Source of the DNA: Spirochaetota bacterium | Lineage (GTDB): Bacteria > Spirochaetota > UBA4802 > UBA5550 | DNA length: 64,000 bases | Assembly: GCA_029564515.1 (NCBI GenBank) | Contig: JAKQPV010000026.1 | Location: 158,066 to 222,065, forward strand | Direction of reading: 5' to 3' | Shown here: positions 1 to 64,000 of the stretch, in pieces | How positions within the stretch are numbered: position 1 is the first letter of the stretch | Layout: the number at the start of each line of letters is the position of its first letter | Position numbers and translations under genes: made by a program | The notes under the pieces: generated by a model | Databases searched by the model: none | Told to the model about the DNA's origin: nothing | Seen by the model: only the letters and a program-made list of their open reading frames with translations

Positions 1-1354
1 AGGTGATCGTTTTATAGTTGAGGTATTTCTCCGCCATGTCATCCATGTTGTGCCGGCGCTCGTTGGGCGCCAGCAGGTAGGACGCCACCATCGTGTCAAA
101 CTCGACCCCGGCAAGCTCGATGCCGTAGTTCATGAGCACGAGCAGGTCGTACTTTATATTCTGGCCGATCTTCCTGATTGCGGGATCGGCCAGGAGGGGC
201 TTCAGGAGCCCCATGGAGCGCACCGGGTCCGGGTACTCCTCGCTGAACATGCCCCGCGAGAGGAGCGGCACGTACCACCCTTCCCGCTCCCTGATGGAAA
301 ACGACATGCCCACGAGCTCGGCCTCGACCGGCGAGAGCGAGGTCGTCTCAGTGTCCACCGACACCTCGCCCGCGTCGCGGATGGCGCGTATCATCTCGAC
401 GAGGTCCTTTTCCGAGCGCACGACCCGGTACGTCTTCTCCTCGCGCGCGGACGGCTTCCCTGCCGCCGCGGGCTCGGCGCCCGGCGCATTCCTGAAGAAA
501 TCATTTATGACGGAGTTCATTTCAAGGGCGCGGAAATAGGGCACCGCTTTCTCCGCCGGGATCGATTCGAACTTCATGTCCGCTATGTCGAGATGTATGG
601 GGAGATCGGTCCTCACCGTGACCAGGTCGCGGCTCAGGTAGGCCATCTCCTTTTCACGCACGAGCATCTCCTTCTGCTTGCCCGTGAGCTCGTCAATGTG
701 CTCGTACAGGCCGTCAAGGCTGCCAAACGCGCCGATAAGCTTCAGCGCCGTCTTTTCGCCGATGCCTTTCACGCCGGGCACGTTGTCCGAGGTGTCGCCG
801 GTCAGCGCCATGTAGTCGATGACCTGCCCCGGCTTCACGCCGAGCATCGCCTCGACCTCCTTCTCTCCGTACACCTCGTAATCCGATATGCCTTTCTTGT
901 TCGCGTAGATCTTCACGTTGCCGCCCACCAGCTGGTAGGCGTCCTTGTCCCCGGTGACGAGCATCACTTCGACGTCCCCGGTCCCGTATTTTTTCGCCAC
1001 CGTGCCCAGCACGTCGTCCGCCTCGAAATCCGCCTCCTCGATGCGCGTGATCCCCAGGACCTCGATCATCTTCTTGATCTCCTCGATCTGGGAGCGGAGG
1101 TCGTCGGGCATCTTCACCCGGTTGGCCTTGTATTCGGGATAGAGCCCGAAGCGGAAGGACTTTTTCGGCGGGTCAAACGCGACGGCCAGGTAATCGGGCT
1201 TCTGGTCCGTGATAAGCCGCAGGAGCATCCGGGCAAACCCGAAGATCGCAGAGGTATTCTGGCCCTCGCTGTTCAGAAGCGGGTTCTTTATGAACGCGTA
1301 ATACGCCCGGTAGCAGAGGGCGTGGCCGTCTATTATGAACAAGCGTTTTTTCAT
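1..1354 (-). CDS. polA: DNA polymerase I, N-terminal part (5'-3' exonuclease domain and start of the 3'-5' exo domain); the gene runs off the left edge
   Basis: The minus-strand frame starting at the ATG (complement of 1352-1354) reads MKKRLFIIDGHALCYRAYYAF..., the canonical Pol I 5'-nuclease N-terminus. It is absent from the ORF track because it has no in-window stop. The + ORF 50..1447 is its antisense shadow. Confidence 0.85.
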   Translation of the reverse strand, partial: MKKRLFIIDGHALCYRAYYAFIKNPLLNSEGQNTSAIFGFARMLLRLITDQKPDYLAVAFDPPKKSFRFGLYPEYKANRVKMPDDLRSQIEEIKKMIEVLGITRIEEADFEADDVLGTVAKKYGTGDVEVMLVTGDKDAYQLVGGNVKIYANKKGISDYEVYGEKEVEAMLGVKPGQVIDYMALTGDTSDNVPGVKGIGEKTALKLIGAFGSLDGLYEHIDELTGKQKEMLVREKEMAYLSRDLVTVRTDLPIHLDIADMKFESIPAEKAVPYFRALEMNSVINDFFRNAPGAEPAAAGKPSAREEKTYRVVRSEKDLVEMIRAIRDAGEVSVDTETTSLSPVEAELVGMSFSIREREGWYVPLLSRGMFSEEYPDPVRSMGLLKPLLADPAIRKIGQNIKYDLLVLMNYGIELAGVEFDTMVASYLLAPNERRHNMDDMAEKYLNYKTIT

Positions 1355-1505
1355 TCTCGGATCACCTGGACAGGGATTAATGTACACTATGCAAATATAG
1401 CGCAGTGCGATTGGAAAAAGTCAACTAAATTACGAGAAGTTTCATGATACGAAAAGTTCAACCGGAATTATACGGGGAACACGCAGTACGCCGGTATAAT
1501 TATTC

Positions 1506-2507
1506 CTACAACCATGTAATGCTACGCTGTTCCAGCATCGAAATCCTTTCTTTAAGTTTTTTCGAAATGGAAAGCTTCTCTTTCATGTCCACCAGGATAA
1601 CGCCGATCTCGGAATGGCGTTCCAGGAACTCGCGCGCCCGCTCCGGGCCCATGACGAAGATCGCGGTCGCGTAAGCGTCGGAGAGGGGCGAGCTTTTCGA
1701 GAGTACCGATACCGAGCAGAAGCCCGTGGCCGGGTACCCGGTGCGCGGGTCGAGAATGTGGTGATACCGCACGCCGTCATGCATCACGAACCGTTCGTAA
1801 TCGCCGCTCGTCGAAATCGCGTCTCCGTCCTCGAGCCCCAGGGTAAGGATGATGGCATCCCGGCGCGGGTCCCTGAGCCCGGTGACCCAGGGCCTGCCGA
1901 ATTTCGTGCCCATTACCTGCAGGTCGCCTCCCGCAGTCACGATGCCCGCCTCAATGCCCCGCTTGCGCAGAACGGCAATACCCTTTTCCACCGCGTAGCC
2001 CTTGCCAACGCCTCCCAGGCCGATTCTCATGCCGGCACGGTCGAACGCGATTGCGCCCCTGCCGGGCAGGAGCCTAAGCTTTTCATACCCGACGCGGGGC
2101 AGGAGCGCAGCCACCGCTCCGGACGATGGCGGGACGAAGTTCCTGTTCTTATAGTTCCAGAGCGGCTCGAGCGGGGCGAAGGTGATGTCGAAGGAGCCGT
2201 CCGTTTCACCGGATATCGCGACGGCACGCGCGACCAGGTCATAGGTCTCGCGGGACAGAGCAACCGGTCCCGCGCCGCCGTCTCGGTTGAGCCTGCTCAC
2301 ATCGCTTTCGGGTCGCACCGGGGACAGGAGCGCCTCGACGCGGGCAATCTCGTTGAACACCGCATCGCCCGTCGAAGGCGCGTCTTCCGGGTCGGCGACA
2401 AAGGTAACGGTGACCATCGTTCCCAAAAGAGGCCTGCTGACGCTGTTTACCGCGCCGCGGCAGGACCAGAGCGACGCGATCAGGGCTATGATAATAATTC
2501 GTTTCAT
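1506..2507 (-). CDS. apbE: FAD:protein FMN transferase (ApbE family) lipoprotein
   Basis: ApbE-like sequence throughout (GMRIGLGGVGKGYAVEK, ISTSGDYERF, HHILDPRTGYP). The likely start is MKRIIIIALIASLWSC (lipobox), 14 codons inside ORF 1506..2549. Confidence 0.85.
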   Translation of the reverse strand: MKRIIIIALIASLWSCRGAVNSVSRPLLGTMVTVTFVADPEDAPSTGDAVFNEIARVEALLSPVRPESDVSRLNRDGGAGPVALSRETYDLVARAVAISGETDGSFDITFAPLEPLWNYKNRNFVPPSSGAVAALLPRVGYEKLRLLPGRGAIAFDRAGMRIGLGGVGKGYAVEKGIAVLRKRGIEAGIVTAGGDLQVMGTKFGRPWVTGLRDPRRDAIILTLGLEDGDAISTSGDYERFVMHDGVRYHHILDPRTGYPATGFCSVSVLSKSSPLSDAYATAIFVMGPERAREFLERHSEIGVILVDMKEKLSISKKLKERISMLEQRSITWL

Positions 2508-2550
2508 ACACATCCTCCCCGGAACCCGGTCTCCGGCGCACAGGCGCAAA

Positions 2551-4203
2551 TCAATACATCTCGGAATCCGCGTCGCCGTTAACGAAAACCGCGAAGCTGT
2601 CCTTGACCATGCGCCTGTACTCTATCGGTGTAAACCCGGTATGTTTCCTGAAATGCCTGTAAAAGTATGTAAGGTTGTCAAACCCCACGTGGAACGCGAT
2701 ATCGATTACCTTGCCGTCCGTGTCTTTCAGGAGCTGCCGCGCGGCCTCGATTCGCTTGACGTTGATGTAGTTCGCTATGTTCGTGTTCGTCACTTTCTTG
2801 AAGAGCTGGCCCATGTAGTCCTCGTTGAGCCGAAACCGCTCGGCCAGCTTTTTCCGGTCATAGGTCTCGTTAAAGTTGTTGTCGAGGTACTCGATGACCT
2901 GGTGGATAATGTCCTTGGGCTCCGGCCTGACATCGGTCCTCGTCAGCATCTTCGCGGCCCGCTGGAGCTCCTTCGTCTTCTTCAGCAATGCCCGCGCCAT
3001 CGAGTCACGCTCCCCGCGCGCGCTCCTCAGGTCCACCAGATACACGAACATCGCGCCGAGCAGCAGGGCCGGCAGGCGGAGCGAAAAGGAAAGCGACATG
3101 CGGTACATCTGCCCGGTCAGGATCAGGTAGAGGGTGTTGGCGACCGAGGCCAGCACGAAGACCGCGACGATGGAAAGGTACCAGTAGCGCCGAGGGTCGC
3201 GCCGCAGCGCGACGGCGAAAATCCCGGTCGAATAGATTATGTAAAGTATGATTGCGCCGATTGATGCCGGCATGCAGTACCTTTCCAGGTAACGGGTCGT
3301 CGGAGCGTAGAGCACGAAGGAGGCAACTGCGGCCAGGATCAGGGTTGAAGCGATCATCGCCGCCCTGCTCCGTATGTTGAAAAACTCCTGGAGGAGAAGC
3401 AGGAGGATAAAATCGACAAACACGTACATTCCGAAGAACCACTTGAACCTGAACAGGTTGTTCTCTAATAGCGGAAGCCCCAGCATGAGGATGTTTATTG
3501 ACAGTACGCTCAGGATGAAGACGAACGAAAGGAGCGCGATAATCCTGTTCCCCGTGCCCTTTACAACGACCGCCAGGATGACCAGGAGGAGCCCGGAGAG
3601 GATAACGGCGTTCAAATTGTTAAATGAAGGGAACAGGTCGCGGAACCAGTTTCTCTCGTTCCACGCGGCGTTCGTCATGAGCGCCGGCCGGTCTTTCAGG
3701 CCGCTTATATAGTGCGAAAAGACCCTGATCGCTATAACATTTTCCCCGTCCCTGCGGACCAGCGACGCGGGAAAGCGATAGGTCCTCTCCCGGTGGAGCG
3801 CGAAGTCGTAATCCAGGGGCCTTTCCGCCGACGGCATAACGCCCGTAGCGCCTATGAACACGCCGTTGAAGTAGGTCTCGTCCGACATGGCGATCGAGCC
3901 TATGGTGAGCACGAGCATCCTGTCGGTCATACCGGGACCGATCACGACCCTTTTCCTGATCCATACGGTCCCGGCAAGCTCTTCACTGCCGCGGAGGAAG
4001 CCGCTCCACTCGCCCGGGATCAGTATCTTCTCCGCACGTGAATCGTCGTAAGCAGGTTCGGCAGGGTTTCCGGCGCCGGAGGGGACCATTGTCCACGTCC
4101 CGGACAGGTCCACGAACGAACCCGGCCGGGCCGTGTCGCCGCCGCACGAAACAAGGAAACCTGACAGGGCAAGGGCGGCAGCATGAAAAAGAATGTTTCT
4201 CAT
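2551..4203 (-). CDS. 7TMR-DISM-type membrane receptor fused to an AraC/XylS HTH regulator
   Basis: Signal/lipobox (ALSGFLVSCGG), a periplasmic module of about 190 aa, about 7 TM helices, and a C-terminal AraC HTH (NIANYINVKRIEAARQLL, GFDNLTYFYRHFRKHTGFTPIEYRR). The start is taken at MRNILFH. Confidence 0.75.
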   Translation of the reverse strand: MRNILFHAAALALSGFLVSCGGDTARPGSFVDLSGTWTMVPSGAGNPAEPAYDDSRAEKILIPGEWSGFLRGSEELAGTVWIRKRVVIGPGMTDRMLVLTIGSIAMSDETYFNGVFIGATGVMPSAERPLDYDFALHRERTYRFPASLVRRDGENVIAIRVFSHYISGLKDRPALMTNAAWNERNWFRDLFPSFNNLNAVILSGLLLVILAVVVKGTGNRIIALLSFVFILSVLSINILMLGLPLLENNLFRFKWFFGMYVFVDFILLLLLQEFFNIRSRAAMIASTLILAAVASFVLYAPTTRYLERYCMPASIGAIILYIIYSTGIFAVALRRDPRRYWYLSIVAVFVLASVANTLYLILTGQMYRMSLSFSLRLPALLLGAMFVYLVDLRSARGERDSMARALLKKTKELQRAAKMLTRTDVRPEPKDIIHQVIEYLDNNFNETYDRKKLAERFRLNEDYMGQLFKKVTNTNIANYINVKRIEAARQLLKDTDGKVIDIAFHVGFDNLTYFYRHFRKHTGFTPIEYRRMVKDSFAVFVNGDADSEMY

Positions 4204-4595
4204 AAATAATGCGCGATCCAGCGGTTGTGTATCGCTACCGGCATCCCGTGCCGGACAGCTGCGATAACAGATAGATGCCATCCGGAAATTATTCAAGAAT
4301 AAATTTATCATGAGAAGAAATAATGAGCCGCTTCCCGGTCAGCCCGGACTGGTTTGAGATGTCTCACTAAAAAAGCATTGACCGGCGCCTTACGCGTATG
4401 ATGTGATACCGGCACCCGATGGGAGGAGGCCGGGATTAAACCGGTATGGCAGAGGCCGCCCCCTCCCGTTGATGAATGCGGCGGCAGGAAAAAGAAATTG
4501 ATTAATGAGCAACCCGGGCACCCACTTTTAACGGATCGGCGGACCCTTCGGGGGCTCTGCCCGGTCCGGACGCAGAACGCCAGGACTATGATACA

Positions 4596-5750
4596 ATGGA
4601 ACCGATCACTGCAATAAGCGGATACTGCATGCTGGCTGCCGCCGTCATCTCCTGCTACAAGGCGGTGGAGCAGATGCTGGTCCGGCGGTCCGAGGATCAC
4701 AACCGCATGCTCTTCGTTCTCCTCCTCTGCACCGGCTACCTCCTGGGAGCGCTGGGCGTTTTCAACATCGGCGCGCTTCCCACCCTGCCGGACGCCGTCT
4801 TTATCGCGGGGCTTATACTCTTCATCGCGGGCGCCTACCTGGCGGGGCCTGCGGCATACCTGTATTACCAGTCGCTCATCAGCCCTGTCAGCGGCAGGGC
4901 CGTACTGCACGCTGCGCCCTCGGCTGCGGCAGCCTTCTTCGCGGTCCCGTATCTCCTTACCCGGACACCGGCGTACCGCGATGCGATGCGGGCGGATTTC
5001 TTCCGCGCGCCGCATGAAGCGGCCCTGTACGCGATCATGGCGGTTGCCATGGCGGTCATCACCGGATATACCGTCACAATCCTGGTGATCGAGATCTCGG
5101 TCAGGAACAGCGGGAAGATCAGGCGCGCGGTCATGTCGCTGATCGTAGTGACGGCCGGCCTCCTCCTCTCACCCCTGGCTCTCTTCGCCGGTTTTGTAAT
5201 GCAGGTGCCCGCGCTGTCGCTTTCCGGCGGCCTGCTCTTCGCGCTGAACATGCTCCTTTTTATAATCGCGCATGTGCGGTACCAGGACTTCTTCCAGTAC
5301 CTCGGCAGCGAGGTCCGCCTGGCCCGCCAGCGACGGTCCGTTCTCAAGGGGCTGGACATACCCCGCCTTCGCGCGCGGCTGGCCGCCCTTATGGAGGAAG
5401 AGCACTATTACCGTAATTTCGACATCAGTATGGCCTCGACCGCCGAAAAGCTGTCGGTCACGCCCCACCAGCTCTCCTGCTTCCTGAACAGGAAGATGCA
5501 GATCGATTTCAGCAACTTCATCAACCGCTACCGCGTTGACGAGGCGAAGAAGCTCCTCGGGGAAGACCCGGACAGGACCGTACTCACGATCTGCTACCAT
5601 GTCGGGTTCGGCTCGAAAACCTCGTTTAACGTGACCTTCAAGGAATATACCGGCATGACGCCGACCCGGTACCGCGACCTTCACAGCGCAGGCACCGGCC
5701 CCGTGCGCCAGCACCCGCGGCCGGGCACGGCGCGCCGCGGCCCCTGCTGA
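4596..5750 (+). CDS. Polytopic membrane protein fused to an AraC/XylS HTH regulator
   Basis: About 6-7 hydrophobic helices are followed by an AraC HTH (LSVTPHQLSCFLNRK, GFGSKTSFNVTFKEYTGMTPTRYRD). Confidence 0.75.
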   Translation: MEPITAISGYCMLAAAVISCYKAVEQMLVRRSEDHNRMLFVLLLCTGYLLGALGVFNIGALPTLPDAVFIAGLILFIAGAYLAGPAAYLYYQSLISPVSGRAVLHAAPSAAAAFFAVPYLLTRTPAYRDAMRADFFRAPHEAALYAIMAVAMAVITGYTVTILVIEISVRNSGKIRRAVMSLIVVTAGLLLSPLALFAGFVMQVPALSLSGGLLFALNMLLFIIAHVRYQDFFQYLGSEVRLARQRRSVLKGLDIPRLRARLAALMEEEHYYRNFDISMASTAEKLSVTPHQLSCFLNRKMQIDFSNFINRYRVDEAKKLLGEDPDRTVLTICYHVGFGSKTSFNVTFKEYTGMTPTRYRDLHSAGTGPVRQHPRPGTARRGPC

Positions 5751-5912
5751 CATCAGCAGCCCGGAATTTTTTGGTTCAGGATTATAATCCCGAACGACAG
5801 GAGCGTAAAACAGTGATATGTTTCGGGCATCTTCACGTTTCCGCGGAAGCCCGTACGCCTGTCCGGGGGACGGGTGAAGACAATCACACAATACACCAGT
5901 ACGAGGTAGGAG

Positions 5913-6476
5913 ATGACACAGATACCGAACAACATAAGCATTAAAGAGCTGCTCACATCGCTCAGCCCGTCCATAGCCAGGGAGGCGATCACCTCTTCCG
6001 GAGCGGACAAGGAGCTCAAGGGAACAGAGTTTTCGCTGGCGGTCGACGTTTCCGGGGACATTTACAGCTACCTGGTCAAAGACGGTACCGACTTCACCGT
6101 GAAGGAAGGCGATATAGACGCGCCGATGGTGAGGGTCAGGGTCAGGCGCGAGACGCTGGAGCAGATGATAGCCACACAGAACCTGGACATGCTCCTGGGC
6201 ATACAGAGCGACCTTAACAAAAATAAATATAACGTACTGAAGTCGCTGAAGGGAAGCTTCACAGCCGAGCTTGCCAACGACGACGGGAGCGTTTTCGTTA
6301 TCGATACCATTTTCAACAATACCACGGACCCCAAAGCGACGTTTAAAATGAAAACGACCGATTCCATCTCGCTTATCAGAAAGGAGACAAACCCGGTCAA
6401 CCTGTTCATGTCGGGACAGATGAAGATTGAAGGGGACATGGCGTTTGCCATGTCCACGCAGCCTCTGTTCTCATAA
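5913..6476 (+). CDS. SCP2 sterol/lipid-binding domain protein
   Basis: The C-terminus is the SCP2 signature (NPVNLFMSGQMKIEGDMAFAMSTQPLF). Confidence 0.7.
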   Translation: MTQIPNNISIKELLTSLSPSIAREAITSSGADKELKGTEFSLAVDVSGDIYSYLVKDGTDFTVKEGDIDAPMVRVRVRRETLEQMIATQNLDMLLGIQSDLNKNKYNVLKSLKGSFTAELANDDGSVFVIDTIFNNTTDPKATFKMKTTDSISLIRKETNPVNLFMSGQMKIEGDMAFAMSTQPLFS

Positions 6477-6493
6477 CGAACCTCGATGCTCGG

Positions 6494-6533
6494 CGCCCCG
6501 CCGGTATGCAGGAGCCGGCGGGGCGTCTTTTTA
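6494..6533 (+). terminator. Rho-independent terminator after the SCP2 gene
   Basis: An 11-bp GC stem (cgccccgccgg ... ccggcggggcg) is followed by tctttttatt. Confidence 0.65.
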
Positions 6534-6550
6534 TTCCACTGTGACAAGGA

Positions 6551-6934
6551 TTGGAACTCATGCGGTTTTCTCTCATTCTCTACGGATTTTACGCTCTCAT
6601 GAGATTCACGGCCCTGCACGACACCGTGTTCCGCGCGCGGATCGCAGAAAAGGACTTTTCCCTGACCATACGAACCGACGACGGTTCCCGAGCACGCTCC
6701 TACGCCTGTCGCGGGGGAACAGTATCATCCCGCCGGGGCCAGGCGCCGGACGCCGAGTTCTCCCTGATCTGGAAGGACGCCGCCACCGGGTTCAGGTACC
6801 TCTCCGCCATGAAGCCCTCGGCGTTGGCCAGGGCGATAACCGGCGGCGACCTCAAACTCGCGGGCGAGGCCCTGGCTGTATCGCGGTTCCTCGAAACCTT
6901 CAGGATCATGATGGCGGAGTACCGTAATAATTAA
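6551..6934 (+). CDS. Small SCP2-like domain protein with an N-terminal hydrophobic helix
   Basis: AITGGDLKLAGEALAVSRFLETF resembles the SCP2 C-terminal motif. The start is uncertain (M1/M4). Confidence 0.45.
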   Translation: MELMRFSLILYGFYALMRFTALHDTVFRARIAEKDFSLTIRTDDGSRARSYACRGGTVSSRRGQAPDAEFSLIWKDAATGFRYLSAMKPSALARAITGGDLKLAGEALAVSRFLETFRIMMAEYRNN

Positions 6935-6969
6935 TTCTTAGTAAATAAATAAGCCTGTTCATTTGGGCT

Positions 6970-7683
6970 ATAGGCTCTGACCCCTCTATTAAAAATACAC
7001 CGCCAATCTCTTCAGGTAGGCCTCTTCATAGAACAGGAACTTTTTTACACACTCCTCGAAGGTATTACCGAGTTTATAAAAGTATTCATGCAGGGTAATT
7101 TTTACAGGCGCCACATGGTTTTTGTCCAGATAACAGTTTATGAACCCGATATCGTTCTCACGCGGATTCCTCGACAGGCCCTTTCTCACAGGATTGTACC
7201 CGATATACCATAACAGCCATAATAGATATTCCTCCGGATTATCCGCCTCCTCGATAATGCTGGATCCGAAGCGTTCATTCCAGAATGAGCCCGTGGTACC
7301 CATGGCCCTGTTGTATTTTTCCGCGATTCTGGCCTTGATATACTGCATTATCCGGGAGATTGTCTGTTTTTCCAGGTTGGTTTTAATGACCAGGTGAATG
7401 TGATTGGCGACAATCTCCGCGGCGACGAGCTCAAAATCATATTTCTCCTGGCACTCCCTGACTGCTTCAGTGAAATATTTTTTCCCGTATTTACCGAGCA
7501 GGAGATTCCTTTTCCCATGACACCTGCTGTATGCGTGGTGAGTAAGTCCCTGGGCTATTTTGCGTAACGGTCGTGGCATATGCTCCTCCTGATGTCTAAT
7601 ACGAATGGGAAGCGGCGGAATTGAAAAAAAACGGGGGTATCCGGGTCAGAGCATGGTATTTTTAAATCGGGGTCAGAGCCTAT
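6970..7683 (-). mobile_element. RAYT unit: a Y1 transposase gene bracketed by inverted REP sequences, in a locally AT-rich patch
   Basis: ATAGGCTCTGACCCC (6970-6984) is the exact reverse complement of GGGGTCAGAGCCTAT (7669-7683). An extra half-copy, GGGTCAGAGC, lies at 7643-7652. Confidence 0.7.
6989..7579 (-). CDS. REP-associated tyrosine transposase (IS200/IS605-family Y1 HUH transposase, RAYT type)
   Basis: HUH motif (ANHIHLVIKT) and a catalytic-Tyr helix (WYIGYNPVRKGL). The 196-aa size is typical of RAYTs. Confidence 0.8.
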   Translation of the reverse strand: MPRPLRKIAQGLTHHAYSRCHGKRNLLLGKYGKKYFTEAVRECQEKYDFELVAAEIVANHIHLVIKTNLEKQTISRIMQYIKARIAEKYNRAMGTTGSFWNERFGSSIIEEADNPEEYLLWLLWYIGYNPVRKGLSRNPRENDIGFINCYLDKNHVAPVKITLHEYFYKLGNTFEECVKKFLFYEEAYLKRLAVYF

Positions 7684-7754
7684 TCCCTATTCTAACACCA
7701 TTTTCAAAAACCTTATACAATATGAAGTTCCCCTGCCTGATATTAATTATGTGA

Positions 7755-7783
7755 AAGACAGGCTTTTTTTTATATGGTATATT
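7755..7783 (+). promoter_or_regulatory. Candidate sigma70-type promoter for the acyl-CoA operon
   Basis: AAGACA, a 17-nt spacer, then TATATT preceded by TGG (extended -10), about 68 bp upstream of the 7851 start. This rests on pattern match only. Confidence 0.3.
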
Positions 7784-7850
7784 CCGTTCGAGACCAAAAA
7801 CAGTCGGCCTCATAAAACACACCACAACACAATGGATCGGGAGTCATGCA

Positions 7851-9257
7851 ATGAGAGACGTATACGTTTTATCCGCGCATACCATCAAGTTCGGCAGGTA
7901 CCTGGAAAAAAGCGTCAAGGACCTTGCAGCGGAAACGGTCATACCCTGCCTGAAACAGGCCGGCCTGGAGAAAAAAGACCTGCAAGCGCTCTGGTTTGCC
8001 AATTCCGGGTGGGGATACGGGAAAGGACAGGATTCCATACGGGCACAGGTGGCCCTGCGGCCCCTGGGAATAGAAGCCATTCCCATGACCAACGTGGAAA
8101 ACGCCTGCGCCGGCGGCTCGACCGCTTTTCACCACGCGTGGCTGGGCGTGGCAAGCGGGCTGTATGACGTCACCATGGCGGTCGGGGCTGAAAAAATCAA
8201 TGATCCGAACAAAATGAAAGTCTTTGCCGGTTTTCTCGGCGGATTGGATATAGAGAACATTGCCGAAATAATTGCAAACATATCCGTCTACGGCATGAAT
8301 GATGAAGATAGAAAGAACATGGATACGCACATAAAAAAATACGCACAGAAAAAAGAGCCGGGGAACAGCGGCAAGAAAAGGAAAAAGCCTACCACAAAAG
8401 AAAAAATGAACGAGTACTGGGATATGTTCAAAGTGTACATCAGGCTCAGGGACTGCGTCGGCGCCGAGACCGTGAAGGACATGCGCAAGCTCTTCTCCGG
8501 CGATCACTCACCGTTCATGGACGTGTACGGATACGCGGCGCGCCAGCACATGAGGAAATACGGCAGCACGCCCGAGCAGCTCGCGGTCATAGCGTCGAAA
8601 AACCATTATCATTCGTCCCTTAACCCGAACGCGCAATACACCTTCACGGTCACGCCCGAGCAGGTGCTGGCTGACCGGATGGTTACCTGGCCCCTGACAC
8701 GGGGCATGTGCGCTCCCATCGGCGACGGAGCGGCCTCGGCAATTCTCTGCGACCTCGGCACCGTGAAGCGGCTCGGCCTCATGTCGCAGGCGGTGAAGAT
8801 CCGGGCCTCCGTGCTTGGCTCCGGCAGGGAACGGGCCTTCGAGGACACCGATATCGGCGAGCGGCTCAGTAAAATCGCATACGAGAAGGCGGGCCTGGGC
8901 CCGTCCGACATGCACCTGGCGGAGGTCCACGACGCGACGGCGTACGGCGAGCTCCACCAGGCCGAGGCCCTGGGCTTCTGCAGGGAGGGGGACGGCGGGA
9001 TCCTGGCCCAGAGCGGCGCCACGAAGATAGGTGGGAAGATCCCGATCAACCCGAGCGGCGGGCTGGAGTCGCGGGGGCACCCTATTGGCGCGTCCGGTCT
9101 TGCGCAGATCCACGAGCTGGTGACGCAGCTCCGCGGCGCGGCTGGTCCCCGCCAGGTGCAGGGAGCGAAGATCGCCATCGCGGAAAACGGCGGCGGCGCA
9201 CTGGGACAGGAAGAGGCGGCCATGTGCATCCACATACTGGAAGCGCCGGCCAAATAA
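7851..9257 (+). CDS. SCPx/Ltp-type thiolase-family protein (acetyl-CoA C-acyltransferase-like)
   Basis: Nucleophile Cys context (NVENACAGGSTAF), GHPIGASGLAQ, and C-terminal ENGGG instead of CxG, as in SCPx-type thiolases. It carries a Lys-rich insertion. Confidence 0.85.
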   Translation: MRDVYVLSAHTIKFGRYLEKSVKDLAAETVIPCLKQAGLEKKDLQALWFANSGWGYGKGQDSIRAQVALRPLGIEAIPMTNVENACAGGSTAFHHAWLGVASGLYDVTMAVGAEKINDPNKMKVFAGFLGGLDIENIAEIIANISVYGMNDEDRKNMDTHIKKYAQKKEPGNSGKKRKKPTTKEKMNEYWDMFKVYIRLRDCVGAETVKDMRKLFSGDHSPFMDVYGYAARQHMRKYGSTPEQLAVIASKNHYHSSLNPNAQYTFTVTPEQVLADRMVTWPLTRGMCAPIGDGAASAILCDLGTVKRLGLMSQAVKIRASVLGSGRERAFEDTDIGERLSKIAYEKAGLGPSDMHLAEVHDATAYGELHQAEALGFCREGDGGILAQSGATKIGGKIPINPSGGLESRGHPIGASGLAQIHELVTQLRGAAGPRQVQGAKIAIAENGGGALGQEEAAMCIHILEAPAK

Positions 9258-9313
9258 GGAATGCTAACAAGATATGGGGATGAATATTTCATGTTCGATA
9301 TAGCATAGGGCAT

Positions 9314-9412
9314 CCCCCTCCCTTGATGGGAGGGGGCAGGAGAGGGTGAAAAACGGTATGCCCGTAGTTTATACCTTCACCCCCACCCGGCCCTCCCCCT
9401 CAAGGGGGAGGG
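9314..9412. repeat. Composite G/C-rich palindromic element (two poly-C/poly-G hairpins)
   Basis: Two hairpins, ccccctccc-ttgat-gggaggggg (9314-9336) and ccctccccc-tcaa-gggggaggg (9391-9412), are joined by the partially complementary agagggtgaa / ttcaccccc. Confidence 0.6.
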
Positions 9413-9440
9413 AAACAATGGAAACAATTCAAATGAGAGG

Positions 9441-11162
9441 TTGACAATGTACCTGCTGGCAAACATAAAGAACGCGTTAAAGATGTCCCGCGCCGCACTC
9501 CTCTTTTTTCGCGACGAGATAAGCCGCGGCACCTTGAAGCAGAATTTCAAGAGCCTGAAGAAAAGCAAGGAGATCGCGGAAGACATGTCCTGGGCCGAGC
9601 TCGCCGAGGAAAAGGCACGCAAATACGGGGACCGGGTGTTCCTGATGTTCGAGGACAAAAAGTTCACGTTCCGCCAGATGGACGAAAACGCGAACCGCAT
9701 CGGCAACTACCTGCTCTCCCTGGGCGGAGGCCGCGGCAAGGGGGTCGCCATCATCATGGGCAACTGTCCTCAGTACCTGGATATCTACATCGGGTCGCAG
9801 AAAATCGGCATGTATTCCATTCCCGTGAACACGTCCCTGCGCGGCGACAGCCTTCTCTACATATTAAACCACAGCGACTCGGAATTCGTATTCATTGACG
9901 AGGAATTCCTTGACGTGTACAACAAGATCGCGGACAGGGTCGAGAAGATAAAGCACGTGATCGTGAACCGCCCGGCGGCCGCAGCCTCGAAGCTTCCCGC
10001 GGGCATGAAGGACCTGTCCGGGGCGTACAGCCATTCCGCGATAAAGCCCGAGGGATCTGCCCCCGGCAGGGACGACATCTGCTTCATCCTGTACACCTCC
10101 GGCACGACCGGCCTTCCCAAGGGTGTCATGTACCGGTACGGCAAGACCACGGTAAAGCTTCTCTCCCTCCCGGCCTACATGATGTACAAAAAATCCGACA
10201 TCCTCTATACCTGCCTGCCGCTCTTCCACGGCAACGCGCTGTGGCTCACGACAACGGTCGCCCTGCACCGGGGCGCGAAGGTCGTGCTCACGAAGAAATT
10301 CTCGGCCAGCAGGTTCTGGGACGATATCCGCAAGTACAACGTGACCGCGTTCAACACGCTCGGGGCAATGATACCTATTTTAATGAAGCAGCCGGAAAGG
10401 GCGACCGACCGCGACAACCGGGTGCGGTTCACCCTCTCCGCTGCGTGCCCGGCCGACGAATGGCCGAAATTCGAGAAGCGCTTCGGCATTAAAATCTACG
10501 AGGGGTACGGGGCGGTTGACGGCGGCGGAAAGAGCATCATGAACCTGGGCAACGCGCCGGTCGGCTCCATCGGGAAACCGAGCCTGGGCGTGGTCTACCG
10601 GCTGGTCGACAATAACGGCAATGACGTCCCGGATGGGACGCCGGGCGAGCTCATTTTCGAATCGAAGGGCAAAAAAAAGTCGGTGGAATACTTCAAGAAC
10701 GACAAGGCATCCGGCGACAAGCTCCGGAACGGCTGGATCTATACCGGCGACCTGGTCCGGCGCGACGCGAAAGGCTACCTCTACTTCGTGGGCCGCAACG
10801 CCGAGTTCATGCGGATCAAGGGCGAGAACGTGTCCGCCTACGAGGTGGAGCACACGATCCAGAAGCACCCATCGGTGGTGGAAGCGGCAGTATACGCCGT
10901 ACCGTCAGAGCTGGCGGAAGACGAGATCATGGCCTCCATCTCCCTGGTAGAGGGACATGCGCTCAAGGAAGAGGACCTGGTCGATTTTCTGAAAGAAGAC
11001 TTGCCTAAATTCGCGGTGCCGCGGTATATTCGGATCGTGAAGGAGTTCCCGAAAACCGAGACACAGCGCATAATCAAGAAGGAGCTCGAAAAAATAGGCA
11101 TCGTTCACGGCACGTTCGACTCGCAGAAGAACGAGCGCGTACTGAAAGAAAAAATTTCGTAA
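9441..11162 (+). CDS. AMP-dependent acyl-CoA synthetase/ligase
   Basis: AMP-binding motifs ILYTSGTTGLPKGVMY, YEGYGAVDGG and YTGDLVRRDAKGYLYFVGR. The exact start is uncertain. Confidence 0.85.
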   Translation: MTMYLLANIKNALKMSRAALLFFRDEISRGTLKQNFKSLKKSKEIAEDMSWAELAEEKARKYGDRVFLMFEDKKFTFRQMDENANRIGNYLLSLGGGRGKGVAIIMGNCPQYLDIYIGSQKIGMYSIPVNTSLRGDSLLYILNHSDSEFVFIDEEFLDVYNKIADRVEKIKHVIVNRPAAAASKLPAGMKDLSGAYSHSAIKPEGSAPGRDDICFILYTSGTTGLPKGVMYRYGKTTVKLLSLPAYMMYKKSDILYTCLPLFHGNALWLTTTVALHRGAKVVLTKKFSASRFWDDIRKYNVTAFNTLGAMIPILMKQPERATDRDNRVRFTLSAACPADEWPKFEKRFGIKIYEGYGAVDGGGKSIMNLGNAPVGSIGKPSLGVVYRLVDNNGNDVPDGTPGELIFESKGKKKSVEYFKNDKASGDKLRNGWIYTGDLVRRDAKGYLYFVGRNAEFMRIKGENVSAYEVEHTIQKHPSVVEAAVYAVPSELAEDEIMASISLVEGHALKEEDLVDFLKEDLPKFAVPRYIRIVKEFPKTETQRIIKKELEKIGIVHGTFDSQKNERVLKEKIS

Positions 11163-11265
11163 ATCTTTTGCAGCCCCACCCCGCGGGGCTGCCTGTTGCC
11201 TTTTTTTCACAAACCGAATGGACGGTTGGCGCAGACGGGGCATTCAAACATAGGGGGAAGCAGGG

Positions 11266-12780
11266 ATGAAACCATTGAGGATCGGCAGGAAAGAAAAGCT
11301 TCATTTACTCGAACAGGGCCCGAAAATATGGGAAGCCTTTAACGGTCTTGAGTGCCAGCACCGGCTGGCGAAGAGTACGCATAAAGACGTCAAGAAAGCG
11401 ATTGCCATAGCCCGAAAATTCAACAACGAAGTCATCCGGCCCATCTACCTCGAAATGGACCTCAAGTGCATGGAAGACCATGATTACCTGGCCTGGGATT
11501 TCCTCAAAAAAGCCGGCGAATGGGGCCTCTTCTCACTGTTCATCCCGAAGATCTTCGGCGGCAGCGGCCTGAACTTCCTGGGCATGTATCCCTTCATTGA
11601 AGAGATTGCCTCGGTCTGCTCCGGCCTGGGGCATATCATCTTCGTCCACTACCTCGGGCTCGCCACGCTCTTTCCTTCATTCAACTCGAAGATACTCAAC
11701 AAGGTCCTACGCGACGTGCCGAAAAGCGAGAAGAAAGGCGAGCCGCACCTCCTCGACCTGGTCATCACCGAGCCCGACGCCGGCACCGACGTGCAGGAGC
11801 CGCTCCTGCTTGACAGGGGCCGGATCGGGACCATCGCCAAAAAGGTCGATGGCGGATATGTTATCAATGGAAGAAAGATATTCATATCGAACGGCCACTT
11901 CTCCTACTGGCATATCGTCATGTGCAGCGAGGACAAGAAGAACCCGGCCGAGACCTTCATCCAGTGCGTTATCCCGAACGGGAGCAAGGGGTTCAGCTTC
12001 GGCACGCGCGAGAAGAAGATGGGGCACCTGGCCTCCACCGCGAGCGAGCTCCTGTTCGAGGACTGTTTCGTTCCGAACGACTGGATGAGCATCGTGTGCC
12101 AGAGCCCCGACATGATAAACTCGAAAAAGGGGATCCGGTGGACCGTCCACTCGATGATCGATTACGTGGTTTCCAGCTCCCGCGCCGGTGTCGGCGCGAT
12201 CGGTACCGGCATCGCGCGGGGCGCGTATGAGGCGGCGATGTCGTACGCGCGGAAGAAGAACGTGGGCGGCGAGCTACTCGTCAACCAGCAGTGGGCCCAG
12301 ATCATCCTCACGGACATGTACCGCAACGTGAACATGGGACGGGCGATTTACATGGAAAGCGCATATACCGACATGCTCCAGGGCCTTTTCAAGCTCCTGG
12401 CGAAAAAGCCGATCCACTATTTTCTCACGCTGATGCCGAAGTGGTATTTCTCGCTGATATCGCCCCTCCTGAGCCTGAAGCTCGTTACCCGCCTGTTCAG
12501 GAAGTATTACTACGACTGGTACACGGACGAGGAGCGGGACGCCTCGTCCGGGTGGGCCTCGATCGCCAAGTACACCTGCACGGACATCGGCGTGGCCAAC
12601 GCGAACCTCGCGCTCGACCTGATGGGCGCGGACGGTCTCCGGCACGATCACGGCGCGGAAAAATGCTACCGGGACGTCAAGCTGACGCAGATATACGAGA
12701 GCACGAACCAGGTCAACCAGATGAACCTTTTCTGCTGCCTTGTCGGCAATCACATGCCGGAAGTCGAGTTCTTCAAATAA
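11266..12780 (+). CDS. Acyl-CoA dehydrogenase (long form with extra segments)
   Basis: ACAD fold. The catalytic-base motif is present (RDVKLTQIYESTNQVNQ). TEPDAGTD and the FISNG-type middle domain are also present. Confidence 0.85.
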   Translation: MKPLRIGRKEKLHLLEQGPKIWEAFNGLECQHRLAKSTHKDVKKAIAIARKFNNEVIRPIYLEMDLKCMEDHDYLAWDFLKKAGEWGLFSLFIPKIFGGSGLNFLGMYPFIEEIASVCSGLGHIIFVHYLGLATLFPSFNSKILNKVLRDVPKSEKKGEPHLLDLVITEPDAGTDVQEPLLLDRGRIGTIAKKVDGGYVINGRKIFISNGHFSYWHIVMCSEDKKNPAETFIQCVIPNGSKGFSFGTREKKMGHLASTASELLFEDCFVPNDWMSIVCQSPDMINSKKGIRWTVHSMIDYVVSSSRAGVGAIGTGIARGAYEAAMSYARKKNVGGELLVNQQWAQIILTDMYRNVNMGRAIYMESAYTDMLQGLFKLLAKKPIHYFLTLMPKWYFSLISPLLSLKLVTRLFRKYYYDWYTDEERDASSGWASIAKYTCTDIGVANANLALDLMGADGLRHDHGAEKCYRDVKLTQIYESTNQVNQMNLFCCLVGNHMPEVEFFK

Positions 12781-12799
12781 ACAACCGGAGGGGGGAACC

Positions 12800-13930
12800 A
12801 TGAACTCCATAAACACGGACAGTCTGGCCTGCGAAAGGCAGGCATTCGCCGACCTCGCGAAAGACTTCAGCGCGAAAAAGCTTGCAGAGCTCCGCGAGGA
12901 ACATGACAGGTATCCCTTCGGGGAGCTCTTTACCGACGCCATCAGGGACGCCGGGATCATCGGCCTGTACGGCATAAACCTGCCCGTCGATTACGGCGGG
13001 GTCGGGATGAACGCCGCCATGGTCGCGGTGATAGTGGAGAAGCTGAGCGAAGTCGATGCCAGCATGGCCGGGATCGTGTTCGCCAACGCCGCGGCACTCG
13101 AGATCATCGGGGAAGGCGCGGCCGCGAAAAACTCGGGCGACATTTACACGAGCACGGACCGGTTCGGCACCGCTCCCCTGGCTTTTCAGTCATTCGCCGC
13201 GCCGAACGAGAGCGACATGCCGGACGCGGACGCGGGCGGCTCGCTGACGGGCACCGCCGCCTATCTCACGCTAGGCAACATCGCCGATTTCGCCGTTGTC
13301 CCCGCGCGGAACAGCGGAAAACAGGGCTTCTCCTATTACCTGGCAGATCTGAAAAACAGGAACGTCCGGATATCGAAGCCGGTCGTCAGCCTGGGGCTCC
13401 ACTCCTGCCCCTCGGTCGACGTGACCTTCGAGGGAATCCCCGCTCGGCTCATCGGCATGCAGGGCGAGGGAGACCGCTATTTTAACGCGATGCGGGACCG
13501 CATGTCGATCTGTGCCGCCGCGATGTCGGTCGGCCTCATGAAGGGCTCGTTCAAGGAGGCGCTGGAGTACGCGGCTGACCGGTACCAGGGCGGCCGGCAG
13601 ATAATCGACTGGGGACAGGTGCGGATGATGCTCGCCAACATGGCGGTGCTGGCCAGGACCGGGGAAAGCTGCCTGGCGAATGCGTGCCGCGAGCTGGACG
13701 ACACCGCGCCCGGATGGGAGCAAACGGCCACGGCCGCTGCGATACACCTCGGTGAGCTTGCGAACCGGGCCACGACCGACGGCGTACAGCTGCTCGGCGG
13801 GAACGGCTACATGAAGGACTATGGCCAGGAGCAGCGCATGCGTGACGCGCGCCAGGTCCAGTCCCTCCTGGGAAACGCGCTGTTCCGCAAGATGGACTTC
13901 ATCGGGCACATCATCGGGGAAAACAGGTAG
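12800..13930 (+). CDS. Acyl-CoA dehydrogenase-family protein lacking the canonical C-terminal catalytic Glu
   Basis: ACAD-like throughout. The aligned motif reads RDARQVQSLLGNALFRK (E replaced by L). The start is taken at MNSINTD after a GGAGGGGGGA RBS, and the upstream ORF overlap is spurious. Confidence 0.8.
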   Translation: MNSINTDSLACERQAFADLAKDFSAKKLAELREEHDRYPFGELFTDAIRDAGIIGLYGINLPVDYGGVGMNAAMVAVIVEKLSEVDASMAGIVFANAAALEIIGEGAAAKNSGDIYTSTDRFGTAPLAFQSFAAPNESDMPDADAGGSLTGTAAYLTLGNIADFAVVPARNSGKQGFSYYLADLKNRNVRISKPVVSLGLHSCPSVDVTFEGIPARLIGMQGEGDRYFNAMRDRMSICAAAMSVGLMKGSFKEALEYAADRYQGGRQIIDWGQVRMMLANMAVLARTGESCLANACRELDDTAPGWEQTATAAAIHLGELANRATTDGVQLLGGNGYMKDYGQEQRMRDARQVQSLLGNALFRKMDFIGHIIGENR

Positions 13931-14099
13931 GGCTTGAGTTGTTGCAAAACAGCTCAAATGCCTGCAGAGATGACGGCACATTTGCGGAGCGAATGTGCGA
14001 AATTGCGGGTTTCCCGCGATTTCGACCGGTTGCAAAACTCCACGGATGGAGTTTCGCAACCGGTCTATCGAGCATTACTATTTCAAGCGAGGAGCGTTC

Positions 14100-14945
14100 A
14101 TGAGATTAGACAGGAGATTCCCGAAGAAACGCGTTATCATCACCGGCGCCGGCAGCGGTCTGGGACGGGCGACGGCCCTGGAGTTCGCGAAAAAGAAATG
14201 GAACATCGGCATCGCGGAGATCAACAGGAAGCGGGCCGAGGAGACCGCGGACCTGGTCAGGCGGGAGGGCGGGACGCCCCTTGTTCTATCGTGTGACGTG
14301 ACGAAACCGAAAGATTTTAAAAAGGTCCTGGCCAGGGTTGTGAAGGAATGGGGCGGCCTCGACATCCTTGTCAACAACGCCGGAGTGGCCGCGGCCGGGT
14401 ATTTCGAGAAAATACCCCTGGACCGCTGGGAGTGGATAATCGACCTCAACCTGAGAAGCATCATCTTCGGGTGCCATGTGGTTATCCCCCAGTTCAAGAA
14501 GCAGGGATTCGGACACATTGTCAACGTGGCGTCAAACGCGGGTATAGCATGCCTCCCCGAGATGGGCAGCTACAACGTGACCAAGGCGGGGGCTATCTCC
14601 GCCTCGGAGACGCTGCGCTGCGAACTGGCGCCCCACAATATCGGGGTGACGGTGGTGTGTCCCACCTTCTTCAAGACGAACCTGATGGACCAGTTTACCT
14701 CGCCGGACGAGCGCCAGAAAAAAATGGCCGAGAAATTCTTTGAAAAAGCACGGACATCTTCGGAAAAGGTGGCGCGGCATATCATCAGCTCCATCGAAAA
14801 AAACCGGTTCTATGTGATTACCCAGAGTGACGGGAGATTCATATGGTGGTCCAAACGTCATTTCCCGGAGCTATATTTCAAAATCTCATCATACGTGTAC
14901 CGGAAAGGGTACATGGACAAATACCTGGGAGTAGACACCAATTAA
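14100..14945 (+). CDS. Short-chain dehydrogenase/reductase (SDR)
   Basis: TGAGSGLGRA (TGxxxGxG), NNAG and YNVTKAG (YxxxK). The start at MRLDRRF is preceded by GAGGAG. Confidence 0.85.
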   Translation: MRLDRRFPKKRVIITGAGSGLGRATALEFAKKKWNIGIAEINRKRAEETADLVRREGGTPLVLSCDVTKPKDFKKVLARVVKEWGGLDILVNNAGVAAAGYFEKIPLDRWEWIIDLNLRSIIFGCHVVIPQFKKQGFGHIVNVASNAGIACLPEMGSYNVTKAGAISASETLRCELAPHNIGVTVVCPTFFKTNLMDQFTSPDERQKKMAEKFFEKARTSSEKVARHIISSIEKNRFYVITQSDGRFIWWSKRHFPELYFKISSYVYRKGYMDKYLGVDTN

Positions 14946-14973
14946 AAACATAACGATCTTCTGGAGGGGGAGA

Positions 14974-15729
14974 ATGAACGTGAGAAACGAAGAACTGTCT
15001 CCATTAGGCAAATACACTGAAGGCATGCCCTGGAACGCGGTGGAAAAAATCATCATGGAGCGGCGGAGCGTTCGCTCGTTCCGCAAGGACCCGCTGCCGG
15101 ACAGCATGATAGAGCGCATTCTCGAGGCGGGCCGTTTCGCTCCGTCCGCCGGAAACTGCCAGCCCTGGCGCTTCATTGTCGTAAAGAGCCCCGAGGTACT
15201 GGCCGCCATGGAGCGTGACGCGGCCAGATTCGTGAAGCTGCTGATGTTCTTCCTGGATTACACAAGGGGCGGATGGCTCAGGAGGCTCCTCGTCAGACCA
15301 ATCGGCAAGCTTTTCATCAGGACCCGCATGAACGAGTTCCACCCGGTGCCCTTCAGCCTCATGTCTAAGATCGGGACGGGAGAAACGCACGTGTTCCACA
15401 ACGCGCCGACCCTGATACTGATGGCCGAGGACAGGCGCGGCGTGTCCTGCCCGGCCATGGATATCGGCATCTGCGGCCAGAACATGGCGCTGACGGCGCA
15501 CAGCCTGGGGGCCGGCTCCTGCTGGATCGGCCTGATCAAGCTTTTAATGTACATGCCCTGGTGGAAGAAGCGTCTCGGCATCAAGTATCCCTACCGGCTC
15601 GAGGTATGCCTCGCCGTGGGGTGGCAGAAGCCGAAGGCGGACGGGATCGTCCCGCGCGAGGTGCAGATCATCGAATGGTTTGAAGGCGGCCTCAAGGACA
15701 AACCCAGATACACGAAGCAGGGGGAATAA
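14974..15729 (+). CDS. Nitroreductase-family FMN protein
   Basis: RRSVRSFRKDPLP, PSAGNCQPWRF and a C-terminal GAGSCWIG pattern are typical of the nitroreductase superfamily. Confidence 0.75.
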   Translation: MNVRNEELSPLGKYTEGMPWNAVEKIIMERRSVRSFRKDPLPDSMIERILEAGRFAPSAGNCQPWRFIVVKSPEVLAAMERDAARFVKLLMFFLDYTRGGWLRRLLVRPIGKLFIRTRMNEFHPVPFSLMSKIGTGETHVFHNAPTLILMAEDRRGVSCPAMDIGICGQNMALTAHSLGAGSCWIGLIKLLMYMPWWKKRLGIKYPYRLEVCLAVGWQKPKADGIVPREVQIIEWFEGGLKDKPRYTKQGE

Positions 15730-15730
15730 C

Positions 15731-16114
15731 ATGCAGAAGACAACATATTCATTTTTTGACAGGATACGGATACCGGACTACGACACGCTGAAGCACAACC
15801 AGGCAGGCAATCTGAATTTTGACCCGGCGCTCTGCAGGCAGTGCGGTGTCTGCATCCAGCTCTGCCCGGGAGGCTGCCTGCTGACCGGGACGACCAGGAA
15901 GATGGACCTCCTTTCAGGGAAGGCGAAGGGCGGGAAATACGGCGTGCCGCACGTCGCTACGACCCGGCTGGGCGCGACGCTGTGCGTCGCCTGCTTCGAC
16001 TGCGGCGCGGCCTGCCCTCACGGTGCAATCAGCATTAAAAGCAATTTCAATCCCGGGCTGCATTTCAAGAGGCTCACGCAGACGAACGACATGCGGTACC
16101 CGAAACGCTACTAA
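15731..16114 (+). CDS. 2x[4Fe-4S] ferredoxin-domain protein
   Basis: Two CxxCxxCxxxCP motifs (CRQCGVCIQLCP, CVACFDCGAACP). The start at MQKTTYS lies 1 nt after the nitroreductase stop. Confidence 0.8.
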   Translation: MQKTTYSFFDRIRIPDYDTLKHNQAGNLNFDPALCRQCGVCIQLCPGGCLLTGTTRKMDLLSGKAKGGKYGVPHVATTRLGATLCVACFDCGAACPHGAISIKSNFNPGLHFKRLTQTNDMRYPKRY

Positions 16115-16126
16115 AGGCAGTGTACC

Positions 16127-17164
16127 ATGGAATACCGGTACCTGAAAACAAGACGGGTCAATCAAACCCTCTGGGTCGAGATCAGCAACCCGCCGGTCAA
16201 CTTTTTAACGATGGACCTGCTTGAGGAGCTCCATCTCCTGGTAAAGGAGTGCTCCAGGGACGAGTCGATACGCGTCTTCATTCTTACCGGAGCGCGTGAC
16301 GGTATCTACATCATGCACTTTCATATTCCGGAGCTGCTGCGGCTCCACGCGCACAACAGGCGCCTCCTGCTCCACCTGATGGCGAGGTTCCGGCCCACGG
16401 CCGCGCTCCTGGCATGGTGCATGACCTTCAGCAACTGGCTCATGGACCGCTCCGCCCGGTACGAATGGCTGATCCTGAAACTGGCGAAGCTGATCCGGGG
16501 CTGGTCCTCCGGCATGTTCCTCTGGTTCCAGATGACAAGGCTTTACCACGCGGTTGAGCGGATGAACAAGGTGACCATCGCCGCGATAAACGGTCCCTGC
16601 AATGGCGGCGGCACAGAACTCTCGACCTGCTTCGACTTCCGCTTCATGGTCGGCGACCGGGACTTCACCATCGGCCAGCCCGAGTGCATGATTGGAATCG
16701 TACCCGGCGGCGGGAACACGCAGCGGCTGCCCCGCCTTATCGGCAGGGCAAAGGCGCTCGAGATGATGCTCAGGGGCAACCAGCTGACCCCGCAGGAGGC
16801 AAAGACAATCGGCCTGATAACCGATGTTTACAAGCAAGGGGAATTCGCAGCAAAGGTACAGGCATTCGCCGATCTCATGAGCAAACGCCCCCCCGTCGGC
16901 ATCGATGCGATAAAGAAAAGCGTGCTGGGCGGCATGAGCACAACCCTGAGGCACGGGCTGAGCCTGGAGCTGAACCAGAGCCTGCGCTGCCTTGAAACAG
17001 AGGACACGGTGATGGCCATGGAGGAATACATCCGGTATCTCGATTCGAGCATCAACACGATCGACCCCGACAGGGTGACAACGAAAGAGATCGTGCGCAT
17101 TGTCAACAAGACGGTGGACGACATGGAGAACGCGAGGATACTCCCCGTATTCAGGGGAAAATAA
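16127..17164 (+). CDS. Enoyl-CoA hydratase/isomerase (crotonase) family with a large internal insertion
   Basis: Crotonase core (NPPVNFL, AAINGPCNGGGTELSTCFDFR). At 345 aa it is longer than the usual ~260. Confidence 0.8.
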   Translation: MEYRYLKTRRVNQTLWVEISNPPVNFLTMDLLEELHLLVKECSRDESIRVFILTGARDGIYIMHFHIPELLRLHAHNRRLLLHLMARFRPTAALLAWCMTFSNWLMDRSARYEWLILKLAKLIRGWSSGMFLWFQMTRLYHAVERMNKVTIAAINGPCNGGGTELSTCFDFRFMVGDRDFTIGQPECMIGIVPGGGNTQRLPRLIGRAKALEMMLRGNQLTPQEAKTIGLITDVYKQGEFAAKVQAFADLMSKRPPVGIDAIKKSVLGGMSTTLRHGLSLELNQSLRCLETEDTVMAMEEYIRYLDSSINTIDPDRVTTKEIVRIVNKTVDDMENARILPVFRGK

Positions 17165-17215
17165 CCGCCCGCACAGCCCCGCACCCGGCAACACGGCCCA
17201 GAGAACCGAATAAAA

Positions 17216-17229
17216 ATAGTGTACACTAT
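17216..17229. repeat. 14-bp perfect palindrome ATAGTGTACACTAT built from the same heptamer units as the large repeat family
   Basis: Read directly. It is intergenic between the crotonase and SpoIIE genes. A related TTAATGTACACTATG lies at 1378-1392. Confidence 0.5.
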
Positions 17230-17350
17230 GGAGTCCGTCAGGATTCTCTCTAAAAAGTACAAGACAGGGCGGCAGAATTTATGTTATACTTGAACGACAA
17301 TTTCGCATAACGGGATGGCGGCACTTCCTTTAAACAGAGGAGGGAGACAT

Positions 17351-19183
17351 ATGAAAAAGCTGTATGATATCACATTTGCTTTCATAACGCGGAGCATGGG
17401 ATATGGCATCGCCGTTGTACTGTTTTCCATCCTCTGGTCGGGGCTCATCACCGAGGCCAACCTGCTGTACATATCCCCCACCCTTACGCACTTTTTCGAT
17501 TTCAGCGATGATTTTTTCCTGTTACTCAAGATACTGTTCGTCCTGCCGTTCCCCACGGCAGTAATCCTCTACGGGGGCCTGACCCGTATCGGGATCCCGG
17601 CCCTGCTTCCGAGCTTCCGCACCGCTAACCGTCTCATCGTGGCGGAAGGCGGCTCCATCAGTATCACGGCGGGCCTTTCCAAGGACGAATACAGCGGACT
17701 CCTCAGGGCGATCAACCGGATACCGGTCATTTTTTTCACCGTGGCGGTGATCGAGGTCGCCTACATCGATATCGTTGTCCTGGCCTACGCGTTCTGGATG
17801 AACTACTCAGCCTTCAGCGTCTCGCTCATATTTTTTTCCTGGTTCGCACAGACTACCCTCTACGCCGGCGTCGGCTACCTGCTGGCCGAGACGGTCACGG
17901 GCAGGATGCGCAGGGAGTGCAAGATGATGCTGCGCTCGCTCGGGGCGGACCACGAGCCACCGGCGCCCTCGAGCTTCAAGTACAAGGGGGCAATCATCGC
18001 CGCCCTGGTGGCAAGCATCCTGACGTACGCGATCCTCATGACCTATATCAACCGCGAGGCCTTCGCCCGGGTGCTCATCTACCTGATCACCTTCTTCTCC
18101 ATCCTGTCGTTCCTGTCCTTTCTCATCATGCGGGGCTTCTACAAGGCCCTGTACGACGTCGGCGCGGTCGTGGAGGACCTCAAGGAACGCGGTGAGGGGA
18201 TCATTTTCACCTCCACGCTCGACCGGGAGATCGTGAACCTCGCGGGAGGCATCAACGCCGCGTCGGACACCATTAACGACTACCGCCTCAACCTTGAGTA
18301 CAAGGTCGAGGAACGGACCAGGGAGCTGTCAGAAGCGAAGGACGAGATCGAGGCCGCCATGGAAGAGCTCGAGGCGACAAACGAAACACTGGTCCGGGTA
18401 AACCGAGAGCTGGAGGATTCCAACGTGCGCTTTAAAAAGGACATGCTGATGGCGGCGAGCGTGCAGGCCGCGTTCCTCCCCCGCACTGCTCCGAATTCCG
18501 ACGGTTACGACATCGCCCATGTATTCAAGCCGATGTCCGGCGTTTCCGGTGATTTCTATGACTACTACCTTACTAACGGCAGGCTCGAAGGCGCCGGCCT
18601 CTTCGACGTATCGGGCCACGGAATCTCATCCGGCCTGCTGACGCTGCTGGCACGCTCCATTATCGGCAAGCACTTCGTTAACCACCAGGACGAGAAACTG
18701 GGAACCATGATGGACACCATTAACAAATCGCTCATCAACGAGATCGGCCAGACCGGCTATTACCTTACGGGAATATTACTCCGTTTCAGGGACACGTTGA
18801 TCGAGTACGCCAACTGCGGGCACCCGCACCTGCTCTACCGCTCGGGCCGCACCGGTAACGTCGGACAGGTGACCCCCCCGGACGGCGAGAGCATCGTCGG
18901 TCCGTTCCTGGGCATTGACCTGCTGGATAAAAATTACCGCTCCCTTTCGTTCAGGTTCAATCCCGGCGACTGCCTGATCGCATACACGGACTGCCTGCTT
19001 GAAACGACGAGCCCGGACGGCGCGCACTACGATGAGGCGCGCATCATGAAATCGCTCAGGGAAGCCCCCGACGGCGGCTCCGGGGACATACTGGACCATG
19101 TCATGAAGGACTTCTACGACCATGCGCAAAAAGCCTCTGACTTTTCGGATGACATCACGGCGATCGTCATCAGGAAAAAATAG
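17351..19183 (+). CDS. Membrane-bound SpoIIE/PP2C-family serine phosphatase (RsbU-like) with a coiled-coil linker
   Basis: Multi-TM N-terminus and PP2C/SpoIIE motifs (SGDFYDYY, LFDVSGHGISSG, DDITAIVIRK). Confidence 0.8.
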   Translation: MKKLYDITFAFITRSMGYGIAVVLFSILWSGLITEANLLYISPTLTHFFDFSDDFFLLLKILFVLPFPTAVILYGGLTRIGIPALLPSFRTANRLIVAEGGSISITAGLSKDEYSGLLRAINRIPVIFFTVAVIEVAYIDIVVLAYAFWMNYSAFSVSLIFFSWFAQTTLYAGVGYLLAETVTGRMRRECKMMLRSLGADHEPPAPSSFKYKGAIIAALVASILTYAILMTYINREAFARVLIYLITFFSILSFLSFLIMRGFYKALYDVGAVVEDLKERGEGIIFTSTLDREIVNLAGGINAASDTINDYRLNLEYKVEERTRELSEAKDEIEAAMEELEATNETLVRVNRELEDSNVRFKKDMLMAASVQAAFLPRTAPNSDGYDIAHVFKPMSGVSGDFYDYYLTNGRLEGAGLFDVSGHGISSGLLTLLARSIIGKHFVNHQDEKLGTMMDTINKSLINEIGQTGYYLTGILLRFRDTLIEYANCGHPHLLYRSGRTGNVGQVTPPDGESIVGPFLGIDLLDKNYRSLSFRFNPGDCLIAYTDCLLETTSPDGAHYDEARIMKSLREAPDGGSGDILDHVMKDFYDHAQKASDFSDDITAIVIRKK

Positions 19184-19195
19184 TAGAAAAATTTA

Positions 19196-19380
19196 AGTGC
19201 ATAGTGCATAGTGCATAGTGTATAGTGAATAGTGAATAGTTAATGTAACTGTTCCGCTCTTCCAGAGCGGAACAGTTATTTAACAGGTTGATCGTCCATC
19301 GTTAGTTATTTTTTTTATCCGCAGAAGCGGATAAAAAAAATAACCATAACTATTCACTATTCACTTTTAACTATTCACTG
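19196..19380. repeat. Heptamer-armed nested palindromic element, copy A (two inner hairpins)
   Basis: The left arm is (GTGCATA)x3-GTGTATA-(GTGAATA)x2-GTTAAT. The hairpins span 19247-19277 and 19306-19343. The right arm is ATAACTATTCACTATTCACTTTTAACTATTCACTG. Confidence 0.9.
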
Positions 19381-19413
19381 TTTATACCATACACAAGGGA
19401 GTAAGTAACACGT

Positions 19414-20280
19414 ATGCAGATATACCGGTTAGAGGATAAATGCAGTAATTGCATGCTGTGCGTGCGTGAATGCGTATCAGGCATATGGCGCAACGTCAAC
19501 GGCGTACCCACGCCCGTGGAGATCGACCTGTGCAACCGGTGCAGCCACTGCATAGCGGTGTGCCCGAAAAACGCCATCGTCCACGAGGGTCTCGACGCGA
19601 AGCAGGCACTCCCCGTGAAGAGTCTGAAAATCGACCCGGAGGCATACCGCGGCATAGTGCTCTCCCGCCGGAGCGTCCGCCAGTATAAGGACCGGGCCGT
19701 CCCGCGCGAGCTGATCGGGCGGATACTCGACCTTGCGCGGTATTCTCCCACCGCGAGCAACGACCAGAACGTCGGCTTCATCACGGTGACCGACCGCGCG
19801 CTGATAGGGGAGATCGCGGGCGGAATATTCGGGTTCGCGGACCGGCTCGCGGCCAGGCTCGAGACCGGCCCGGGTCGCCTCTTCATGAAGGTGACGGGAC
19901 TGGCAAAGAACCGCTACATCCGGCGCATGGATTACGCCCGCGAGATGGTCGCCGGGGGGAGGGACATTATCCTTCACAACGCCCCGGTTATGATCCTGGT
20001 GCACGGGCCCGCGAAAGGGAGCTTCGTCTGCGACAACTGCAGCATCGCCGCCACGAACATCATCAACTACGCGCATGCGCTCGGCCTGGGCACCTGCTAC
20101 ATCGGCTTTATGACCCTGGCCCTGCGCTTCAGCAAAAAACTCGGCAAGAAGCTGAAAGTCCCGGAAGGAAGAAAGGTGTACGCGAGCCTGGTAATGGGAT
20201 ACCCGGCTTATTCGCACCCGAATACTGTGTCGAGGAAGAAGGCGGATATACTATGGATAGAAAAATCAGTGAATAGTTGA
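19414..20280 (+). CDS. Fusion protein: N-terminal 2x[4Fe-4S] ferredoxin domain + nitroreductase domain
   Basis: CSNCMLCVRECV and CNRCSHCIAVCP, followed by RRSVRQYKDRAVP and PTASNDQN nitroreductase motifs. Confidence 0.8.
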   Translation: MQIYRLEDKCSNCMLCVRECVSGIWRNVNGVPTPVEIDLCNRCSHCIAVCPKNAIVHEGLDAKQALPVKSLKIDPEAYRGIVLSRRSVRQYKDRAVPRELIGRILDLARYSPTASNDQNVGFITVTDRALIGEIAGGIFGFADRLAARLETGPGRLFMKVTGLAKNRYIRRMDYAREMVAGGRDIILHNAPVMILVHGPAKGSFVCDNCSIAATNIINYAHALGLGTCYIGFMTLALRFSKKLGKKLKVPEGRKVYASLVMGYPAYSHPNTVSRKKADILWIEKSVNS

Positions 20281-20375
20281 TAGTTAATAGTGAATAGTTA
20301 ATGTAAATTTTATTCGCTCCTATGGAGCGAATAAAATTATCCATAACTGTTCACTATACACTATTCACTGTTCAC
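20268..20375. repeat. Heptamer-armed palindromic element, copy B (one inner hairpin, 20306-20338)
   Basis: AGTGAATAGTTGATAGTTAATAGTGAATAGTTAAT ... aattttattcgctcc-tat-ggagcgaataaaatt ... ATAACTGTTCACTATACACTATTCACTGTTCAC. Confidence 0.9.
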
Positions 20376-20393
20376 TAATTCAAGGAGGTCCTC

Positions 20394-21404
20394 ATGCGTA
20401 AAAAAATCATCATCGCCGTGATCTGCGTCGTTGCACTGTTCCACATAGCGTGGTATGCGGGAAGCAAAATATACCAGAACCGGGCGCTGCCCGATAAAGA
20501 ATCCGTGCACAGGCAGCTGGAGAATGACAGGAAAAGGATGAACATGGACGTCGACCTCAAGGCAATGCAGGAGACAACGATAGAAGCCAACGGTTTCACC
20601 CTTCACCTGACGGTATTTCCAGCCGGAGGAAAAGCACCTACCCTGGTGTTCGTTCCCGGAACAACCGCCTATGCGCAGGTCTACTGTCAGTTCATGAGCG
20701 ACATGTACCGCAGGGGATTCAATGTCGTCGGTTTTGACCCGCGCGGCCACGGGCTGAGCAGCGGAGGACGCGGCGATTATACCATCAGCGGGCTCGTGGA
20801 CGACACCCTGGCCGTGGTGAAGTACGCGCGGGCCCGGTTCGGCGGAAAGGTCGCCCTTGCCGGCAGCAGCCAGGGCGGCATGGTGGCCTTTTACGCCGCT
20901 GCCCGCGATGACTCCCTCTCCGCGGCCGTGTGCCATAACATAGCGGACCTCAACGGCAAAGACAACCTGGTGCTCTCAACGATCAGGCCGCCGCTCTTCC
21001 TGGTCCCCGCGGCGGAGCTCCTCATGAGCCTGTACGGGAGCTACTCCCTGCCGATATCCTTCTATCTTGACCTTACAAAGGAGAAATTTCCCGACGGCAC
21101 CGATGCCGCAACCCTTGTACACAAGGACATTCTCGCCGTGTCGTGGATCACCTTCCGGGCCCTGGGCTCCCTGATGCGCACCGGGCTCGCTAAACCGGTC
21201 GAGAAAATCCGCGTCCCCATTTTGCTGATACACGCCGACCGCGACAACATTTTCCCGCAGTCGTATGTCGAGGGCATATACAGCCGGCTGACCTGCCCTA
21301 AAAAGTACCTGCTCTTCAAAAACACGGAGCACCTGGTCATGACCAATAACGTGGGAGAGGTCGTGCCGCCGGTATCGGCCTGGCTCAGGGAAATAATGCG
21401 GTAA
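20394..21404 (+). CDS. Alpha/beta hydrolase (lysophospholipase/monoacylglycerol-lipase-like)
   Basis: N-terminal TM helix, nucleophile elbow GSSQGG (GxSxG), and a late HLVM histidine. Confidence 0.75.
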   Translation: MRKKIIIAVICVVALFHIAWYAGSKIYQNRALPDKESVHRQLENDRKRMNMDVDLKAMQETTIEANGFTLHLTVFPAGGKAPTLVFVPGTTAYAQVYCQFMSDMYRRGFNVVGFDPRGHGLSSGGRGDYTISGLVDDTLAVVKYARARFGGKVALAGSSQGGMVAFYAAARDDSLSAAVCHNIADLNGKDNLVLSTIRPPLFLVPAAELLMSLYGSYSLPISFYLDLTKEKFPDGTDAATLVHKDILAVSWITFRALGSLMRTGLAKPVEKIRVPILLIHADRDNIFPQSYVEGIYSRLTCPKKYLLFKNTEHLVMTNNVGEVVPPVSAWLREIMR

Positions 21405-21424
21405 CGGGTCATCAGTACACTGCC

Positions 21425-21874
21425 ATGTTCAAAGAAAAGATACATACCGGGATCGATATCAACGCCGCTCCCGCGCTGGTCTGGAGCGTGCTGGCCGACC
21501 TGGCCCGCTACCCCGAATGGAACCCGATGATCCGCAGCGCCGCAGGCGAGCTGAAGCGCGGGAGCAGGCTCACCCTGCGGTTCAACCCGCCCGGGACAGG
21601 GGAAACAGTCTTTTGCCCGAAGCTTATGGTCGTGGACCCGGTGCGCGAGCTGCGCTGGCAGGGCCGGCCGGGATTCCCGCTCCTCTTCGAGAGCGTGCAT
21701 GTTTTCATCATCGAGCCGGCCGCAGCGGGCGGGTCCCGGCTCACGCACGACATGCTGTTCTACGGGCTGCTGATACCGCTTGCGCGGGCCAGGATCAGGC
21801 GGTCGATCGAGGGCCCCTTTGTACTGATGAACAAGGCGCTCAAGGCACAGGCTGAGAAAAGTAATGGACAGTAA
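21425..21874 (+). CDS. SRPBCC (polyketide cyclase/dehydrase-like) ligand-binding protein
   Basis: The N-terminal pattern INAAPALVWSVLADLARYPEWNPMI is typical of the SRPBCC/Polyketide_cyc2 family. Confidence 0.65.
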   Translation: MFKEKIHTGIDINAAPALVWSVLADLARYPEWNPMIRSAAGELKRGSRLTLRFNPPGTGETVFCPKLMVVDPVRELRWQGRPGFPLLFESVHVFIIEPAAAGGSRLTHDMLFYGLLIPLARARIRRSIEGPFVLMNKALKAQAEKSNGQ

Positions 21875-21877
21875 AAA

Positions 21878-21985
21878 AGTGAATAGTTAATAGTTAACAG
21901 TGAATAGTGAATGTAAATTTTATTCGCTCCAGTGGAGCGAATAAAATTATCCATAACTGTTCACTATACACTATTCACTGTACAC
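21878..21985. repeat. Heptamer-armed palindromic element, copy C (one inner hairpin, 21916-21948)
   Basis: The core and right arm are identical to copy B over about 80 bp except for the hairpin loop (agt vs tat). Confidence 0.9.
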
Positions 21986-21998
21986 TTAATAGGAATCC

Positions 21999-23000
21999 AT
22001 GACATCGCAGAGAAAACGAACGTTTGAAATTTTGCCCGGCGTCTACCGCATAATCCTCCCCCTGCCGGGCGAGAAGCCGGGGCCGATGAACGTCTATCTC
22101 TTCACCGGGAAGCCCGTGACGATCCTCGATACCGGGACCCTCAAGTCCGTGCCGGTGCTGAAAAGGGAGCTCGCGGGGCTCGGCATGACTTTCGCGGACA
22201 TAGAGCAGATCGTCCTTACCCACGGCCACATAGACCACTACGGCGGCGCCGCCAGCATCGTGCGGGAAGCGGGCCCCGGCATCACGGTGGCAGCCCACAC
22301 AGAGGACCTGACCCTGATCGAGCATGGGATCGAGGTCCCCAAAAGGCAGTTCGCCCGGTATTACCGCCTCATGGGTGCGCCCTTCATCTTCCAGGTGTCC
22401 CTGATGGCGGTCCAGTGGATATTCATGTCCATGGCGGAAAAATGCGACGTCACCCGGCATCTCGCCGACGGCGATACCATTGACCTGGGCGGTCACCGCG
22501 CGACCGTCATCTCGACCCCCGGGCACACGCGCGGGTCCGTCAGCCTGTATCTTAAAAAAGAAAGCATGGTGTTCCCGGGCGATCACATCCTGGGCCACAT
22601 CACCCCGAACGCTTTTGTCATGCTCGAGACGGACTTTGTCCTGCCCCGGCGCATGAGCCAGATCGAGTTTTACGAATCGCTCGGGAAGATCGAGAAGCTC
22701 GGGCCGCGCATCGCCTACCCGGCGCACGGACAGCCGATTGAAGACGTTCGCGGGGTGATCGGGATGTTCCGTGACCAGTTCCGCCAGCGCCAGGGCTATA
22801 TCCTGTCGATACTTGCCGGCGGCGAGCACACGGTCTACGAGATCGGGCGCGCGCTCTTCCCGGACATCAGGGGAAAGCGGCTGCCGCTCGAGATATTTCT
22901 CATGGTGTCGGAAGTGTACACGCACCTCCAGGTGCTTGAGAAGGAAGGGCGGGTCGCGTCGCGCATGCGGGGGAGCGCCCTTCGCTACCGGTTGTCGTAG
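21999..23000 (+). CDS. MBL-fold metallo-hydrolase with a C-terminal winged-helix-like domain
   Basis: HxHxDH motif (LTHGHIDHYGG) and downstream TPGHTRGS. Confidence 0.8.
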   Translation: MTSQRKRTFEILPGVYRIILPLPGEKPGPMNVYLFTGKPVTILDTGTLKSVPVLKRELAGLGMTFADIEQIVLTHGHIDHYGGAASIVREAGPGITVAAHTEDLTLIEHGIEVPKRQFARYYRLMGAPFIFQVSLMAVQWIFMSMAEKCDVTRHLADGDTIDLGGHRATVISTPGHTRGSVSLYLKKESMVFPGDHILGHITPNAFVMLETDFVLPRRMSQIEFYESLGKIEKLGPRIAYPAHGQPIEDVRGVIGMFRDQFRQRQGYILSILAGGEHTVYEIGRALFPDIRGKRLPLEIFLMVSEVYTHLQVLEKEGRVASRMRGSALRYRLS

Positions 23001-23007
23001 CGCCGCA

Positions 23008-23922
23008 TCAGGAGGCCGCCTTCTGCGGCGTCACCGCGGCAAAGTACCGCCCGTTGTCGCCCAGGCACATCTCCCCCATCGCCATCAGGCGGTTCAGGTG
23101 GGTCCGCACGATGCTCTTCTCCCAGTAGAGGACGAAGTCCGAGGGATGCTCCGGGTATATGAAGTGCATCTTCGCCAGCTCGTGTATGGTCGAGGGGTTC
23201 CTCTTCACGTATCCCAGTATCTTCTCTTCGCGCCGCATGATCCGGTCGCGGTATTCGGCGAGCACGGCCCCTATGTTTTCCTCCACCACCCGCGTGCAAT
23301 GCCCGGTCACCAGGAGGCGCGGCTTCAGGTCGATGATCCGGTTGATGGAGGCGATGAAGCTTTCGATGCTGGAATCGCTGTCCCCGTACCAGGGCCCGAC
23401 CGCGGTCAGGCAGATGTCGCCGGTGAATACGATGCCGTCGGCGGGAAAATAGAAGGAGCAGTGCCCCGCCGTGTGCCCCGGCGTATGCATCACGTTGATT
23501 TTCGTGCGCCCGCACTCCACGACCTGCCCGTCCGCCAGGTCCCCGTCCACGCGGAACGGCTCGTACAGCCGGTTCGGCTTGCCGAAGAGCGTCTTGGACA
23601 TCATGAAGTTCTCCACGTCCATGAGCTCGCTCCAGCTGTCGCTGGCAAGGAGCTTCCCGCAAGACTGCATCGCCTCGCGCTCGAACGGATGCGCCCGGAT
23701 GACCGCCTTTGTGAACATGTCGTTGCCGCCGATATGGTCCAGGTGGTGGTGCGAGCAGAGAAGCATATCCACTGTCCAGGGCTCGACCGGGGTCATGGCC
23801 GCGCCCGCGCCGCTGTCGATCATGAGGGTGGAGGCCCCGTCCTTCACGTGCACGCAGTTGCTCGACGAGAATCCGCTCTCCGTGAACACGATTGATATGG
23901 CTTCGGTAAGCTTCTGTATCAT
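23008..23922 (-). CDS. MBL-fold metallo-hydrolase paralog
   Basis: LLCSHHHLDHIGG and HTPGHTAGH. The start is taken at MIQKLTEAIS (ATG 23920-23922 after GAGAGG). The upstream part of ORF 23008..24180 looks non-coding. Confidence 0.8.
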   Translation of the reverse strand: MIQKLTEAISIVFTESGFSSSNCVHVKDGASTLMIDSGAGAAMTPVEPWTVDMLLCSHHHLDHIGGNDMFTKAVIRAHPFEREAMQSCGKLLASDSWSELMDVENFMMSKTLFGKPNRLYEPFRVDGDLADGQVVECGRTKINVMHTPGHTAGHCSFYFPADGIVFTGDICLTAVGPWYGDSDSSIESFIASINRIIDLKPRLLVTGHCTRVVEENIGAVLAEYRDRIMRREEKILGYVKRNPSTIHELAKMHFIYPEHPSDFVLYWEKSIVRTHLNRLMAMGEMCLGDNGRYFAAVTPQKAAS

Positions 23923-24210
23923 TGCGGCACCTCTCGGGGGAACAAACGCCCTGCTATGAAAATTAGAATAGTATCGATGAAATCTTCCGCCGGCGGGGGG
24001 ATGTGTCAATCCTTTTTCAGGAGGGGGAATCCAGATAGTCAAGATGGGGAGAATATGACGCTTGCAAATTATTATCAGCATATCTCCGCAGTTCTTCGGT
24101 GGCAGGACCATCTTTATTACACTGGATTTGATCCTTTCTATATAGTTCATTGCAGCCTCATGATTGATCTCAGGTGACAATTATATTGTCATTGGGGGGG
24201 GGGGTGCATG

Positions 24211-25110
24211 CTAAGGGAGGAAGTTATTAAGATCAATACAGTAATCCACTGATGCTGTAATACCAAAAATATGTTCAAAGCTCATTGATGCTTCTTCTAC
24301 TTTCTTGAGTTTATAAAGCATTTGATACCTGAATCCCAAGGACAAATCAATTGAAACAGCGGAAATAAAATAATCAATGCTGCAACTTGCATTCATGCCG
24401 ATCTTGTTAACATTACTTTGTGTTATATTTGATGGAATATATGTAATTATGCTTGAAGATTCCGTTTTTCCAATATAGTACTGCTCGGTTACCTGATCTG
24501 AAAAGCAAAAAAGGAACGCTGGGTCAATATTAAAAGTCAGCATGTTATTTATTATTGGTATAGAAAAGCCAATTCCAATAAGGGGGATGTATTCATTGGT
24601 TGTATCTGTTATTACTTTCTTCCCCGCCATAAAAAAATCCGAATAGCTAGTAAAGATTCTCAAAATATGATTGCTGGTATGGTTATAAGTAAAACCCATG
24701 GACAGGTTTAAAATTTTATTAAATGAATATCGTATTTTTGTATCACATTCGTATCTTTCCACAACTCCCATCTTATCCATAATTACAATATTACCGAAAT
24801 ATTGATTTTTTTTTGTGGCTGAAAATTGTCCAAATAAAAACATAGACATAATGCTGATATTTTCAGGAAGATTAATGCATATATTGGGACCATACATGAA
24901 ATTTTTTTTTATATATGTTCTATTGATAATATCCGGAGGATAGAAAATGTCACTTGTTTCACCAATATACATAAGTTGGGATTCCAGCACTGGAGATGGA
25001 AGAATCCAGAATGCATACCATGAATTAAAACCCAGTCGGATACTTGTGGCTTCTGAGTATACTGGCGTTAAAATTATTACTAATAATAATACATATTGAA
25101 TAAATTTCAT
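24211..25110 (-). CDS. Secreted hypothetical protein, possibly an outer-membrane beta-barrel
   Basis: Signal peptide (MKFIQYVLLLVIILTPVYSEA) and alternating hydrophobic/aromatic strands. Codon usage is very AT-rich. I recognise no family. Confidence 0.4.
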   Translation of the reverse strand: MKFIQYVLLLVIILTPVYSEATSIRLGFNSWYAFWILPSPVLESQLMYIGETSDIFYPPDIINRTYIKKNFMYGPNICINLPENISIMSMFLFGQFSATKKNQYFGNIVIMDKMGVVERYECDTKIRYSFNKILNLSMGFTYNHTSNHILRIFTSYSDFFMAGKKVITDTTNEYIPLIGIGFSIPIINNMLTFNIDPAFLFCFSDQVTEQYYIGKTESSSIITYIPSNITQSNVNKIGMNASCSIDYFISAVSIDLSLGFRYQMLYKLKKVEEASMSFEHIFGITASVDYCIDLNNFLP

Positions 25111-25223
25111 ATTCTTGATATTTCCACCATATATTGCTGAATCACTCAGTCTTTTGGTATGTCCCCATGGGTCAATAATTTTCGGAGAGTGCAGTTATCA
25201 CTGAATTGATTATAGAAACAATA

Positions 25224-27260
25224 TCAAGGGGTTGCATTTAGTGCACCATATGCATCAAGCATTTTGCTCGTGGATATCTTGCCATCGAGATTCGAATTGA
25301 TTTTTCCGCCATTAAGTATCATATTCCTAATTTGCGAATAGGTATATGTTGGATTGGCTGCCAAGACAAGACCTGCAACACCGGTTACATACGGTGCCGC
25401 CATTGATGTACCTTCAAGAAAAAGGCAGGCAGTTGCATTATTATAATGATACCATCGGTTAATAACAAAAGGACATATTTCAATACCATAATAATTTAAT
25501 GTTTCATTTGATACAAATCTAAATCCTATACTAGTATTATGAGACGAAATCGGTGTTAAATCAAATACAGGTGAATCTACGGTCTCTCCCAATGTACCGA
25601 GGTTATTCATAGGCTTATTCCCATCAGTATCATATACGACGTTTACGTAATCCGCCTCATCTTGAATATAACATGCATATTTAAAATATAACGTTACCAG
25701 AGCAGGCTCATACGCATTCAGGTCGAACGTTCTGTATGCATAACTATCCATGTTATTCAAGTAGTAGTATTCAGAAAAAACCAGTGGGTTGTTCAATACA
25801 CCCATGATTCCAGTGATGCCACTACTTGAATAATTAACATCAATATATTTATAATTCCATCCAGCATCTCTCTTCCATGATGAAAAATATTCTATCGCAT
25901 AAACCTTCTGCGCGGGATAGGTACTAAGTATATTAACTCCCGGTGCGGCAATATCAACCGATGTCACTCCATAATTTGTCCAATGTGGCAGTGTGCCATT
26001 CTGGTTAATTGCAGCGACTGATATTATATTGTCGAGATCATAACTGGCAGGGTATTCAGGTTGAGTATCATTACTTGATCCGTTGTTCCCTGCTGCGGCA
26101 ATAAAAAGTACGCCATTATTCCTTGCTTCATTAATTGCATCATATATCGCCTCATCATATATATAATCGCCCCAGCTGGCATTAATTATTTTTGCACCGT
26201 TTTCAATTGCGAACTCTATTCCAGAAACGATATTATCTGTCGTACCGTTCCCACTCGCATCAAACACGCGAACTGCCATTATGTTTGATTTCCAGCATAC
26301 ACCGCTAATTCTATTCCCATCATTGCCGCTTGCACCGATGATGCCAGCTACATGAGTCCCGTGACCATTCACATCTTTCGGGTCTTTTGTGTTATCCACA
26401 AAATCATAACCATGAATGCAATCGCCAAGAGAATCTCCAGATCCTGTGACACAGGCCGTACCGTCCCACATGTTGTTTTTTAAATCGCTGTGGTTGTAAT
26501 TCACGCCAGTATCAAGAACTGCGATTATAACACTGCTGCAATCGTCAACCATGTCCCATGCTTTGCACGCGTTTATATCATATCCCACTGTTCCGGTATC
26601 GGTATTCACCGTTTGACCTGAATTATATAATCCCCATTGGTTATTGAATTCATAATCATTTGGCGTGGTGGTTGTTGTATGATATATATAGTTTGGCTGT
26701 GCATATTTAACATATTGATTTTGGTTTAACTTTTGAATGGTTTTTTCCAATATCATATTTGAGGAAAGACTTATTTTTTGCAGCAATGACGATTTATTGT
26801 TACCACCAATACTCTTCAACGATTTTCCAAACCCCATTGCCTGAATTACATTGTTTGCTTGCCATATGTTAACACCGGCACGAAATTTTATTAGTACTTC
26901 ATTCTTTTTATATTTAGTTGCTTGTCCCTCACCATATGAACCAATACTCTGTGAAAAAGTATATGCATCAAGTTGACGAGAGTCTGTCTTTTTTGAACCT
27001 GGTGGTTTAGATGCGATCATACGGGAGCCAGTAAAATCTTTCATGCCGCAACTACAAGCAGAACCATAATATTCATCATCCGGTTGTATGATTTCAGGAT
27101 TTCTACCAGAATACAAAAACATACTCGACGTGAAAACATTCTCGATATCACTAATTTTTTTTGATAAATCAATATTATTGCATGATTGTAAAAACAATAA
27201 AATAATAATTAAAAAATTACGAATAGTTTTTTGTTCATTAAATTTATATTTATTAAACAT
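25224..27260 (-). CDS. Subtilisin-like S8 serine peptidase lipoprotein with an I9-like propeptide and a large insertion
   Basis: Lipobox LFLQSC. Catalytic triad contexts are AVLDTGVNYNH, NGHGTHVAGIIGA and EGTSMAAPYVTGVAGL. Confidence 0.9.
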   Translation of the reverse strand: MFNKYKFNEQKTIRNFLIIILLFLQSCNNIDLSKKISDIENVFTSSMFLYSGRNPEIIQPDDEYYGSACSCGMKDFTGSRMIASKPPGSKKTDSRQLDAYTFSQSIGSYGEGQATKYKKNEVLIKFRAGVNIWQANNVIQAMGFGKSLKSIGGNNKSSLLQKISLSSNMILEKTIQKLNQNQYVKYAQPNYIYHTTTTTPNDYEFNNQWGLYNSGQTVNTDTGTVGYDINACKAWDMVDDCSSVIIAVLDTGVNYNHSDLKNNMWDGTACVTGSGDSLGDCIHGYDFVDNTKDPKDVNGHGTHVAGIIGASGNDGNRISGVCWKSNIMAVRVFDASGNGTTDNIVSGIEFAIENGAKIINASWGDYIYDEAIYDAINEARNNGVLFIAAAGNNGSSNDTQPEYPASYDLDNIISVAAINQNGTLPHWTNYGVTSVDIAAPGVNILSTYPAQKVYAIEYFSSWKRDAGWNYKYIDVNYSSSGITGIMGVLNNPLVFSEYYYLNNMDSYAYRTFDLNAYEPALVTLYFKYACYIQDEADYVNVVYDTDGNKPMNNLGTLGETVDSPVFDLTPISSHNTSIGFRFVSNETLNYYGIEICPFVINRWYHYNNATACLFLEGTSMAAPYVTGVAGLVLAANPTYTYSQIRNMILNGGKINSNLDGKISTSKMLDAYGALNATP

Positions 27261-27521
27261 ATATTTTACTCTGTGATTAACATATTAAACTGTGTTATTA
27301 ACATGGCATTAATAATCCAAGGAATTAACAAATAAAATAAGGCCGATCAATTGTTGTCATAATGTTGATTTATTGATCAGCCTTTTATTCATAACATTCA
27401 TATTTGTTTTGAAAAATATCTAATCACTCATCATAAATGGTTCTCAATCCTCTTTTAAGTTATAAGATAAAATTATCTATTACATATCTAAATATATGCA
27501 TCTATAGAGATTCATCCCTTA

Positions 27522-28382
27522 TTAAAATACTTCAGTCCATGCTTGTCCGTCATCAGGGGTCGGGTAGTAAGTAATAATCCAACCATTAAAATATATTTTT
27601 GGTTGGCTCCAGACTCCAAAATGCATGTTGTATGATTTTAGCTCTACATTAACTGCGGCATTTATCATCGGATTGAATCCAGCATAAGAACCATTATGAC
27701 TCCAGGTTATAAGATCCCCATCATCATCATATCCTCTAAACTCAACAATCATGTTTGGTGACCATGGGTCTTCAAATGAAAAAGTTAACACATATTGAGA
27801 TGCACCAATAAGCCACCAGTAGCCATTATAATAGTCAACTCCGGCCCACCATCGTTTGTCATACTCACGTGCAGTTGCATTTCCACCTGTCGTAAAAATA
27901 TGAGATAATACACCTGTATCAAGTGTACTATTGATACTATATGAACAATTATTTTCAAATAAAGCTGTTATTTCTTTCGGTATATCATTTGAGACAATAG
28001 ACGAATTAGATTTATCATTCATAAAACTATCAAGATATTTTTGCCAATTACTCCCTAAAGCTTTCTTCAATGCAATCTGAAGACTATATTCCATATTTTC
28101 ATAAGTATATGGCGGAATAGGAACAATAAACTTCTTTCCTTTAAAAATTAAATTGTCACCTTCATATGTTATTACTTTCGCCATTCCTTTAGATATCAAT
28201 TGTTGAGCAACATTCTCAATTCCACCTATTATTATTGATTGAGATTTTGCACTCACAACAGCTGATTCCGATGATTCACTACTAGCAAGAGCTAATAATG
28301 ATTTTCCATTTTTTGATAGGTCATAACAGCTTACGCAAAATGATCCAAGTAAACAAATAATTAGCACAAAATATTTCTTCAT
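27522..28382 (-). CDS. Hypothetical lipoprotein (Trp/Tyr-rich C-terminal domain)
   Basis: Lipobox LLGSFCVSC. AT-rich codon usage matches the neighbouring S8 gene. I recognise no family. Confidence 0.5.
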   Translation of the reverse strand: MKKYFVLIICLLGSFCVSCYDLSKNGKSLLALASSESSESAVVSAKSQSIIIGGIENVAQQLISKGMAKVITYEGDNLIFKGKKFIVPIPPYTYENMEYSLQIALKKALGSNWQKYLDSFMNDKSNSSIVSNDIPKEITALFENNCSYSINSTLDTGVLSHIFTTGGNATAREYDKRWWAGVDYYNGYWWLIGASQYVLTFSFEDPWSPNMIVEFRGYDDDGDLITWSHNGSYAGFNPMINAAVNVELKSYNMHFGVWSQPKIYFNGWIITYYPTPDDGQAWTEVF

Positions 28383-29244
28383 GTAACCCCCCTCCCTTTT
28401 TTATAATTGATTGTAAATATATAATCCATCATTATTTGATGGTCAATGACTCACCAGATAATATTTGATTCAATCCTATTACGAGTACTGAACAAATAAC
28501 TTGTATACAATGTTCAAATAATAATGTAATGCGGAAGAAACAAATAATAATGTTATGCAATTTCTAACGCACAACGCACACTTGTCAATGAAATTATTTA
28601 TTCTTGTCCAATTTTTTGGACAGCATCCAATTATTAAATATGAATTACAATAACCATTATTATCCCCCCATTCCTTTTCCAATCTTTCCCCGCAAACGGG
28701 TTCAGAATAATGGCTACAGATGGTTCGCCGCTCAAGTTAGCGCTGTAAGAAGTTTGACCCCAATTTTCGCGATCACTAAAACTGGAGCGCCAAGAATTTG
28801 AACGTGACTAGTATAACCTGTTCAATTAACGCGAGATGGAACATATAATGCAAATTTTCGATGCGCTGGGCGGATCAGACAACATCAAGGGCGCATGAGG
28901 AAAGTCGTTCCTGCCTGTAGGATCGGGCAGATTTATTGACAATGTGGGAAGAGCAATATTTTCAACCTATGTTAAAATGTCTGGCGGGAATTTTCTTATT
29001 GCTTTTTTCCCATAGCCAGCTCATAATTCCCACGATGCAGTATTCTTAATTTCGTATTGCAGGGCCTCGTCACTCTTTCCCGTGTAAACATACTGGTGCT
29101 GTCTCGCAGGACTCCAGAATCACCCGGAAGAGGCCTTTCCGAACGAGTAATTGCTGAAAAGCCCCTATCTGGAGGGGTTTGGGGGGGGTGTCATTCTTAG
29201 ACAGCCTTCTATTCAATACATTAATTATCAACGGAGGTCTTAAA

Positions 29245-29538
29245 ATGAAAAAATTATTAATTACGACATCATGCATTATCGGCATGGTGGCCTATATCTA
29301 CGGTATGGGCGATACCACCGCAGCGAAGAAGACGCTGTGCGACAAGGGGTGCGAAGTGGCCTACGAGGCCTGCGTGAAGGCGGCCGGGACGGCTGCGGAA
29401 AAGATTACCAGCACGAAGCAGGCCGAGTACAAGAAAAAGGCCGACGAAGCGGTGTGCGTGAAGGGTAAAGACGCCTGCCTCAAAAAGTGCGCCGCCGAGT
29501 TCACGGCACAGCCGGCCCAGCCCACGACAGCGAAATAA
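29245..29538 (+). CDS. Small secreted Cys-rich, Lys/Ala-rich protein
   Basis: Signal-like MKKLLITTSCIIGMVAYIYG with a GGAGG RBS, and six Cys in the mature part. The start lies inside ORF 29179..29538. Confidence 0.45.
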   Translation: MKKLLITTSCIIGMVAYIYGMGDTTAAKKTLCDKGCEVAYEACVKAAGTAAEKITSTKQAEYKKKADEAVCVKGKDACLKKCAAEFTAQPAQPTTAK

Positions 29539-29645
29539 GGCGAACCGATCAACAGGTTCCCGGTGCCCCGCGCCGGGAATCTGCCTGGAACTCCCGGCTT
29601 TATGACCGGGAGTTCTGTTATATTGTCAGCGTGCAAGATACCGCC

Positions 29646-30413
29646 ATGGACCCCATCTGCAACATCGCCCTCTATTCGAATATCCGCGACAGGGCACTGA
29701 AGCGCAAGGGGATCCTCATCGCCGAGGGGAGGCTCCTGGTGGGACGCCTCCTGGACTCGGACCTCGGGGTACAATCCATCCTCTGCGCTGAAAAAATGGC
29801 GGATGAATTCCGGGAGCGTGCCCGGGGGAGATGCCCCGTCCATGTCCTGGGTAATGACGAGATGGAGAAATTCGCGGGGTTCCCCTTCCACCGCGGCGTC
29901 ATGGCGGTGTCGCTGCGGCCCGTCATCATCCCCCTCGGGCAATTCCTTACCGAGAAAGCCCCGTACAGAAATTTCGTGATATGCCCGCGCCTCTCCGGCG
30001 ACGAGAACCTGGGGAGCATCATTCGCACCTCCGCGGCCATGGGCGCGGACGCCGTTCTCATCGGTCCGGAAAGCTGCGATCCCTTCAGCCGGAGGGCCCT
30101 CAAGGCGTCCATGGGTACGGCATTTTCACTTCCGATAGTCATGATGGATGGGGTCGACAGCGCTTTCCCGCTGCTGAAGGGCCGCGGATTCATGGTGTAC
30201 GGAGCGACTACCGGTAAAAACTCGATACCCATCCGCGAGGTACGTCCCCCGGAGAAACGGGCCGTGGTGTTCGGCAACGAGGCAGAGGGAATACCGGCGA
30301 ACATCCTGTCGCAGTGCGACGTGATCGTGCACGTGCCCATGCACAACAACACGGATTCGCTGAACGTGAGCGTGGCTGCGGGGATTGTGCTTCATGAGCT
30401 GTTCAATCATTGA
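29646..30413 (+). CDS. TrmH/SpoU-family RNA 2'-O-methyltransferase
   Basis: SpoU motifs (GSIIRTSAAMGADAV, VVFGNEAEGIP, DSLNVSVAAGIVLHE). The start is taken at MDPICNI. Confidence 0.8.
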   Translation: MDPICNIALYSNIRDRALKRKGILIAEGRLLVGRLLDSDLGVQSILCAEKMADEFRERARGRCPVHVLGNDEMEKFAGFPFHRGVMAVSLRPVIIPLGQFLTEKAPYRNFVICPRLSGDENLGSIIRTSAAMGADAVLIGPESCDPFSRRALKASMGTAFSLPIVMMDGVDSAFPLLKGRGFMVYGATTGKNSIPIREVRPPEKRAVVFGNEAEGIPANILSQCDVIVHVPMHNNTDSLNVSVAAGIVLHELFNH

Positions 30414-30608
30414 TGATGGTCTCTCGCAGAAGCGCAGTGACGCGGAAGGACTGGGTTCCGGCCCTGCACATTGCCCGGCTGGCGGGCAAACATCCTGCCG
30501 GCCGATTCCGCGCGGCCTTCTTCCCCCCGCAACGTTCGAGAGGCCCGGGTCTTTCACCTCCCCCGTTAGCGGGGAGGCAATGGAAAGGGCGCGCGGCTCA
30601 CCGCCCGA

Positions 30609-31496
30609 TCAGTTGGCCAGTCCCGCTTTGACCTTATCCATATCGAGCGGCTCCGGCTTGGAAGCATCGACGAACAGCGAGAGCGCCCCGCTTGGGCACC
30701 TGTCCGAGCACAGCTCGCACCCGCGGCATTCTTCTTTGATATAAACGCGATTACCGTCCTTCATGACGATCGCCTCGAACGGGCAGATCTGCGCGCAGGT
30801 ACCGCAGTTTTTGCATTTCGCAGGGTCATGCCTGACCGAATAGCCGGAGTGCATGGCCACCGGCACCACGCCCGTGCCGAGCTTTTTGGTAATATTTGAA
30901 GCAATGATGTTCAAACAGTAGTCCGGGTGGCAGTTGCAGATGACGCCCGTGGAACCGCCGGTCGCCACCTTGAAAAAAGCCTGAGTTATGTAGTTTTTCT
31001 TCCTCAGTCGATCGATGATCCCGAGCGCTTCCTCCTGGGTCACCTTCCGTGCGTTGTACTTGTTGTTGTCCAGCCAGAACTGCGCCGCCCTGCCGATCAT
31101 AAAGCATGAATTCAGGTCCTCCTTCGGCGCGCCGGTCGATTTCTTGCAGGGACAGTCCATCACCGCGATGAACTCAGGCTCCTGGAAGATGATCTTCGTG
31201 GCGTACTTGAAGGGAACGATCCTCTTGTTCTCGTCGGAGATCCGCCGCACGTCCTCGTTCAGCGTGAATATCTTCCGCGTATCCCCGGTTGACAGCGTCT
31301 TCGCGTGGTATCGGTGGAACACGAAATTGGCGACCGGCCTGAGCGGCTTGAACCACATCATGTTGCGCAGGGCCAGCACGCCGGTGGTGAGTACCTTGAT
31401 GTAGGGATAATAATACCGGAAATAGATGATATTGTGGATCGCCCTGTCGACCCTCCATCCATGTTTTTTAAAAATGTCTTTCGTTGATTGCTTCAT
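30609..31496 (-). CDS. 4Fe-4S dicluster domain protein with a Cys-rich N-terminal domain
   Basis: The C-terminus carries CKNCGTCAQICP and CRGCELCSDRCP. Upstream are CPCKK and CNCHPDYC. The start at MKQSTKD follows a GGAGG RBS. Confidence 0.65.
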   Translation of the reverse strand: MKQSTKDIFKKHGWRVDRAIHNIIYFRYYYPYIKVLTTGVLALRNMMWFKPLRPVANFVFHRYHAKTLSTGDTRKIFTLNEDVRRISDENKRIVPFKYATKIIFQEPEFIAVMDCPCKKSTGAPKEDLNSCFMIGRAAQFWLDNNKYNARKVTQEEALGIIDRLRKKNYITQAFFKVATGGSTGVICNCHPDYCLNIIASNITKKLGTGVVPVAMHSGYSVRHDPAKCKNCGTCAQICPFEAIVMKDGNRVYIKEECRGCELCSDRCPSGALSLFVDASKPEPLDMDKVKAGLAN

Positions 31497-31803
31497 GTTG
31501 ACCGCCTCCGGCATCGTCCGGTTACGGGCCTGGGCACCGGCGCTTCCCGGCTGATCCATGACCAGTTTTTTGATCAAAACGCAATCTGATTGTAGCGATA
31601 CCACGCAGAAAATCAAGAACTAACCCTGTGCGAAGATTTTTTTAAAGAGATTTCTCCCGCATGGTGCACCGGCGTCAAGCCTTGCGCGCGGTCGGAGAGC
31701 GGTGTTCGCAGGAAACGCATGCCGTGGTATTCGGCAACAAGGCGGGGGAAATGCCGGCGGGACAGCGGCCCGGGCATGTTTCATCCGGGCATCGCGTAAC
31801 GGG

Positions 31804-32928
31804 TCAGGAGTCTATCTCCGCTTCCGCTTCAGGCGGCTTCACGATTTTCGCCGTCAACTCGGCCCTCGTCAGCTCAAAGCCTATTTTGATGAAGTCAGGA
31901 TAGAAAACCACCTTGAGCGGCTCATCGTCGCCGGAATAATTTTTCAGGATGCTCAGGATCAGATTCAACCCGAAGCCCGCGCCCTCGGCGTATTCAGGCT
32001 CTTCGCCGAAGGAATCCTTGTTCTTGAATTCGCCCCTCTTCAGTTTTTTAAGAATGGCCTCCTTTTCGATCAGCGAAATGTTCTGGCTGTTGGTGACCCA
32101 TATCGCGATGGAATCGAGGGAGGACTGGAAGGTAATGTTTATGTACCGATCCTCCTGCCTGGCCAGCTCTATCAGCCGCCTGTTCCCGTGTTCCTCGATC
32201 TCTTCCTGGAACATTTTCAAAAAGCGGGAATAATCCTTTTCCTGCGAGACTTTCTGGGGACGGGCAATATATTTTTCAAAGAGGATCTTGTAGTTCGCCT
32301 TGCTGGCATTGATGGCCAGCTCTTTAAGGCACGCGTACATTTCGTGGGTGTAGTCCTGCAGATTCTGGCGTGCAAGCAGCATGTCCAGGATTTTCCGTAT
32401 GAGCTCCCCTATCTGGGACTCCATGTCGTAAAGCCGGATCGTTATCCGCCACTCGAGGTCCTTCATGCTCAGGGCGGCGCTGGCATTCTTGATTTCCCTG
32501 ATGATGGCCGGGATGTCAACTTTTTTGCGAAGGTCCAGGATGCGTATTTTTTTCAGGAGATTGATCTCGTGCTCGTAAAAAGGGTCCAGGAGGAATCGCT
32601 TGACCTCGGGGTCGTATATCCACTTGTTTTTCAGCAGCAGGTTTATGAATTCCTGCTTGCCCCATACCTTGAGCACGGCATTGTAGAAGCGCTTCCCTTC
32701 GTTTTCCAGCATGACGGTGAACAGGCGGACGATATTTTCTTCTGATTTAAAGTAGTTGAGCAAGACTTCTGCGGCCGTCCTCCTGGGCAGGGGTGCGTTA
32801 TCGTGAAAGCCCGATACCCGGTATACATTGAATGTATGGTCCAGACGCTCCCCGAGATAATTGGTCTGGCCGGTATCAAGGGAATTCGTCAATACTTTCA
32901 AAAACAGGTGGTTGATTTCGATATTCAT
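31804..32928 (-). CDS. Hypothetical protein with a C-terminal GHKL/HATPase_c-like domain
   Basis: N-box-like LKELAINASKAN and G2-like EGAGFGLNLILSIL. No H-box/DHp is recognisable. Confidence 0.45.
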   Translation of the reverse strand: MNIEINHLFLKVLTNSLDTGQTNYLGERLDHTFNVYRVSGFHDNAPLPRRTAAEVLLNYFKSEENIVRLFTVMLENEGKRFYNAVLKVWGKQEFINLLLKNKWIYDPEVKRFLLDPFYEHEINLLKKIRILDLRKKVDIPAIIREIKNASAALSMKDLEWRITIRLYDMESQIGELIRKILDMLLARQNLQDYTHEMYACLKELAINASKANYKILFEKYIARPQKVSQEKDYSRFLKMFQEEIEEHGNRRLIELARQEDRYINITFQSSLDSIAIWVTNSQNISLIEKEAILKKLKRGEFKNKDSFGEEPEYAEGAGFGLNLILSILKNYSGDDEPLKVVFYPDFIKIGFELTRAELTAKIVKPPEAEAEIDS

Positions 32929-33172
32929 AGCATTATATATTGCGTGCCATGAAAAGGCCCGCTTTCATTTTGATCGCGCTTTCGTTCCCGCAGATGCCCT
33001 GTATTGGTCTTCTCGCAAAACTTCGGAACAACAATGGGATATCGCACAACAATCTTCAACACAAAAACAGGGGAGAGGATGTAAATTTTCCTGGACGCGG
33101 GTGAGACTGCGGGGATTAGTCTCCATTCCCTTCCGGGGTGGAGGTAATTATGCGTGTTACCGCCCGGATCGA

Positions 33173-33775
33173 CTACCGGCCTGCCTGCTTCCTGACAACA
33201 CCATTCACCATCTTCGAGAACTCTCCATTACTTTCCACGAGTTGAAGATACTCGATGATTCGGTTATTCTCGTCATAAATTTCCATGACAGTACCGCAGT
33301 ATGCGTCCCGCATCTTGTTATAATCGTCTATCGCCGGATATGCCTTTATTTCTCCGATCCACACAGACAACGCCGCGGATAGCGGAAATGTGACCCGTTT
33401 AAACATATGCTTTGGCCAGAGTTTCACATTGAAGGGTGCATTTTTCCGAATGAGAGCCTCGCTGTCATCGGGGCTGACAACACACCCGAAGAAAGCCCGA
33501 AGTTCCTGTTTCGGCGTTTTCCTCGGATCAACGTGATAGGCGATGACACGGGCTATAGGCCGTATGCCGTAATCTTTTTCAAGACGTGCGGCCAGCTCGC
33601 GCGATCGGGCCCTGAGGCCCGAATAAGAGCCGTCCTGGTTTTCATATACAAGGTTAAAGGGCCCCCTCACCATCCTTTCCACATGAACCTTAATGAAAAG
33701 CCCGGACCACAGGGCATAAGCGACAAGCAGCGACAGGAACAGAATACACACAATCAGTATTTTCATATTGTGCAC
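33173..33775 (-). CDS. Membrane-anchored hypothetical protein (possibly a GyrI-like/SOUL-like fold)
   Basis: An N-terminal TM helix is followed by a soluble domain of about 170 aa. The family assignment is tentative. Confidence 0.4.
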   Translation of the reverse strand: MHNMKILIVCILFLSLLVAYALWSGLFIKVHVERMVRGPFNLVYENQDGSYSGLRARSRELAARLEKDYGIRPIARVIAYHVDPRKTPKQELRAFFGCVVSPDDSEALIRKNAPFNVKLWPKHMFKRVTFPLSAALSVWIGEIKAYPAIDDYNKMRDAYCGTVMEIYDENNRIIEYLQLVESNGEFSKMVNGVVRKQAGR

Positions 33776-34005
33776 CTTGGTACGATTTATGAAACCATAT
33801 CACAGGGGTGGTTACCTGAATGAGAGCATAAACATCCCCGTTTTTCCTGGTCTCGGACGAGGGTCACTGAAAAAAGGAGATGTTCGGCATGCCGGACATT
33901 CCCGCCGCAAATAAATCGTTGACACGGCCCATCCGGAGGGGTATCCTATGCATCACATATTCACTCGTCTCGTTTCATTCACGTCCATACGCCAGGAGCA
34001 TCATC

Positions 34006-35145
34006 ATGAAACGGAAACAAATTATCACGGCCATCATCAGCGTCCTTGCCATTGTCGGCATCACGTATGCGATCCTCCCGGTGCACATGCAGCGCGCTCT
34101 CATACGCATGAAAGCGCGCATAGACGATTACCGGATCTTTGAAAACCGCACCGTTGAGGCGGGCTCGCCGGTCCCCTGGTCCGTGAGCCCCCTCTGCAAC
34201 GAGAAGGAGGTCCCCGAAGAGGCTTCGCGCCTGATGACGGAGCTCAAGACCACGGCCTTCCTGATCGTGAAAGATAACCGGATCATCTACGAGAAATACT
34301 ACAAGGGGTACGAGAAGGATTCAATCTCGAACTCGTTCTCTGCGGCCAAGAGCATCGTGAGCCTCCTGGTCGGCATCGCGCTGGACGAGGGCAGCATACG
34401 GAGCATCAACGCGCCGGTGGGAGATTACCTCCCGGAATTCTCGCAGGGCCCCGCGGCGCAGGTGACCGTCAGGGACGTCCTGACCATGAGCTCCGGCATC
34501 GAATGGGACGAAAGCTACTCCAGCCTTTTCTCGGTCACGACGAAATCCTATTTCGGCAACGACCTGGACGGACTGGTGCGGGGCCTGAAGGTCGTCGAGA
34601 TCCCCGGCAGGCGCTTCAACTACCAGAGCGGCAGCACGCAGATGCTGGGGCTTATCGTCATGAAGGCCACGGGGAAAACGCTGTCAGAGTACGCGTCCGA
34701 GAAGCTCTGGAAGCCGCTGGGCGCCGGCAAAGCCGCGCTCTGGAGCCTGGACAGGAAAGACGGAACGGAGAAAGCGTTCTGCTGCTTCAATTCAACGGCA
34801 CGCGATTTCGCCCGGATCGGCCAGCTGGTCCTGAACGGCGGGACCTTCGCCGGGAAGCGCGTCGTCTCGGCAGAGTATATACGGCAGGCGACCTCGCCGG
34901 CCGCGTGGCTCTCGGACGACGCGGGGAAGCCCGTCGACTACTACGGCTACCAGTTCTGGATCATGCACCACCACGGCCTCACCATCCCGATGGCGAGGGG
35001 GATACTGGGCCAGTATATCATCATCATTCCGCAGAAAAACGCGGTGATTGTCCGGCTCGGGGAAAAACGCATCGAGAAGAAAGACCGCCAGGTGCCGCTT
35101 GACGCCTATACATGGGTTGACGCGGCGCTGAAAGTGATGGAATAA
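34006..35145 (+). CDS. Serine hydrolase, beta-lactamase/PBP4-like family
   Basis: The SxxK motif sits in NSFSAAKSIVSLLVG. An N-terminal anchor is present. The start is taken at MKRKQIITAI. Confidence 0.8.
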   Translation: MKRKQIITAIISVLAIVGITYAILPVHMQRALIRMKARIDDYRIFENRTVEAGSPVPWSVSPLCNEKEVPEEASRLMTELKTTAFLIVKDNRIIYEKYYKGYEKDSISNSFSAAKSIVSLLVGIALDEGSIRSINAPVGDYLPEFSQGPAAQVTVRDVLTMSSGIEWDESYSSLFSVTTKSYFGNDLDGLVRGLKVVEIPGRRFNYQSGSTQMLGLIVMKATGKTLSEYASEKLWKPLGAGKAALWSLDRKDGTEKAFCCFNSTARDFARIGQLVLNGGTFAGKRVVSAEYIRQATSPAAWLSDDAGKPVDYYGYQFWIMHHHGLTIPMARGILGQYIIIIPQKNAVIVRLGEKRIEKKDRQVPLDAYTWVDAALKVME

Positions 35146-35167
35146 GGCAGTGAATAAATAAAAATGG

Positions 35168-35196
35168 AAAAGGCCCGCAAACTCCTGCGGGCCTTT
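35168..35196. terminator. Bidirectional rho-independent terminator between convergent genes
   Basis: aaaggcccgca-aactcc-tgcgggccttt, with A-run and T-run flanks. Confidence 0.7.
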
Positions 35197-35239
35197 CATA
35201 TGCACGTGTTCCCGCACCGGGGAGTATCGAATTCAACTT

Positions 35240-36496
35240 CTATTTCTTCGGCTCAAGCGACTCGTAAATGGGGAACCGCTTGCACAGGCCCCCGATCTCG
35301 CCCTGCACCTTCTTCCTGACTGCCTCGCTGTCCGGGTTTTCAAGAATATCCGCGATGCACCCGGCTATAAGGTCCATCTCGCTTTCTTTCATGCCGCGCG
35401 TCGTGAGGGCGGGCGTGCCCATGCGTATGCCGCTCGGGCGGACAGGGGTCCGCTTGTCAAAGGGGATCATGTTCTTGTTCACGATTATGCCCACCGCGTC
35501 GAGGAGGTCTGCAGCGACCTTGCCGTCCAACTGCCTGTCCTCCAGGTCGATCATCAGGAGGTGGTTGTCCGTGCCGCCGGTCACCAGGCGGAACCCGCGC
35601 TTTTTAAAGACGTCCGCCAGCCGCCTGCAGTTCACGATCGTCTGCTTCTGGTCCGCCTTGAACTCCTCGCCCATGGCCTCTTTGAAGCAGACGGCCTTCG
35701 CCGTTATGGCGTGCATCAGCGGCCCCGCCTGTATGCCGGGGAACACGGCCTTGTCTATCTGCTTTGCGTACTGCTGCTTGCACATGATGATGGCGCCCCG
35801 GGGGCCGCGCAGCGTTTTGTGCGTGGTCGAGGTGATCACGTCGCACCAGGGCGCCGGGTTGGGGTGAACGCCCGCGGCTATCAAGCCGGCGATGTGCGAG
35901 ATGTCCGCCATGAGCAGCGCGCCAACCTCCGCGGCCACCCTGTGCCACTGTTCGAAATCGATGGTGCGGGGATAGGCGCTCGCGCCCACCACGATCATCT
36001 TCGGTTTGTGCTCGCGAGCCAGCGCGGCTATCTCGTCGATTTCCAGCACCTCGCTCTTTTTGCTCACGCCGTATGCCGAGAATGTATAGTACTTGCCGGA
36101 GAAGTTGATGTCCTTGCCGTGGGTCAGGTGGCCGCCATGGTCCAGGTTCATTGCCAGGATCCGGTCGCCGTGCTGGAGGAGGCCGTAGTAGACGCACATG
36201 TTGGCGGACGCGCCCGCGTTGAGCTGCACGTTGGCATGTTCCACGCCGAAGAGCTCCTTGCAGCGGGCTATCGCAAGGCTCTCGGCCTTGTCCATGAACT
36301 GGCAGCCGTTGTAGTAGCGCTGGCCAGGGTAGCCTTCCGCGTACTTGTTGGTCATGACGCTCCCCTGGGCCTGAAGCACCGCCAGGCTCGCGTAATTTTC
36401 AGACGGGATCATCATGAGGGTCGTCTGCTGGCGCTCAAGCTCGCCGTTTATGATGCTGTATATCTCGGGGTCCACCTGCGCTAACGGTTTGTTCAT
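35240..36496 (-). CDS. glyA: Serine hydroxymethyltransferase
   Basis: Full-length SHMT similarity (DPEIYSIINGELERQ, TNKYAEGYPGQRYYNGC, TSTTHKTLRGPRG). The start is taken at MNKPLAQ. Confidence 0.95.
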   Translation of the reverse strand: MNKPLAQVDPEIYSIINGELERQQTTLMMIPSENYASLAVLQAQGSVMTNKYAEGYPGQRYYNGCQFMDKAESLAIARCKELFGVEHANVQLNAGASANMCVYYGLLQHGDRILAMNLDHGGHLTHGKDINFSGKYYTFSAYGVSKKSEVLEIDEIAALAREHKPKMIVVGASAYPRTIDFEQWHRVAAEVGALLMADISHIAGLIAAGVHPNPAPWCDVITSTTHKTLRGPRGAIIMCKQQYAKQIDKAVFPGIQAGPLMHAITAKAVCFKEAMGEEFKADQKQTIVNCRRLADVFKKRGFRLVTGGTDNHLLMIDLEDRQLDGKVAADLLDAVGIIVNKNMIPFDKRTPVRPSGIRMGTPALTTRGMKESEMDLIAGCIADILENPDSEAVRKKVQGEIGGLCKRFPIYESLEPKK

Positions 36497-36626
36497 GGCA
36501 ATCATCCTCTTCATAAGAATATCAATAACAAGTGGTAACAAAAGGATGATACCTGATTATGTCAAGTAATTATTGCCGGTCGGCCGGACCGGCCGGCAGG
36601 ACGAAGCACGAAAAGGCGCGGGCCGT

Positions 36627-38219
36627 CTACTCGGCGGCTTCGATCGACTTGTCGAGGATGAGCTTCGCGTCGTCAAATATGTTTTTCGACAGGGCGGCCA
36701 GGTTGTTGACCGCGTCCGCCATGCCCATGACGACGCTGTTGACCTGCTCGATGGCGGTGTTGGACCCGGTGATGGCCTGCTTCTGCTCGGTGGTTCCCTG
36801 GTTTATGGAGCGCGATATCTCCATGTTCTTCTGCATCTGGCCGATAAGGCCCTCTATCTGGCCCTGCTCCTGGGCCATGCTGTCCTTCAGCAGCTTGATC
36901 TTGTCCGAGCTCGCGGCAATGTTGTCGATCATGTCGCGAATGATCACCGCGGCATCGCCGATGACCTGAACGCCGTTCGCGGTCGTCTGGGAGCTCAGGG
37001 AGAGCACGGAGGATATCTCCTTGATGCTGTCCGTGGTCTGCACCGCCAGCTTCCCGATCTCGTCCGCGACCACCGCGAAGCCGCGGCCGTAGTCGCCCGC
37101 GCGCGCCGCCTCGATCGAGGCGTTGAGCGAGAGCAGGTTGATCTTGTCGGCGATGTCGATGATGACCGAGACCGTCTCCGAGATGCGCTTGCTCTGCTCG
37201 CTGATCTCGGCCATGGTGGAGGTGACCGCCCCGATCTTCTCGTGCCCGGTGCTGGTCTTCGACACCGCGGTGCTCATGTCGTCCAGCGTGAGGTCCAGGT
37301 TCCGGTTGGTCTCTTCCCTCACCCGCTTGAACTCGCCGATGATCCCGTCCATCTTCTTGTTCTCGCCGAGCTGGTTGACCGCCATCCCGGAGATACCCTC
37401 AGCGGACGCCAGGAGCTCCTCCATCGCGGCCGACACCTGCTCGAACGTGGCCGCCTGGCTCTGGATGCTGTCGTTGATGGTCTCCACGCTCCTGTTCTGG
37501 GACTCGAGCCGCTGGAAGAGGTCGTCCATCCGCCGCTTGATCTCGACCGATAGCCCGTGCTGGGCTTCCGCCTGGCGGCGGATCAGGTCGCCCTGCTTCT
37601 CGTACTTGTGGCCGTAATCCTCCATGATCGGCATGTTCCGGTACGAAACGAAGGTTATGATCCCCATGAGAATGATGTAATAGATCTCGCGGTGGATCTG
37701 TATCCCGTCATGGACGATTTTTCCGTCCACGATTGACTGCATGTAGATGGTAACGTCGTTAGACGAGGCAAGGACGAGAAACACGGCCCAGTTGATGAAA
37801 AACACCAGGGCGAGGACCCGGAACAGGTTCTTGTTGTAGAGGAACTGGGTCATGACGATGAAACCGACGGAAATGGCTGCAAGATGGTAGCCCTGCGCGG
37901 CGTAGGTCCAGTCCATGTTCCCGGCGTAGCGGTACTTGGTAAACATCGTGGCCAGGAGCATCCCGGTACCGCCGATCCACTCGAACACCAGCGCAGACTT
38001 CAGCGACTTTTTACGCCGGTAGATGATCGATGAAATGATCACCATGAAAATGAGGAACCCCAGGGTCGAGATCGTGTTCTGTATGTTTACGCCCGCCATA
38101 GCCTGGAACACGACTGAAACCGTGCCGAGACATATGCTGAGTATCAGGAACAGAAAGGCCCCCTTGATCTCCAGGATCTGGCGCGGGGTAAGGTTGCTGG
38201 TATCCATGGCGGTCTCCAC
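36627..38219 (-). CDS. Methyl-accepting chemotaxis protein with a polytopic membrane N-terminus
   Basis: Signalling hairpin motif [33 protein letters not shown]. Confidence 0.85.
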
Positions 38220-38348
38220 GACACAACATTATATTAGCGGGCGGTCCCTGGCCGGAAGGCACTATGCGGCCTTGCCGTCATCCGCTGATGCTACTCTGCA
38301 TGAAACACCGGTTCTGTCAAGATATTATGGGTCGGCGGTTGGCACTGT

Positions 38349-38381
38349 AAAAAAACCGCCCCTGTCCAGGGGCGGTTTTTT
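38349..38381 (-). terminator. Rho-independent (bidirectional) terminator downstream of the acyl-CoA synthetase gene
   Basis: aaaaaaccgcccc-tgtcc-aggggcggtttttt. Confidence 0.8.
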
Positions 38382-38404
38382 CATCCGGTGCAGGCACGCC
38401 CGGC

Positions 38405-40231
38405 CTACTCCTTGTACATGGCATCGATAAGATTTTGATAGTTCTTGAGCACTACCTTCCTCTTTACCTTGAGGGTCGGCGTGAGCTCGCCCGATTCCTG
38501 GGTGAAGGGCCGGTCAAGCAGCGCGAAGCTCTTGATCTGCTCAACCCTGCCGAGGGGCTTGTTCAGCTCGGCCACGATCTCGTCGTACTTCTTCAAGACG
38601 TCCGCGTTCCCGATCAGCTTTTTCGGGTCCGTCTCGGTGATGCCTTTCGATTTCGCCCACTTGGTCAGCTCGGGGAAAGAGGGGACGATCAGGGAAACCA
38701 GGTACTTCATCTGGTCGCCGATGACCGCCATCTGCTCGATGAAGGGATGGGCCACGAACATGCCCTCGATCACCTGCGGGGCCACGTTCTTGCCTCCGGC
38801 GGTGATGATGATATCCTTTTTCCTGTCGGTGATGCGCAGGTACCCGTCCTCGTCGATTTCGCCGATGTCGCCGGTATGGAACCACCCGTCCTTCGTCAGG
38901 ACCTCTTTGGTGTCAGCGGGCCTGTTGTAATACCCCTTCATCACCTGCGGCCCCCGGATCAGCACCTCGCCATCATCCGCGATTTTGCACTCGGTCCGCG
39001 GGAACGCCGGCCCGCACGTGCCGAGCTTTATCGGCTTGATATGCCTGAAGGTGTTGAGGTGGGTAACCGGCGTCGTCTCTGTCAGGCCGTAGCCCAGGTG
39101 TACCTCGATGCCCATGGCCTGGAAGAATTCCCAGATGCCGTATGCCAGCGGCGCGCCCCCGATGCCCATGACAATCATCCGGTCGAGTCCCAGTGCCGCC
39201 CGCAGCTTGGAAAATATTACTTTATCAGCCAGCCTGTATCTCACGCTGAGCGGGAAGGGCAATGCGCGGTTCGCCGTAATATACGGTACGGCCTTTTTCC
39301 CGGCCCTGATCGCGATGTTGAAAAGAGCTTTCTTGCTCCCCGGCGCGTCCCGCAGCTTCGCCTGAATCCCCTCGTAGAGCTTCTCGAGCACCCGCGGCAC
39401 GTACACGCAGGCGTTCGGCCTGATATCCTGGAGGTCCGGCACCAGCGTCTCCGCACCCTTCGTGTAAGCGATCGTTCCGCCAACCTTGATGAAGGAGTTA
39501 TACCCTATGGTGCGCTCAAGCGAGTGCGAGAGAGGCAGGAGCGAGACGCAGAGGGGCTCAAAATTCTCCTTCGGGAAGGGGTGGTGTTCCAGGAACTGCT
39601 CGACGTTTATCACCAGGTTGTTATGGGTGAGCATTACCCCCTTGGGGTTGCCGGTCGTGCCCGAAGTGTAGATGAGGGTCGCGGTCTCATCGAGGCTGAT
39701 CCCCCTCAGGCGCTTGTCCATCTCTTTCTGGTTGAGGCTCTTCCTTCCGGCCTTGAGCGCCTCGTTGAAGGTGACGACCATCTTGTCCTTGTAGACGAGG
39801 TCGTCCATGACTATGATCTCCTTGAGGCCTTTCAGATTCTTCTTCTCACCGAGGAGATTGTCAACCTGGAACTTGCCCGAGCATACGCAGATTTTCGCCC
39901 CGGAATCGTTCAGGATGTACCCGGCCTCGGGGCCCGAGTTTGTCGGATATATCGTGACGTCCGCCGCGCCTATGGCGAGGGTTGCGATGTCGGTAATGCC
40001 CCATTCCGGCCTGTTGTTGGAATATATGGCGATCCTGTCTTTCGGCTTGATTCCCTTCTTTATAAAATATGATGCCAGCGCGTCTACCTGCTCGTTGACG
40101 TCGTCGTAGGAATAATCCTTCCAGTTCTTGCCATCCCGGATCTTCATGAATATTTTACCATGAAGCTCCTCCGCCCTGTTCTTAAAAATCCCCGGGATGG
40201 TCCTCTCTTCATACGGTTTAAATGCGCCCAT
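38405..40231 (-). CDS. Long-chain-fatty-acid--CoA ligase (FACL/AMP-binding)
   Basis: LIYTSGTTGNPKGVMLTHNN, GYGLTETT and HTGDIGEIDEDGYLRITDRKKD. The start at MGAFKPYE follows a GGAGG RBS, and the upstream 100 codons of the ORF are rejected. Confidence 0.85.
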   Translation of the reverse strand: MGAFKPYEERTIPGIFKNRAEELHGKIFMKIRDGKNWKDYSYDDVNEQVDALASYFIKKGIKPKDRIAIYSNNRPEWGITDIATLAIGAADVTIYPTNSGPEAGYILNDSGAKICVCSGKFQVDNLLGEKKNLKGLKEIIVMDDLVYKDKMVVTFNEALKAGRKSLNQKEMDKRLRGISLDETATLIYTSGTTGNPKGVMLTHNNLVINVEQFLEHHPFPKENFEPLCVSLLPLSHSLERTIGYNSFIKVGGTIAYTKGAETLVPDLQDIRPNACVYVPRVLEKLYEGIQAKLRDAPGSKKALFNIAIRAGKKAVPYITANRALPFPLSVRYRLADKVIFSKLRAALGLDRMIVMGIGGAPLAYGIWEFFQAMGIEVHLGYGLTETTPVTHLNTFRHIKPIKLGTCGPAFPRTECKIADDGEVLIRGPQVMKGYYNRPADTKEVLTKDGWFHTGDIGEIDEDGYLRITDRKKDIIITAGGKNVAPQVIEGMFVAHPFIEQMAVIGDQMKYLVSLIVPSFPELTKWAKSKGITETDPKKLIGNADVLKKYDEIVAELNKPLGRVEQIKSFALLDRPFTQESGELTPTLKVKRKVVLKNYQNLIDAMYKE

Positions 40232-40526
40232 GCCGAACCTCCAATCATTTTTATTATATATATCTATTCGCTGGATAACAGCGGATATCGCGCCCCATCG
40301 TTGCTCCTTCGGACATTCTGGAATCTGGATTCCTGCAGTCAATAAAAGTACTGCCGAGCGGTGAATTAATTTAGAGAGATAACAGACATTGCTGCAGACG
40401 CGTTCGCACGTTGAACGGCCGGAAAAAATTATCCCGGAGAAGGCGCGAACTGGCCGTTCGTCTTGAAAAGATAATTGAACATGATGTATGATTTGTGCGG
40501 GATTGCGATGCGGAGGCGCGACAGAC

Positions 40527-40554
40527 GCGCTCAATGTTCATGAACATTGAGCGC
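40527..40554. promoter_or_regulatory. 28-bp perfect palindrome GCGCTCAATGTTCATGAACATTGAGCGC (operator- or terminator-like)
   Basis: Read directly. It lies 6 bp downstream of the stop of 40561..40914 and about 300 bp upstream of the acyl-CoA synthetase start. Confidence 0.5.
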
Positions 40555-40560
40555 TCTTTG

Positions 40561-40914
40561 TCACTTTCTGATAAAATATTCGAGGAGAAGGCGGAGACGC
40601 CCTCCAATCCCATCACCCTGGTAGAAGCGGAAGCCGTTCTCGGTCAGCGGAAACGCACCGGTGTAATGAACGCTCGAGATATCGCCGAACCTCTTCCGCA
40701 CGATGAGCGACTCGGGATCGACGTATCCCACGTCCACGAGCTCGAGGACCAGGAGCATCTCGCCCACATCGTCGATACGGACCGGGAAGGCGTCTTTCGG
40801 GTGGTTCTCGCGCATGGCCATGAGCCGCGCCAGGGCCGGCCGGTACCGCTTCCGGTTCTTCTTGAGTTTACGCATTTCAGTGCGGTAATCAACCATATGA
40901 ATTACTCCACGCAA
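40561..40914 (-). CDS. Hypothetical protein
   Basis: ORF only, with coding-like GC3. The start is ambiguous (M1 or MVDYRTEM). I recognise no family. Confidence 0.35.
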   Translation of the reverse strand: MRGVIHMVDYRTEMRKLKKNRKRYRPALARLMAMRENHPKDAFPVRIDDVGEMLLVLELVDVGYVDPESLIVRKRFGDISSVHYTGAFPLTENGFRFYQGDGIGGRLRLLLEYFIRK

Positions 40915-40930
40915 CGGGCTGTAACAACAA

Positions 40931-41050
40931 TAGTGAATAGTTATGGATGATTTTCAATGGAAGTTTAACCTTGTAAATAATTTTATCCGCTCTGCAAGAG
41001 CGGATAAAATTAACCACAACTTTTCACTATTCACTATTAACTATTCACTG
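40931..41050. repeat. Heptamer-armed palindromic element, copy D (one inner hairpin, 40979-41011)
   Basis: TAGTGAATAGTTATGGAT ... aattttatccgctc-tgcaa-gagcggataaaatt ... TTTTCACTATTCACTATTAACTATTCACTG. Confidence 0.9.
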
Positions 41051-41893
41051 TTTTTTATTATCAATATTCTCCGGCTCCATGTTGTGTATTATACTCAGGA
41101 CCGTATTGAGTTTCGAGTAATGCCCCCCGGTCACCGGGCCCATGGCGCCCTCGCCTCCCAGGAGCCTCTTGCTGATCTCGCGGGGCGGCAGCCCCTTGTC
41201 GTGAAGATCGAGCACCAGCGCGGAGAGGTCCTCCATGAAGCGGACTTTCTCCCGCAGCGCATCCCTGCCGTTGTCCACCGCCCCGAGCAGGCTGCAGAAT
41301 ATGGTCCCGAAATCGAGCCCGGCAAGCATCCCGAGCGTCTCCACGATGAGGGAATAGTTCTCGTCAGCGCGGAGGTACTTGAAGCCCCTGCCGCAAAAGA
41401 GGTCCCCGGTGAAGAGCCAGCCCTCCCGGGGCTCGTGCAGGCAGACATGGTGCGGCGTGTGCCCGGGTGACGGTATGACCTTCAGTGCGTACGGGCCGGC
41501 CTGCACCACTCCCGGCAGCGGGTCCGCGTCCGAGGGCGCGGGCCATCCCCACACCACGCGCTGGTAGGGCCTAAGCTTCAGGAGACGCGGGTTCTTCAGA
41601 ACCGGCAGCGCCCCGGCCGGCGCAAGCACGCGCGCGCCAAAATGGCCCTGGAGCAGGTCGTTGCCTCCGATATGGTCCTCATGCTGGTGAGTGTTGATCA
41701 CCGTACGTATAATCCTCCCTTCCAGAACCGATGCCAGCTCCCTTCGCACGCAGGGCGCCCCGGTATCGATCATGGTGTCGCCCACCAGGAAGGCATGCAC
41801 CGGGTAGAGGACGAAGCGGCCGATGCTCCGGCCCATCCTGATAACGGTTACGGGACCATGCTCGGATGTTTTGATCATGCCGATACTCTCCAC
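41045..41893 (-). CDS. MBL-fold metallo-hydrolase paralog
   Basis: VINTHQHEDHIGG and SPGHTPHH. The start is GTG at 41893 or ATG (MIKTSEH) at 41878. The stop TGA lies inside repeat copy D. Confidence 0.8.
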   Translation of the reverse strand: MESIGMIKTSEHGPVTVIRMGRSIGRFVLYPVHAFLVGDTMIDTGAPCVRRELASVLEGRIIRTVINTHQHEDHIGGNDLLQGHFGARVLAPAGALPVLKNPRLLKLRPYQRVVWGWPAPSDADPLPGVVQAGPYALKVIPSPGHTPHHVCLHEPREGWLFTGDLFCGRGFKYLRADENYSLIVETLGMLAGLDFGTIFCSLLGAVDNGRDALREKVRFMEDLSALVLDLHDKGLPPREISKRLLGGEGAMGPVTGGHYSKLNTVLSIIHNMEPENIDNKKQ

Positions 41894-41894
41894 T

Positions 41895-42076
41895 AGCGAA
41901 TAGTTAATAGTTAATAGTGTATAGTGAATAGTTATGGATGATTTTTAATCTGCTCGATGAGCAGATTAAAAATCAATTTAAAATGGAAGTTTATCCTTGT
42001 AAATAATTTTATCCGCTCTGTAAGAGCGGATAAAATTAACCACCACTATTCACTATACACTATTAACTATTCACTG
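41895..42076. repeat. Heptamer-armed palindromic element, copy E (two inner hairpins, 41940-41974 and 42005-42037)
   Basis: AGCGAATAGTTAATAGTTAATAGTGTATAGTGAATAGTTATGGAT ... CACTATTCACTATACACTATTAACTATTCACTG. Confidence 0.9.
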
Positions 42077-42406
42077 AATTTTCCTCATTTCCCAAACAGT
42101 GCCTTTCGGGTCCGGGCAGTGAATCCTGAAGATCCTCCTGTTATCGCTGTTCCATGACGGAAACCCGAATGCGGCGCGCCACACGTACAGGTCGAGCACG
42201 TGCAGGAGGGCACGGCACACTCCTTCAGGCTTCTGGTACGGGTTTTCGTACACGAACACGTCTCCAAGATTGTGCCTGCACTCCTCGTTCTTTTCCACCA
42301 TCCTGATCTCCAGCCTGCTGACGCGTTTCCAGAACTCAAGGTAGTCCCTGTGGTCCCTGATTGCGTCCAGGTCAAGGTTCAGGTCGATGCCCGTATCGTG
42401 GTCCAT
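42071..42406 (-). CDS. Small Cys-containing protein resembling the TIGR04076 family
   Basis: The pattern GDVFVYENPYQKPEGVCRALLHVL...FGFPSW...IHCPDPKGTVWEMRK resembles TIGR04076 from memory. The stop TGA lies inside repeat copy E. Confidence 0.5.
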   Translation of the reverse strand: MDHDTGIDLNLDLDAIRDHRDYLEFWKRVSRLEIRMVEKNEECRHNLGDVFVYENPYQKPEGVCRALLHVLDLYVWRAAFGFPSWNSDNRRIFRIHCPDPKGTVWEMRKIQ

Positions 42407-42424
42407 ATGCTCCTCCCTGCGTCC

Positions 42425-42901
42425 CTATTGCGGTATCGTGATGCCGCGCGAGGTGAAGGACACGCCCTGCTGCCCCCCGGTCCCGATCATGACGGCTTCC
42501 ACCAGCGGCCTGCTCACGCCGGCGTCGCCGCGCCACTTCACGACGAAACAGGCGCCGCTCCCGCCGCGCTCGTCCGACTCCTTCACGACGAACTGCACCG
42601 TGGCGAGGGGCCCGACCGTGCGGTCTCCGGCCAGGTAGGCATGGACCAGCTTCCCGGCGCCGTTATGGTAATAGACCCGGTGCACGGTTATCGCCTTCAC
42701 CGTGTCAGTGTTGCGGACGCTCAGCGTGACCGCAAGGTCGAACTCGCGCTCGCGGTCCCCGTGGAATATGGACGAATACGCGGGTACGTACACGGTCTCG
42801 GCCGCCTGGCCGCCCTTCTGCTTAGCCACTGCCATTGCCGCCATTACAAACAGCACAACCGCGACTGTGGCGCAAGCAGTTCTGAGCAATATCTTCTTCA
42901 T
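42425..42901 (-). CDS. DUF3124-like secreted protein
   Basis: Signal peptide, then VYVPAYSSIFHG... and a C-terminal MIGTGGQQGVSFTSRG pattern, recalled from DUF3124. Confidence 0.6.
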   Translation of the reverse strand: MKKILLRTACATVAVVLFVMAAMAVAKQKGGQAAETVYVPAYSSIFHGDREREFDLAVTLSVRNTDTVKAITVHRVYYHNGAGKLVHAYLAGDRTVGPLATVQFVVKESDERGGSGACFVVKWRGDAGVSRPLVEAVMIGTGGQQGVSFTSRGITIPQ

Positions 42902-43165
42902 GGCTTTCCTCCATAATCCTTTGAAATTAATCGTCTCTCGCAGAGGCGCAGAAACGCAGAGGAATGATTAAAAAAAATATATCTTATATAAGAATACTCC
43001 ATGAAAAATCAGGTTGTCTTTTTTATATAAACATACTCATACTTAAGGACAACCATGGCCCTTCTTCCAAACTGTATAAGCCTGATGCCTTAATTGAGCT
43101 ATAATAATTGATGAAGCCAACTTGTAGTCCTTTCTCTGCGCCTCCGCGCCTCCGCGAGATTTTTT

Positions 43166-45124
43166 TTATCGGGTGAAAAGCTCCCCGAACCTCCTCTTCT
43201 GGTCCGGCAGCCCGATTATTGCGAGCAGGTCGCCCGGTTCGAACGTGAAGTCCGCATCCGGATTGGGAACGAACCTCCCACCCCTCATCACGCCCACGAT
43301 CGAGGCCCCGGTCCTGGTGCGGACGGCAAGCTCCTTGATGGACCTGCCGGCAAGCCCGTCTCCCCGCATCACCTCGACCCAGCTCGTCTCAAGCAAAAAG
43401 GGGGTGTCCTTCACCCGCGCCAGGAGCGCCTGCCGGGCATCGTCGCCGCGGAGAGGGGAGTACTGCCTGCCCCGGATCTCGTCCGTGACCCGCTGGATAG
43501 AAGCCACGGGCACATCGAGCTGGAGCAGCGACTGCCGGATCATCTCCAGGCTCGCCTCGAACTCCGGCTGGACTGCCTCGAAAACGTCCAGGTCATACAG
43601 CTCTTTCAGATGGGTCGAGTCGTCCGCCCGCGCCAGCACCCTCATGCCGTTGTTGCAGGAAAGCGAATGCGCCACGACGTCCCGGGCGACCGAGAACGCC
43701 GGCGTGGTGACAACCAGGAGCCGCGCGAAGCAGACGCCGGCAGCGGCGAGGACCGTCTCCTGCGCCGCGTCGCCGAAAATGACCGGGAACCCGGCCCGCT
43801 TGCACTCCTCGAACCGCCGGAAATCCTGCTCGATCACGATAAAGCTGAAACCGAGCGTGGCCAGTATCGAGGCGATCTGGAATCCTACCCTGCCCCCTCC
43901 CGCAATAATGACGTGACGGTCCAGGCCCCCGTGCGGCAGGTTGACGGTCTGCACCGGCTCTCCCCTGAACAATCTCTTTTTGATGGAATAGATCGGCAGT
44001 GCGAGCCAGGAGAGCAGCGGCGCGATGATCATCGTTATGACCGACACGGAGAGCACCAGCGAATAGAAATCCGCCCGTATCGCGCCGCTCTTCAGCCCCT
44101 CGCGCGCGAGCACGAAGGAGAACTCGCCGATCTGCGCGAGGCTCAGCCCCATGGCAAGGGGGATTATGTTTACATAGCGGAAGGCCGCGCCCATGACAGC
44201 GAACACGACGAACTTGCCGGCGACGACAAGGCCGACCAGGGCCAGTATCATGGGCAGGTTGCCCGCCACGAACGCGGGGTCCAGGAGCATCCCGATCGAC
44301 GTGAAGAATACCAGGCCAAAGATGTCCCGCAGGGGGACGATGTCGCTGAGCGCCCGGTGGCCGTAGTCGGACCCGTTGATGACCATGCCGGCGACGAATG
44401 CGCCGAACGCGAGCGAGAGGCCCGCCAGGTGGGTAAGATACCCGACGCCCAGTCCGATCGCGGTGACCGCGACCAGGAAGAGCTCCCTCGAGTCGAGCTT
44501 CGCCACGAGCTTCAGCATGCGGGGGATGGCCATCATGCCTATGACCACGACAGCGGCGAGGATGAGCGCGGCCTTGAGCATCGTGGCCGCGAAAAGCCCC
44601 AGGTTGCCGGAAAGGTCGCCGAGCCGCGGGATGACGATCATGAGCGGGATCGCGGCCAGGTCCTGCACGATCAGTATGCCGATCATGACCCTGCTCGAGA
44701 GGGTGCCGGTGAGGCCCCGGGCCATGAGCGTCTTCAGCACGACCATGGTGCTGGAGAGCGACAGCACCATGCCGAACACCAGCGACGCCTGCCATCCCAT
44801 GCCGAAGATGCTCCCGATCCCGAACCCGTAGCCGATCAGGAGAATGACCTGTAACGGTGTGCCAATCAGGGCGATCGCCCGCACGTCTTTCAGCTCCCTG
44901 AAGGAAAAATCGAGCCCAATTGAGAAGAGAAGGAGCGCGACGCCGATCTCCGCGAGCAGCTCGACGCGGGGGATGTCCGTCACCGTCACGCCGCCGGTAA
45001 ACGGTCCTATGAAGATCCCGGCCAGGATATAGCCCACGATGGGCGGGAGCTTGACCCGCGTCGCCGCCAGGCCGAACAGCAGGCCCGCGATTATGATGAT
45101 AATGAGGTCTTCCGCTATTCCCAT
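43166..45124 (-). CDS. CPA2 cation:proton antiporter (Kef-type) with TrkA-N and TrkA-C domains
   Basis: About 12 TM helices, then the Rossmann motif [13 protein letters not shown] and a C-terminal RCK_C-like domain. Confidence 0.85.
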
Positions 45125-45260
45125 GACATCTTCAGCTTACCGGCGGGGAACTTGGTGTCAAATCAATTTCTCCTGAAATCCCCCGGGGATACCGGCGCTG
45201 GCACTGTTTTTCATCAGGCGGTCAAGGTCGCAGCGGCGGGAAGCGGCCGCACGCGAACAA

Positions 45261-47579
45261 TCAGGTATGCGCGTGCTCATCTACCGGGAACTCGATCGTG
45301 AAACTGCATCCATCCTCTACCGTGAGCCTTACCGAGCCGCCGATCTGCCGCGCCAGCGCCTTGATGAGCTGGAGCCCGAGGGTCTTCTGCTCCGCCTCGT
45401 TGAAGGCGGCCACGTCCATGCCGGGCCCGCCGTCCGCCACGGAGAGGATGTAGCGGTCGGCGGAGCGCGAGAACGACAGATCCAGCCTGCCGGGCCGCCC
45501 GTCATCCCCGAGCCCGTGTTTCAGCGCATTGGATACCAGCTCGTTCAGGAGAAGCCCGCAGGGAACCGCCCGGTCGACATTCAGCGTCACGTCCTTCACG
45601 TTGATGGAAATCCCGACCCCGCTCTCGTCCATCGCGTAGGTCGAGAGGAGCATTTTGACGAGGTCCCTGATATACGGTCCCATGTCGATGTTCGCGAAGT
45701 CCTCGGCCCGGTAAATACTTTCATGGATGAGGGCCATCGAGTGGACCCGCGCGATGCTCTCCTCGTGCAGGGAGCGCGCTTCAGGCTGGCTGAGCCGGTC
45801 GCCCTGCATTGAGAGAAGGCTGACGATCACCTGCAGGTTGTTCTTGACCCGGTGATGGATCTCCTTGATAAGGACGTTCTTTTCCTCGAGCGATTTCACC
45901 AGCCGCTCCTCCGCCCGGTTCTTCCGGAGGGACACGGCGGCAATCCACGCGAACGAGCGGAGCAGGTCCTCCTGCGGGTCCGGTTTACCCTGCTTCATCG
46001 CCAGGGCGGCGGTCCCGTAGAGGGTCCCCTCGTAGATATAGGCAATGCCGATATAGCGGTCGATGAGCAGCGCCCTGGCGACCAGCTCCGACACCTGCTC
46101 CGGCACGCCCCCGAACGTGATGTCCGACAGGGTCTTATGGAACTGCACGGGTCCCGACATGATCGAGTTATACGACGCTTCGTCGACGGGCAGGACCGAG
46201 AGGAGATTGTTGAGAATGGCACTGGTTTCCGGGTTGGCCGAGAGCGACTCGTCCAGCTCGATGTGCCTGACAAGGAGCTGCCGCTGCCCGGGATCGTATT
46301 CCGAGATCGAGACGGCCTCCGCGCCGGACACCTCTTTCAGCTCCCGGGCGAGGAACCGGTGGATGCTCTCCCCGGACGGGAGCGACGCGAGGTCCACGCT
46401 GAGACGATTTATGGCGGTCAGGGCGCTGTTGCGCATCAGGAGGAGCTTCTCCGCCTCCTTGCGCTCGGATATGTCCCGGGTCACGCCGATGCCCCCCACT
46501 GGTTTACCGGATTCATCCCAGATGAACCGGGCGGAAATCTCGGTCCATACCCTGGAGCCATCCTTCCGGATCTGCTCCACGTCGAAGGTGACAAACGTGT
46601 TGCGGTCGTAATCGGGATTTTTCACCCTGCCCATCCCCTCGGCCATCTTTTGCCTCATTCGCTCGAGTGATTCCGGCGGGAGGTAGCGGTCGATACTCAA
46701 TTCCATCCATTCCTCCGGCGTCCAGCCGAGCAGCTTTTCTATGGACGGGCTGATGTAGGTGGTTTTCAGCTTCAGGTCAATGGTCCAGATCACGTCCGAC
46801 ACGTTCTCTGCGAGCAGGCGGTATTTTTCCTCGCTCAGCCGCAGGGTCTTCTCGCTGTCGACCAGGCTCTTTTTGATCTCGCCCGTCCTGACGATGTCGT
46901 CGGTAAGGCTTATATCCAGGAGGAGGACCATGGTGAGCCAACCGAAATCCGCGAGCAGCACCCACTGGGAGTGGTTCAATATGACCACCATGTCGTGAGC
47001 AATGGCACCAGCCAGGAGCGTGACCGCCGCCAGCACCATGAAGGCACGCCTCCGCTCTCCCTTTCGGTACTGGTACAGGGACGAGACATAGATGGAACCG
47101 AGAGCTGTGAATGCGATGGCATAATAGACGTACATCCACCCGTTGGTTTTCGCGTTGAATACCGCGATCCGCTCCTGCCAGGGAAGGGTGAGATGCAGGG
47201 GGTCAAGTATCACCGAGTAGGTCAGCAGGAACGGATCGAACAACCGTGCCGCCATAAACAGGAGAGCCAGCGAGCTGAAGACGACCAGGAACGTGCGGGG
47301 CCTAAACCCGGTGTAATAGGACGCGAACCAGGGAGCAAAGGCGATGCTGATCCCCCCGAACAAGACCCGGATACGGCCTGCGTTAACGATGCCCTGCGCA
47401 GTATCCGTATGCAGCAGGACAAGGTTGCCGACCACGGATCCGAATACTCCCAAGCTGATAAGGCAAAAGGCAAAATGGAGGGCCGAGCCCCGCTTCCGTA
47501 TCGCGATAAAGAGCTGCCGTATCGAGGCATAGGCGATCAACGAGGCCAGCGAGGCCAACATAAAGGAGAATACCGGCAT
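45261..47579 (-). CDS. Sensor histidine kinase: 7TM N-terminus, PAS, GAF-like, HisKA_2, HATPase_c
   Basis: H-box EIHHRVKNNLQVIVSLLSMQ, N-box LNELVSNALKHG, G-box VADGGPGMD, and a PAS segment (YRLLAENVSDVIWTID). Confidence 0.85.
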   Translation of the reverse strand: MPVFSFMLASLASLIAYASIRQLFIAIRKRGSALHFAFCLISLGVFGSVVGNLVLLHTDTAQGIVNAGRIRVLFGGISIAFAPWFASYYTGFRPRTFLVVFSSLALLFMAARLFDPFLLTYSVILDPLHLTLPWQERIAVFNAKTNGWMYVYYAIAFTALGSIYVSSLYQYRKGERRRAFMVLAAVTLLAGAIAHDMVVILNHSQWVLLADFGWLTMVLLLDISLTDDIVRTGEIKKSLVDSEKTLRLSEEKYRLLAENVSDVIWTIDLKLKTTYISPSIEKLLGWTPEEWMELSIDRYLPPESLERMRQKMAEGMGRVKNPDYDRNTFVTFDVEQIRKDGSRVWTEISARFIWDESGKPVGGIGVTRDISERKEAEKLLLMRNSALTAINRLSVDLASLPSGESIHRFLARELKEVSGAEAVSISEYDPGQRQLLVRHIELDESLSANPETSAILNNLLSVLPVDEASYNSIMSGPVQFHKTLSDITFGGVPEQVSELVARALLIDRYIGIAYIYEGTLYGTAALAMKQGKPDPQEDLLRSFAWIAAVSLRKNRAEERLVKSLEEKNVLIKEIHHRVKNNLQVIVSLLSMQGDRLSQPEARSLHEESIARVHSMALIHESIYRAEDFANIDMGPYIRDLVKMLLSTYAMDESGVGISINVKDVTLNVDRAVPCGLLLNELVSNALKHGLGDDGRPGRLDLSFSRSADRYILSVADGGPGMDVAAFNEAEQKTLGLQLIKALARQIGGSVRLTVEDGCSFTIEFPVDEHAHT

Positions 47580-47731
47580 CCGCTATGAGTGCTCCAGTTT
47601 GTGTATCGTGTGATTCAATACTATAGCAAACCGGCGGCCTGTCAACGATTATATGCAACCGTTTGGTCCCGGTCCCTGTCATTATCATTGTCGGCTCTGC
47701 CGGCGTTTATTCCATTCCGGCAGGCTTGCAC

Positions 47732-48376
47732 ATGGCTACAGTCATAAAAGACCCGGCTTCATTCTACACGCACGCGCTTGGCTTCATCCTGGCCCTCGCG
47801 GGATTTGTCGTGATCCTGGCTCATCCGGCCGCTGACCCGTGCCGGCAGGGGACGCTCGTCATATACGGCATCTCGGTCATGGCGCTCTTCCTTGCGAGCT
47901 CGGCCTACCACGCGTTCAAACCGGAGGGAAACGGCACGTCCCTCCTGCGAAAACTCGACCACATGGCGATATACCTGATGATAGCCGGGACTTATACTCC
48001 CTTCATCTACACCTATCTCACCGGGTGGTGGCGATGGGGAATACTCATCGCGCAATGGGGCATCGTGCTCGCCGGCACGGTCCTTACCTTCGCGTGGATC
48101 GCCAAGCCGCGCGCGCTGTCCGCGGCGCTTTACCTGGCCATGGGCTGGATAGCGGTGGTCCCCCTGTACAGGCTCTGGCAGGCCATGCCGGCCGGCACGT
48201 TCTCGCTCTGCATAGCGGGCGGGATCGCATACACGGCCGGCGCGGTCATCTACGCGCGGAAGCGGCCGGACCCACTGCCGGGCGTCTTCGGGTTCCACGA
48301 GATATTTCACGTATTCGTGCTGGCTGGCGCCGGCCTGTTCTACTGGGCGGTGCTGCAGTACATTGCGGGCCTATAG
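47732..48376 (+). CDS. Hemolysin III / PAQR-family membrane protein
   Basis: 7 TM helices, with the motifs SSAYHAF, LDHMAIYLMIAGTYTP and FHEIFHVFVLAG. The start is taken at MATVIKD. Confidence 0.75.
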   Translation: MATVIKDPASFYTHALGFILALAGFVVILAHPAADPCRQGTLVIYGISVMALFLASSAYHAFKPEGNGTSLLRKLDHMAIYLMIAGTYTPFIYTYLTGWWRWGILIAQWGIVLAGTVLTFAWIAKPRALSAALYLAMGWIAVVPLYRLWQAMPAGTFSLCIAGGIAYTAGAVIYARKRPDPLPGVFGFHEIFHVFVLAGAGLFYWAVLQYIAGL

Positions 48377-48412
48377 CATCGGGGCGTGAAACGCCCCTGG
48401 CGAAAAGTGCAG

Positions 48413-48595
48413 CTACCTGGTATCAGGCTCCGTGCCGGGCTCGCCCGAGGGTTCGGTTTCCTCTACGGCAGCATCGGGATTCTCGGTTTGTGCCGTGTTG
48501 TTTTTCTCGAGCTTGCGCTGCCTTTTTTCCTCTTTCTTTTTTTTCTTTGCCAGGTCTCTCTGGCGCTTTTCGTATTGATAGTTTGTTCGTGGCAC
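48413..48595 (-). CDS. Possible small Lys/Glu-rich protein (60 aa, GTG start)
   Basis: VPRTNYQYEKRQRDLAKKKKKEEKRQRKLEK... follows an AAGGA-like RBS. This is a weak call, and the longer 94-aa ORF N-terminus looks spurious. Confidence 0.3.
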   Translation of the reverse strand: MPRTNYQYEKRQRDLAKKKKKEEKRQRKLEKNNTAQTENPDAAVEETEPSGEPGTEPDTR

Positions 48596-48777
48596 TGTAT
48601 ATATCCTTTTTCGAATGGGATTATTGATGCGTCCGGCCTTCCGGAAAGCTCTACGGCGCGGCTTCCCCCCCGGGCTTGGGCCTAAACCATGGAGCATGGC
48701 ATAACGGACGCCAAAATGACACTGTACGCTACGTGACCGGAAAAATTCAAGTATGATTTATTAAAAAATTCCGCCAG

Positions 48778-50319
48778 TCAGAAGACCAGCTTCACGGACA
48801 GCTCGGCGGTGAGATAGTTCCCGTACACGGTGTACTCGCGGTTCTCCTTGCCCACGAACCCGTTCACCATAAGGTTGAGCGTGAGGTCGTAGAAGGGCGC
48901 GTAGGATATCATGCCCGATATAATCGACGACTCTTCGCGAATGTTCACCACGCAGTTGATCATCGACGACAGCTCCTGCACGAACATCTCCCGTATTGTG
49001 ATGAACCCGCCGACGTAGTACTTTCCCATGTAGTTCGGGGTATAGAGACCGTTGGTGAGGAAATAGGTCGCGTTCAAAAAGTCCTTCTCGAACACGTGCG
49101 TGTCGTAACCCGCGTGGTTGTAGAACACCTCCACGTCGAACCGTATCCGCTCTTTCACGCCCCGCACATCGAAGCCCCGGCCGAAGCCGAAGCTTGCCTT
49201 CCCTATCCACTCGCCGCGCACCCGGCGGTCAAAAATATATGCCCTGTTCCCGGCCAGGTAGAGGGACTCCACCGGCACCGTTGCCGAGCCGAGGGCCAGG
49301 TACCAGGGCCAGCCCCGGAGCTTTCTCCGGTTGTCGCCGTACGAAAGGCTGGCCTCGCCGTGCACGTCGAGCGTCAGAACGCGCGAGGTGAAATCGAACC
49401 CGTACACGGGCAGGTTGTGCTGTTTGAGAAGTATGGAGAGCGCAAGCTCCGTTTTCCCGAACAGCACCTCCACCTTGTTGGCCATGGCGAGGTCGGCGAT
49501 ATGCTTCGCGTTGTTCATGTCGATGAACGAGTAGATATTCGCCCGGGTCCCGAACGGGACATGTATCTTGAGGCCGTACGTGCCCTGCATCACCTGGGAG
49601 GAGTCCTGGATGTTCCTCTTTTCAACGCTGATCATGTCCGTGGGGGTCCAGAGGTACCCGACCCCCCACTTGAGGAGCTGCTTGCCGATCCGGAAGTAGA
49701 CCCGCTTGCCGATGTTGAGGTCCACAAACACCTCGTTGATGTTGAAGACCGCGTAGAGCTTCTCCGCCGCCGCCAGGTCGACCGTGTCGTAATAGGCGGG
49801 GACCCCCAGGTATGCAAGGGGGACCTGGAAGGTGCGCGGCTGCGACATGCCGGCGGGATAATAGTCCGCGGAGAGGTTGAAGTACCCGCGGATCCCCCTG
49901 GGAAGCCGCGCGTCAAGACCGAAATTGCCCTGGAAGTAGGACTGGAAATCGCTGCCATCGAGGATCCCGAGCCTCCGGAGAAGGCTCCCCCTCTTGTAGC
50001 TGCCGCTGGTCCGGGAATTGAGGAACCCGCCGAACGTCAGGGAGGGCTTCTCCATCTCCTGGGAAATGGAATCGTCCTTCAATTTGCCTTCCGGCGAAAC
50101 GGTCTCCTCGTCGCCGAAGAGCTCCTCCTCCGGGGTATTCCCGCCGGAGGAACCTCCCGGCTGGCCGCCGGCCTGCTTCGCGGCATCCGCGGCCCCGGGC
50201 ATGTTTTCCGCGAGGTGAGCGCCGCCGTCCGGGTGCGGCGCCACGGCCGCGCCCGCCGCCGCTATCATCAGGGCCAGCGCCGCGATCCCGGCGCGCGGAA
50301 GCATCGAATTCATCGGCAT
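48778..50319 (-). CDS. Outer-membrane beta-barrel protein (DUF1302-like)
   Basis: Signal peptide, a Gly/Ser/Glu-rich linker, beta-strand periodicity, and a C-terminal ...ELSVKLVF ending in Phe. Confidence 0.55.
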   Translation of the reverse strand: MPMNSMLPRAGIAALALMIAAAGAAVAPHPDGGAHLAENMPGAADAAKQAGGQPGGSSGGNTPEEELFGDEETVSPEGKLKDDSISQEMEKPSLTFGGFLNSRTSGSYKRGSLLRRLGILDGSDFQSYFQGNFGLDARLPRGIRGYFNLSADYYPAGMSQPRTFQVPLAYLGVPAYYDTVDLAAAEKLYAVFNINEVFVDLNIGKRVYFRIGKQLLKWGVGYLWTPTDMISVEKRNIQDSSQVMQGTYGLKIHVPFGTRANIYSFIDMNNAKHIADLAMANKVEVLFGKTELALSILLKQHNLPVYGFDFTSRVLTLDVHGEASLSYGDNRRKLRGWPWYLALGSATVPVESLYLAGNRAYIFDRRVRGEWIGKASFGFGRGFDVRGVKERIRFDVEVFYNHAGYDTHVFEKDFLNATYFLTNGLYTPNYMGKYYVGGFITIREMFVQELSSMINCVVNIREESSIISGMISYAPFYDLTLNLMVNGFVGKENREYTVYGNYLTAELSVKLVF

Positions 50320-50320
50320 C

Positions 50321-51085
50321 CTACCTGCTCAGGTTCTCGAGGTACGCCTTGGTGAATATCTTGGGGTCGAGCTTCTCGGTCGAAATGCCCGAGAGCTCCA
50401 CGATGGTCTTGTTCCCCTTCTCGAACTCGTCTATGAAAATCATCTGGATCGGGATGTACTTGCCGTCCACCACGGTCCACTTCGGATAATACGCGGTCTG
50501 CATCAGCGTGCCCGAGAGGGAGTAGGACTCGATCTTGAGCGGGAGGAAATTGTCCCGCTGGACCCAGTATACCTGCTTGGGATACGTGACATCGTTGACC
50601 TTCGCGATGATGGTGAACCTGTACACGGCCTTTTTCCCCAGCATTTCCTCGGTGACGCCGCCCTCCTCGGTCTGCGGTCTGTACAGCTCCACCAGCTTCC
50701 TCTTCTCGAAATCACCGCCCTTGGCGTCGGTGCCCATGATGCTCTCGTCACGGCTGATGTGCTGGAAGGTGCGGGTGTTCTGCCGGTACATCCAGAAGTT
50801 CTCGCCCACGCGCAGGTACCCGTTGCCCTTCTCCGTGTCCGGGGCCAGTATCACGATAAGGAACTCGTCGGTCTTGTCGCGCCTGAAATAGAGCGACTCG
50901 TAGGACTTGACCCCCTGGCGCACCTTGTTCTGCACCATCGACGCCTTGACGGAAATGTCGCCGATCTGCTCCATCATGAAGTCGATCTTCCTGATGATAT
51001 CGCCGGCACGGGGCGCCGCCCGGGCCGTCAAGGCGGCGAAAAGCAATATCGCAATTAAAGCGGAACGGAATAATCTCATTATCAT
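50321..51085 (-). CDS. Outer-membrane lipoprotein-sorting (LolA-like fold) protein
   Basis: Signal peptide. GYLRVGENFWMYRQNTRTFQHISRDESIMGTDAKGGDFE resembles the LolA_like family. Confidence 0.6.
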   Translation of the reverse strand: MIMRLFRSALIAILLFAALTARAAPRAGDIIRKIDFMMEQIGDISVKASMVQNKVRQGVKSYESLYFRRDKTDEFLIVILAPDTEKGNGYLRVGENFWMYRQNTRTFQHISRDESIMGTDAKGGDFEKRKLVELYRPQTEEGGVTEEMLGKKAVYRFTIIAKVNDVTYPKQVYWVQRDNFLPLKIESYSLSGTLMQTAYYPKWTVVDGKYIPIQMIFIDEFEKGNKTIVELSGISTEKLDPKIFTKAYLENLSR

Positions 51086-51106
51086 ATACCCATATACCTT
51101 TCATAT

Positions 51107-51287
51107 AGTAGTGCATAGTTAATAACGAATAGTGAATAGTTATTGTAAATATTTTCCGCTCTTCCAGAGCGGAAAATATTTTATTATGATGTTAATCGTT
51201 TATTCTCAAGCAATTTTCCATCCGCTCAGGTAGAGCGGATGGAAAATTATCCGCAACTATTCACTAATCACTATTCACTATTAACTG
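51107..51287. repeat. Heptamer-armed palindromic element, copy F (two inner hairpins, 51148-51180 and 51212-51248)
   Basis: AGTAGTGCATAGTTAATAACGAATAGTGAATAGTTATTGTAAAT ... CGCAACTATTCACTAATCACTATTCACTATTAACTG. Confidence 0.9.
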
Positions 51288-51294
51288 TCTTTTA

Positions 51295-53034
51295 CTACTC
51301 AAAATGCCTCAGCGCTTCCACCGCCGGGAGCTCGGACGCCCGCCGCGCGGGAAAATAGGACGTGGCCGCCGCCATGACCAGGATCAGGAAAAAATAAAAG
51401 GAAATCGCGGCCGCCGACGGGAGAAAATAGAGGTGCCGGTCCACCAGCAGGATTGACAGGATGCTGTCGGATTGAATATGGAAGAGGCTCAGCACTCCCA
51501 TCATCATGAAGGCCATGACGATCCCCGCCAGGCAGGCGATCGCCGTCAGGAGCACCGTTTCTATTATGAACAGGTACTTGACGTCCGACTTCTGCATGCC
51601 GATGGCCCTGACGGTCCCTATCTCCCGCGTCCTCTCGCGTATGGTCATCCGCAGGGTGTTGAGCACGCCGATCAGTATTATGAAAAAGAGTATCATGACC
51701 GCCACCAGGGACACGACGAACAGCGCAAACTCGAACGTGATGATGAAGTCCGCGCTTTCGTACATGGTGCGCACGTCAAGCCACGGCCCGCGCCACCTCG
51801 TCCGGGTCATCTCCGCAAGCTTTGTTTCCAGCTCATCGTTCGTTTTGGTCCGCGGCAGCAGCTTCCATTCGGGCGAGAAGAGGGAATAAACCGGCGACTT
51901 CCTGTCCGGCCGGTACCCGCCCGCGCTCTTCGGAAGGTTTTCCAGATATGTTTTATAAAACGTCTTCTCATTGAGGAGAATGATCCCCTCTTCGGGAAGC
52001 ACGTCGGAGACCAGGACCCCGCTGACGTTATACGTATTCTCGGTCCGCCCGCCTCCGAACCTGTTGTCATATGAAACGGTGAACGGGTCCCCCGGCCTGA
52101 GACCAAGGCCGGCCGCCAGCTTCCGCCCCAGCAGGGCGCCGTCATCGGACGCTTCTTCCGGCACGGCTCCCGCCGTTATCGTAAGGTGCCTGTTCATCAG
52201 GGCGCGTGCGTCCGCATCGCCTGCAAACCCCAGGACCGTTACCGCCGCGGCCGTCTTTCCGCGGGAAGCCTCCCCGCCTATCGCGGCGATGCCGGGCTTC
52301 AGCTTCGCATACAGCCTGTCAGCCTCGCGCTTCGCAGCCCGTTCGTTGTTTGTTTTATTGAAGATGACATGGAGCTCGCCCGTCTCGTGGGGCTTCAGCC
52401 CGATCATGGCCTTCAGGGTCTTCAGGGGAAGGTACACCGCCATTCCCTCGAACATGTTGCTGGAGCGCAGCACCGCCGCCACGGTCAGGCGGGCCGCCTG
52501 CGACTGCCCGGTGATGGTGTTGGTCCGCATGTTGATCGTGTCACGCGGCTTCACGCCCAGCACCTTCGCCTTGTCCGAATATATGATCACCGGGTTTTCC
52601 AGCGTGCCCGAGGTGAAGTCCTTCAAGCTGCCGCTGATAAGGCTCTGGTTGAGATACTCTTCGAATTCCCTGTTTACCTCGACCCCCACGACAATGGTAT
52701 TATCGCCCCGCGCATTCCCGATCAGGCGGGCAAAACGGCCGATGGACTCGTCGATCTCCTTGATGTCATTGACGTTATTCCTGATGATCCGGATGATCCT
52801 GTCCTTGTCCCGGATGATGGGCCTGTTCTGGCTGCTGTTTTCCATTATCGTGACGCTCATGTGGCCGGTCATGTACACGACCATCCGGTTCAGGATATTG
52901 TCGGTGATGCCATGCGAGAAGGAGCTGGTCATGACCAGGATCATCATGCCGAACGCGATGGCAACGCCCAGGAAAACGCTTCTCCTCTTCTGGCGCAGCA
53001 GGTTCCTCAGACCGAGTGATAGCAGGAGCTTCAT
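51295..53034 (-). CDS. ABC transporter permease, FtsX/MacB/LolC-like
   Basis: An N-terminal TM helix, a large periplasmic domain, and a C-terminal FtsX 3-TM bundle. Confidence 0.8.
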   Translation of the reverse strand: MKLLLSLGLRNLLRQKRRSVFLGVAIAFGMMILVMTSSFSHGITDNILNRMVVYMTGHMSVTIMENSSQNRPIIRDKDRIIRIIRNNVNDIKEIDESIGRFARLIGNARGDNTIVVGVEVNREFEEYLNQSLISGSLKDFTSGTLENPVIIYSDKAKVLGVKPRDTINMRTNTITGQSQAARLTVAAVLRSSNMFEGMAVYLPLKTLKAMIGLKPHETGELHVIFNKTNNERAAKREADRLYAKLKPGIAAIGGEASRGKTAAAVTVLGFAGDADARALMNRHLTITAGAVPEEASDDGALLGRKLAAGLGLRPGDPFTVSYDNRFGGGRTENTYNVSGVLVSDVLPEEGIILLNEKTFYKTYLENLPKSAGGYRPDRKSPVYSLFSPEWKLLPRTKTNDELETKLAEMTRTRWRGPWLDVRTMYESADFIITFEFALFVVSLVAVMILFFIILIGVLNTLRMTIRERTREIGTVRAIGMQKSDVKYLFIIETVLLTAIACLAGIVMAFMMMGVLSLFHIQSDSILSILLVDRHLYFLPSAAAISFYFFLILVMAAATSYFPARRASELPAVEALRHFE

Positions 53035-53035
53035 G

Positions 53036-54553
53036 TCAATCCCTCATGATCGCGTCGAGGGGAGTGATCCCCCGCGCCACTTTTAACGGATACAGGGTCG
53101 CCATAACGGTCACGACCGAAAGCAGGAGAACGCAGACGATAATGTCGCCAAAACCGAGAAACGGCCTGAACACGTTGCCGCCGAACAGCAGCACCAGGAC
53201 CTGGTTATCGGTGGTTATGTTCAGGAGGCCCAGCAGAAACACGACCGCGATGCCGGCCAGGATGCCGGCGCCGCCGAACACGGAGGAAATGATCGCGGTC
53301 TCGGTAAAGAACATCTTCGCGATGAACGACTTGTGCGCGCCCACCGCCCGCATCATGCCGATCTCGCTGACCCGCTCGAGCGCCGCCATGCTGAGCGTGT
53401 TCATGATGATGATAATGGCCACGAAAAATATGAGGACCACGAAGCCGGTCGTGACGCTCCGCATGAGCATGGCGGTGTCCGCGACCTGCCCCACCGCGTC
53501 CTTCCACGACACGGCGCGCGCCTCCGCGCCGGCCGCCTTCAGCCCGGCGTTCAGGTCCTCGAGTGCCTCATTGATGCGGTTGACGTTCTTCAGCTTTATG
53601 AAGACCATGTTGTACGAGCCGGCATCCACATCGAGCTTCTTCTGCACGATCTTCCTGCCGATGAGTCCGGTGATGTCGTAGCGCCTGCCGGCGGGCTCGG
53701 CCTTCTGCACCACCGTGTCGCCGAACAGGTCGTCCAGGTTTTCGGTTTCAAGGATCTTCTTCTTTTCGGCGGGAACCACGACCTGGGCGTCTTCCGCGGT
53801 AACGTACTGGAACGCCTCGCGGAACGATTCTATGTCCATGATGTTGAAATGCTTCCAGTATTCATCGAGGTACGCATACCTGATAATGCCTTTTACTTCA
53901 ACAAGGAGGTCGCGGGAGGTGTTTTCCATGCTTCCGCCCATCAGCACGATGTTCTCCCGCACGTCCAGCCTGTCCCGGTACTTCAGGCTCTCCGGGGGCA
54001 GGTTCTTCTCGTTCACCCCGGCGCCCCGGGGCACCAGCCAGAAACCCTGCTGGTCGTATATGCGCGTCCTGTTCCCCGTTGAAACGAGGACGCCGCGCTC
54101 GTCGTTTTTCAGAAACCCGCCCTCCACAAGCTGCACGTTGTTCATGAACATCTTCTGGTAGTCCTCGAACTTGACCCCGAGCGCCAGGGCATACCCCGCG
54201 TCGCCTTTCTCGTTCAGGACCAGCGTAAGCCCCTTGGCCGCGGGCATGAACTGCGCGATATAGTCCCGGCCCTCGAGCACCTTCTTGACTATCTCGTATC
54301 CGCCGATGACCTCGACGTCCTTTCCCATGGGGGTGAATATCACGTTGTCAACCAGCTGGTTTTTTGAAATGACGACGATCTGGCCGGTGAACCGGTTCAT
54401 TATGTTTTCCCTGAGGCCCTTGTCCATGCCGGAGATGACCCCGTTGCCGATCGTCATGATAAGCGCGCCCAGGAAAAGGATGATCCCGATCACGAAGCTT
54501 TTGCCCCGGTGCCGCTGTATGTTGCGCCACGCGATTTTGGAAATGAGGCCCAT
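53036..54553 (-). CDS. ABC transporter permease, FtsX/MacB/LolE-like
   Basis: Same architecture as its neighbour. It abuts both neighbours with gaps of 0-1 nt. Confidence 0.8.
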   Translation of the reverse strand: MGLISKIAWRNIQRHRGKSFVIGIILFLGALIMTIGNGVISGMDKGLRENIMNRFTGQIVVISKNQLVDNVIFTPMGKDVEVIGGYEIVKKVLEGRDYIAQFMPAAKGLTLVLNEKGDAGYALALGVKFEDYQKMFMNNVQLVEGGFLKNDERGVLVSTGNRTRIYDQQGFWLVPRGAGVNEKNLPPESLKYRDRLDVRENIVLMGGSMENTSRDLLVEVKGIIRYAYLDEYWKHFNIMDIESFREAFQYVTAEDAQVVVPAEKKKILETENLDDLFGDTVVQKAEPAGRRYDITGLIGRKIVQKKLDVDAGSYNMVFIKLKNVNRINEALEDLNAGLKAAGAEARAVSWKDAVGQVADTAMLMRSVTTGFVVLIFFVAIIIIMNTLSMAALERVSEIGMMRAVGAHKSFIAKMFFTETAIISSVFGGAGILAGIAVVFLLGLLNITTDNQVLVLLFGGNVFRPFLGFGDIIVCVLLLSVVTVMATLYPLKVARGITPLDAIMRD

Positions 54554-55333
54554 CTAGCGTCTCCCTTTAGGCCGGCGGCCGCCCTTGCCGACTTTTCCTT
54601 TCGCCCAGTCCTCCTGCCGTCCCGCGCGCCGCCTGCCCGGCGCCGACCCCGCTTTTTCCACGATCAGGCCGTCCCTGATCTTGATGACACCGCTCGCGTA
54701 CTGCAGCACGTCCGGATCGTGCGTGGAAAAAACGAACGTGACGTTCTCGGTTTCGTTGAGGCGCTTCATCAGCCTCAGGATAGTGGCACCGGTTTCAGAG
54801 TCGAGGTTGGCCGTGGGCTCGTCCGCCAGCACGATCTGCGGGTTCGTGACCAGGGCGCGCGCTATGGCGACGCGCTGGCGCTGTCCGCCGGAGAGCTCGG
54901 CCGGGCGGTGGTCCATGAAATCCTGCAGGCCCACGTCCTCGATGCACCGCTCGGCCCGCGCGCGGATGTCCTCTTTTGACCATTTTTTGTCCTTCATCAG
55001 CAAAAGGGGAAACTCCACGTTCTCGAGAAGATTCAGCACCGGTATGAGGTTGAAGGTCTGGAAGATAAAGCCCACCTTGAAGAGCCGTATGTTGGTAAGC
55101 CCCTTGTCGTCAAGGGACGTGATGTCCTCTTCGGCGATCCTGACGCTCCCCCCGGTCGGCGTGTCGATGCAGCCGATGATGTTCAGCAGGGTGGTTTTCC
55201 CGCTGCCGGACGGGCCGACGATCGAGACAAACTCGCCCTCTTTCACGTAGAGATCGACCCCGCGCAGGGCATGGACGACCGTCTCGCCGAGCGGGTAATC
55301 TTTCCTGATGTTTGTCATTTCAATGATGTTCAT
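54554..55333 (-). CDS. ABC transporter ATP-binding protein (LolD/MacB-type) with a basic C-terminal tail
   Basis: Walker A GPSGSGKTT, signature LSGGQRQRVAIARAL, and Walker B IVLADEPT. Confidence 0.9.
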   Translation of the reverse strand: MNIIEMTNIRKDYPLGETVVHALRGVDLYVKEGEFVSIVGPSGSGKTTLLNIIGCIDTPTGGSVRIAEEDITSLDDKGLTNIRLFKVGFIFQTFNLIPVLNLLENVEFPLLLMKDKKWSKEDIRARAERCIEDVGLQDFMDHRPAELSGGQRQRVAIARALVTNPQIVLADEPTANLDSETGATILRLMKRLNETENVTFVFSTHDPDVLQYASGVIKIRDGLIVEKAGSAPGRRRAGRQEDWAKGKVGKGGRRPKGRR

Positions 55334-55528
55334 AGGCCACCTGCCAGGATTAGAGGGAGGATGCGTCCCCTCGCGGCCGCCGGAGCGCGGGCGCGATAAA
55401 GGCGATTATGCTGGTGGAAATAAAGCCGGATGTCAATAAAAAAACTATTCCCGGTAGTTCATCAGGAATTGTTTTTTAATTGCGGGCAGGCGGCATGGGC
55501 GTTTAAAAAAATTTTTGGTTATTATTAT

Positions 55529-55557
55529 TTGACTCCGGCCGCGTGTTTGTGTATTTT
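55529..55557 (+). promoter_or_regulatory. Candidate sigma70 promoter of sodA
   Basis: TTGACT, a 17-nt spacer, then TATTTT, about 40 bp upstream of the start codon. An AT-rich UP-like tract lies upstream. Confidence 0.45.
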
Positions 55558-55597
55558 TTAGTAATTTAGATCATTCTTAATTTTATGGAGGAATAAC

Positions 55598-56251
55598 ATG
55601 AAACGCTTTACGTTACCGGATCTACCCTATGCATACGATGCTCTTGAGCCATATATAGACGCGCGAACCATGGAAATCCACCACCAGAGGCACCACGGCA
55701 CGTACGTGGAGAGGCTGAACACCGCGCTGGAAAAGTACCCCCACCTGTACGATGAGACGCTGGAAAGACTGCTCTCGGACCTTTCGCGCCTGCCTGAAGA
55801 CATCAGGGACGCGGTACGGAACCACGGGGGCGGGCACCACAACCACTCCCTCTTCTGGAAAGTGCTCGGCCGCGGCGAAGGTGAAAATCCCGGCGGCGAA
55901 GTATGGGAGGCGCTGATCAAGGCCTTCGGCTCCGTGGAAAATTTCAAGGCCGAATTTTCGAAAGCGGCAACGAACCGGTTCGGGTCAGGGTGGGCCTGGC
56001 TATCGATGAATCCCCGCGGCGAGCTGGTCGTCCACTCGACCGCGAACCAGGACAGCCCCCTGATGGAGGGCCTCATTCCGGTCCTGGGCCTGGACGTGTG
56101 GGAGCACGCCTATTACCTGAATTACCAGAACCGGCGGCCCGACTACATCAAAGCGTTCTGGAGCGTGGTCAACTGGAAGCAGGTTGGCGAGAACTTCAGA
56201 AGCGCGCGGGATGAGGTCAGGCGCGGCGCAGCCGTGCGGAAGGCCTCGTAG
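55598..56251 (+). CDS. sodA: Superoxide dismutase, Mn-type signature
   Basis: [42 protein letters not shown] and DVWEHAYYL. The Gln in the NQD context points to the Mn type. Confidence 0.9.
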
Positions 56252-56441
56252 ACAGCGAAAGGCGGGGAGGAGCGGACGGCCGTTTCACCCGTCCGCGCTC
56301 TTCCGGAATTATTCTCATTTCTTGAAGCAAGACAGGCTGTTGTTTATCAGCCGGTGCATATTAGTTCATCGATTTACATCTGTAGAGCGATTGCGATACG
56401 CTTCCCGCCGCTTCAGAGGTTATTGTATGATCCTTCCCTGC

Positions 56442-56915
56442 TTACAGGTATCTCCGCACCCTGCTTTTGTATTCAATATAGGCCGCCCCGAACCGCTCCA
56501 GCAGGAACTTCTCCTCGCCGCGTATGATGAAATGATAAATCACGATGCTGTATATGCCGGCGATGTCCACAAACGGGTTCGAGGTGTAGAGCATGGAGGA
56601 TAGGGTGAAACAATTGAAGCCGACGTACATCGGGTTCCTGCTGAACTTGTAAATACCGCCTGTTTTAAGGACCGTGTCCTCGCCCGGCAGCCCCAGCCGG
56701 GTTGACTTACCCAGGTTGATCGAGCTCAGGACAACAAACGCAATCCCCGCAACGAAAGCCGCGTACGCTCCATACCTCGGAAACGGGCAGGAATACATGG
56801 ATATGTTGATTACGTTTAAAAGGGACAGGACGAGCAATATCCAGGTCGCGTACCCGGCGATCTTGCCGGTGTAAAAGAAGAAGGGATTGATGGTTGTCTT
56901 GCCTATTATATTCAT
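56442..56915 (-). CDS. Isoprenylcysteine carboxyl methyltransferase (ICMT/PEMT) family membrane methyltransferase
   Basis: C-terminal motif GIYKFSRNPMYVG...RGEEKFLLERFGAAYIEYKSRV. Confidence 0.65.
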   Translation of the reverse strand: MNIIGKTTINPFFFYTGKIAGYATWILLVLSLLNVINISMYSCPFPRYGAYAAFVAGIAFVVLSSINLGKSTRLGLPGEDTVLKTGGIYKFSRNPMYVGFNCFTLSSMLYTSNPFVDIAGIYSIVIYHFIIRGEEKFLLERFGAAYIEYKSRVRRYL

Positions 56916-57427
56916 ACCAGCGCCGCCAGGTTGCTGAAATCGTTTTCTATCCCGAGCAGGTCCAGGTACAGGGAGACCATTCCCCGGTGATGGGTCTGGT
57001 GATTGAAGACATGCATGATAAGGCCGCCGACGTTGCGGTTTTGCTCCTCCCCCTTCCAGTTCCTGTAGTGCAGGGATGTACCCAGGTCATCACCGGTGAT
57101 CTCATCCGCGAACGAGACAATGATCGAGTCGAGCCCGGAGCGCATCATCATATATTCAGCAATGCCGGCAAACGGCGCGCTATCCCGGGTAAACTCTTTT
57201 TTAATGGCGGGATGCTTCAGGCTTTCGAAAGGCCTCAGGGTGCCAAACCGCTTCATCCAGGCCATGTCGCTGATGTAAATATGGGAGCAGAGCAGCCTGA
57301 TGCTTTTAAAGTAACCGCCCAGGTCCTTTTCCCACCCGGCCGGAGTCAAACCGGAAATAATCGCATTCATTTCACTATTAACGTGCGCGTTATATCGGGC
57401 CAGCAGTTTTACCGTATCGGTTGTCAT
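56912..57427 (-). CDS. DinB-family (four-helix metal-dependent) protein
   Basis: LCSHIYISDMAWMKRF and FNHQTHHRGMVSLYL. Its stop overlaps the ICMT start (ATGA). Confidence 0.65.
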   Translation of the reverse strand: MTTDTVKLLARYNAHVNSEMNAIISGLTPAGWEKDLGGYFKSIRLLCSHIYISDMAWMKRFGTLRPFESLKHPAIKKEFTRDSAPFAGIAEYMMMRSGLDSIIVSFADEITGDDLGTSLHYRNWKGEEQNRNVGGLIMHVFNHQTHHRGMVSLYLDLLGIENDFSNLAALV

Positions 57428-57543
57428 GGAGACCTCCTGTGTGATATAAAAAAGATGATAGCCGGGCTCGTTTTGCCATGATGCTGATACGAACAAAAAG
57501 CCGGCGCGCCGTCAACGCATTGCGCGAACATGCGAACGCGCGA

Positions 57544-58251
57544 TTAATGTATCAGCCCCAGCGCGACGGCGACGAAGACCGGGCCGTTATACAGGCCATG
57601 GATGAATACCCCCGCGAGGGTGTTGTTCGTTTTATAATAAACATACGGGACAATGACGATGATCGGCACGAGAATGATCAGCAACTCGAAACCGAACGGC
57701 AGGTGAAACATGAGCCACAACAGGGAGCAGAGCGGCCAGTACCCGCCCGGGAGCCGCGCCTGGATATAACCGCGCCACAGGAGCTCTTCACCGGCAATGT
57801 TAAAGAAGAACATGGGCAGCCAGACCAGTAGTAACAGCGCGTCCTTTCCATGAAACGGGCTTATCTCCATGAACCACGGGGTGGTCGAGATGGGCCTGAA
57901 TCCGCAATATGCGCTCAGGGCGTACGACGCGCCGAACACCAGGCCGGTCGAAACGAAGCAGGCCAGCAGTCCAGCGATGGCCCAGGCCCACTCTTTTTTC
58001 GAGAGCAACCTGACGTTTAAAGAATCCAGTATCTCCCGGAGGCTTTTACCGCCCTCCCGCGCGGACATTAGTACCGCAACAAGAAAGATCGGCATAAAAA
58101 GAAAATATCCCGTGATAAACCAGTAGAGCGCCGGGTTTAGCGTATAATTCGACTGTAACCAGGGCACCAGGGTGAACAGAAGCAGGTAGAAATACAGCGT
58201 GAAGACAAAAAAGACCAGGGCCGCTTTAACGGGAGAGATGTTTGCTTTCAT
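57544..58251 (-). CDS. CPBP-family intramembrane glutamic endopeptidase (CAAX protease/Rce1-like)
   Basis: EELLWRGY, LMFHLPFG and FIHGLYN motifs in a polytopic membrane protein. Confidence 0.75.
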   Translation of the reverse strand: MKANISPVKAALVFFVFTLYFYLLLFTLVPWLQSNYTLNPALYWFITGYFLFMPIFLVAVLMSAREGGKSLREILDSLNVRLLSKKEWAWAIAGLLACFVSTGLVFGASYALSAYCGFRPISTTPWFMEISPFHGKDALLLLVWLPMFFFNIAGEELLWRGYIQARLPGGYWPLCSLLWLMFHLPFGFELLIILVPIIVIVPYVYYKTNNTLAGVFIHGLYNGPVFVAVALGLIH

Positions 58252-58257
58252 AACGGA

Positions 58258-59223
58258 TCATGCCTTTACGATAAATACAACATTCCCGGTCTTCCGGCCC
58301 GATTCGACATACCGGGCCGCCTCGACCGCCTGTTCAAGAGTGTACGTCCTGTCAATGACCGCTTTGTACTTCCCTGTCTCGATCAGCGTTTTAAAGAAAA
58401 GGATATCTTCTTTACTGTCCTTCGGCACCGGAAAGCCGACCTTCCTGCCGCGGAAGATCGGGGTCAGGAGCGCCAGGAACAGGTTCTGGGCCAGGAACCC
58501 GAACTCGGTCGAGAAATAGGTACCGCCCGGCTTCAGCAGCCGCCTGCACCTGAAGAACGAGCTCTTGCCCACAGCATCGATCACGGCATCGTACGTATTA
58601 TCGTCCCGGGTAAAATCGTCTTTCGTGTAATCGATCACCCGGTCCGCGCCCAGGGACGTCAGCAGGTCCAGGTTCTTCGTGTCGCAGACGGCCGTGACCC
58701 TCGCGCCGTGGTATTTCGCAAGCTGCACGCACGCGGACCCGATGGACCCGGATGCGCCGTTTACCAGGACGTCCCGGGGCGCGCTGAAATCGATTTCCTC
58801 CACGTAGTTCTTCGCGAGCATCAGGCCGTCGCACACGGCAGCGGCCTCTTCGAAGGAGGCGTTCGCGGGCATCGCCGCGACCGGGCCCTTCTCCGGCACG
58901 CACAGGTATTCCGCGTGCGCGCCGAAATTCACGGTGCTCAGCCCGAACACCCGGTCCCCTTTTTTAAATGTAGACACGTCCTTTCCGGCCGCCTCGACCA
59001 CGCCCGCGAACTCGTTCCCCATTATCTGCTTGCGGGGCCTGAAGAGCCCGTTGAAGAAACGGATGATGAAATATTCCGGGGCGCGAAACCCGCAGTCGGT
59101 CCGGTTCATCGTGGCCGCGTGAATCTCCACCAGGACCTCGTTGTCCCCCGGAACAGGTTTCCGGACCTCCGCCAGGCGCAGGACTTCCGGCGGGCCGTAT
59201 GATTCATATCTGATCGCTTTCAT
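58258..59223 (-). CDS. Medium-chain (zinc-type/quinone oxidoreductase-like) NAD(P)-dependent dehydrogenase
   Basis: MKAIRYESYGPPEVL and the Rossmann motif VLVNGASGSIGSACVQLAK. The start ATG overlaps the upstream stop (ATGA). Confidence 0.8.
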   Translation of the reverse strand: MKAIRYESYGPPEVLRLAEVRKPVPGDNEVLVEIHAATMNRTDCGFRAPEYFIIRFFNGLFRPRKQIMGNEFAGVVEAAGKDVSTFKKGDRVFGLSTVNFGAHAEYLCVPEKGPVAAMPANASFEEAAAVCDGLMLAKNYVEEIDFSAPRDVLVNGASGSIGSACVQLAKYHGARVTAVCDTKNLDLLTSLGADRVIDYTKDDFTRDDNTYDAVIDAVGKSSFFRCRRLLKPGGTYFSTEFGFLAQNLFLALLTPIFRGRKVGFPVPKDSKEDILFFKTLIETGKYKAVIDRTYTLEQAVEAARYVESGRKTGNVVFIVKA

Positions 59224-59948
59224 ATGCATTCATCCCCTTTACACGGCAATTCGCATACTGCCTCGGCCGGATCGATCTCTCTGATTTTGCCGTTGCCCGT
59301 ATCCACGCCCCATGCCCTCTTCACGATGACCTCGTAATTTTCCCCGACGTCGCCCAGCGCGATAATGCCGGTCTTTTTGAGGCCCTTTGCCCTGCATTCC
59401 ATGCCATAAAATATTCTATCGCCATCCCCCGCATTGACAACCAGTTTGTCAGCGACAAGAAAGCAGGCATACTTGCCTTTATATCCTACCGCAATCTCGG
59501 TTAACAGGAGCGACGTAGCCCCGCCCCGGTACCTGCTCACATAAATATTTTCCGATTCAGGAATTATACCGCCGCCCAGGTCTTCCATTCCCCCGGGGAT
59601 TTTACAGGCGCCATAATAGAGAGAACCGATCAGGCCGGGAGTGAAGTTACATACGCACCCATCTTCCTTGATCAAATACCCGCCGAAAACCCAGCCATGC
59701 CTGCCGTTAAATTCAACCTTATACCAATTCGCAGGTCTTGCATCGATGGTGGCCCTGTTCCCCATTTCCAGCAGCGTGACTTTTGATCCGACGGGGATCA
59801 GCAGGAGCTTCGGGGACGCCAGCGACTGGTCCGCCCTCATGTACAGGCCGCTCGTGGAGACGACATACGCATCGCCAATCGATTTTTTACATGAAACGCA
59901 GATGAGCAACGTGACAAGGATTGCGGCCAGAATGATCGATTGTTTCAT
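59220..59948 (-). CDS. Lipoprotein with a bacterial SH3 domain
   Basis: Lipobox LLICVSC. SH3b-like LYMRADQSLASPKLLLIPVGSKVTLLE...WYKVEFNGRHGWVFGGYL. Confidence 0.5.
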   Translation of the reverse strand: MKQSIILAAILVTLLICVSCKKSIGDAYVVSTSGLYMRADQSLASPKLLLIPVGSKVTLLEMGNRATIDARPANWYKVEFNGRHGWVFGGYLIKEDGCVCNFTPGLIGSLYYGACKIPGGMEDLGGGIIPESENIYVSRYRGGATSLLLTEIAVGYKGKYACFLVADKLVVNAGDGDRIFYGMECRAKGLKKTGIIALGDVGENYEVIVKRAWGVDTGNGKIREIDPAEAVCELPCKGDECI

Positions 59949-60026
59949 CAGATGCCTCCCGATAAAAAAACTGCCTTAATCTTTCCTTGCGTTCCGGGCC
60001 TCTTCCCCGCGAATGACATGAACCGC

Positions 60027-61313
60027 CTATCCCGCCCGCTGCCGTGCCGCGTCGATCCGCTCCAGCAGCGCCTCGATCCGCGTGAACGCGCCCTCCTCGC
60101 TGTAGGTGCGCACGTCCGCGTGGTCCACGTCGATCATGACCACGGGTATGCCGAGGTCCCGCGACACGGTCCTCAGGCAGTCCATTTGCATGATGGAGTA
60201 GACCTTGCAACTCCGGTTGCTGGCGAACACGAACCCGTCAATGCCGTAGTGCCGGGCCGCCCGGGTCATCGCGTTCACCCGGAGGTTCAGGCCGTACGGG
60301 CACACGGAAAAGTTCTGCGCCCGGGCCAGCGCCTCCAGCGGATCGCCCCCGTCATAGGACTGGAGGAGCTCGTACGACCCCTCGTGGCTGCCCACGCAGG
60401 AGGTGTAGCTTGCCGCCACGATGTTCGCGTCAAGGCCCGCGAGCCGCGCGGACATTTTCCTGAGCTGGTGCCAGGGCGCGATGCTGTCCCAGAAGAGCCG
60501 GTACCGCTCGCCGGGCACCGGGAAGAGCCCGCTCCTCATCCGCTCTTCGGTCTCGTCCGCAAGCATGGCGAAATGGCGGTCTATCCCCGGCCTGCCCCGC
60601 GAGGTCAGGAGCGGCGCCATCTGCACGAACGAATCGAAGGCCGTGATGCCCGACGGCCGCGCGGCCGCGCAGTCGATGAACCGCTTGTAGTGGCGCGTGG
60701 CCTCGCGCGTCGTGCGGAGCGCCTCCCGCACGCGGTCGAGGTCAAACGTCTGCCCGGACAGCTGTTCAACTGTTTTGATCAGGTCGCGGTACTGGGCCGT
60801 GATATAGGCCCGGTCCCGGTCCTTCTGCCCCTCGTAGCAGAAGGGCACGTCTATCAGGAAGTGGGGGACGCCCCATTCCCGGTGGTACACGTCGAACCAC
60901 TTGGCCAGGAGCGAGCAGTTGTTGTTGTTCGAGACGAGCAGGTGCGGGCGCGGCAGCCCGAACGTGGGCGAGTCCTTGCCCCCGCTCAGGGCGGTGCCGA
61001 GGTCGATCCGCGCGTACGAGCAGATGTCCATGGAATAGCCGGCCGCTTCCGCCTTTTCGCACTGGAGCATGCCCACGCCCTTGGCCGCGCTCAGGGCCGC
61101 GTGGCTCTCGGGCACGGCGAACACGACGTTCTTGAACCCGCTGAAAATCTCCGCGGGCACGATGATCGCGATCCACACGACGAAGGCCCCCTCGCCCGCG
61201 CGCCGGTGCAGGGCCGTGTACTCTTCGGTCATGAGCTGCGTCAGACGTTTGCCCGACTCGGTCTTCCGGAATTTCTGTTCAGCCTGTTTTACTTCCGCCA
61301 TGGCGTGCTTCAC
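60027..61313 (-). CDS. 2-hydroxyacyl-CoA dehydratase / benzoyl-CoA reductase family subunit (HGD-D, BcrC/BadD/HgdB-like)
   Basis: Family-typical length, with conserved Cys-containing segments (SYTSCVG, NRSCKVYS) and adjacency to a paralog. Confidence 0.8.
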   Translation of the reverse strand: MKHAMAEVKQAEQKFRKTESGKRLTQLMTEEYTALHRRAGEGAFVVWIAIIVPAEIFSGFKNVVFAVPESHAALSAAKGVGMLQCEKAEAAGYSMDICSYARIDLGTALSGGKDSPTFGLPRPHLLVSNNNNCSLLAKWFDVYHREWGVPHFLIDVPFCYEGQKDRDRAYITAQYRDLIKTVEQLSGQTFDLDRVREALRTTREATRHYKRFIDCAAARPSGITAFDSFVQMAPLLTSRGRPGIDRHFAMLADETEERMRSGLFPVPGERYRLFWDSIAPWHQLRKMSARLAGLDANIVAASYTSCVGSHEGSYELLQSYDGGDPLEALARAQNFSVCPYGLNLRVNAMTRAARHYGIDGFVFASNRSCKVYSIMQMDCLRTVSRDLGIPVVMIDVDHADVRTYSEEGAFTRIEALLERIDAARQRAG

Positions 61314-61325
61314 CCGTTCCCGTTG

Positions 61326-62432
61326 TTAGTGGTCCAAAAGCTCGGCAAAGGCCTCGACCCGCGTCCGTAACGACGCGGCGCCGTCCCGGTCGCCGGCCGC
61401 GATCTCGATCTCCATGTGCGCGATCTTTTTTTCATCGAGAATTTTACGCATATACGGCAGCTCCAGGTACTCGTACTCGCAGAACTTCTCGCCCACGAAG
61501 AGCACCCCGCGCGCGTCCCGCTCCGCGGCACGGGCGCACAGTTCGTCGATCCGCCGGTCCGCGGTGTACAGGAGCGTGGTGCAGGCGCGGCGGGCGCGGT
61601 ACGCCCCGCAATAGAACGCGGCAGGGTCGCCGGTTAGGGCCGCCTCGTGCCCGTAGGAGCGGGACTGGGACGCCACGTCGTTTCCCGCCACGCGCATGCC
61701 GGCCCCCTCGATCGCGTCGATCAGGCCGTCGGGCGGAGGAAGGATGCCGGTTACGATGATCCGCCTTGCGTTCGGGACGGCCGGCGACGCTTCCGCCCGC
61801 TCCACCGCCGAAGAGAGCTCGCGCGCGTGGTCCTCGACCGCGCAGAAATGGCCGTTACGGATCACGCGCGAGAATTCCCGGTACGACACGCGCCCTTCCG
61901 CTGTCAGCAGCTCGAGCCTGCGGGCAAGCGCCCGCGCCTCGTTGTACAACCGCGCGCTTTCGCGGAACCTCTCCGGCGAAAACTCCACGCCGAACGCCTC
62001 TTCCAGGCCGCGCACCAGGTCATTCACCCGCGCCGCGAGGTAGTCGTTCGCGTCGGCGCGGTCCGCGGGGACCATGGGGAGGTGCATCCGGAGGAGCGGC
62101 AGGCTCCTCCCCTTTTCCGAAAGGCCGCTCTGGAGTATCTCGGGCATGTTGCGGAGCGTGTCGCAGGCGTTGTACATGAGGATGCCGTCGAGGCGCGCGC
62201 CGTCTTCGGAGAGGATGAATTCGGCAAGCCGGCGCGCGACGGAGCAGGCAAAGGCCTGGAGATGGCGGTCGCTCTCGCCGAGCGAGGGCGCCGCTTCCTT
62301 AATGTCCCAGAGCACGAGCGGGACCAGGCCTAAGGAGTGCACCAGCTCGACGGGCGGATACAGGGGAAAGCACCCTACCGCCCTGGAGCCGCTCTTCTTT
62401 ATTCGCCGGATATTTTCAAAAAGTTCGCCCAT
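61326..62432 (-). CDS. 2-hydroxyacyl-CoA dehydratase family subunit (HGD-D)
   Basis: AVGCFPLYPPVELVHSLGLVP, YNACDTLRN and GEKFCEYEYLELPYMRKILDEKKI are typical of this family. Confidence 0.8.
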   Translation of the reverse strand: MGELFENIRRIKKSGSRAVGCFPLYPPVELVHSLGLVPLVLWDIKEAAPSLGESDRHLQAFACSVARRLAEFILSEDGARLDGILMYNACDTLRNMPEILQSGLSEKGRSLPLLRMHLPMVPADRADANDYLAARVNDLVRGLEEAFGVEFSPERFRESARLYNEARALARRLELLTAEGRVSYREFSRVIRNGHFCAVEDHARELSSAVERAEASPAVPNARRIIVTGILPPPDGLIDAIEGAGMRVAGNDVASQSRSYGHEAALTGDPAAFYCGAYRARRACTTLLYTADRRIDELCARAAERDARGVLFVGEKFCEYEYLELPYMRKILDEKKIAHMEIEIAAGDRDGAASLRTRVEAFAELLDH

Positions 62433-62500
62433 TGATTATCGCTTTTTATCTGCAGCCTGGCCCGGGAGAGTCACCCCACGCGGGGCATTCCATCCTGTTA

Positions 62501-62803
62501 TCAGGACGCCTGCAGCCCCGAAAGAGAATGAATTTTATCCAGTTCTTTCGACAATTTACTTTTTTCCTCTTCGAGATCAAAGTCGTTCTGCAGGCCCAGC
62601 CAGAATTCGGGAGAATTCCCGAAAAACCTGCTGAAACGCAGGGCGGTATCCGCCGTGATCCTTCTTTTCTTTTTTATTATCTCGGAGATCCTGGTCTGCG
62701 GAATATTGGTTTCCTTGGCAAGCCGATACGCGGTAATCCCCAACGGCGCGAGGAATTCCTCGTTAAGTATTTCTCCCGGATGTATATTGGGTAAACGTTT
62801 CAT
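62501..62803 (-). CDS. higA: HigA-family antitoxin (XRE HTH)
   Basis: IHPGEILNEEFLAPLGITAYRLAKETNIPQTRISEIIKKKRRITADTALRFSRFFGNSPEFWLGLQ matches the HigA/VapI pattern. Confidence 0.8.
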   Translation of the reverse strand: MKRLPNIHPGEILNEEFLAPLGITAYRLAKETNIPQTRISEIIKKKRRITADTALRFSRFFGNSPEFWLGLQNDFDLEEEKSKLSKELDKIHSLSGLQAS

Positions 62804-62819
62804 GTTCGTGCCTCAACAA

Positions 62820-63101
62820 TTAATGATAATCAACTATTTCAACGTTATAAGCATTTCCTTCGTTCCACTTAAAACATATTCTCCACTGATCGTTTATTCG
62901 TATGCTGAATTGTCCTTTCCTGCCGCCTTTCAGGGATTCAAGCTTATTGGCAGGCGGAATTCTCAAATCAGCCAGGGATATTGAATTATTGATTATTCTC
63001 AATTTCATCCTTGCTTTTCTCTGGATATCAGGAGGCAGTTTTGTTGATACTTCACCAATCCAGATTTTTTCAGTTTCTTTCGAATGAAACGATTTGATCA
63101 T
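62820..63101 (-). CDS. higB: HigB-family toxin (RelE/ParE superfamily, 'killer protein')
   Basis: MIKSF..KETEKIW..., SLKGGRKGQFSIRINDQWRICFKW....VEIVDYH is the canonical HigB pattern. It lies upstream of higA. Confidence 0.8.
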   Translation of the reverse strand: MIKSFHSKETEKIWIGEVSTKLPPDIQRKARMKLRIINNSISLADLRIPPANKLESLKGGRKGQFSIRINDQWRICFKWNEGNAYNVEIVDYH

Positions 63102-63201
63102 GTATTAATAATACCGAATTGCGTTAGTAACGTCAAGCAGAATTACCGGTCATTCACACGTAATTAATTAATCCGGAACCATCCAGATCCACGGTCCGTT
63201 C

Positions 63202-64000
63202 TTATAACGACGCGAGTTTCATGCTCAGTTCCCAGAGATTGTCCCGCAGCGCCGGGTCCATCGCGTTGGGCGCGTAGGGCTTCTGCTCGCACAGCTCGAA
63301 ATACCTCCCGTTTATACCCTCGACCTCCGGGCTCGTCGCGAGCCAGACGGGCGGCTTTGCGCCCGACTCGGGCGTGTCAAAGGACCGCTTCACGAGCCTC
63401 ATGAAAGCGCCAAGCAGGCCCGGGCTGTCCCCCAGGGCGGTCTGGATGACGCCAGGGTGCAGGGCATTGACCGTTACCCCGCTGCCATTTATGATCTCCG
63501 AGAATTTCTGCGTGAAGTAGATGTTGCACAGCTTGGTGTTCATGTAGGTGGCTAACTTGCCGAAGTCTTCCCCGTACGGCGTTTTCTCGATATCGACCTT
63601 CCCTTTTACATAGAGCCCGGCATTGACGTTCACGATCCGCGCGGGAGCGTTCTTCTTCAATTGCCCGAGCAGCAGGGTGCTCAGGATGAGCGGGGCCATG
63701 TGGTTCACCATGAACGCCATCTCAAGGCCGTCCGGGTTTATCTCCAGCCTGGTGGGCCAGATGCCGGCGTTGTTGATGAGCACGGAAACCCCCGGGAACT
63801 TTTTCCTGATCGTTTCGGCAACTTCTTTCACGGACCGTATGGCCCCCAGGTCGCCGGTAACCAGGTCGACCGCGGGATTGCCGGACGCGCCCCTGATCTC
63901 TTCCAGCGCGGCCCTTCCCTTTTCAGGGTTGCGGCTGACAATAATGACATGGTGCTTCCGCTTCGCCAGATCGAGGGCGATCGCCTTTCCTATTCCCGCG
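63202..64000 (-). CDS. SDR oxidoreductase (retinol-dehydrogenase-like); the N-terminus is beyond the right edge
   Basis: The frame continues upstream of the listed ORF (..GIGKAIALDLAKRKHHVIIVSRNPEKG..), with LINNAGI and a YxxxK-region (YMNTKLC). The M at 63831 is an internal GTG. Confidence 0.8.
   Translation of the reverse strand, partial: AGIGKAIALDLAKRKHHVIIVSRNPEKGRAALEEIRGASGNPAVDLVTGDLGAIRSVKEVAETIRKKFPGVSVLINNAGIWPTRLEINPDGLEMAFMVNHMAPLILSTLLLGQLKKNAPARIVNVNAGLYVKGKVDIEKTPYGEDFGKLATYMNTKLCNIYFTQKFSEIINGSGVTVNALHPGVIQTALGDSPGLLGAFMRLVKRSFDTPESGAKPPVWLATSPEVEGINGRYFELCEQKPYAPNAMDPALRDNLWELSMKLASL

Follow-up and report, generated by a model that had tools for sequence, protein, structure and literature searches.

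Palindromic repeats between genes are usually dismissed as selfish DNA in decay or taken for REPs peculiar to one species. Elements of the REP/BIME/REPIN type are extragenic, multi-copy palindromes that occupy operon gaps, often form inverted doublets with a hairpin of about 100 nt, are inherited vertically, become homogenised within a genome and show Watson-Crick covariation with structure-specific conservation. ERIC/IRU, Correia (NEMIS) and RUP/BOX elements are non-coding imperfect palindromes of 100-180 bp, which lie in transcribed intergenic regions in either orientation, vary in presence and absence among relatives and can supply signals to their neighbours. Both sets of properties resemble those of six non-coding palindromic elements of 109-185 nt, all of them intergenic, that were found in a 64-kb stretch of DNA from an uncultured Spirochaetota bacterium (the window, meaning the whole of the stretch that was analysed). 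The six differ from REP, BIME and REPIN sequences in having arms made of heptamer arrays instead of a single REP, in lacking a GTAG-type head and in that the RAYT of the window has other REPs. They differ from ERIC/IRU, Correia (NEMIS) and RUP/BOX in that the sequences are unrelated and no target-site duplication was seen at the elements; nor are tandem-repeat arms known as a feature of those families.

Tandem heptamers have precedents of a different kind. The STRR of cyanobacteria are intergenic heptamer arrays, and the omega protein of plasmid pSM19035 binds 7-bp heptads of the form WATCACW, the ATCAC core of which does not vary, in arrays that may be direct or inverted. The operators and centromeres read by omega resemble the present arms in consisting of contiguous 7-bp units, direct and inverted, that could be read cooperatively by a protein. 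The arrays described here, however, are 50-120 bp apart, chromosomal, multi-copy within operons and not adjacent to a ribbon-helix-helix gene, and as the variable heptamer positions match the 'TC' inside the omega-read core, the likeness is superficial. A parallel in architecture exists in the class 1-3 sites of Geobacter metallireducens, paired opposite-strand arrays of tandem 7-9-mers with variable spacing (Aklujkar et al. 2009, PMC2700814), for which the authors proposed a role as IHF/HU or global regulator sites and at which an IS was sometimes inserted at a fixed distance (PMC2700814). In class 3 each arm contains five heptamers (ATTCTGA/CTCCTGA), the distance between the arms is about 70-110 bp, and the TGA-bearing strand is outward (PMC2700814, supplement S9). 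Like the present family it comprises inverted pairs of about five heptamers (here 5 + 4 plus a junction unit) that are intergenic and multi-copy, but the match is one of architecture only, since class 3 has another heptamer, an outward stop strand, no conserved GC-cored hairpin described and a host from another phylum. Intergenic TAACTGA arrays have also been described from Beggiatoaceae, Cyanobacteria and Bacteroidetes, with stops in all frames and overlap with upstream stop codons (MacGregor 2015, PMC4679880). These again are tandem 7-mers with three-frame stops on one strand, upstream-stop overlap and an occurrence in several phyla; unlike the arms described here, they are direct repeats of another heptamer aimed at the downstream start codon and are not mirrored around hairpins.

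Given the Geobacter class 3 and TAACTGA precedents, the kind of element is already known; what is new is the present family, together with the cores of its hairpins and the extent to which it is conserved. A sequence-only reading of the window had not recognised a described REP, BIME or MITE family in the elements. That view stands as far as sequence goes, no match having been found in Rfam, among phages or plasmid features or in published sequences, but it has to be qualified for the architecture. No element reached an Rfam gathering threshold, hits at E <= 1 were generic-hairpin noise far below threshold, and the known RNA families were rejected on these grounds. A literature search for the heptamer strings returned nothing relevant, and annotated phages gave no match to the heptamer arrays.

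The six elements (copies A to F) and the gaps in which they lie are as follows, the strand being that of the neighbouring genes and the elements themselves carrying no strand assignment.

19196-19380, no strand: copy A, with seven left heptamers (AGTGCAT three times, AGTGTAT, AGTGAAT twice, AGTTAAT), TGTAACT, two hairpins, AATAACCATAACT and four right heptamers plus G; gap (+) between a SpoIIE-type (PP2C-type) phosphatase gene and a Fer4-nitroreductase gene.
19246-19278, no strand: hairpin 1 of copy A, a perfect 15-bp stem, TAACTGTTCCGCTCT / AGAGCGGAACAGTTA, with loop TCC.
19305-19344, no strand: hairpin 2 of copy A, a perfect 18-bp stem, GTTATTTTTTTTATCCGC / GCGGATAAAAAAAATAAC, with loop AGAA.
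20268-20376, no strand: copy B, with five left heptamers, TGTAAAT, one hairpin (20306-20338), TTATCCATAACT and four right heptamers; the upstream nitroreductase gene (+) has its TAG stop (20278-20280) supplied by the first heptamers, and on the 3' side the RBS AAGGAGG lies 7 nt beyond the element.
21878-21986, no strand: copy C, with the layout of copy B; gap (+) between an SRPBCC gene and an MBL-fold gene.
40931-41050, no strand: copy D, with a single left heptamer and AGTTATGGATGA, which is a right-type junction in mirror image, then TTGTAAAT as an internal junction, a hairpin (40978-41012), TTAACCACAACT and four right heptamers plus G; the terminal heptamer supplies the TGA stop (41045-41047) of the MBL gene at 41045-41878 (-).
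41895-42076, no strand: copy E, with five left heptamers, hairpin 1 (41939-41975, perfect 17-bp stem), hairpin 2 (42004-42038, perfect 16-bp stem) and four right heptamers plus G; a small conserved gene 42071-42406 (-) has its TGA stop from the terminal heptamer.
51107-51287, no strand: copy F, with about five left heptamers, TGTAAAT, hairpin 1 (51147-51181), a spacer, hairpin 2 (51212-51248), TTATCCGCAACT and four right heptamers; gap (-) between an FtsX-type permease gene and a LolA-like gene.

In the shared design, tandem heptamers (AGTKWAT / ATWMACT), about five to an arm, make up two arms in mirror arrangement with asymmetric inner junctions, between which stand one or two perfect hairpins of 15-18 bp with a CCGCTC/GAGCGG core. 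With arms of about 35 nt in mirror orientation and no coding capacity, the elements have the small size and terminal inverted repeats of MITEs, and their GC content is 28-35% (about 30%) compared with 56% for the window. The claim of the sequence-only reading that six elements share one architecture was borne out by array and hairpin counts far above chance. Matches to AGTGAATAGT with at most one mismatch numbered 43 in the window, against 1.6 expected, and the sole match outside the six elements was at 41349; CCGCTC-N3-9-GAGCGG was matched five times against 0.09 expected, each time inside an element. The nine internal hairpins had stems of 15-18 nt with 100% complementarity. Folding of whole elements gave z = -8.7 to -16 relative to dinucleotide shuffles, with energies of -24 to -30 kcal/mol as DNA and, for copy E, -90 kcal/mol as RNA. 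A covariance model built from the single-hairpin copies of the family recovered the six copies, and no others, from the 64 kb.

The ancestral unit is about 109 nt long and consists of five left heptamers, TGTAAAT, a hairpin (AT-rich stem, CCGCTC(T/C) core, loop of 3-5 nt), TTA(T/A)CCxxAACT and four right heptamers. Copies A and F have an extra (second) hairpin and a spacer, and AGTGCAT is expanded in copy A. Copy E had been taken as one unit and is in fact two units placed tail-to-tail; copy D is a deletion form of E that lacks four left heptamers and the first hairpin. Some earlier details need amending accordingly: a left arm of 3-7 heptamers does not describe copy D, which has only one full left heptamer, an exact CGCTC core is missing from the second hairpin of A and the first hairpin of E, and the coordinates hold for A, D, E and F, whereas B and C, with right arms of four units, end at 20376 and 21986. 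Copies B and C are 94.5% identical. Given the close likeness of B to C and of D to E, only about four copies are independent.

Alignment of the nine hairpin units on their loops, a small sample of related copies, showed that 90.8% of stem cells were paired (Watson-Crick or G-U), compared with 37-51% when the 3' partners were slid by 1-3 columns. Eleven of the 17 pairs were altered on both sides and none on one side only, in agreement with the earlier observation that stem positions vary in a compensated way. Between the site-B orthologues described below, two stem positions had changed from T-A to C-G, again on both sides. G-U pairs were absent from the inner 15 pairs, and missing wobble pairs fit a DNA palindrome, not a typical RNA helix. 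It had further been proposed that selection acts on the hairpin rather than on the sequence, and this holds for the core but not for the arms, which are sequence-constrained. Among 71 heptamer units, positions 1, 2, 3 and 6 were at least 99% invariant, position 4 was G (49) or T (22) and nothing else, position 5 was mainly A, and position 7 was T, at times C. When five single-hairpin copies were read in the direction of transcription, Watson-Crick pairs were formed at 211 of the 265 symmetric arm positions; the mismatches on the sense strand (G-U 10, A-C 5, other 39) fell for the most part on positions 4-5 of the heptamers and on the asymmetric junctions, were uncompensated and were partly conserved across species. 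The arms thus behave as arrays of a sequence motif kept mirror-wise on both sides, and the core behaves as a structure.

Syntenic loci of relatives, a comparison that the sequence-only reading had proposed, were reached via homologues of the flanking genes. Family members were present at sites B and C of L217 (protein identity to the window 72-85%) and at site C of L190 (70-79%), which is close to L217. In L213 (78-90%), sites A, B and C had none, B and C being filled by a different palindromic repeat with decayed heptamer remnants alongside; L219 (76-93%) likewise had none and carried a third inverted-repeat element at D and E. Site F was a clean 57-nt gap in L221 (78%) and was taken up by unrelated GC-rich repeats in L222 (72%), and the more distant L214-L216 and L218 (Abh 73-75%) had no copies. 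The elements therefore show the presence (window, L217, L190) and absence (L213, L219, L221, L222) at orthologous sites that is typical of MITEs. A metagenome scan with a family-specific pattern gave mostly chance matches, the real members belonging only to the window organism and L190.

The other repeats seen at these loci have designs of their own. The one in L213 is a palindrome of about 115 nt (CTGTCATTCCGGCCGAAGCG...GGGAATGACAG; 9860-9975, 11526-11628 and 5509-5571) that occupies the orthologous sites B and C. The element in L219 is MITE-like, with inverted ends CTCTCGCAGAGACGCTGAGGCGCAGAG, and lies at 8455-8740 and 9625-9770 in the orthologous sites E and D. At 12170-12340 of L214, a 2.7-Mb relative, a perfect 28-bp hairpin stands between GGGATAAGGGGACGT repeats, an armed-hairpin design with another repeat unit.

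In coding DNA the identity between the window and L217 is 74-78%; it is 53-63% at third codon positions and 43-55% at fourfold-degenerate sites, the latter being essentially saturated. Element B, in contrast, is 89.7% identical (104/116), without gaps and with an unchanged heptamer count, and element C is 87.2% identical when flipped and 73% unflipped. At site B, the first heptamer supplies the in-frame end of the nitroreductase gene (AGT GAA TAG) in both species, an upstream 3-nt indel keeps the frame, and the right edge is the same to the base. At site C the edges agree within 2 nt, and the whole element, including the order of its heptamer variants, is inverted in L217 and L190. The matching edges and the in-frame stop indicate single ancestral insertions that were maintained, one of which flipped in place. 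The copies were inherited vertically after one entry into intercistronic gaps of an ancestor, a copy can invert in place, and copies barely change while adjacent synonymous sites saturate; they are also lost, or decay once another repeat lands in them. Element sequences did not cluster by site (B and C of the window 94.5%, orthologous pairs 87-89%, B and C of L217 82%), and identity was 87-90% for close and distant species pairs alike, suggesting a plateau of constraint with some within-genome homogenisation on top. Vertical persistence combined with such homogenisation is also what marks REP/BIME/REPIN families.

The inversion at site C bears on a further claim, namely that all six copies lie in the same asymmetric orientation. 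As a rule this fails, since an orthologue with the same edges is flipped whole in two related species, and orientation is therefore not tied to the genes. The covariance model supported the + call for B and C (25 bits) and for D and E (12-14 bits), while A and F were marginal (2-5 bits). GC skew showed no change of sign across the window, and with about four independent copies on one replichore the orientation pattern within it is not significant.

Motif-like arms, a structure-like core and tolerance of inversion favour recognition at the level of DNA. Our preferred reading, which is put forward tentatively, is that the elements form a lineage-specific, non-coding and non-autonomous foldback repeat of the REPIN/BIME/MITE kind, kept by DNA-level recognition and having passive effects on operon mRNAs. 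A mirrored motif that is uncompensated at its variable positions, strict Watson-Crick covariation in the core and indifference to orientation together suggest that a protein recognises the double-stranded or extruded DNA. Such a protein would be sequence- and structure-specific, perhaps a nucleoid protein, by analogy with REP/BIME, or an enzyme of the RAYT/transposase type, and it might also copy or homogenise the elements, as the 94.5% likeness of B and C would suggest. The insertion of IS elements at a fixed distance from the similar paired arrays of G. metallireducens lends this reading a precedent. Copies inside operons would be co-transcribed as long stem-loops, the inward strand, by closing three frames, would bring upstream ORFs to an end, and mRNA fate would probably be influenced as a side effect.

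A cognate enzyme was not found in the window, where the only HUH transposase has other REPs. On either side of this RAYT-like gene for a Y1 transposase (6989-7579, -) stand REP copies of its own, GGGGTCAGAGCCTAT (region 6960-7690), which are unrelated to the CCGCTC hairpins, as had been noted earlier, and the elements were accordingly rejected as REPs of the resident RAYT; for this RAYT, the REPIN hallmark of the same REP flanking the transposase gene is lacking. The sample behind the preferred reading comprises nine non-independent copies from three species. Purely selfish repeats are not usually conserved so far above the neutral rate at fixed sites, and a host function could account for this equally well; the tight fit of intercistronic copies between stop codon and RBS may also suit a role at the RNA level. 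Set against the usual view of such repeats, this family is kept at fixed operon positions, unaltered in length, heptamer count and hairpin despite synonymous saturation, and yet can be flipped. It offers a clean natural test case of what preserves such repeats, be it an enzyme of their own, a protein of the host or a function in RNA.

A role in RNA is kept alive by the strictly intercistronic placement. All nine copies lie in short gaps between co-directional genes. Within the window, copies A-C are flanked by + genes (PP2C-type phosphatase, Fer4-nitroreductase, alpha/beta hydrolase, SRPBCC and MBL-fold) and copies D-F by - genes (small conserved ORFs, MBL-fold and DUF3124; FtsX permease and LolA-like), and the elements occupy the gaps almost wholly. 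The upstream stop codon falls inside the first heptamers (B, D and E) or 4-13 nt ahead of the element (the rest), three of the six upstream genes using the element's own stop, and the downstream RBS lies 7-30 nt past the element. For 17 of 18 arm entries, a reading inward from the edge meets stop codons in each of the three frames within 26 nt; read outward, many frames remain open. These features, together with very stable RNA folds, would suit a co-transcribed cis element, a stem-loop of 20-50 bp between cistrons comparable to REP, ERIC or Correia, that might act as a barrier to 3'-exonucleases, as an RNase III site, or by coupling or uncoupling the translation of neighbouring cistrons, with the heptamer arms excluding ribosomes by closing three frames. 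The occurrence of other palindromic repeats in the same gaps of relatives, as though any stem-loop sufficed, would fit such a role as well. We nevertheless consider it possible but doubtful, because the core stems contain no G-U pairs, the arms show no wobble bias on the sense strand, and the flip at site C turns former G-U into C-A on that strand. Furthermore, both arms keep the motif as read in DNA while pairing at positions 4-5 is not maintained, the stop-bearing strand of Geobacter class 3 faces outward, some of the cross-phylum copies described below lie between divergent or convergent genes, and site F is empty in the 78% relative L221. The opposite polarity in Geobacter, and the finding that stops are kept no better in upstream than in downstream arms, also weaken the notion of an all-frame stop pad as a general design reason.

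It is unlikely, although several features would suit it, that the elements are regulatory or architectural DNA sites of the host, with the 5+5 heptads forming cooperative arrays for an omega-like ribbon-helix-helix protein or an IHF/HU-type protein and the core acting as a supercoil-sensitive cruciform. The motif is invariant and mirrored on both arms, GC-cored palindromes stand amid AT-rich sequence, orientation is irrelevant, and the five units per arm recur in Geobacter class 3, which its authors read as global regulator sites. The varying positions, however, fall inside the core read by omega, no regulator gene accompanies the elements here or, among the matches listed, in other phyla, and the copies lie inside operons and not at promoters, carry no promoter-like signal and are dispensed with by close relatives. 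Among other sites considered, a HutP-like UAG-N4 RNA motif, the DnaA box, ParB/parS, the ARG box and NarL sites had 5-6 bases in common with the heptamers and failed in arrangement.

That the family is an unconstrained selfish MITE, its interspecies similarity being due to recent independent insertions into hotspot gaps, is improbable. In related species the same gaps do draw three repeat families that are unrelated to one another, the element sequences are not grouped by site, and site C has opposite orientations between species. Independent insertion is nonetheless difficult to reconcile with edges at B and C that agree to 0-2 nt and with a first heptamer that terminates the upstream gene in an unchanged frame, and the equal identity of close and distant pairs (87-90%) is that of a plateau and not of a recent burst. 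No consistent direct repeat that could represent a target-site duplication was seen beside any of the nine copies, the empty and filled flanks being unalignable, and no autonomous parent element with the same ends was seen in the window or in about 20 kb from the relatives.

Imperfect palindromes placed in one direction right after assorted small enzyme genes could also suggest integron attC sites of a cassette array, or intrinsic terminators, but both are very improbable, as the elements end in AGTGAAT ... ATTCACT(G) without RYYYAAC/GTTRRRY core sites, the fixed orientation to the ORF is broken by the flip at site C, and no hairpin followed by a U-tract occurs within them. On either strand the T-run lies on the 5' side of the hairpins and the A-run on the 3' side, so that they are not terminator-shaped, and a scan found no terminator-like or promoter-like site inside the elements. 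A canonical bidirectional terminator-shaped hairpin (AAAAAACCGCCCCTG / CAGGGGCGGTTTTTT) is present at 38350-38381, downstream of an AMP-binding gene; ordinary terminators thus exist in the window and look unlike the elements.

Heptamer arms were also found in other lineages. A degenerate three-heptamer scan (AGTKHATAGTKHATAGTKHAT) of reference genomes, a permissive pattern, matched at least 120 loci, and among the matches listed at least 16 had a forward array followed by a reverse array on a loose screen. On a stricter three-heptamer screen of the same matches, at least 11 loci were forward-then-reverse and none was in divergent order. Convergent arrays were distributed, among the matches listed, over at least eight groups (Bacillota, Acidobacteriota, Gamma- and Alphaproteobacteria, Bacteroidota, Cyanobacteria, Planctomycetota and Atribacterota). 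Each lineage has a centre of its own, and some lineages have small families, with two opposite-facing copies in L113, two copies in L046 and a common centre in Prevotella/Segatella among the matches listed. The family covariance model aligned full-length to cross-phylum loci, down to E ~1e-12. Their neighbours are unrelated housekeeping genes, some copies lie between divergent or convergent genes, no partner gene travelled with the arrays among the cross-phylum loci listed, and the centres had no Rfam match.

That the same heptamer arms turn up in many phyla, and pairs of five heptamers in Geobacter too, suggests that a general building principle is involved. It seems rather unlikely, but not negligibly so, that convergent (AGTKWAT)n ... 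(ATWMACT)n arrays around lineage-specific centres constitute a cross-phylum functional module. If they did, they would represent a widespread and unrecognised class of foldback element, read by a conserved factor, or an orientation-independent insulator of translation or transcription between genes.

Individual loci illustrate the range of these arrays. In Prevotella/Segatella (L071 2938-3026 and 7880-7971; L099 1127-1191; L106 352-447 and 994-1058), AGTTTAT/AGTTAAT arms surround GCGGCTACGCCGTxTAGCAAGAxTGC. In a Planctomycetaceae MAG (L113 3125-3270 and 4879-4986), two copies with heptamer arms and a common centre face opposite ways at a distance of 1.7 kb, and the units of one copy are GC-richer (AGTGGAG/CTCCACT). 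In Petroclostridium sp. X23 (L023 6338-6541), an array pair has glmM on one side and the glmS ribozyme on the other. The sole match among annotated plasmids was on lp38 of Borreliella burgdorferi B31 (NC_001856.1, ~10288-10372; L220 1501-1585), a direct (AGTTAAT)x12 array without an inverted partner, which is unannotated and lies about 150 nt downstream of partition/replication genes.

Two further observations concern the window itself. The nearest homologues of some of its genes carry the labels Syntrophaceae or Smithella. Positions 24001-28000 form a sharp low-GC island (35% compared with 56% for the window), probably horizontally acquired, which contains a subtilase gene (25224-27260, -) and two ORFs without a Pfam match (24211-25110 and 27522-28382).

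Follow-up and report, generated by a model that had tools for sequence, protein, structure and literature searches.

A probable recently acquired AT-rich islet, joined at a TGTCATT heptamer with same-strand G tracts, in an uncultured spirochaete

Introduction

How did an AT-rich segment that carries no mobility gene come to lie in a GC-rich spirochaete genome? The question is raised by a locus of an uncultured Spirochaetota bacterium. We analyzed a 64-kb stretch of it (hereafter the window). The segment, of ~5.0 kb, is bounded on both sides by a run of G residues and a copy of the heptamer TGTCATT. We propose that it is probably a recently acquired genomic islet, joined at TGTCATT, which now stands as a direct repeat. 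Save for the heptamer and G-run layout of its junctions, of which this is a single instance, the segment is an ordinary small genomic island.

Results

Composition and junctions of the segment

The segment has a GC content of ~34%, compared with 58% for the Spirochaetota genome. Along the window, GC falls from ~0.60 to 0.30–0.40 between ~24.0 and 28.7 kb. The three genes within the segment have GC3 values of 0.23 to 0.31, against 0.71 to 0.89 for the neighboring host genes, and the intergenic spacers inside it are equally poor in GC (0.25–0.35). The abrupt drop reported in the initial annotation is therefore confirmed, and the segment is foreign in composition.

On the left, TGTCATT (24187–24193, forward strand) lies just outside a G tract (24194–24204, forward strand), and this copy of the heptamer is seen in all contigs that reach it. 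On the right, a G8 tract (29181–29188, forward strand) is followed by the second TGTCATT (29189–29195, forward strand), which lies 49 nt upstream of the ATG of a 97–amino acid (aa) gene. Both junctions, TGTCATT-G11 (24187–24204) and G8-TGTCATT (29181–29195), are present exactly as first described. The left tract is indeed G11 in the window, but this is not a fixed length: Assemblies that span it have G11, G14, or G18 (11, 11, 14, and 18 in the individual contigs), and contig ends carry from G15 to G19 or more. Its length is the sole indel in 22 kb relative to one spanning contig (L013). Many contigs end inside the left tract or degrade past it. All contigs read as far as the right junction have G8 there.

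The two tracts that bracket the segment, together with the 7-bp direct repeat, are the only G or C runs of at least 8 in the 64 kb (both strands). Among 404 kb of related loci, 8-runs occur at only two other distinct sites, and none is longer. TGTCATT itself is not overrepresented in the window (9 copies, 5.9 expected). The chance that the same 7-mer abuts the outer side of both runs is ~4^-7.

In the left flank, a perfect 7-3-7 palindrome (TGACAAT-TAT-ATTGTCA, 24175–24191) overlaps the left TGTCATT with its right arm. No element of the junction other than this 17-bp palindrome is stable in the centroid fold. Directly abutting the right G run is a GC-rich hairpin (AAAAG-CCCCT-ATCTGG-AGGGG-TTT, 29157–29180) with an A run and a T run on its sides, which looks, from its sequence, like a bidirectional terminator. 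It is a local stem in the minus-strand fold, with a fold energy that is not significant compared with shuffles.

Search for a mobility mechanism

The segment was first described as lacking an integrase or transposase. This holds for its three genes, which encode envelope proteins, and it extends outward: No integrase, transposase, Phage_integrase match, or other recombinase was found among the genes called in 15227–37260 (approximately 8 to 9 kb on each side). Among the called genes, none nearby encodes a reverse transcriptase or IntI. The 64 kb contain no tRNA gene, the island has no similarity to plasmids, phages, or viral contigs, and no island or flank sequence recurs elsewhere in the window. 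A repeat search found no terminal inverted repeats, the ends being G11 and G8 on the same strand. Because both G tracts are on the same strand, they cannot be inverted transposon ends.

The segment was compared with three classes of element. For a DDE transposon, insertion sequence, or composite transposon, a 7-bp direct repeat is present, although no empty site showing a single copy was found, and there are no terminal inverted repeats, no transposase, and no sibling copies in the window. For a tyrosine-recombinase element, an identical 7-bp core occurs at both junctions, but there is no recombinase gene in 15227–37260 and there are no dyad arms: The reconstructed attP arms are G8 and Gn in direct arrangement, and the reconstructed attB arms (ATTATAT and CTTAGAC) are without dyad. 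For an integron gene cassette, there is no attC, no GTTRRRY core, and no intI gene nearby; reading the junction sequences revealed no attC-like structure, GTTRRRY core, or dif-like 28-mer.

The junctions are present in several assemblies

The initial annotation had named an assembly chimera as a possible refutation. Here, an AT-rich contig of another organism would have been stitched in through poly-G read tails or low-complexity k-mers. Poly-G is a known artifact of two-colour Illumina chemistry, and many contigs break off within the left G run itself or continue past it as garbage. Nevertheless, 14 contigs agree to the base on the right junction, although they represent different samples and more than one source of assemblies (JGI assemblies, SPAdes NODE_ contigs, k141_ contigs, NCBI MAGs, and Logan), and four contigs (the window, L013, L016, and L032) cross the left junction. 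SPAdes coverage is similar (4.8–6.5×) in contigs that carry the island together with either flank, and an exact 7-bp duplication is not expected from a graph artifact. Furthermore, the garbage past the run resembles a phased-out copy of the true island sequence, as a real long homopolymer would give. We therefore reject the chimera, which is extremely unlikely. The contigs that have the junctions are at least 99.94% identical to the window, with G-run length as the only indel, and all contigs bearing the layout represent one clonal population. Several of the source samples share a JGI sample-number series, which we take to be an anaerobic-digester series.

The cargo is a predicted surface protease operon

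The three genes form one minus-strand operon encoding a lipoprotein, an S8 subtilase lipoprotein, and an outer-membrane β-barrel. This agrees with the three co-oriented envelope genes of the earlier description, with the lipoboxes, a Peptidase_S8 match, and an AlphaFold2/Foldseek barrel fold in support. The first gene (27522–28382, minus strand; GC3 0.23) is an open reading frame for a 286-aa lipoprotein of unknown family, in whose lipobox S18 and C19 are invariant across the alignment. Its homologs hold the same position in the cassettes of two other genomes (L041 and L059), with 29% identity to the L041 protein by tblastn. The second gene (25224–27260, minus strand; GC3 0.31) encodes a 678-aa S8 subtilase lipoprotein (Pfam PF00082, 2.4e-57) with a fervidolysin-type N-terminal prodomain (PF22148). 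A signal sequence followed by Cys occurs in nearly all of its full-length homologs. Against NCBIfam equivalogs, including PrtP, it falls below every cutoff. We also rejected membership in the dentilisin complex: The match to NF033595 scores 84 bits against a cutoff of 300, and the partner proteins match no family.

The third gene (24211–25110, minus strand; GC3 0.30) is an open reading frame for a 299-aa protein with a signal peptide. It has no match in Pfam or NCBIfam, and its family comprises 141 representatives among 1.84 billion proteins, with 9 of 43 members matching Legionella_OMP weakly. The AlphaFold2 model (pLDDT 87.7) has long antiparallel strands, and Foldseek matches it best to Legionella porin I and to two omptins, Pla and OmpT (E values of 1e-9 to 1e-6). 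The model and these matches confirm the fold of an outer-membrane β-barrel. By inference, the operon product is a surface-anchored protease module.

A noncoding stretch of roughly 800 bp (28383–29180, minus strand) had been described as ~860 bp following the genes. Given the minus-strand orientation of the three genes, this DNA is upstream of the operon and precedes it as a leader. It has no convincing open reading frame, no Rfam family, and no homology to the regions upstream of other cassettes. Its GC content is uneven, at 0.30 in 28383–28680 and 0.46 in 28681–29180, and the latter block suggests that the insert may be a mosaic.

The left G tract begins 6 nt past the stop codon of the third and last operon gene and is thus a C tract on the sense strand. 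The sense-strand order is therefore AATGACA, C8, the 5′ leader and three genes, 6 nt, C11–19, and AATGACA. Products of target-primed reverse transcription have a homopolymer tail abutting a short duplication, and a tail placed right past the last stop and against such a duplication is formally this layout. The segment could then be a retroposed copy, in which a polycistronic transcript with a 3′ poly-C tail (sense strand) was reverse-transcribed, with a 7-bp target duplication and untemplated 5′ nucleotides. However, no reverse transcriptase gene lies nearby, an 800-nt leader that opens with a terminator-like hairpin is odd for the 5′ end of a transcript, and this is a single instance. We know of no bacterial poly-C tailing pathway and no gene retroposition of this kind. 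Retroposition is thus highly improbable.

The island is absent from the nearest relatives

To its left, the island adjoins a gene for a 304-aa metallo-β-lactamase (MBL)–fold hydrolase (23008–23922, minus strand; Pfam PF00753; GC3 0.89), which is co-oriented with the island operon and located on its downstream side. To its right is the 97-aa gene, which encodes a Cys-rich secreted protein or lipoprotein (29245–29538, plus strand; GC3 0.74) and is followed by a SpoU methyltransferase gene. L001, the nearest relative, has ~87% nucleotide identity in the flanking genes, and its MBL gene and 97-aa gene are only ~195 bp apart, leaving 24029–29243 of the window without a counterpart by blastn. A second relative, L054, has an MBL protein that is 88% identical, and in both L054 and L055 other genes adjoin MBL. 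None of the fetched stretches of these three relatives contains the cassette genes (tblastn). The island is therefore absent beside the MBL gene in each of them.

The unshared stretch is larger than the interval between the repeats. It reaches 165 nt beyond the left TGTCATT and 48 nt beyond the right one, and on the left the window ceases to match L001 and L054 alike near 24022–24028. Since the flanks between the homology breakpoints and the repeats are also unshared, the acquired DNA could in truth extend further, and the repeats and G runs would then be internal to it.

An empty site with a single TGTCATT, the check initially proposed, did not emerge. An exact 26-mer for such a site had 0 matches in metagenome contigs, and the intergenic DNA of L001 is not alignable with the window flanks (local alignments were no better than shuffles), so no exact empty site was found. 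Of the target-site duplication or att-like scar that had been suggested, the 7-bp direct repeat is thus present, and a single-copy empty site was not found. With homology ending 165 nt short of the left repeat and resuming only 55 nt past the right one, and with no empty site found, "target-site duplication" is a presumptive term.

Absence from relatives could also reflect loss. The island may have been ancestral at this locus and lost by deletion or rearrangement in L001, L054, and L055, its low GC being intrinsic to genes for surface proteins. The position upstream of MBL is a synteny break point in all relatives. In addition, the cassette is low in GC in every genome that holds one, which makes composition a weaker sign of recency than usual. 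Nevertheless, GC3 values of 0.23–0.31 beside 0.71–0.89 are too extreme for long residence under the host mutation bias, and the internal spacers are also at 0.25–0.35 GC. Cassette copies lie at unrelated loci in each genome, and there is no remnant in any of the three relatives. We consider ancestral presence very unlikely.

Homologous cassettes and heptamer enrichment

Homologous cassettes, with ~50% protein identity, occur at six other contexts in other GC-rich genomes, all at unrelated loci. Identities are 51 to 54% for the S8 protein, 38 to 47% for the barrel, and 29 to 34% for the lipoprotein, and in each of the six contexts the cassette is lower in GC than its surroundings. Because the module recurs, always at low GC and at unrelated loci of GC-rich genomes, it behaves as an accessory, horizontally exchanged cassette. 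None of the six has G runs at its edges; one of them (L041) has a 37-bp repeat on its flanks instead. A mobile element class with G-run termini would therefore rest on this single insertion.

Upstream of the other cassettes, TGTCATT/AATGACA occurs at 2.19 per kb, compared with 0.25 per kb in other low-GC DNA (approximately nine-fold), an enrichment that rests on two independent lineages (L041 and L042/L060). L060 has a perfect inverted repeat, TGTCATT-N11-AATGACA. This distribution is a hint that the site is specific to the heptamer and did not arise by duplication of a random target, although TGTCATT could instead be a regulatory operator.

If TGTCATT were an operator half-site and the G tracts were phase-variation switches, the layout would be regulatory and not an insertion scar. 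Variable poly-G promoters are documented in spirochaetes (PMC7864442), the length of the left tract differs between assemblies, and the cargo consists of surface proteins. A possible −35/−10 pair (TTAGAC-17-ATTAAT) of the 97-aa gene is found 8 nt downstream of the right G8, and the heptamer enrichment and the inverted repeat in L060 would also fit. Against this, the left tract, 6 nt past the stop codon and ~185 nt upstream of the conserved MBL promoter region, is in no promoter spacer or open reading frame, and the right tract is constant in length and lies upstream of the putative −35, outside the spacer. The homologous 97-aa gene in L001 has no upstream G run, nor do homologous cassettes have G runs at comparable places. 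Moreover, length differences of 11 to 19 in Illumina assemblies are indistinguishable from sequencing error. Phase variation also leaves unexplained why both tracts fall exactly on compositional boundaries, each by the same heptamer. We regard it as unlikely.

Discussion

How the segment may have entered

We infer the direction of the event (a gain), a circular intermediate, and the mechanism of joining. A cassette would have inserted into the intergenic region from which the MBL-fold hydrolase gene and the gene for the small secreted protein diverge. The target would have been the TGTCATT heptamer beside the 17-bp palindrome, and the heptamer would now stand on both sides of the insert. Both G tracts would be part of the inserted DNA. 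Nor can they have arisen by 3′ tailing of the two strands of a duplex. The layout would fit a circular or permuted donor carrying G8-TGTCATT-Gn, or one in which a single G tract was opened. Joining may have occurred by recombination at the heptamer core, catalyzed in trans, or by end-joining with a 7-nt staggered break, two routes that would be inseparable from sequence alone. The long left tract would now be a hypermutable homopolymer that defeats short-read assembly. Several observations speak against our preferred reading of a recent acquisition. No empty site with a single TGTCATT was found, the acquired DNA could reach beyond the repeats, and the layout is known from one insertion in one clonal population. 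The other cassettes lack G runs, the heptamer enrichment could reflect an operator, and the block at 46% GC suggests a mosaic. In addition, the G8 and Gn arms around the heptamer are direct and not dyad-symmetric, unlike known tyrosine-recombinase core sites.

A bolder proposal is that the lipoprotein-subtilase-barrel module is a new integrase-less mobile cassette of Spirochaetota, which moves as a circle and recombines at TGTCATT via a recombinase encoded elsewhere. The window would then hold a fresh insertion that displays the heptamer in its G tract, and the TGTCATT motifs upstream of older copies would be site remnants. We consider this unlikely.

Comparison with known systems

As a probable recently acquired islet, the segment resembles other genomic islets in its sharp compositional break, its absence from the nearest relatives at the locus, its surface-protein cargo, and the short direct repeats at its edges, and also in that homologous modules occupy differing loci of other genomes. 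It differs in that no tRNA gene is its neighbor and in the same-strand G tracts immediately inside the 7-bp repeat. We know of no described precedent for such tracts at island edges, and a literature search combining a poly-G tract with an island and a target duplication returned no match bearing poly-G. Integron cassettes and IMEX, which are mobilized by a recombinase encoded elsewhere, likewise have none of their own, and a circle with a single recombination site would yield the direct repeats observed here. Unlike them, the islet has a three-gene operon with its own 800-bp leader and homopolymer arms in direct orientation.

The closest analogy for the heptamer is with the TnPZ/ICEHptfs elements of Helicobacter pylori, whose XerT tyrosine recombinase acts with the heptanucleotide AAGAATG (PMC2731543). 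There, too, the insert lies between direct repeats of a specific 7-bp sequence, with one copy expected at the empty site. A heptamer-core mechanism is plausible here, and TGTCATT recurs near related cassettes. However, TnPZs are 40 to 55 kb in length and have their own XerT and type IV secretion system and 13- to 14-bp terminal inverted repeats (PMC2731543), whereas the insert described here is 5 kb, with no recombinase, no inverted ends, G-run ends, and no single-copy empty site found.

G homopolymers of at least 8 beside genes for outer-membrane or surface proteins, one of them variable in length, are shared with Treponema pallidum, a member of the same phylum. The T. pallidum tracts (tprE/G/J, tprL, and tp0126) are inside mapped promoters and have lengths of 7 to about 12; tprE, G, and J can be transcribed only when the tract has no more than 8 Gs (PMC7864442). 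In our case, the variable tract is past a stop codon, the promoter-proximal one is invariant, and both are at an insertion boundary.

With regard to cargo, the dentilisin operon of Treponema denticola (prcB-prcA-prtP; PMC8167434) is also a spirochaete operon with an S8 subtilase lipoprotein and an accessory lipoprotein for outer-surface display. Nevertheless, the S8 protein here falls far short of the PrtP equivalog, the accessory proteins match no family and, as far as tested, are unrelated to PrcA and PrcB, and the product of the third gene, a barrel on its own that is similar to 10-stranded ones, has no counterpart in dentilisin. The matches of the barrel model also include the translocator domain of the autotransporter subtilase NalP (Foldseek rank 23), but in NalP the barrel is fused to the protease, and here it is separate.

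Implications

Of the public assemblies that we examined for this organism, many are broken or corrupted at the left poly-G tract, which calls for caution in interpreting MAG contig ends and island boundaries. What the spirochaete gains from the islet is probably a surface protease module whose family is small and unannotated; to our knowledge, no pairing of an S8 lipoprotein with a barrel encoded separately has been described. The junction cleanly exemplifies DNA entry without a recognizable mobility gene, with a heptamer repeat left behind and homopolymer ends on the same strand. Further cases, if there are any, would point to an undescribed way of capturing or moving gene cassettes.

Structure and reality of the islet junctions

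The islet is delimited by a 7-bp direct repeat lying directly outside two G runs. As the initial annotation had described, the left junction reads ...GGTGACAATTATAT-TGTCATT-G11-TGCATGC... (24187-24204) and the right junction reads ...GGAGGGGTTT-G8-TGTCATT-CTTAGAC... (29181-29195). The abrupt drop to AT-rich DNA was also borne out: GC is ~0.34 between the G runs and ~0.58 outside, and GC3 is 0.23-0.31 in the three islet genes versus 0.71-0.89 in neighboring genes. Across both strands of the 64-kb window, the two junction runs are the only G/C runs of at least 8 nt; in 404 kb of related spirochaete loci, 8-runs occurred at two other distinct sites and longer runs were absent. TGTCATT itself is not over-represented in the window (9 copies versus 5.9 expected). 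Given this and the rarity of the runs, an identical 7-mer directly outside both of them is not due to chance (~4^-7). A perfect palindrome, TGACAAT-TAT-ATTGTCA (24175-24191), shares bases with the left TGTCATT. Folds at the junctions were not significant, and a longer imperfect repeat (G8-TGCATGCTAAG versus G8-TGTCATTCTTAG) was rejected, as its score was not above that of shuffled sequences.

We find that the islet is not an assembly chimera, the alternative that the initial annotation had raised. We looked up the exact S8 protein, the 97-aa secreted protein of the right flank (29245-29538, plus strand), and the MBL-fold hydrolase of the left flank (23008-23922, minus strand) in public assemblies. 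The right junction was base-identical in 14 contigs (JGI assemblies, a Logan assembly, two NCBI MAGs, k141_ contigs, and SPAdes NODE_ contigs). Four contigs crossed the left junction: G11 is read in the window and L016, G14 in L013, and G18 in L032. Eleven Gs is thus correct for the window but is not a fixed length. Approximately ten other contigs stop within the left run or run on as degraded sequence after 15 to 19+ Gs. Assemblies that end in the left poly-G, or have tens of corrupted bases beyond it, were L014 (GCA_017993415.1 JAGOMR010000034.1, at the contig end), L015, L019, L020, L033, L037, and L040; a genuine long homopolymer accounts for these artefactual contig ends. All junction-bearing contigs have at least 99.94% identity to the window, and the G-run length is the sole indel in 22 kb between the window and L013. 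They therefore represent one clonal population sequenced repeatedly, which rejects a chimera yet provides no evolutionary replication.

Phase-variation switching by poly-G tracts in promoters is documented in spirochaetes (PMC7864442), and the G tracts of the islet might likewise be contingency-locus switches. We consider this improbable, because the variable left tract lies 6 nt past the stop codon of the last islet gene and ~185 nt upstream of the conserved MBL promoter region, the right G8 is invariant, and the homologous 97-aa gene in the nearest relative has no upstream G8 counterpart. More speculatively, the left run, a C tract in the operon transcript, might help Rho to load before the MBL gene, which runs in the same direction.

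Absence of the islet from related genomes

The flanks of the islet assign to an uncultured Spirochaetota lineage. The nearest genome, L001 (JBGTBN010000032), aligns at 83-87% across both flanking genes and has ~195 bp in place of window positions 24029-29243 (5215 bp). In two further relatives, the MBL gene is adjoined by a HAD-type gene, as read from its translation (L054; MBL protein 88% identical), and by a chemoreceptor gene (L055; 75% identical). Judging from these neighbors, the comparison with relatives that the initial annotation had proposed finds the islet absent from every relative at this locus, which is a synteny break point. Homology to L001 and L054 ends at ~24022-24028, which is 106 nt before the MBL start codon, and homology to L001 picks up again with the start codon of the 97-aa gene. 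Between these limits and the TGTCATT copies, 165 nt on the left and 48 nt on the right align to L001 no better than shuffled sequence; the limits of the acquired DNA could lie outside the repeats.

The reconstructed empty-site 26-mer, AATTATATTGTCATTCTTAGACAGCC, had no match in metagenome contigs. Protein-guided scans of genome and metagenome collections returned no relative above 88% protein identity, and the intergenic DNA of relatives does not align. Thus, of the proposed target-site duplication or att-like scar, the 7-bp direct repeat is real, a single-TGTCATT empty site was not found in metagenome contigs, and we infer the duplication itself.

Several other features of the locus were observed. 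The 106-nt stretch that precedes the MBL gene (23923-24028, minus strand) is conserved in L001 and L054. It includes a perfect TTGACA (24004-24009, minus strand) followed by a G/C-rich stretch with G6 in the window and G7 in L001, so short G runs in this putative promoter spacer seem native to the lineage. Relative to L001, the window alone has an Fe-S protein gene (30404-31800) and a 700-bp stretch (33203-33902), and L001 alone has a 2.2-kb low-GC insert (L001 3568-5759) opposite window positions 35160-35240. No G runs or duplications were found at the edges of these other indels; gains of genes in this lineage therefore do not generally show the junction layout. An AT-rich repeat of ~110-125 bp, dispersed and in part palindromic, lies in several host intergenic gaps (window ~19200-19380, 20250-20400, 21864-21990, 40930-41070, 41900-42080, and 51110-51300) and in L054, a ~80% identical relative (640-780 and 2265-2386, reverse-complement coordinates). 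It looks like a REP- or MITE-like family.

Possible routes of insertion

No recombinase or transposase gene was found in window positions 15227-37260, which agrees with the earlier observation that the islet encodes neither. We also detected no tRNA gene, no Rfam family, no terminal inverted repeats of the islet, no second copy of islet or flank sequence within the window, and no similarity of islet DNA to plasmids or phages. Among viral contigs, none encoded a relative of the barrel protein, and the circular-junction pattern G8-TGTCATT-G8 had no match (its half patterns gave 28 and 9 scattered matches, taken as chance).

Because both G runs are on the same strand, inverted transposon ends are excluded. 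Tailing of the 3' ends of both duplex strands is also excluded, since it would give G...C. The observed layout is the one expected from a circular or permuted donor, by either of two routes. A donor G8-TGTCATT-Gn could recombine with a chromosomal TGTCATT, or a single donor G tract could be broken open and its ends joined to a break with a 7-nt stagger. The empty chromosomal site would read ...ATTATATTGTCATT directly joined to CTTAGAC..., and the excised circle would read ...GGGGTTTG(n)TGTCATTG(n)TGCATGC..., or show a G8-to-Gn fusion.

The islet resembles known genomic islets in its composition and its absence from relatives, and a 7-bp direct repeat is present at its edges. It is not a DDE transposon (no inverted ends or transposase), a self-encoded integrative element (no recombinase in window positions 15227-37260 and no dyad-symmetric arms), or an integron cassette (no attC). 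The nearest formal analogue of a heptamer-flanked insert is TnPZ of H. pylori, which is flanked by the heptamer AAGAATG and has the XerT recombinase (PMC2731543). However, TnPZ is ten times larger and has its own recombinase and inverted ends, whereas the islet has neither. The initial annotation knew of no element class with G-run termini; we likewise found no precedent in the literature in which a short direct repeat encloses homopolymer ends that are on the same strand.

The cargo and its leader

The three envelope genes originally proposed are confirmed by a lipobox, an S8 domain, and a barrel model. Gene 1 (27522-28382, minus strand) encodes a 286-aa lipoprotein, with the Ser-Cys at the lipobox position invariant in three known homologues. 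Gene 2 (25224-27260, minus strand) encodes an S8 subtilase with a fervidolysin-type prodomain, and nearly all full-length members among its homologues have a signal sequence ending in Cys. The subtilase scores under the cut-off for all named equivalogs, dentilisin PrtP among them; a dentilisin system was rejected on this ground and because the partner proteins differ. Gene 3 (24211-25110, minus strand) encodes the barrel protein, which matches no named family. A word-indexed homologue search returned only the protein itself; HMMER found 141 relatives among 1.84 billion representatives, and 9 of 43 family members weakly matched Legionella_OMP. A single-sequence AlphaFold2 run reached a pLDDT of only 28, and the model from the family alignment was confident and all-beta (pLDDT 87.7, pTM 0.82). 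Its best structural matches were Legionella porin I, Pla/OmpT, OpcA, OmpA, and the NalP translocator. For the cargo, the only matches in PADLOC and PHROGs were generic S8 ones. We infer that the cargo is a surface-displayed protease module, in which the modeled barrel may serve to anchor the lipoprotein protease or to export it.

The non-coding DNA that had been placed after the genes is present (28383-29180, ~800 bp) but lies upstream of the operon, as all three genes are on the minus strand. Its GC is uneven, at 0.30 up to 28680 and 0.46 over 28681-29180. The latter 500-bp block differs from the islet's other non-coding DNA (25-35% GC) and from host coding DNA, and is closed by a hairpin (29157-29180) that looks like a bidirectional terminator. 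Neither protein nor DNA comparisons gave a homologue for this block, which may be a decayed third-party fragment. ORF listing and tblastx against all loci revealed no pseudogene remnants in the 800-bp leader. A resemblance (TGTCATT near a CCCCTCCAG hairpin) of the window's right end to L042, a locus elsewhere with a homologous cassette, was rejected, as alignment gave no support.

Related cassettes at other loci

Homologues of the S8 protein (51-54% identical) adjoin barrel homologues (38-47%) and sometimes a lipoprotein (29-34%). The synteny sought by the initial annotation recurs in part, but a donor lineage was not found: no donor-grade copy was present in the databases searched (best 54% identical). 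We found the cassette in six other genomic contexts. It lies between hemerythrin-like and hexapeptide-transferase genes in L041; between a flavodoxin gene and an ORF6N gene pair in L042 and L060 (ORF6N genes at 11350-12487 and 5770-6747, respectively); between MazG and HigBA genes in L056 (HigBA at 9005-9607); downstream of an MBL-flavodoxin fusion gene in L059, where the contig stops just past the barrel gene; in L061; and with an RHH-PIN toxin-antitoxin pair (3001-3620) in L062. Toxin-antitoxin or duplicated ORF6N neighbors are typical of variable, mobile-element-rich regions. No G runs were found at the edges of these cassettes. A significant flanking repeat was present only in L041 (37 bp; score 54 versus a shuffle maximum of 23). 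This imperfect direct repeat, GAACCTGCCGCCTnTTGAGnATnnCCCCATGGGGCAT, bounds the cassette at 888-924 and 5320-5356 and is a different, att-like boundary around the same cargo.

The 3.2 kb of DNA upstream of the L041, L042, and L060 cassettes contains seven copies of TGTCATT/AATGACA, a density of 2.19 per kb. Other low-GC DNA (93 kb) has 0.25 per kb, which makes the enrichment approximately nine-fold; two of the three loci, L042 and L060, are homologous contexts. Seven copies were not reached in any of 2000 shuffles. All copies are non-coding (L041 975 and 1149; L042 7506 and 7622; L060 1888, 1906, and 2388), with a perfect inverted repeat, TGTCATT-N11-AATGACA, in L060; no copy was found upstream of the L056 and L059 cassettes. 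The enrichment favors a specific role for TGTCATT. The heptamer could be a recombination core, but an operator for a cassette regulator would account for the enrichment equally well.

A heptamer-specific, integrase-less mobile cassette seems improbable, and the junction layout is an odd but single event in one clonal population. Overall, the islet probably reflects the recent horizontal gain of a surface-protease cassette. GC at each of the other cassettes is 0.3-0.5 against a background of 0.55-0.67, and no non-coding homology was found among the copies. With its varied contexts, low GC, and lack of shared non-coding DNA, the module behaves as an exchanged accessory cassette.

Follow-up and report, generated by a model that had tools for sequence, protein, structure and literature searches.

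Heptamer-armed palindromic repeats at stop codons of a Spirochaetota genome and their relation to a PF05635 cassette

Introduction

Two neighbouring minus-strand genes of a Spirochaetota bacterium take their stop codons from copies of the same palindromic repeat. These copies, D (40931–41053) and E (41898–42076), flank a gene for an MBL-fold hydrolase (PF00753; 41045–41893, minus strand) in the 64,000-nt stretch of DNA that we analysed, referred to here as the window. This arrangement raises the question of whether the repeat is placed preferentially at gene 3′ ends or has captured and truncated those ends, and of what kind of element it is.

Results

Copy D is a deletion derivative of an E-like copy

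Both ends of D and E consist of inverted arrays of tandem 7-nt units. Copy E is a full two-hairpin member of the family, with a predicted RNA fold of −90.2 kcal/mol (z = −18.5) made up of a 31-bp outer stem, in which arm pairs with arm, and two inner hairpins. Its left arm (five heptamer units; 41901–41935, plus strand) faces the start of the MBL gene, probably the ATG at 41878. Hairpin 1, GATTTTTAATCTGCTC-GAT-GAGCAGATTAAAAATC, lies at 41940–41974, exactly as the original prediction had it, and is followed by hairpin 2, TAATTTTATCCGCTCT-GTA-AGAGCGGATAAAATTA (42004–42038), with the CCGCTC..GAGCGG core common to the family, and by a right arm of five units (42042–42076, minus strand). Copy D is a one-hairpin, left-arm-truncated member of this heptamer-armed palindromic family (RNA fold −43 kcal/mol, z = −7.9). 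It comprises a left-arm remnant of two units (40931–40944, plus strand), a 16-bp core hairpin, TAATTTTATCCGCTCT-GCA-AGAGCGGATAAAATTA (40978–41012), and a right arm of five tandem units (41016–41050; on the minus strand CAGTGAA, TAGTTAA, TAGTGAA, TAGTGAA and AAGTTGT). No match to the core hairpin pattern is expected in shuffled sequence.

Pairwise alignment of the two copies, which are approximately 93% identical in their shared part, revealed two stretches of E that D lacks: a 35-nt block and the outermost 26 nt of the left arm. The second agrees with the longer left arm noted earlier for E. The 35-nt difference had been interpreted as a hairpin module inserted into E. However, D retains an orphan half-stem, GATTTTCAAT (40949–40958), which corresponds to GATTTTTAAT in E and is a relic of the second hairpin still found there. 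Because of this half-stem, the event was a deletion in D rather than an insertion in E, and D arose by deletion from a two-hairpin copy like E. The notion of a modular family holds in that one-hairpin and two-hairpin size classes exist, but not in that E is D plus an inserted module.

Both copies supply stop codons to flanking genes

The outermost 7-nt arm unit, the terminal ...CTATTCACTG of D and of E, contains a TGA in each copy, and both stops are supplied by the element, as had been proposed. The MBL ORF ends AAA CAG TGA, with its stop at 41047–41045 (minus strand) in the first unit of the D right arm, and a 111-aa ORF (42071–42406, minus strand) ends ATT CAG TGA, with its stop at 42073–42071 (minus strand) in the first unit of the E right arm. 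The names given to these genes stand: by profile, the first encodes a generic Lactamase_B-fold hydrolase, and the second belongs to the TIGR04076 family with 33.2 bits against a cut-off of 33. A third gene, downstream of D (117 aa; 40561–40914, minus strand), probably starts at the ATG at 40896, as it does in the congener G015. The whole string reads Kef–DUF3124–TIGR04076–E–MBL–D–117 aa.

G015 was the sole genome syntenic with this region. There, all three genes occur in unchanged order, and both gaps hold another palindromic repeat family. Insertion events at D and E were therefore not observed, and no true empty site for either copy was found. We also scanned metagenomes with the MBL protein in search of strains that lack the copies; the relatives returned were at most 42% identical and gave no empty-site information. 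The synteny also removes the significance that had been attached to the bracketing of the MBL gene. We rejected D–MBL–E as a composite transposon or cassette, given the unchanged gene order around another element family in G015 and an MBL gene without foreign features.

A related idea is that of integron-like cassettes, in which a gene and a downstream attC-like element would be mobile together, with D and E as the borders of an MBL cassette. Strings of alternating genes and elements do keep a single orientation (A-B-C; E-D), neighbouring copies are mutually closest (B/C 93%, D/E 93%), and in G015 the element and approximately 60 nt of gene end are duplicated around a BrnT/BrnA-like pair. We nevertheless regard this explanation as highly improbable: no integron integrase scored above its cut-off (the best, TIGR02249, reached 120 bits against 265), inspection of the arms revealed no RYYYAAC or GTTRRRY core sites, and the MBL gene remains in place in G015 between different elements.

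Arm ends lie at stop codons throughout the genome

The family is present at approximately 28 loci in this genome (G000). Its arms, inverted 7-nt arrays with units such as C/TAGTGAA and TAGTTAA, enclose a core of one or two CCGCTC..GAGCGG hairpins, and its members sit on the stop of the upstream gene or 0–7 nt behind it, just before the ribosome-binding site of the next gene. Array-only mini-copies occupy gaps of 16–30 nt; in one case the ribosome-binding site comes from the AGTTAAGGAG of the mini-copy.

Counted with raw regex boundaries, 20 of the 28 arm ends that face a gene 3′ end contain the stop or lie within 5 nt of it, and 26 of 28 lie within 12 nt. The fraction expected for a random intergenic point is 0.045, or 0.097 if only gaps of up to 250 nt are counted. 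With gene calls from a crude in-house caller and some arm boundaries curated by hand, the tail probability was 1.4e-22 for 21/29 at p = 0.045 and, on the hand-curated boundaries, 1.3e-23 for 26/29 at p = 0.097. The genome-wide survey that the original prediction had named as its test thus places arm ends at or near stops far above random intergenic placement. In eight genes the stop lies inside the arm, and in five of these (D, E, C77:1187, C107:66401 and C107:57502) the donated stop gives a C-terminal Gln through CAG-TGA. Read inward, an arm presents TGA, TAG and TAA across all three frames within 14 nt, so an ORF that lost its own stop at insertion would end in the first arm units, and in frame 0 it would end at CAG-TGA with Gln-stop.

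We infer that this position reflects site-selective insertion at stop codons. A rather doubtful alternative, although the most credible of those that we weighed, is that insertion occurs anywhere between genes, with no stop targeting. Survivors would then be flush with the stop through selection against insertions in coding sequence, ribosome-binding sites and promoters, through very short native gaps, and through loss of spacer that the stops and hairpins of the element itself render superfluous. At operon-internal sites, closeness to the stop is indeed partly forced, because the native gap at the F-site is 16–17 nt in three congeners; among co-directional gaps, 42% are no longer than 30 nt. 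Stops in all frames would also render deletions up to the ORF end harmless, and unrelated palindromic elements in G015 and G003 lie directly behind the same stops, which points to a property of the gap rather than of the element. Against such passive placement, at least 13 copies in gaps of 144–1,127 nt are still within 5 nt of the stop, and the enrichment persists when the null is confined to gaps of up to 250 nt. Particular junctions also recur: TAA-GG-CAGTGAAT was found five times, once beside a tRNA, and TRA-AATA-CAGT three times. Finally, PF05635 cassettes in other phyla, described below, are equally flush with a stop. Beyond the stop itself, the target consensus consists of just these recurrent TAAGG and AAATA junctions, and inspection of the full copies by eye revealed no target-site duplication.

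Native C-termini are preserved

Comparison with orthologues contradicted the possibility that the element captures or truncates gene ends. The last native sense codon is intact at all seven sites with comparable orthologues, and the change in the tail ranges from +1 to +4 residues, with −2 in one G015 remnant; some mis-framed C-terminal comparisons of the C77 gene were left out of this set. The TIGR04076 protein, which stops one codon earlier in the G015 orthologue (..KKI), ends ..RKIQ here, a gain of one residue. In the MBL protein, a five-residue tail is replaced (..EPENIDNKKQ here versus ..EPENISLME in G015 and ..EPEALA in G003), within a region that already varies between species. The gene to the left of copy B has gone from ..WIEK to ..WIEKSVNS in G000 and to ..WIEKNSK in G015, and a sulfatase-like gene from ..GWVKK to ..GWVRKQ. 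At GreA, a PFK-like gene, C19:100722 and the F-site, the native stop is retained and the element lies 0–7 nt behind it. Elements of this family therefore sit at stop codons without truncating genes, and the protein cost of insertion is trivial, amounting to a few tail residues at most. In annotation, short Gln-stop or similar tails beside such repeats should be read as element-derived and not as truncations or fusions. That the MBL ORF was joined to the TGA of D by a 27-nt deletion is at most a conjecture, as the AATAAAAAACA match with the G015 3′ UTR is too short and too A-rich to carry it.

The same arms frame a PF05635 gene

Profile searches found a single PF05635 match in G000 (C85:7943–8242, 95 bits), in a cassette that spans C85:7856–8393. 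The gene has AGTGAATAGTTAATAACGAATAGTGAATAGTTATGG on one side and, on the other, a CCGCTC hairpin and an inverted array; these arms and this hairpin are those of the gene-less family. Immediately behind its ATG, the PF05635 gene of this master copy seems to be frameshifted within an A5 run, and mobility of the family may by now have been lost. Among 17 congeners, PF05635 occurs only in G000, which has the largest family, and in G002, where a broken gene with a different heptamer unit is also flush with a TGA. The closest homologues of the protein come from Bacteroidota (Tannerella, Symbiothrix and a Bacteroidetes MAG) and a cyanobacterium (Crocosphaera), and inverted heptamer arrays frame each of them. 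In three of the four, the stop of the upstream gene falls within the array, 10 nt from its edge; in the other, this stop immediately precedes the array. Such arrays frame PF05635 in these genomes, in G002 and in Algoriphagus, with a unit that differs each time. An Rfam search at the gathering threshold returned nothing, and no rRNA, in the whole window.

The arrays at both ends of D and E, the copy with the same arms around a PF05635 gene and the framed homologues elsewhere place D and E in the heptamer-armed PF05635 cassette family, as probable gene-less derivatives. The reading that we favour, and which we consider reasonably probable as a whole, traces the family back to a small selfish element with a PF05635 gene between the same arms. 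D and E would be sibling gene-less palindromic copies of it positioned at stop codons, E with the canonical two-hairpin build and D after the deletions of 35 nt (one hairpin) and 26 nt (outer arm).

A different origin, as REP/REPIN-type repeats mobilised by a RAYT-like Y1 transposase of the genome, appears very unlikely. G000 has seven Y1_Tnp matches, including one at approximately 7244–7540 of the window, and palindromic doublets without target duplications are REPIN-like. However, where a repeat is visible beside the Y1_Tnp genes, it is of another type (GGGGTCAGAGC / GCTCTGAC) and never includes heptamer arms or the CCGCTC hairpin; the heptamer arms frame the PF05635 gene instead. Of the features of a MITE, terminal inverted repeats are present, no transposase with matching ends was found, and the master copy carries PF05635.

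Hairpin flanks vary with operon context

The stems of D and E are followed by AUAAAAUUA (3/9 U), compared with 6–8/9 in operon-end members, and the D core hairpin has no U-tract on the gene strand. No intrinsic terminator was called in D or E. Because the U-tract is absent, neither copy is predicted to be an intrinsic terminator on the mRNA, and the three genes are probably co-transcribed across both. In the six copies classed as operon-internal (A–F of the window), 2–5 of the 9 nt that follow the hairpin stem are T, and in those classed as operon-end or convergent the median is 6 (Mann–Whitney p = 4e-4). An RNase III gene (rnc) is present in G000, and the 31-bp arm–arm stem of E is a likely cleavage site; by analogy with S23p intervening sequences, RNase III would process the element RNA. 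Binding of a HutP-type protein to UAG-N4-UAG (period 7) before the hairpins was weighed and weakly rejected, as a HutP gene was not found in this 85% complete genome.

The distribution of U-tracts, mostly at operon-end and convergent copies, fits the proposal that the host has recruited arrays and hairpins as gene-end signals, so that position follows from function: a translation stop in all frames, an RNA-processing or stabilising hairpin within operons and, where operons end, a terminator that acts in both directions. Several copies at orthologous sites in G000 and G015 would agree with such recruitment, as would the array-only mini-copies in their short gaps, one with a ribosome-binding site. 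We judge it unlikely all the same. BLAST with copy E did not find the family in 14 of 16 congeners; in G015, copies are decayed (hairpin lost, arrays of 2–4 units) or another family holds the site, with the flanking genes kept; and D itself is degraded.

Discussion

To our knowledge, decades of reports treat heptamer repeats behind stop codons and S23p intervening sequences as separate subjects, with a mechanism known for neither. A single genome unites the two: the same arms occur with and without the S23p gene, at a near-invariant position on the stop that preserves the native C-terminus, with hairpin variants that match operon context and, at the same sites in a sister species, decay or a different palindromic family. 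The idea of one kind of selfish element with an insertion habit linked to stop codons can now be tested. We tentatively propose, as a step beyond the favoured reading and with considerably less confidence, that PF05635 cassettes and their gene-less derivatives are mobile elements that home to the stop codon, on it or a few nucleotides after it. The all-frame stop arrays would then be an adaptation that makes insertion at stop codons harmless. We know of no enzyme or insertion chemistry for heptamer-armed elements of this class. If homing to stop codons is real, it would account for the accumulation of 7-nt repeats behind stops in many bacterial phyla and would give a role to the long-enigmatic S23p four-helix-bundle protein.

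Several known repeats resemble D and E in part. Correia elements of Neisseria are MITEs of approximately 100–160 bp bounded by terminal inverted repeats. Transcribed together with the genes beside them, they form long RNA hairpins that RNase III cleaves, and they alter the expression of neighbouring genes in a context-dependent way. The D/E family is like them in size, terminal inverted repeats, long predicted RNA hairpins, probable co-transcription and predicted context-dependent effects. Correia elements duplicate a TA target, and their terminal inverted repeats are non-repetitive, whereas no TA duplication was seen in the D/E family. REP, BIME and REPIN sequences are likewise short, gene-less, palindromic, intergenic and modular (one or two hairpins), lack target duplications and act as RNA stabilisers or terminators. 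In contrast to a single REP with a GTAG head, the arms here are tandem heptamers, and unlike in REPIN–RAYT systems, none of the seven Y1_Tnp genes is flanked by such arms, several lying beside the GGGGTCAGAGC-type repeat.

Intergenic heptamer direct repeats (TAACTGA, GGGNATC and cyanobacterial STRR) are closer. TAACTGA repeats occur in Beggiatoaceae, Cyanobacteria and Bacteroidetes, and overlap the stop of 13 ORFs in a Beggiatoaceae genome (PMC4679880); GGGNATC repeats of Xanthomonas and Nostoc are enriched within 50 bp of stop codons (PMC4692102). Like these, the D/E family places tandem 7-nt units between co-oriented genes, carries stops in all three frames in the forward orientation and overlaps ORF ends. 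The unit sequences differ, and the two studies mention no two-arm palindrome, hairpin core or PF05635 master copy (PMC4679880, PMC4692102).

The nearest relatives are the 23S rRNA intervening sequences (IVS) with an S23p/PF05635 ORF, as in Coxiella burnetii and Leptospira. In the strict sense of an insertion in a 23S helix that is excised from pre-rRNA, D and E do not belong with them: they are gene-less, lie on stops between protein-coding genes rather than in helix 45, and have the extra CCGCTC..GAGCGG hairpins. The Coxiella IVS has tandem heptamers and a 28-bp terminal stem and is excised by RNase III (PMC4990558), a cleavage demonstrated there and expected by analogy for D and E. Shared with the D/E family are a four-helix-bundle gene between terminal inverted repeats, a variable number of tandem heptamers in those repeats, arms that pair over approximately 28–31 bp, and a selfish, patchily distributed way of life in which the ORF decays (PMC4990558).

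Copies D and E donate stop codons to two genes

The window carries six copies of a palindromic repeat family, A (19185-19385), B (20258-20382), C (21868-21992), D (40931-41053), E (41898-42076) and F (51098-51292), none of which matched Rfam. Their arms are inverted arrays of 2-8 tandem 7-nt units (CAGTGAA, TAGTGAA, TAGTTAA, TAGTGTA and others), and their core hairpins have a CCGCTC-N-GAGCGG base with A/T-rich extensions. Read inward, an arm stops all three frames (TGA, TAG, TAA) within 14 nt. The 4.3-Mb draft genome holding the window (G000) contains approximately 28 family loci, counting 'half' copies (one array and one hairpin) and array-only mini-copies. Two such mini-copies, of three units without a hairpin (C33:75768-75785 and C55:88603-88634; C-numbers denote contigs), form the whole 16-30-nt spacer between two co-oriented genes, and the inner end of the C55 mini-copy, AGTTAAGGAG, is the ribosome-binding site of the following gene.

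D and E flank an MBL-fold gene (41045..41893, minus strand; PF00753). The sequence of 40700-42400 and the ORF list confirmed the original prediction that this gene ends in ...AAA CAG TGA and that a 111-aa gene (42071..42406, minus strand; TIGR04076, 33.2 bits at a cut-off of 33) ends in ...ATT CAG TGA, both within the element: each TGA lies in the outermost right-arm unit, of D and E respectively, which reads ...AACTATTCACTG on the plus strand. Orthologues in a congener, G015, place the MBL start at ATG 41878 rather than GTG 41893 and that of the 117-aa gene at ATG 40896 rather than TTG 40914, both with a GGAG ribosome-binding site.

The extra hairpin of E was also correctly located (41940-41974), but the proposal that E is D plus an inserted module was not borne out. 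Pairwise alignment showed that D lacks a 35-nt block of E together with the outermost 26 nt of E's left arm; what remains is about 93% identical, and the best genome match of E is D. D retains one half of the lost hairpin (GATTTTCAAT, 40949-40958), and every other long copy (A, F, C19:44183 and C104:42934) is built on the two-hairpin plan of E, which identifies D as a deletion derivative. Folded as gene-strand RNA, E pairs its arms into a 31-bp stem that encloses two hairpins of 16-17 bp (-90.2 kcal/mol, z -18.5), whereas D folds far more weakly (-43.1 kcal/mol, 12-bp outer stem).

A simple scan called no terminator in D or E. The operon-internal class, comprising copies A-F, has 2-5 T in the 9 nt behind the stem, in contrast to a median of 6 T in 9 nt for operon-end or convergent copies (Mann-Whitney p = 4e-4), which are mostly canonical A-run/stem/U-run bidirectional terminators. 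Given the lack of a called terminator and the few T behind operon-internal stems, D and E should be read through by transcription. In 40400-43200 the scan picked out a single terminator-like site, a 28-bp perfect palindrome (40527-40554) behind the 117-aa gene, at which this transcription unit may really end. The genome encodes rnc, and by analogy with intervening sequences, the long perfect stem of E would be an RNase III-type substrate.

Arm ends coincide with stop codons across the genome

Using gene calls from a simple self-written caller (3471 genes), we ran the genome-wide survey by which the original prediction could have been refuted, and found arm ends enriched at stop codons. With raw regex boundaries, 20 of the 28 arm ends facing a gene 3' end contained the stop or lay within 5 nt of it, and 26 lay within 12 nt; once degenerate outer units were extended by hand and an arm missed by the regex was included, the count became 26/29 within 5 nt. 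A random point would be expected there with a frequency of 0.045 in co-directional or convergent gaps, or 0.097 in gaps of up to 250 nt only. The computed tails are 1.4e-22 for 21/29 at p = 0.045 and, with hand-curated boundaries, 1.3e-23 for 26/29 at p = 0.097. Narrow gaps do not suffice as an explanation, since at least 13 copies lie within 5 nt of a stop despite gaps of 144-1127 nt.

The stop is inside the arm in eight genes (C19:44191, C77:1187, C107:57502, C107:66401, the gene left of copy B, C120:33844, the MBL gene and the TIGR04076 gene), five of which end in Gln-stop through CAG-TGA. Two junctions recur, TAA-GG-CAGTGAAT five times (once next to a tRNA) and TRA-AATA-CAGT three times. 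Arms facing a gene start end 11-35 nt ahead of it, leaving room for a ribosome-binding site only. The original suggestion of a preference for gene 3' ends is thus strongly supported as a pattern; how the position arises has two candidates. We prefer site-selective insertion over the alternative that passive filtering and spacer erosion left copies beside stops.

Native gene ends are retained at comparable sites

Orthologues argued against the other part of the suggestion, that the element captures and truncates gene ends: the final native sense codon is intact at 7/7 comparable sites. Among 16 congeners, the TIGR04076-MBL-117aa order occurs in G015 only. There the TIGR04076 protein ends ..VWEMKKI* (..VWEMRKIQ* with the element in G000) and the MBL protein ..EPENISLME* (..EPEALA* in G003, ..EPENIDNKKQ* in G000), a tail that is variable anyway. 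The gene left of copy B ends ..WIEK* with TAA in G003, ..WIEKSVNS* in G000 and ..WIEKNSK* at a decayed copy in G015, and a sulfatase-like protein ends ..GWVKK* in G001, ..GWVRKQ* in G000 and ..GWVKGSVQ* at a two-unit remnant in G015. GreA, ..EKYSG/AG* in ten genomes, retains ..KKYSG* in G000, with its TAG opening a TAGTTAA unit. The native stop position is retained at a PFK-like gene, at C19:100722 and at the F-site (the gap of copy F), with the element 2, 3 and 7 nt behind, respectively. G000 and G015 share the C107:57502 copy and its CAG-TGA stop; stop donation can therefore outlast speciation.

A full two-hairpin copy (C19:44182-44373) separates greA from a tRNA gene; the gap measures 16-50 nt in ten congeners. 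The greA codons for the conserved Y-S-G, TAC AGT GGA, are similar to a CAGTGAA unit, and this similarity may amount to microhomology at the junction. At this site G015 keeps no more than a four-unit array, with a GreA two residues shorter.

Turnover of elements at shared sites

Neighbouring copies are mutual closest relatives (B/C 93%, D/E 93%). A second palindromic family, with arms of tandem CGCAGAGN octamers, occupies the A-, D- and E-sites in G015, where heptamer scraps (TAGTGAA, ATAGTTATT) adjoin its ends; G000 has 15 octamer arm matches, several of them paired in inverted orientation at distances of 100-470 nt. The window's octamer copy (42937-43160; terminal inverted repeat about CTCGCAGAGGCGCAGAAACGCAGAG) takes up the space between a Kef-type antiporter stop (43166) and a DUF3124 gene start (42901). 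The F-site, a permease/LolA-like gap in a Lol-like operon, measures 16-17 nt in G012, G008 and G001 and has been occupied by a different hairpin or repeat element in each of G000 (copy F, window 51085-51295), G015 and G003, always beginning right behind the stop codon.

By-eye inspection revealed no target duplication at full copies, and we found neither an integron integrase nor a RAYT (REP-associated Y1 transposase) framed by heptamer arms. Six RAYT-like genes (about 190-235 aa; a contig end truncates one of them) lie in the window (about 7244-7540, minus strand) and on C127, C85, C96, C109 and C138. Several have a different repeat, GGGGTCAGAGC / GCTCTGACCCC, on their flanks; it also forms a tandem cluster behind the copy at C107:66470. 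On G015:C90 (about 560-1600), a heptamer element and the final ~60 nt of the gene upstream of it are duplicated around a ~870-bp insert encoding a BrnT/BrnA-like toxin-antitoxin pair, suggesting that heptamer elements can receive DNA by recombination.

A probable origin in S23p cassettes

The single match in G000 to PF05635 (S23p, a four-helix-bundle protein) (95 bits, C85:7943-8242) is enclosed by the same arms and CCGCTC hairpin as the repeat family. This 'master' cassette spans C85:7856-8393, and its own stop, a TAA, falls within the inner edge of the left arm. The gene has an apparent +1 frameshift at an A5 run directly after ATG, the alternative being a poorly placed TTG start. Among 17 congeners, PF05635 occurs only in G000 and G002; in G002 the gene is broken, the arm unit is AGTTRTW and the cassette directly abuts a TGA and the following start codon. 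BLAST of copy E against 16 congeners was convincing only in G015, with a few weak matches elsewhere in the order. The nearest PF05635 homologues, from Tannerella, Symbiothrix, a Bacteroidetes MAG and Crocosphaera (46-56% identity), are all enclosed by inverted heptamer arrays, each with its own units. In three of the four, the upstream ORF ends 10 nt into the array (..IEN*, ..IEN*, ..IES*), and in the fourth the array begins at the stop.

The best reading is that the family is a decaying set of gene-less elements descended from a selfish cassette of the S23p/IVS type that settles on stop codons, where its all-frame stop arrays render the position harmless. Rehm et al. reported repeats enriched within 50 bp of stops (PMC4692102), and MacGregor et al. 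described heptamer repeats overlapping the stop codons of 13 ORFs (PMC4679880). The Coxiella intervening sequence (IVS) of 23S rRNA combines an S23p ORF, variable-number tandem heptamers and a 28-bp terminal stem, and is excised by RNase III (PMC4990558); the present family has the same ingredients of S23p ORF, tandem heptamers and terminal stem.
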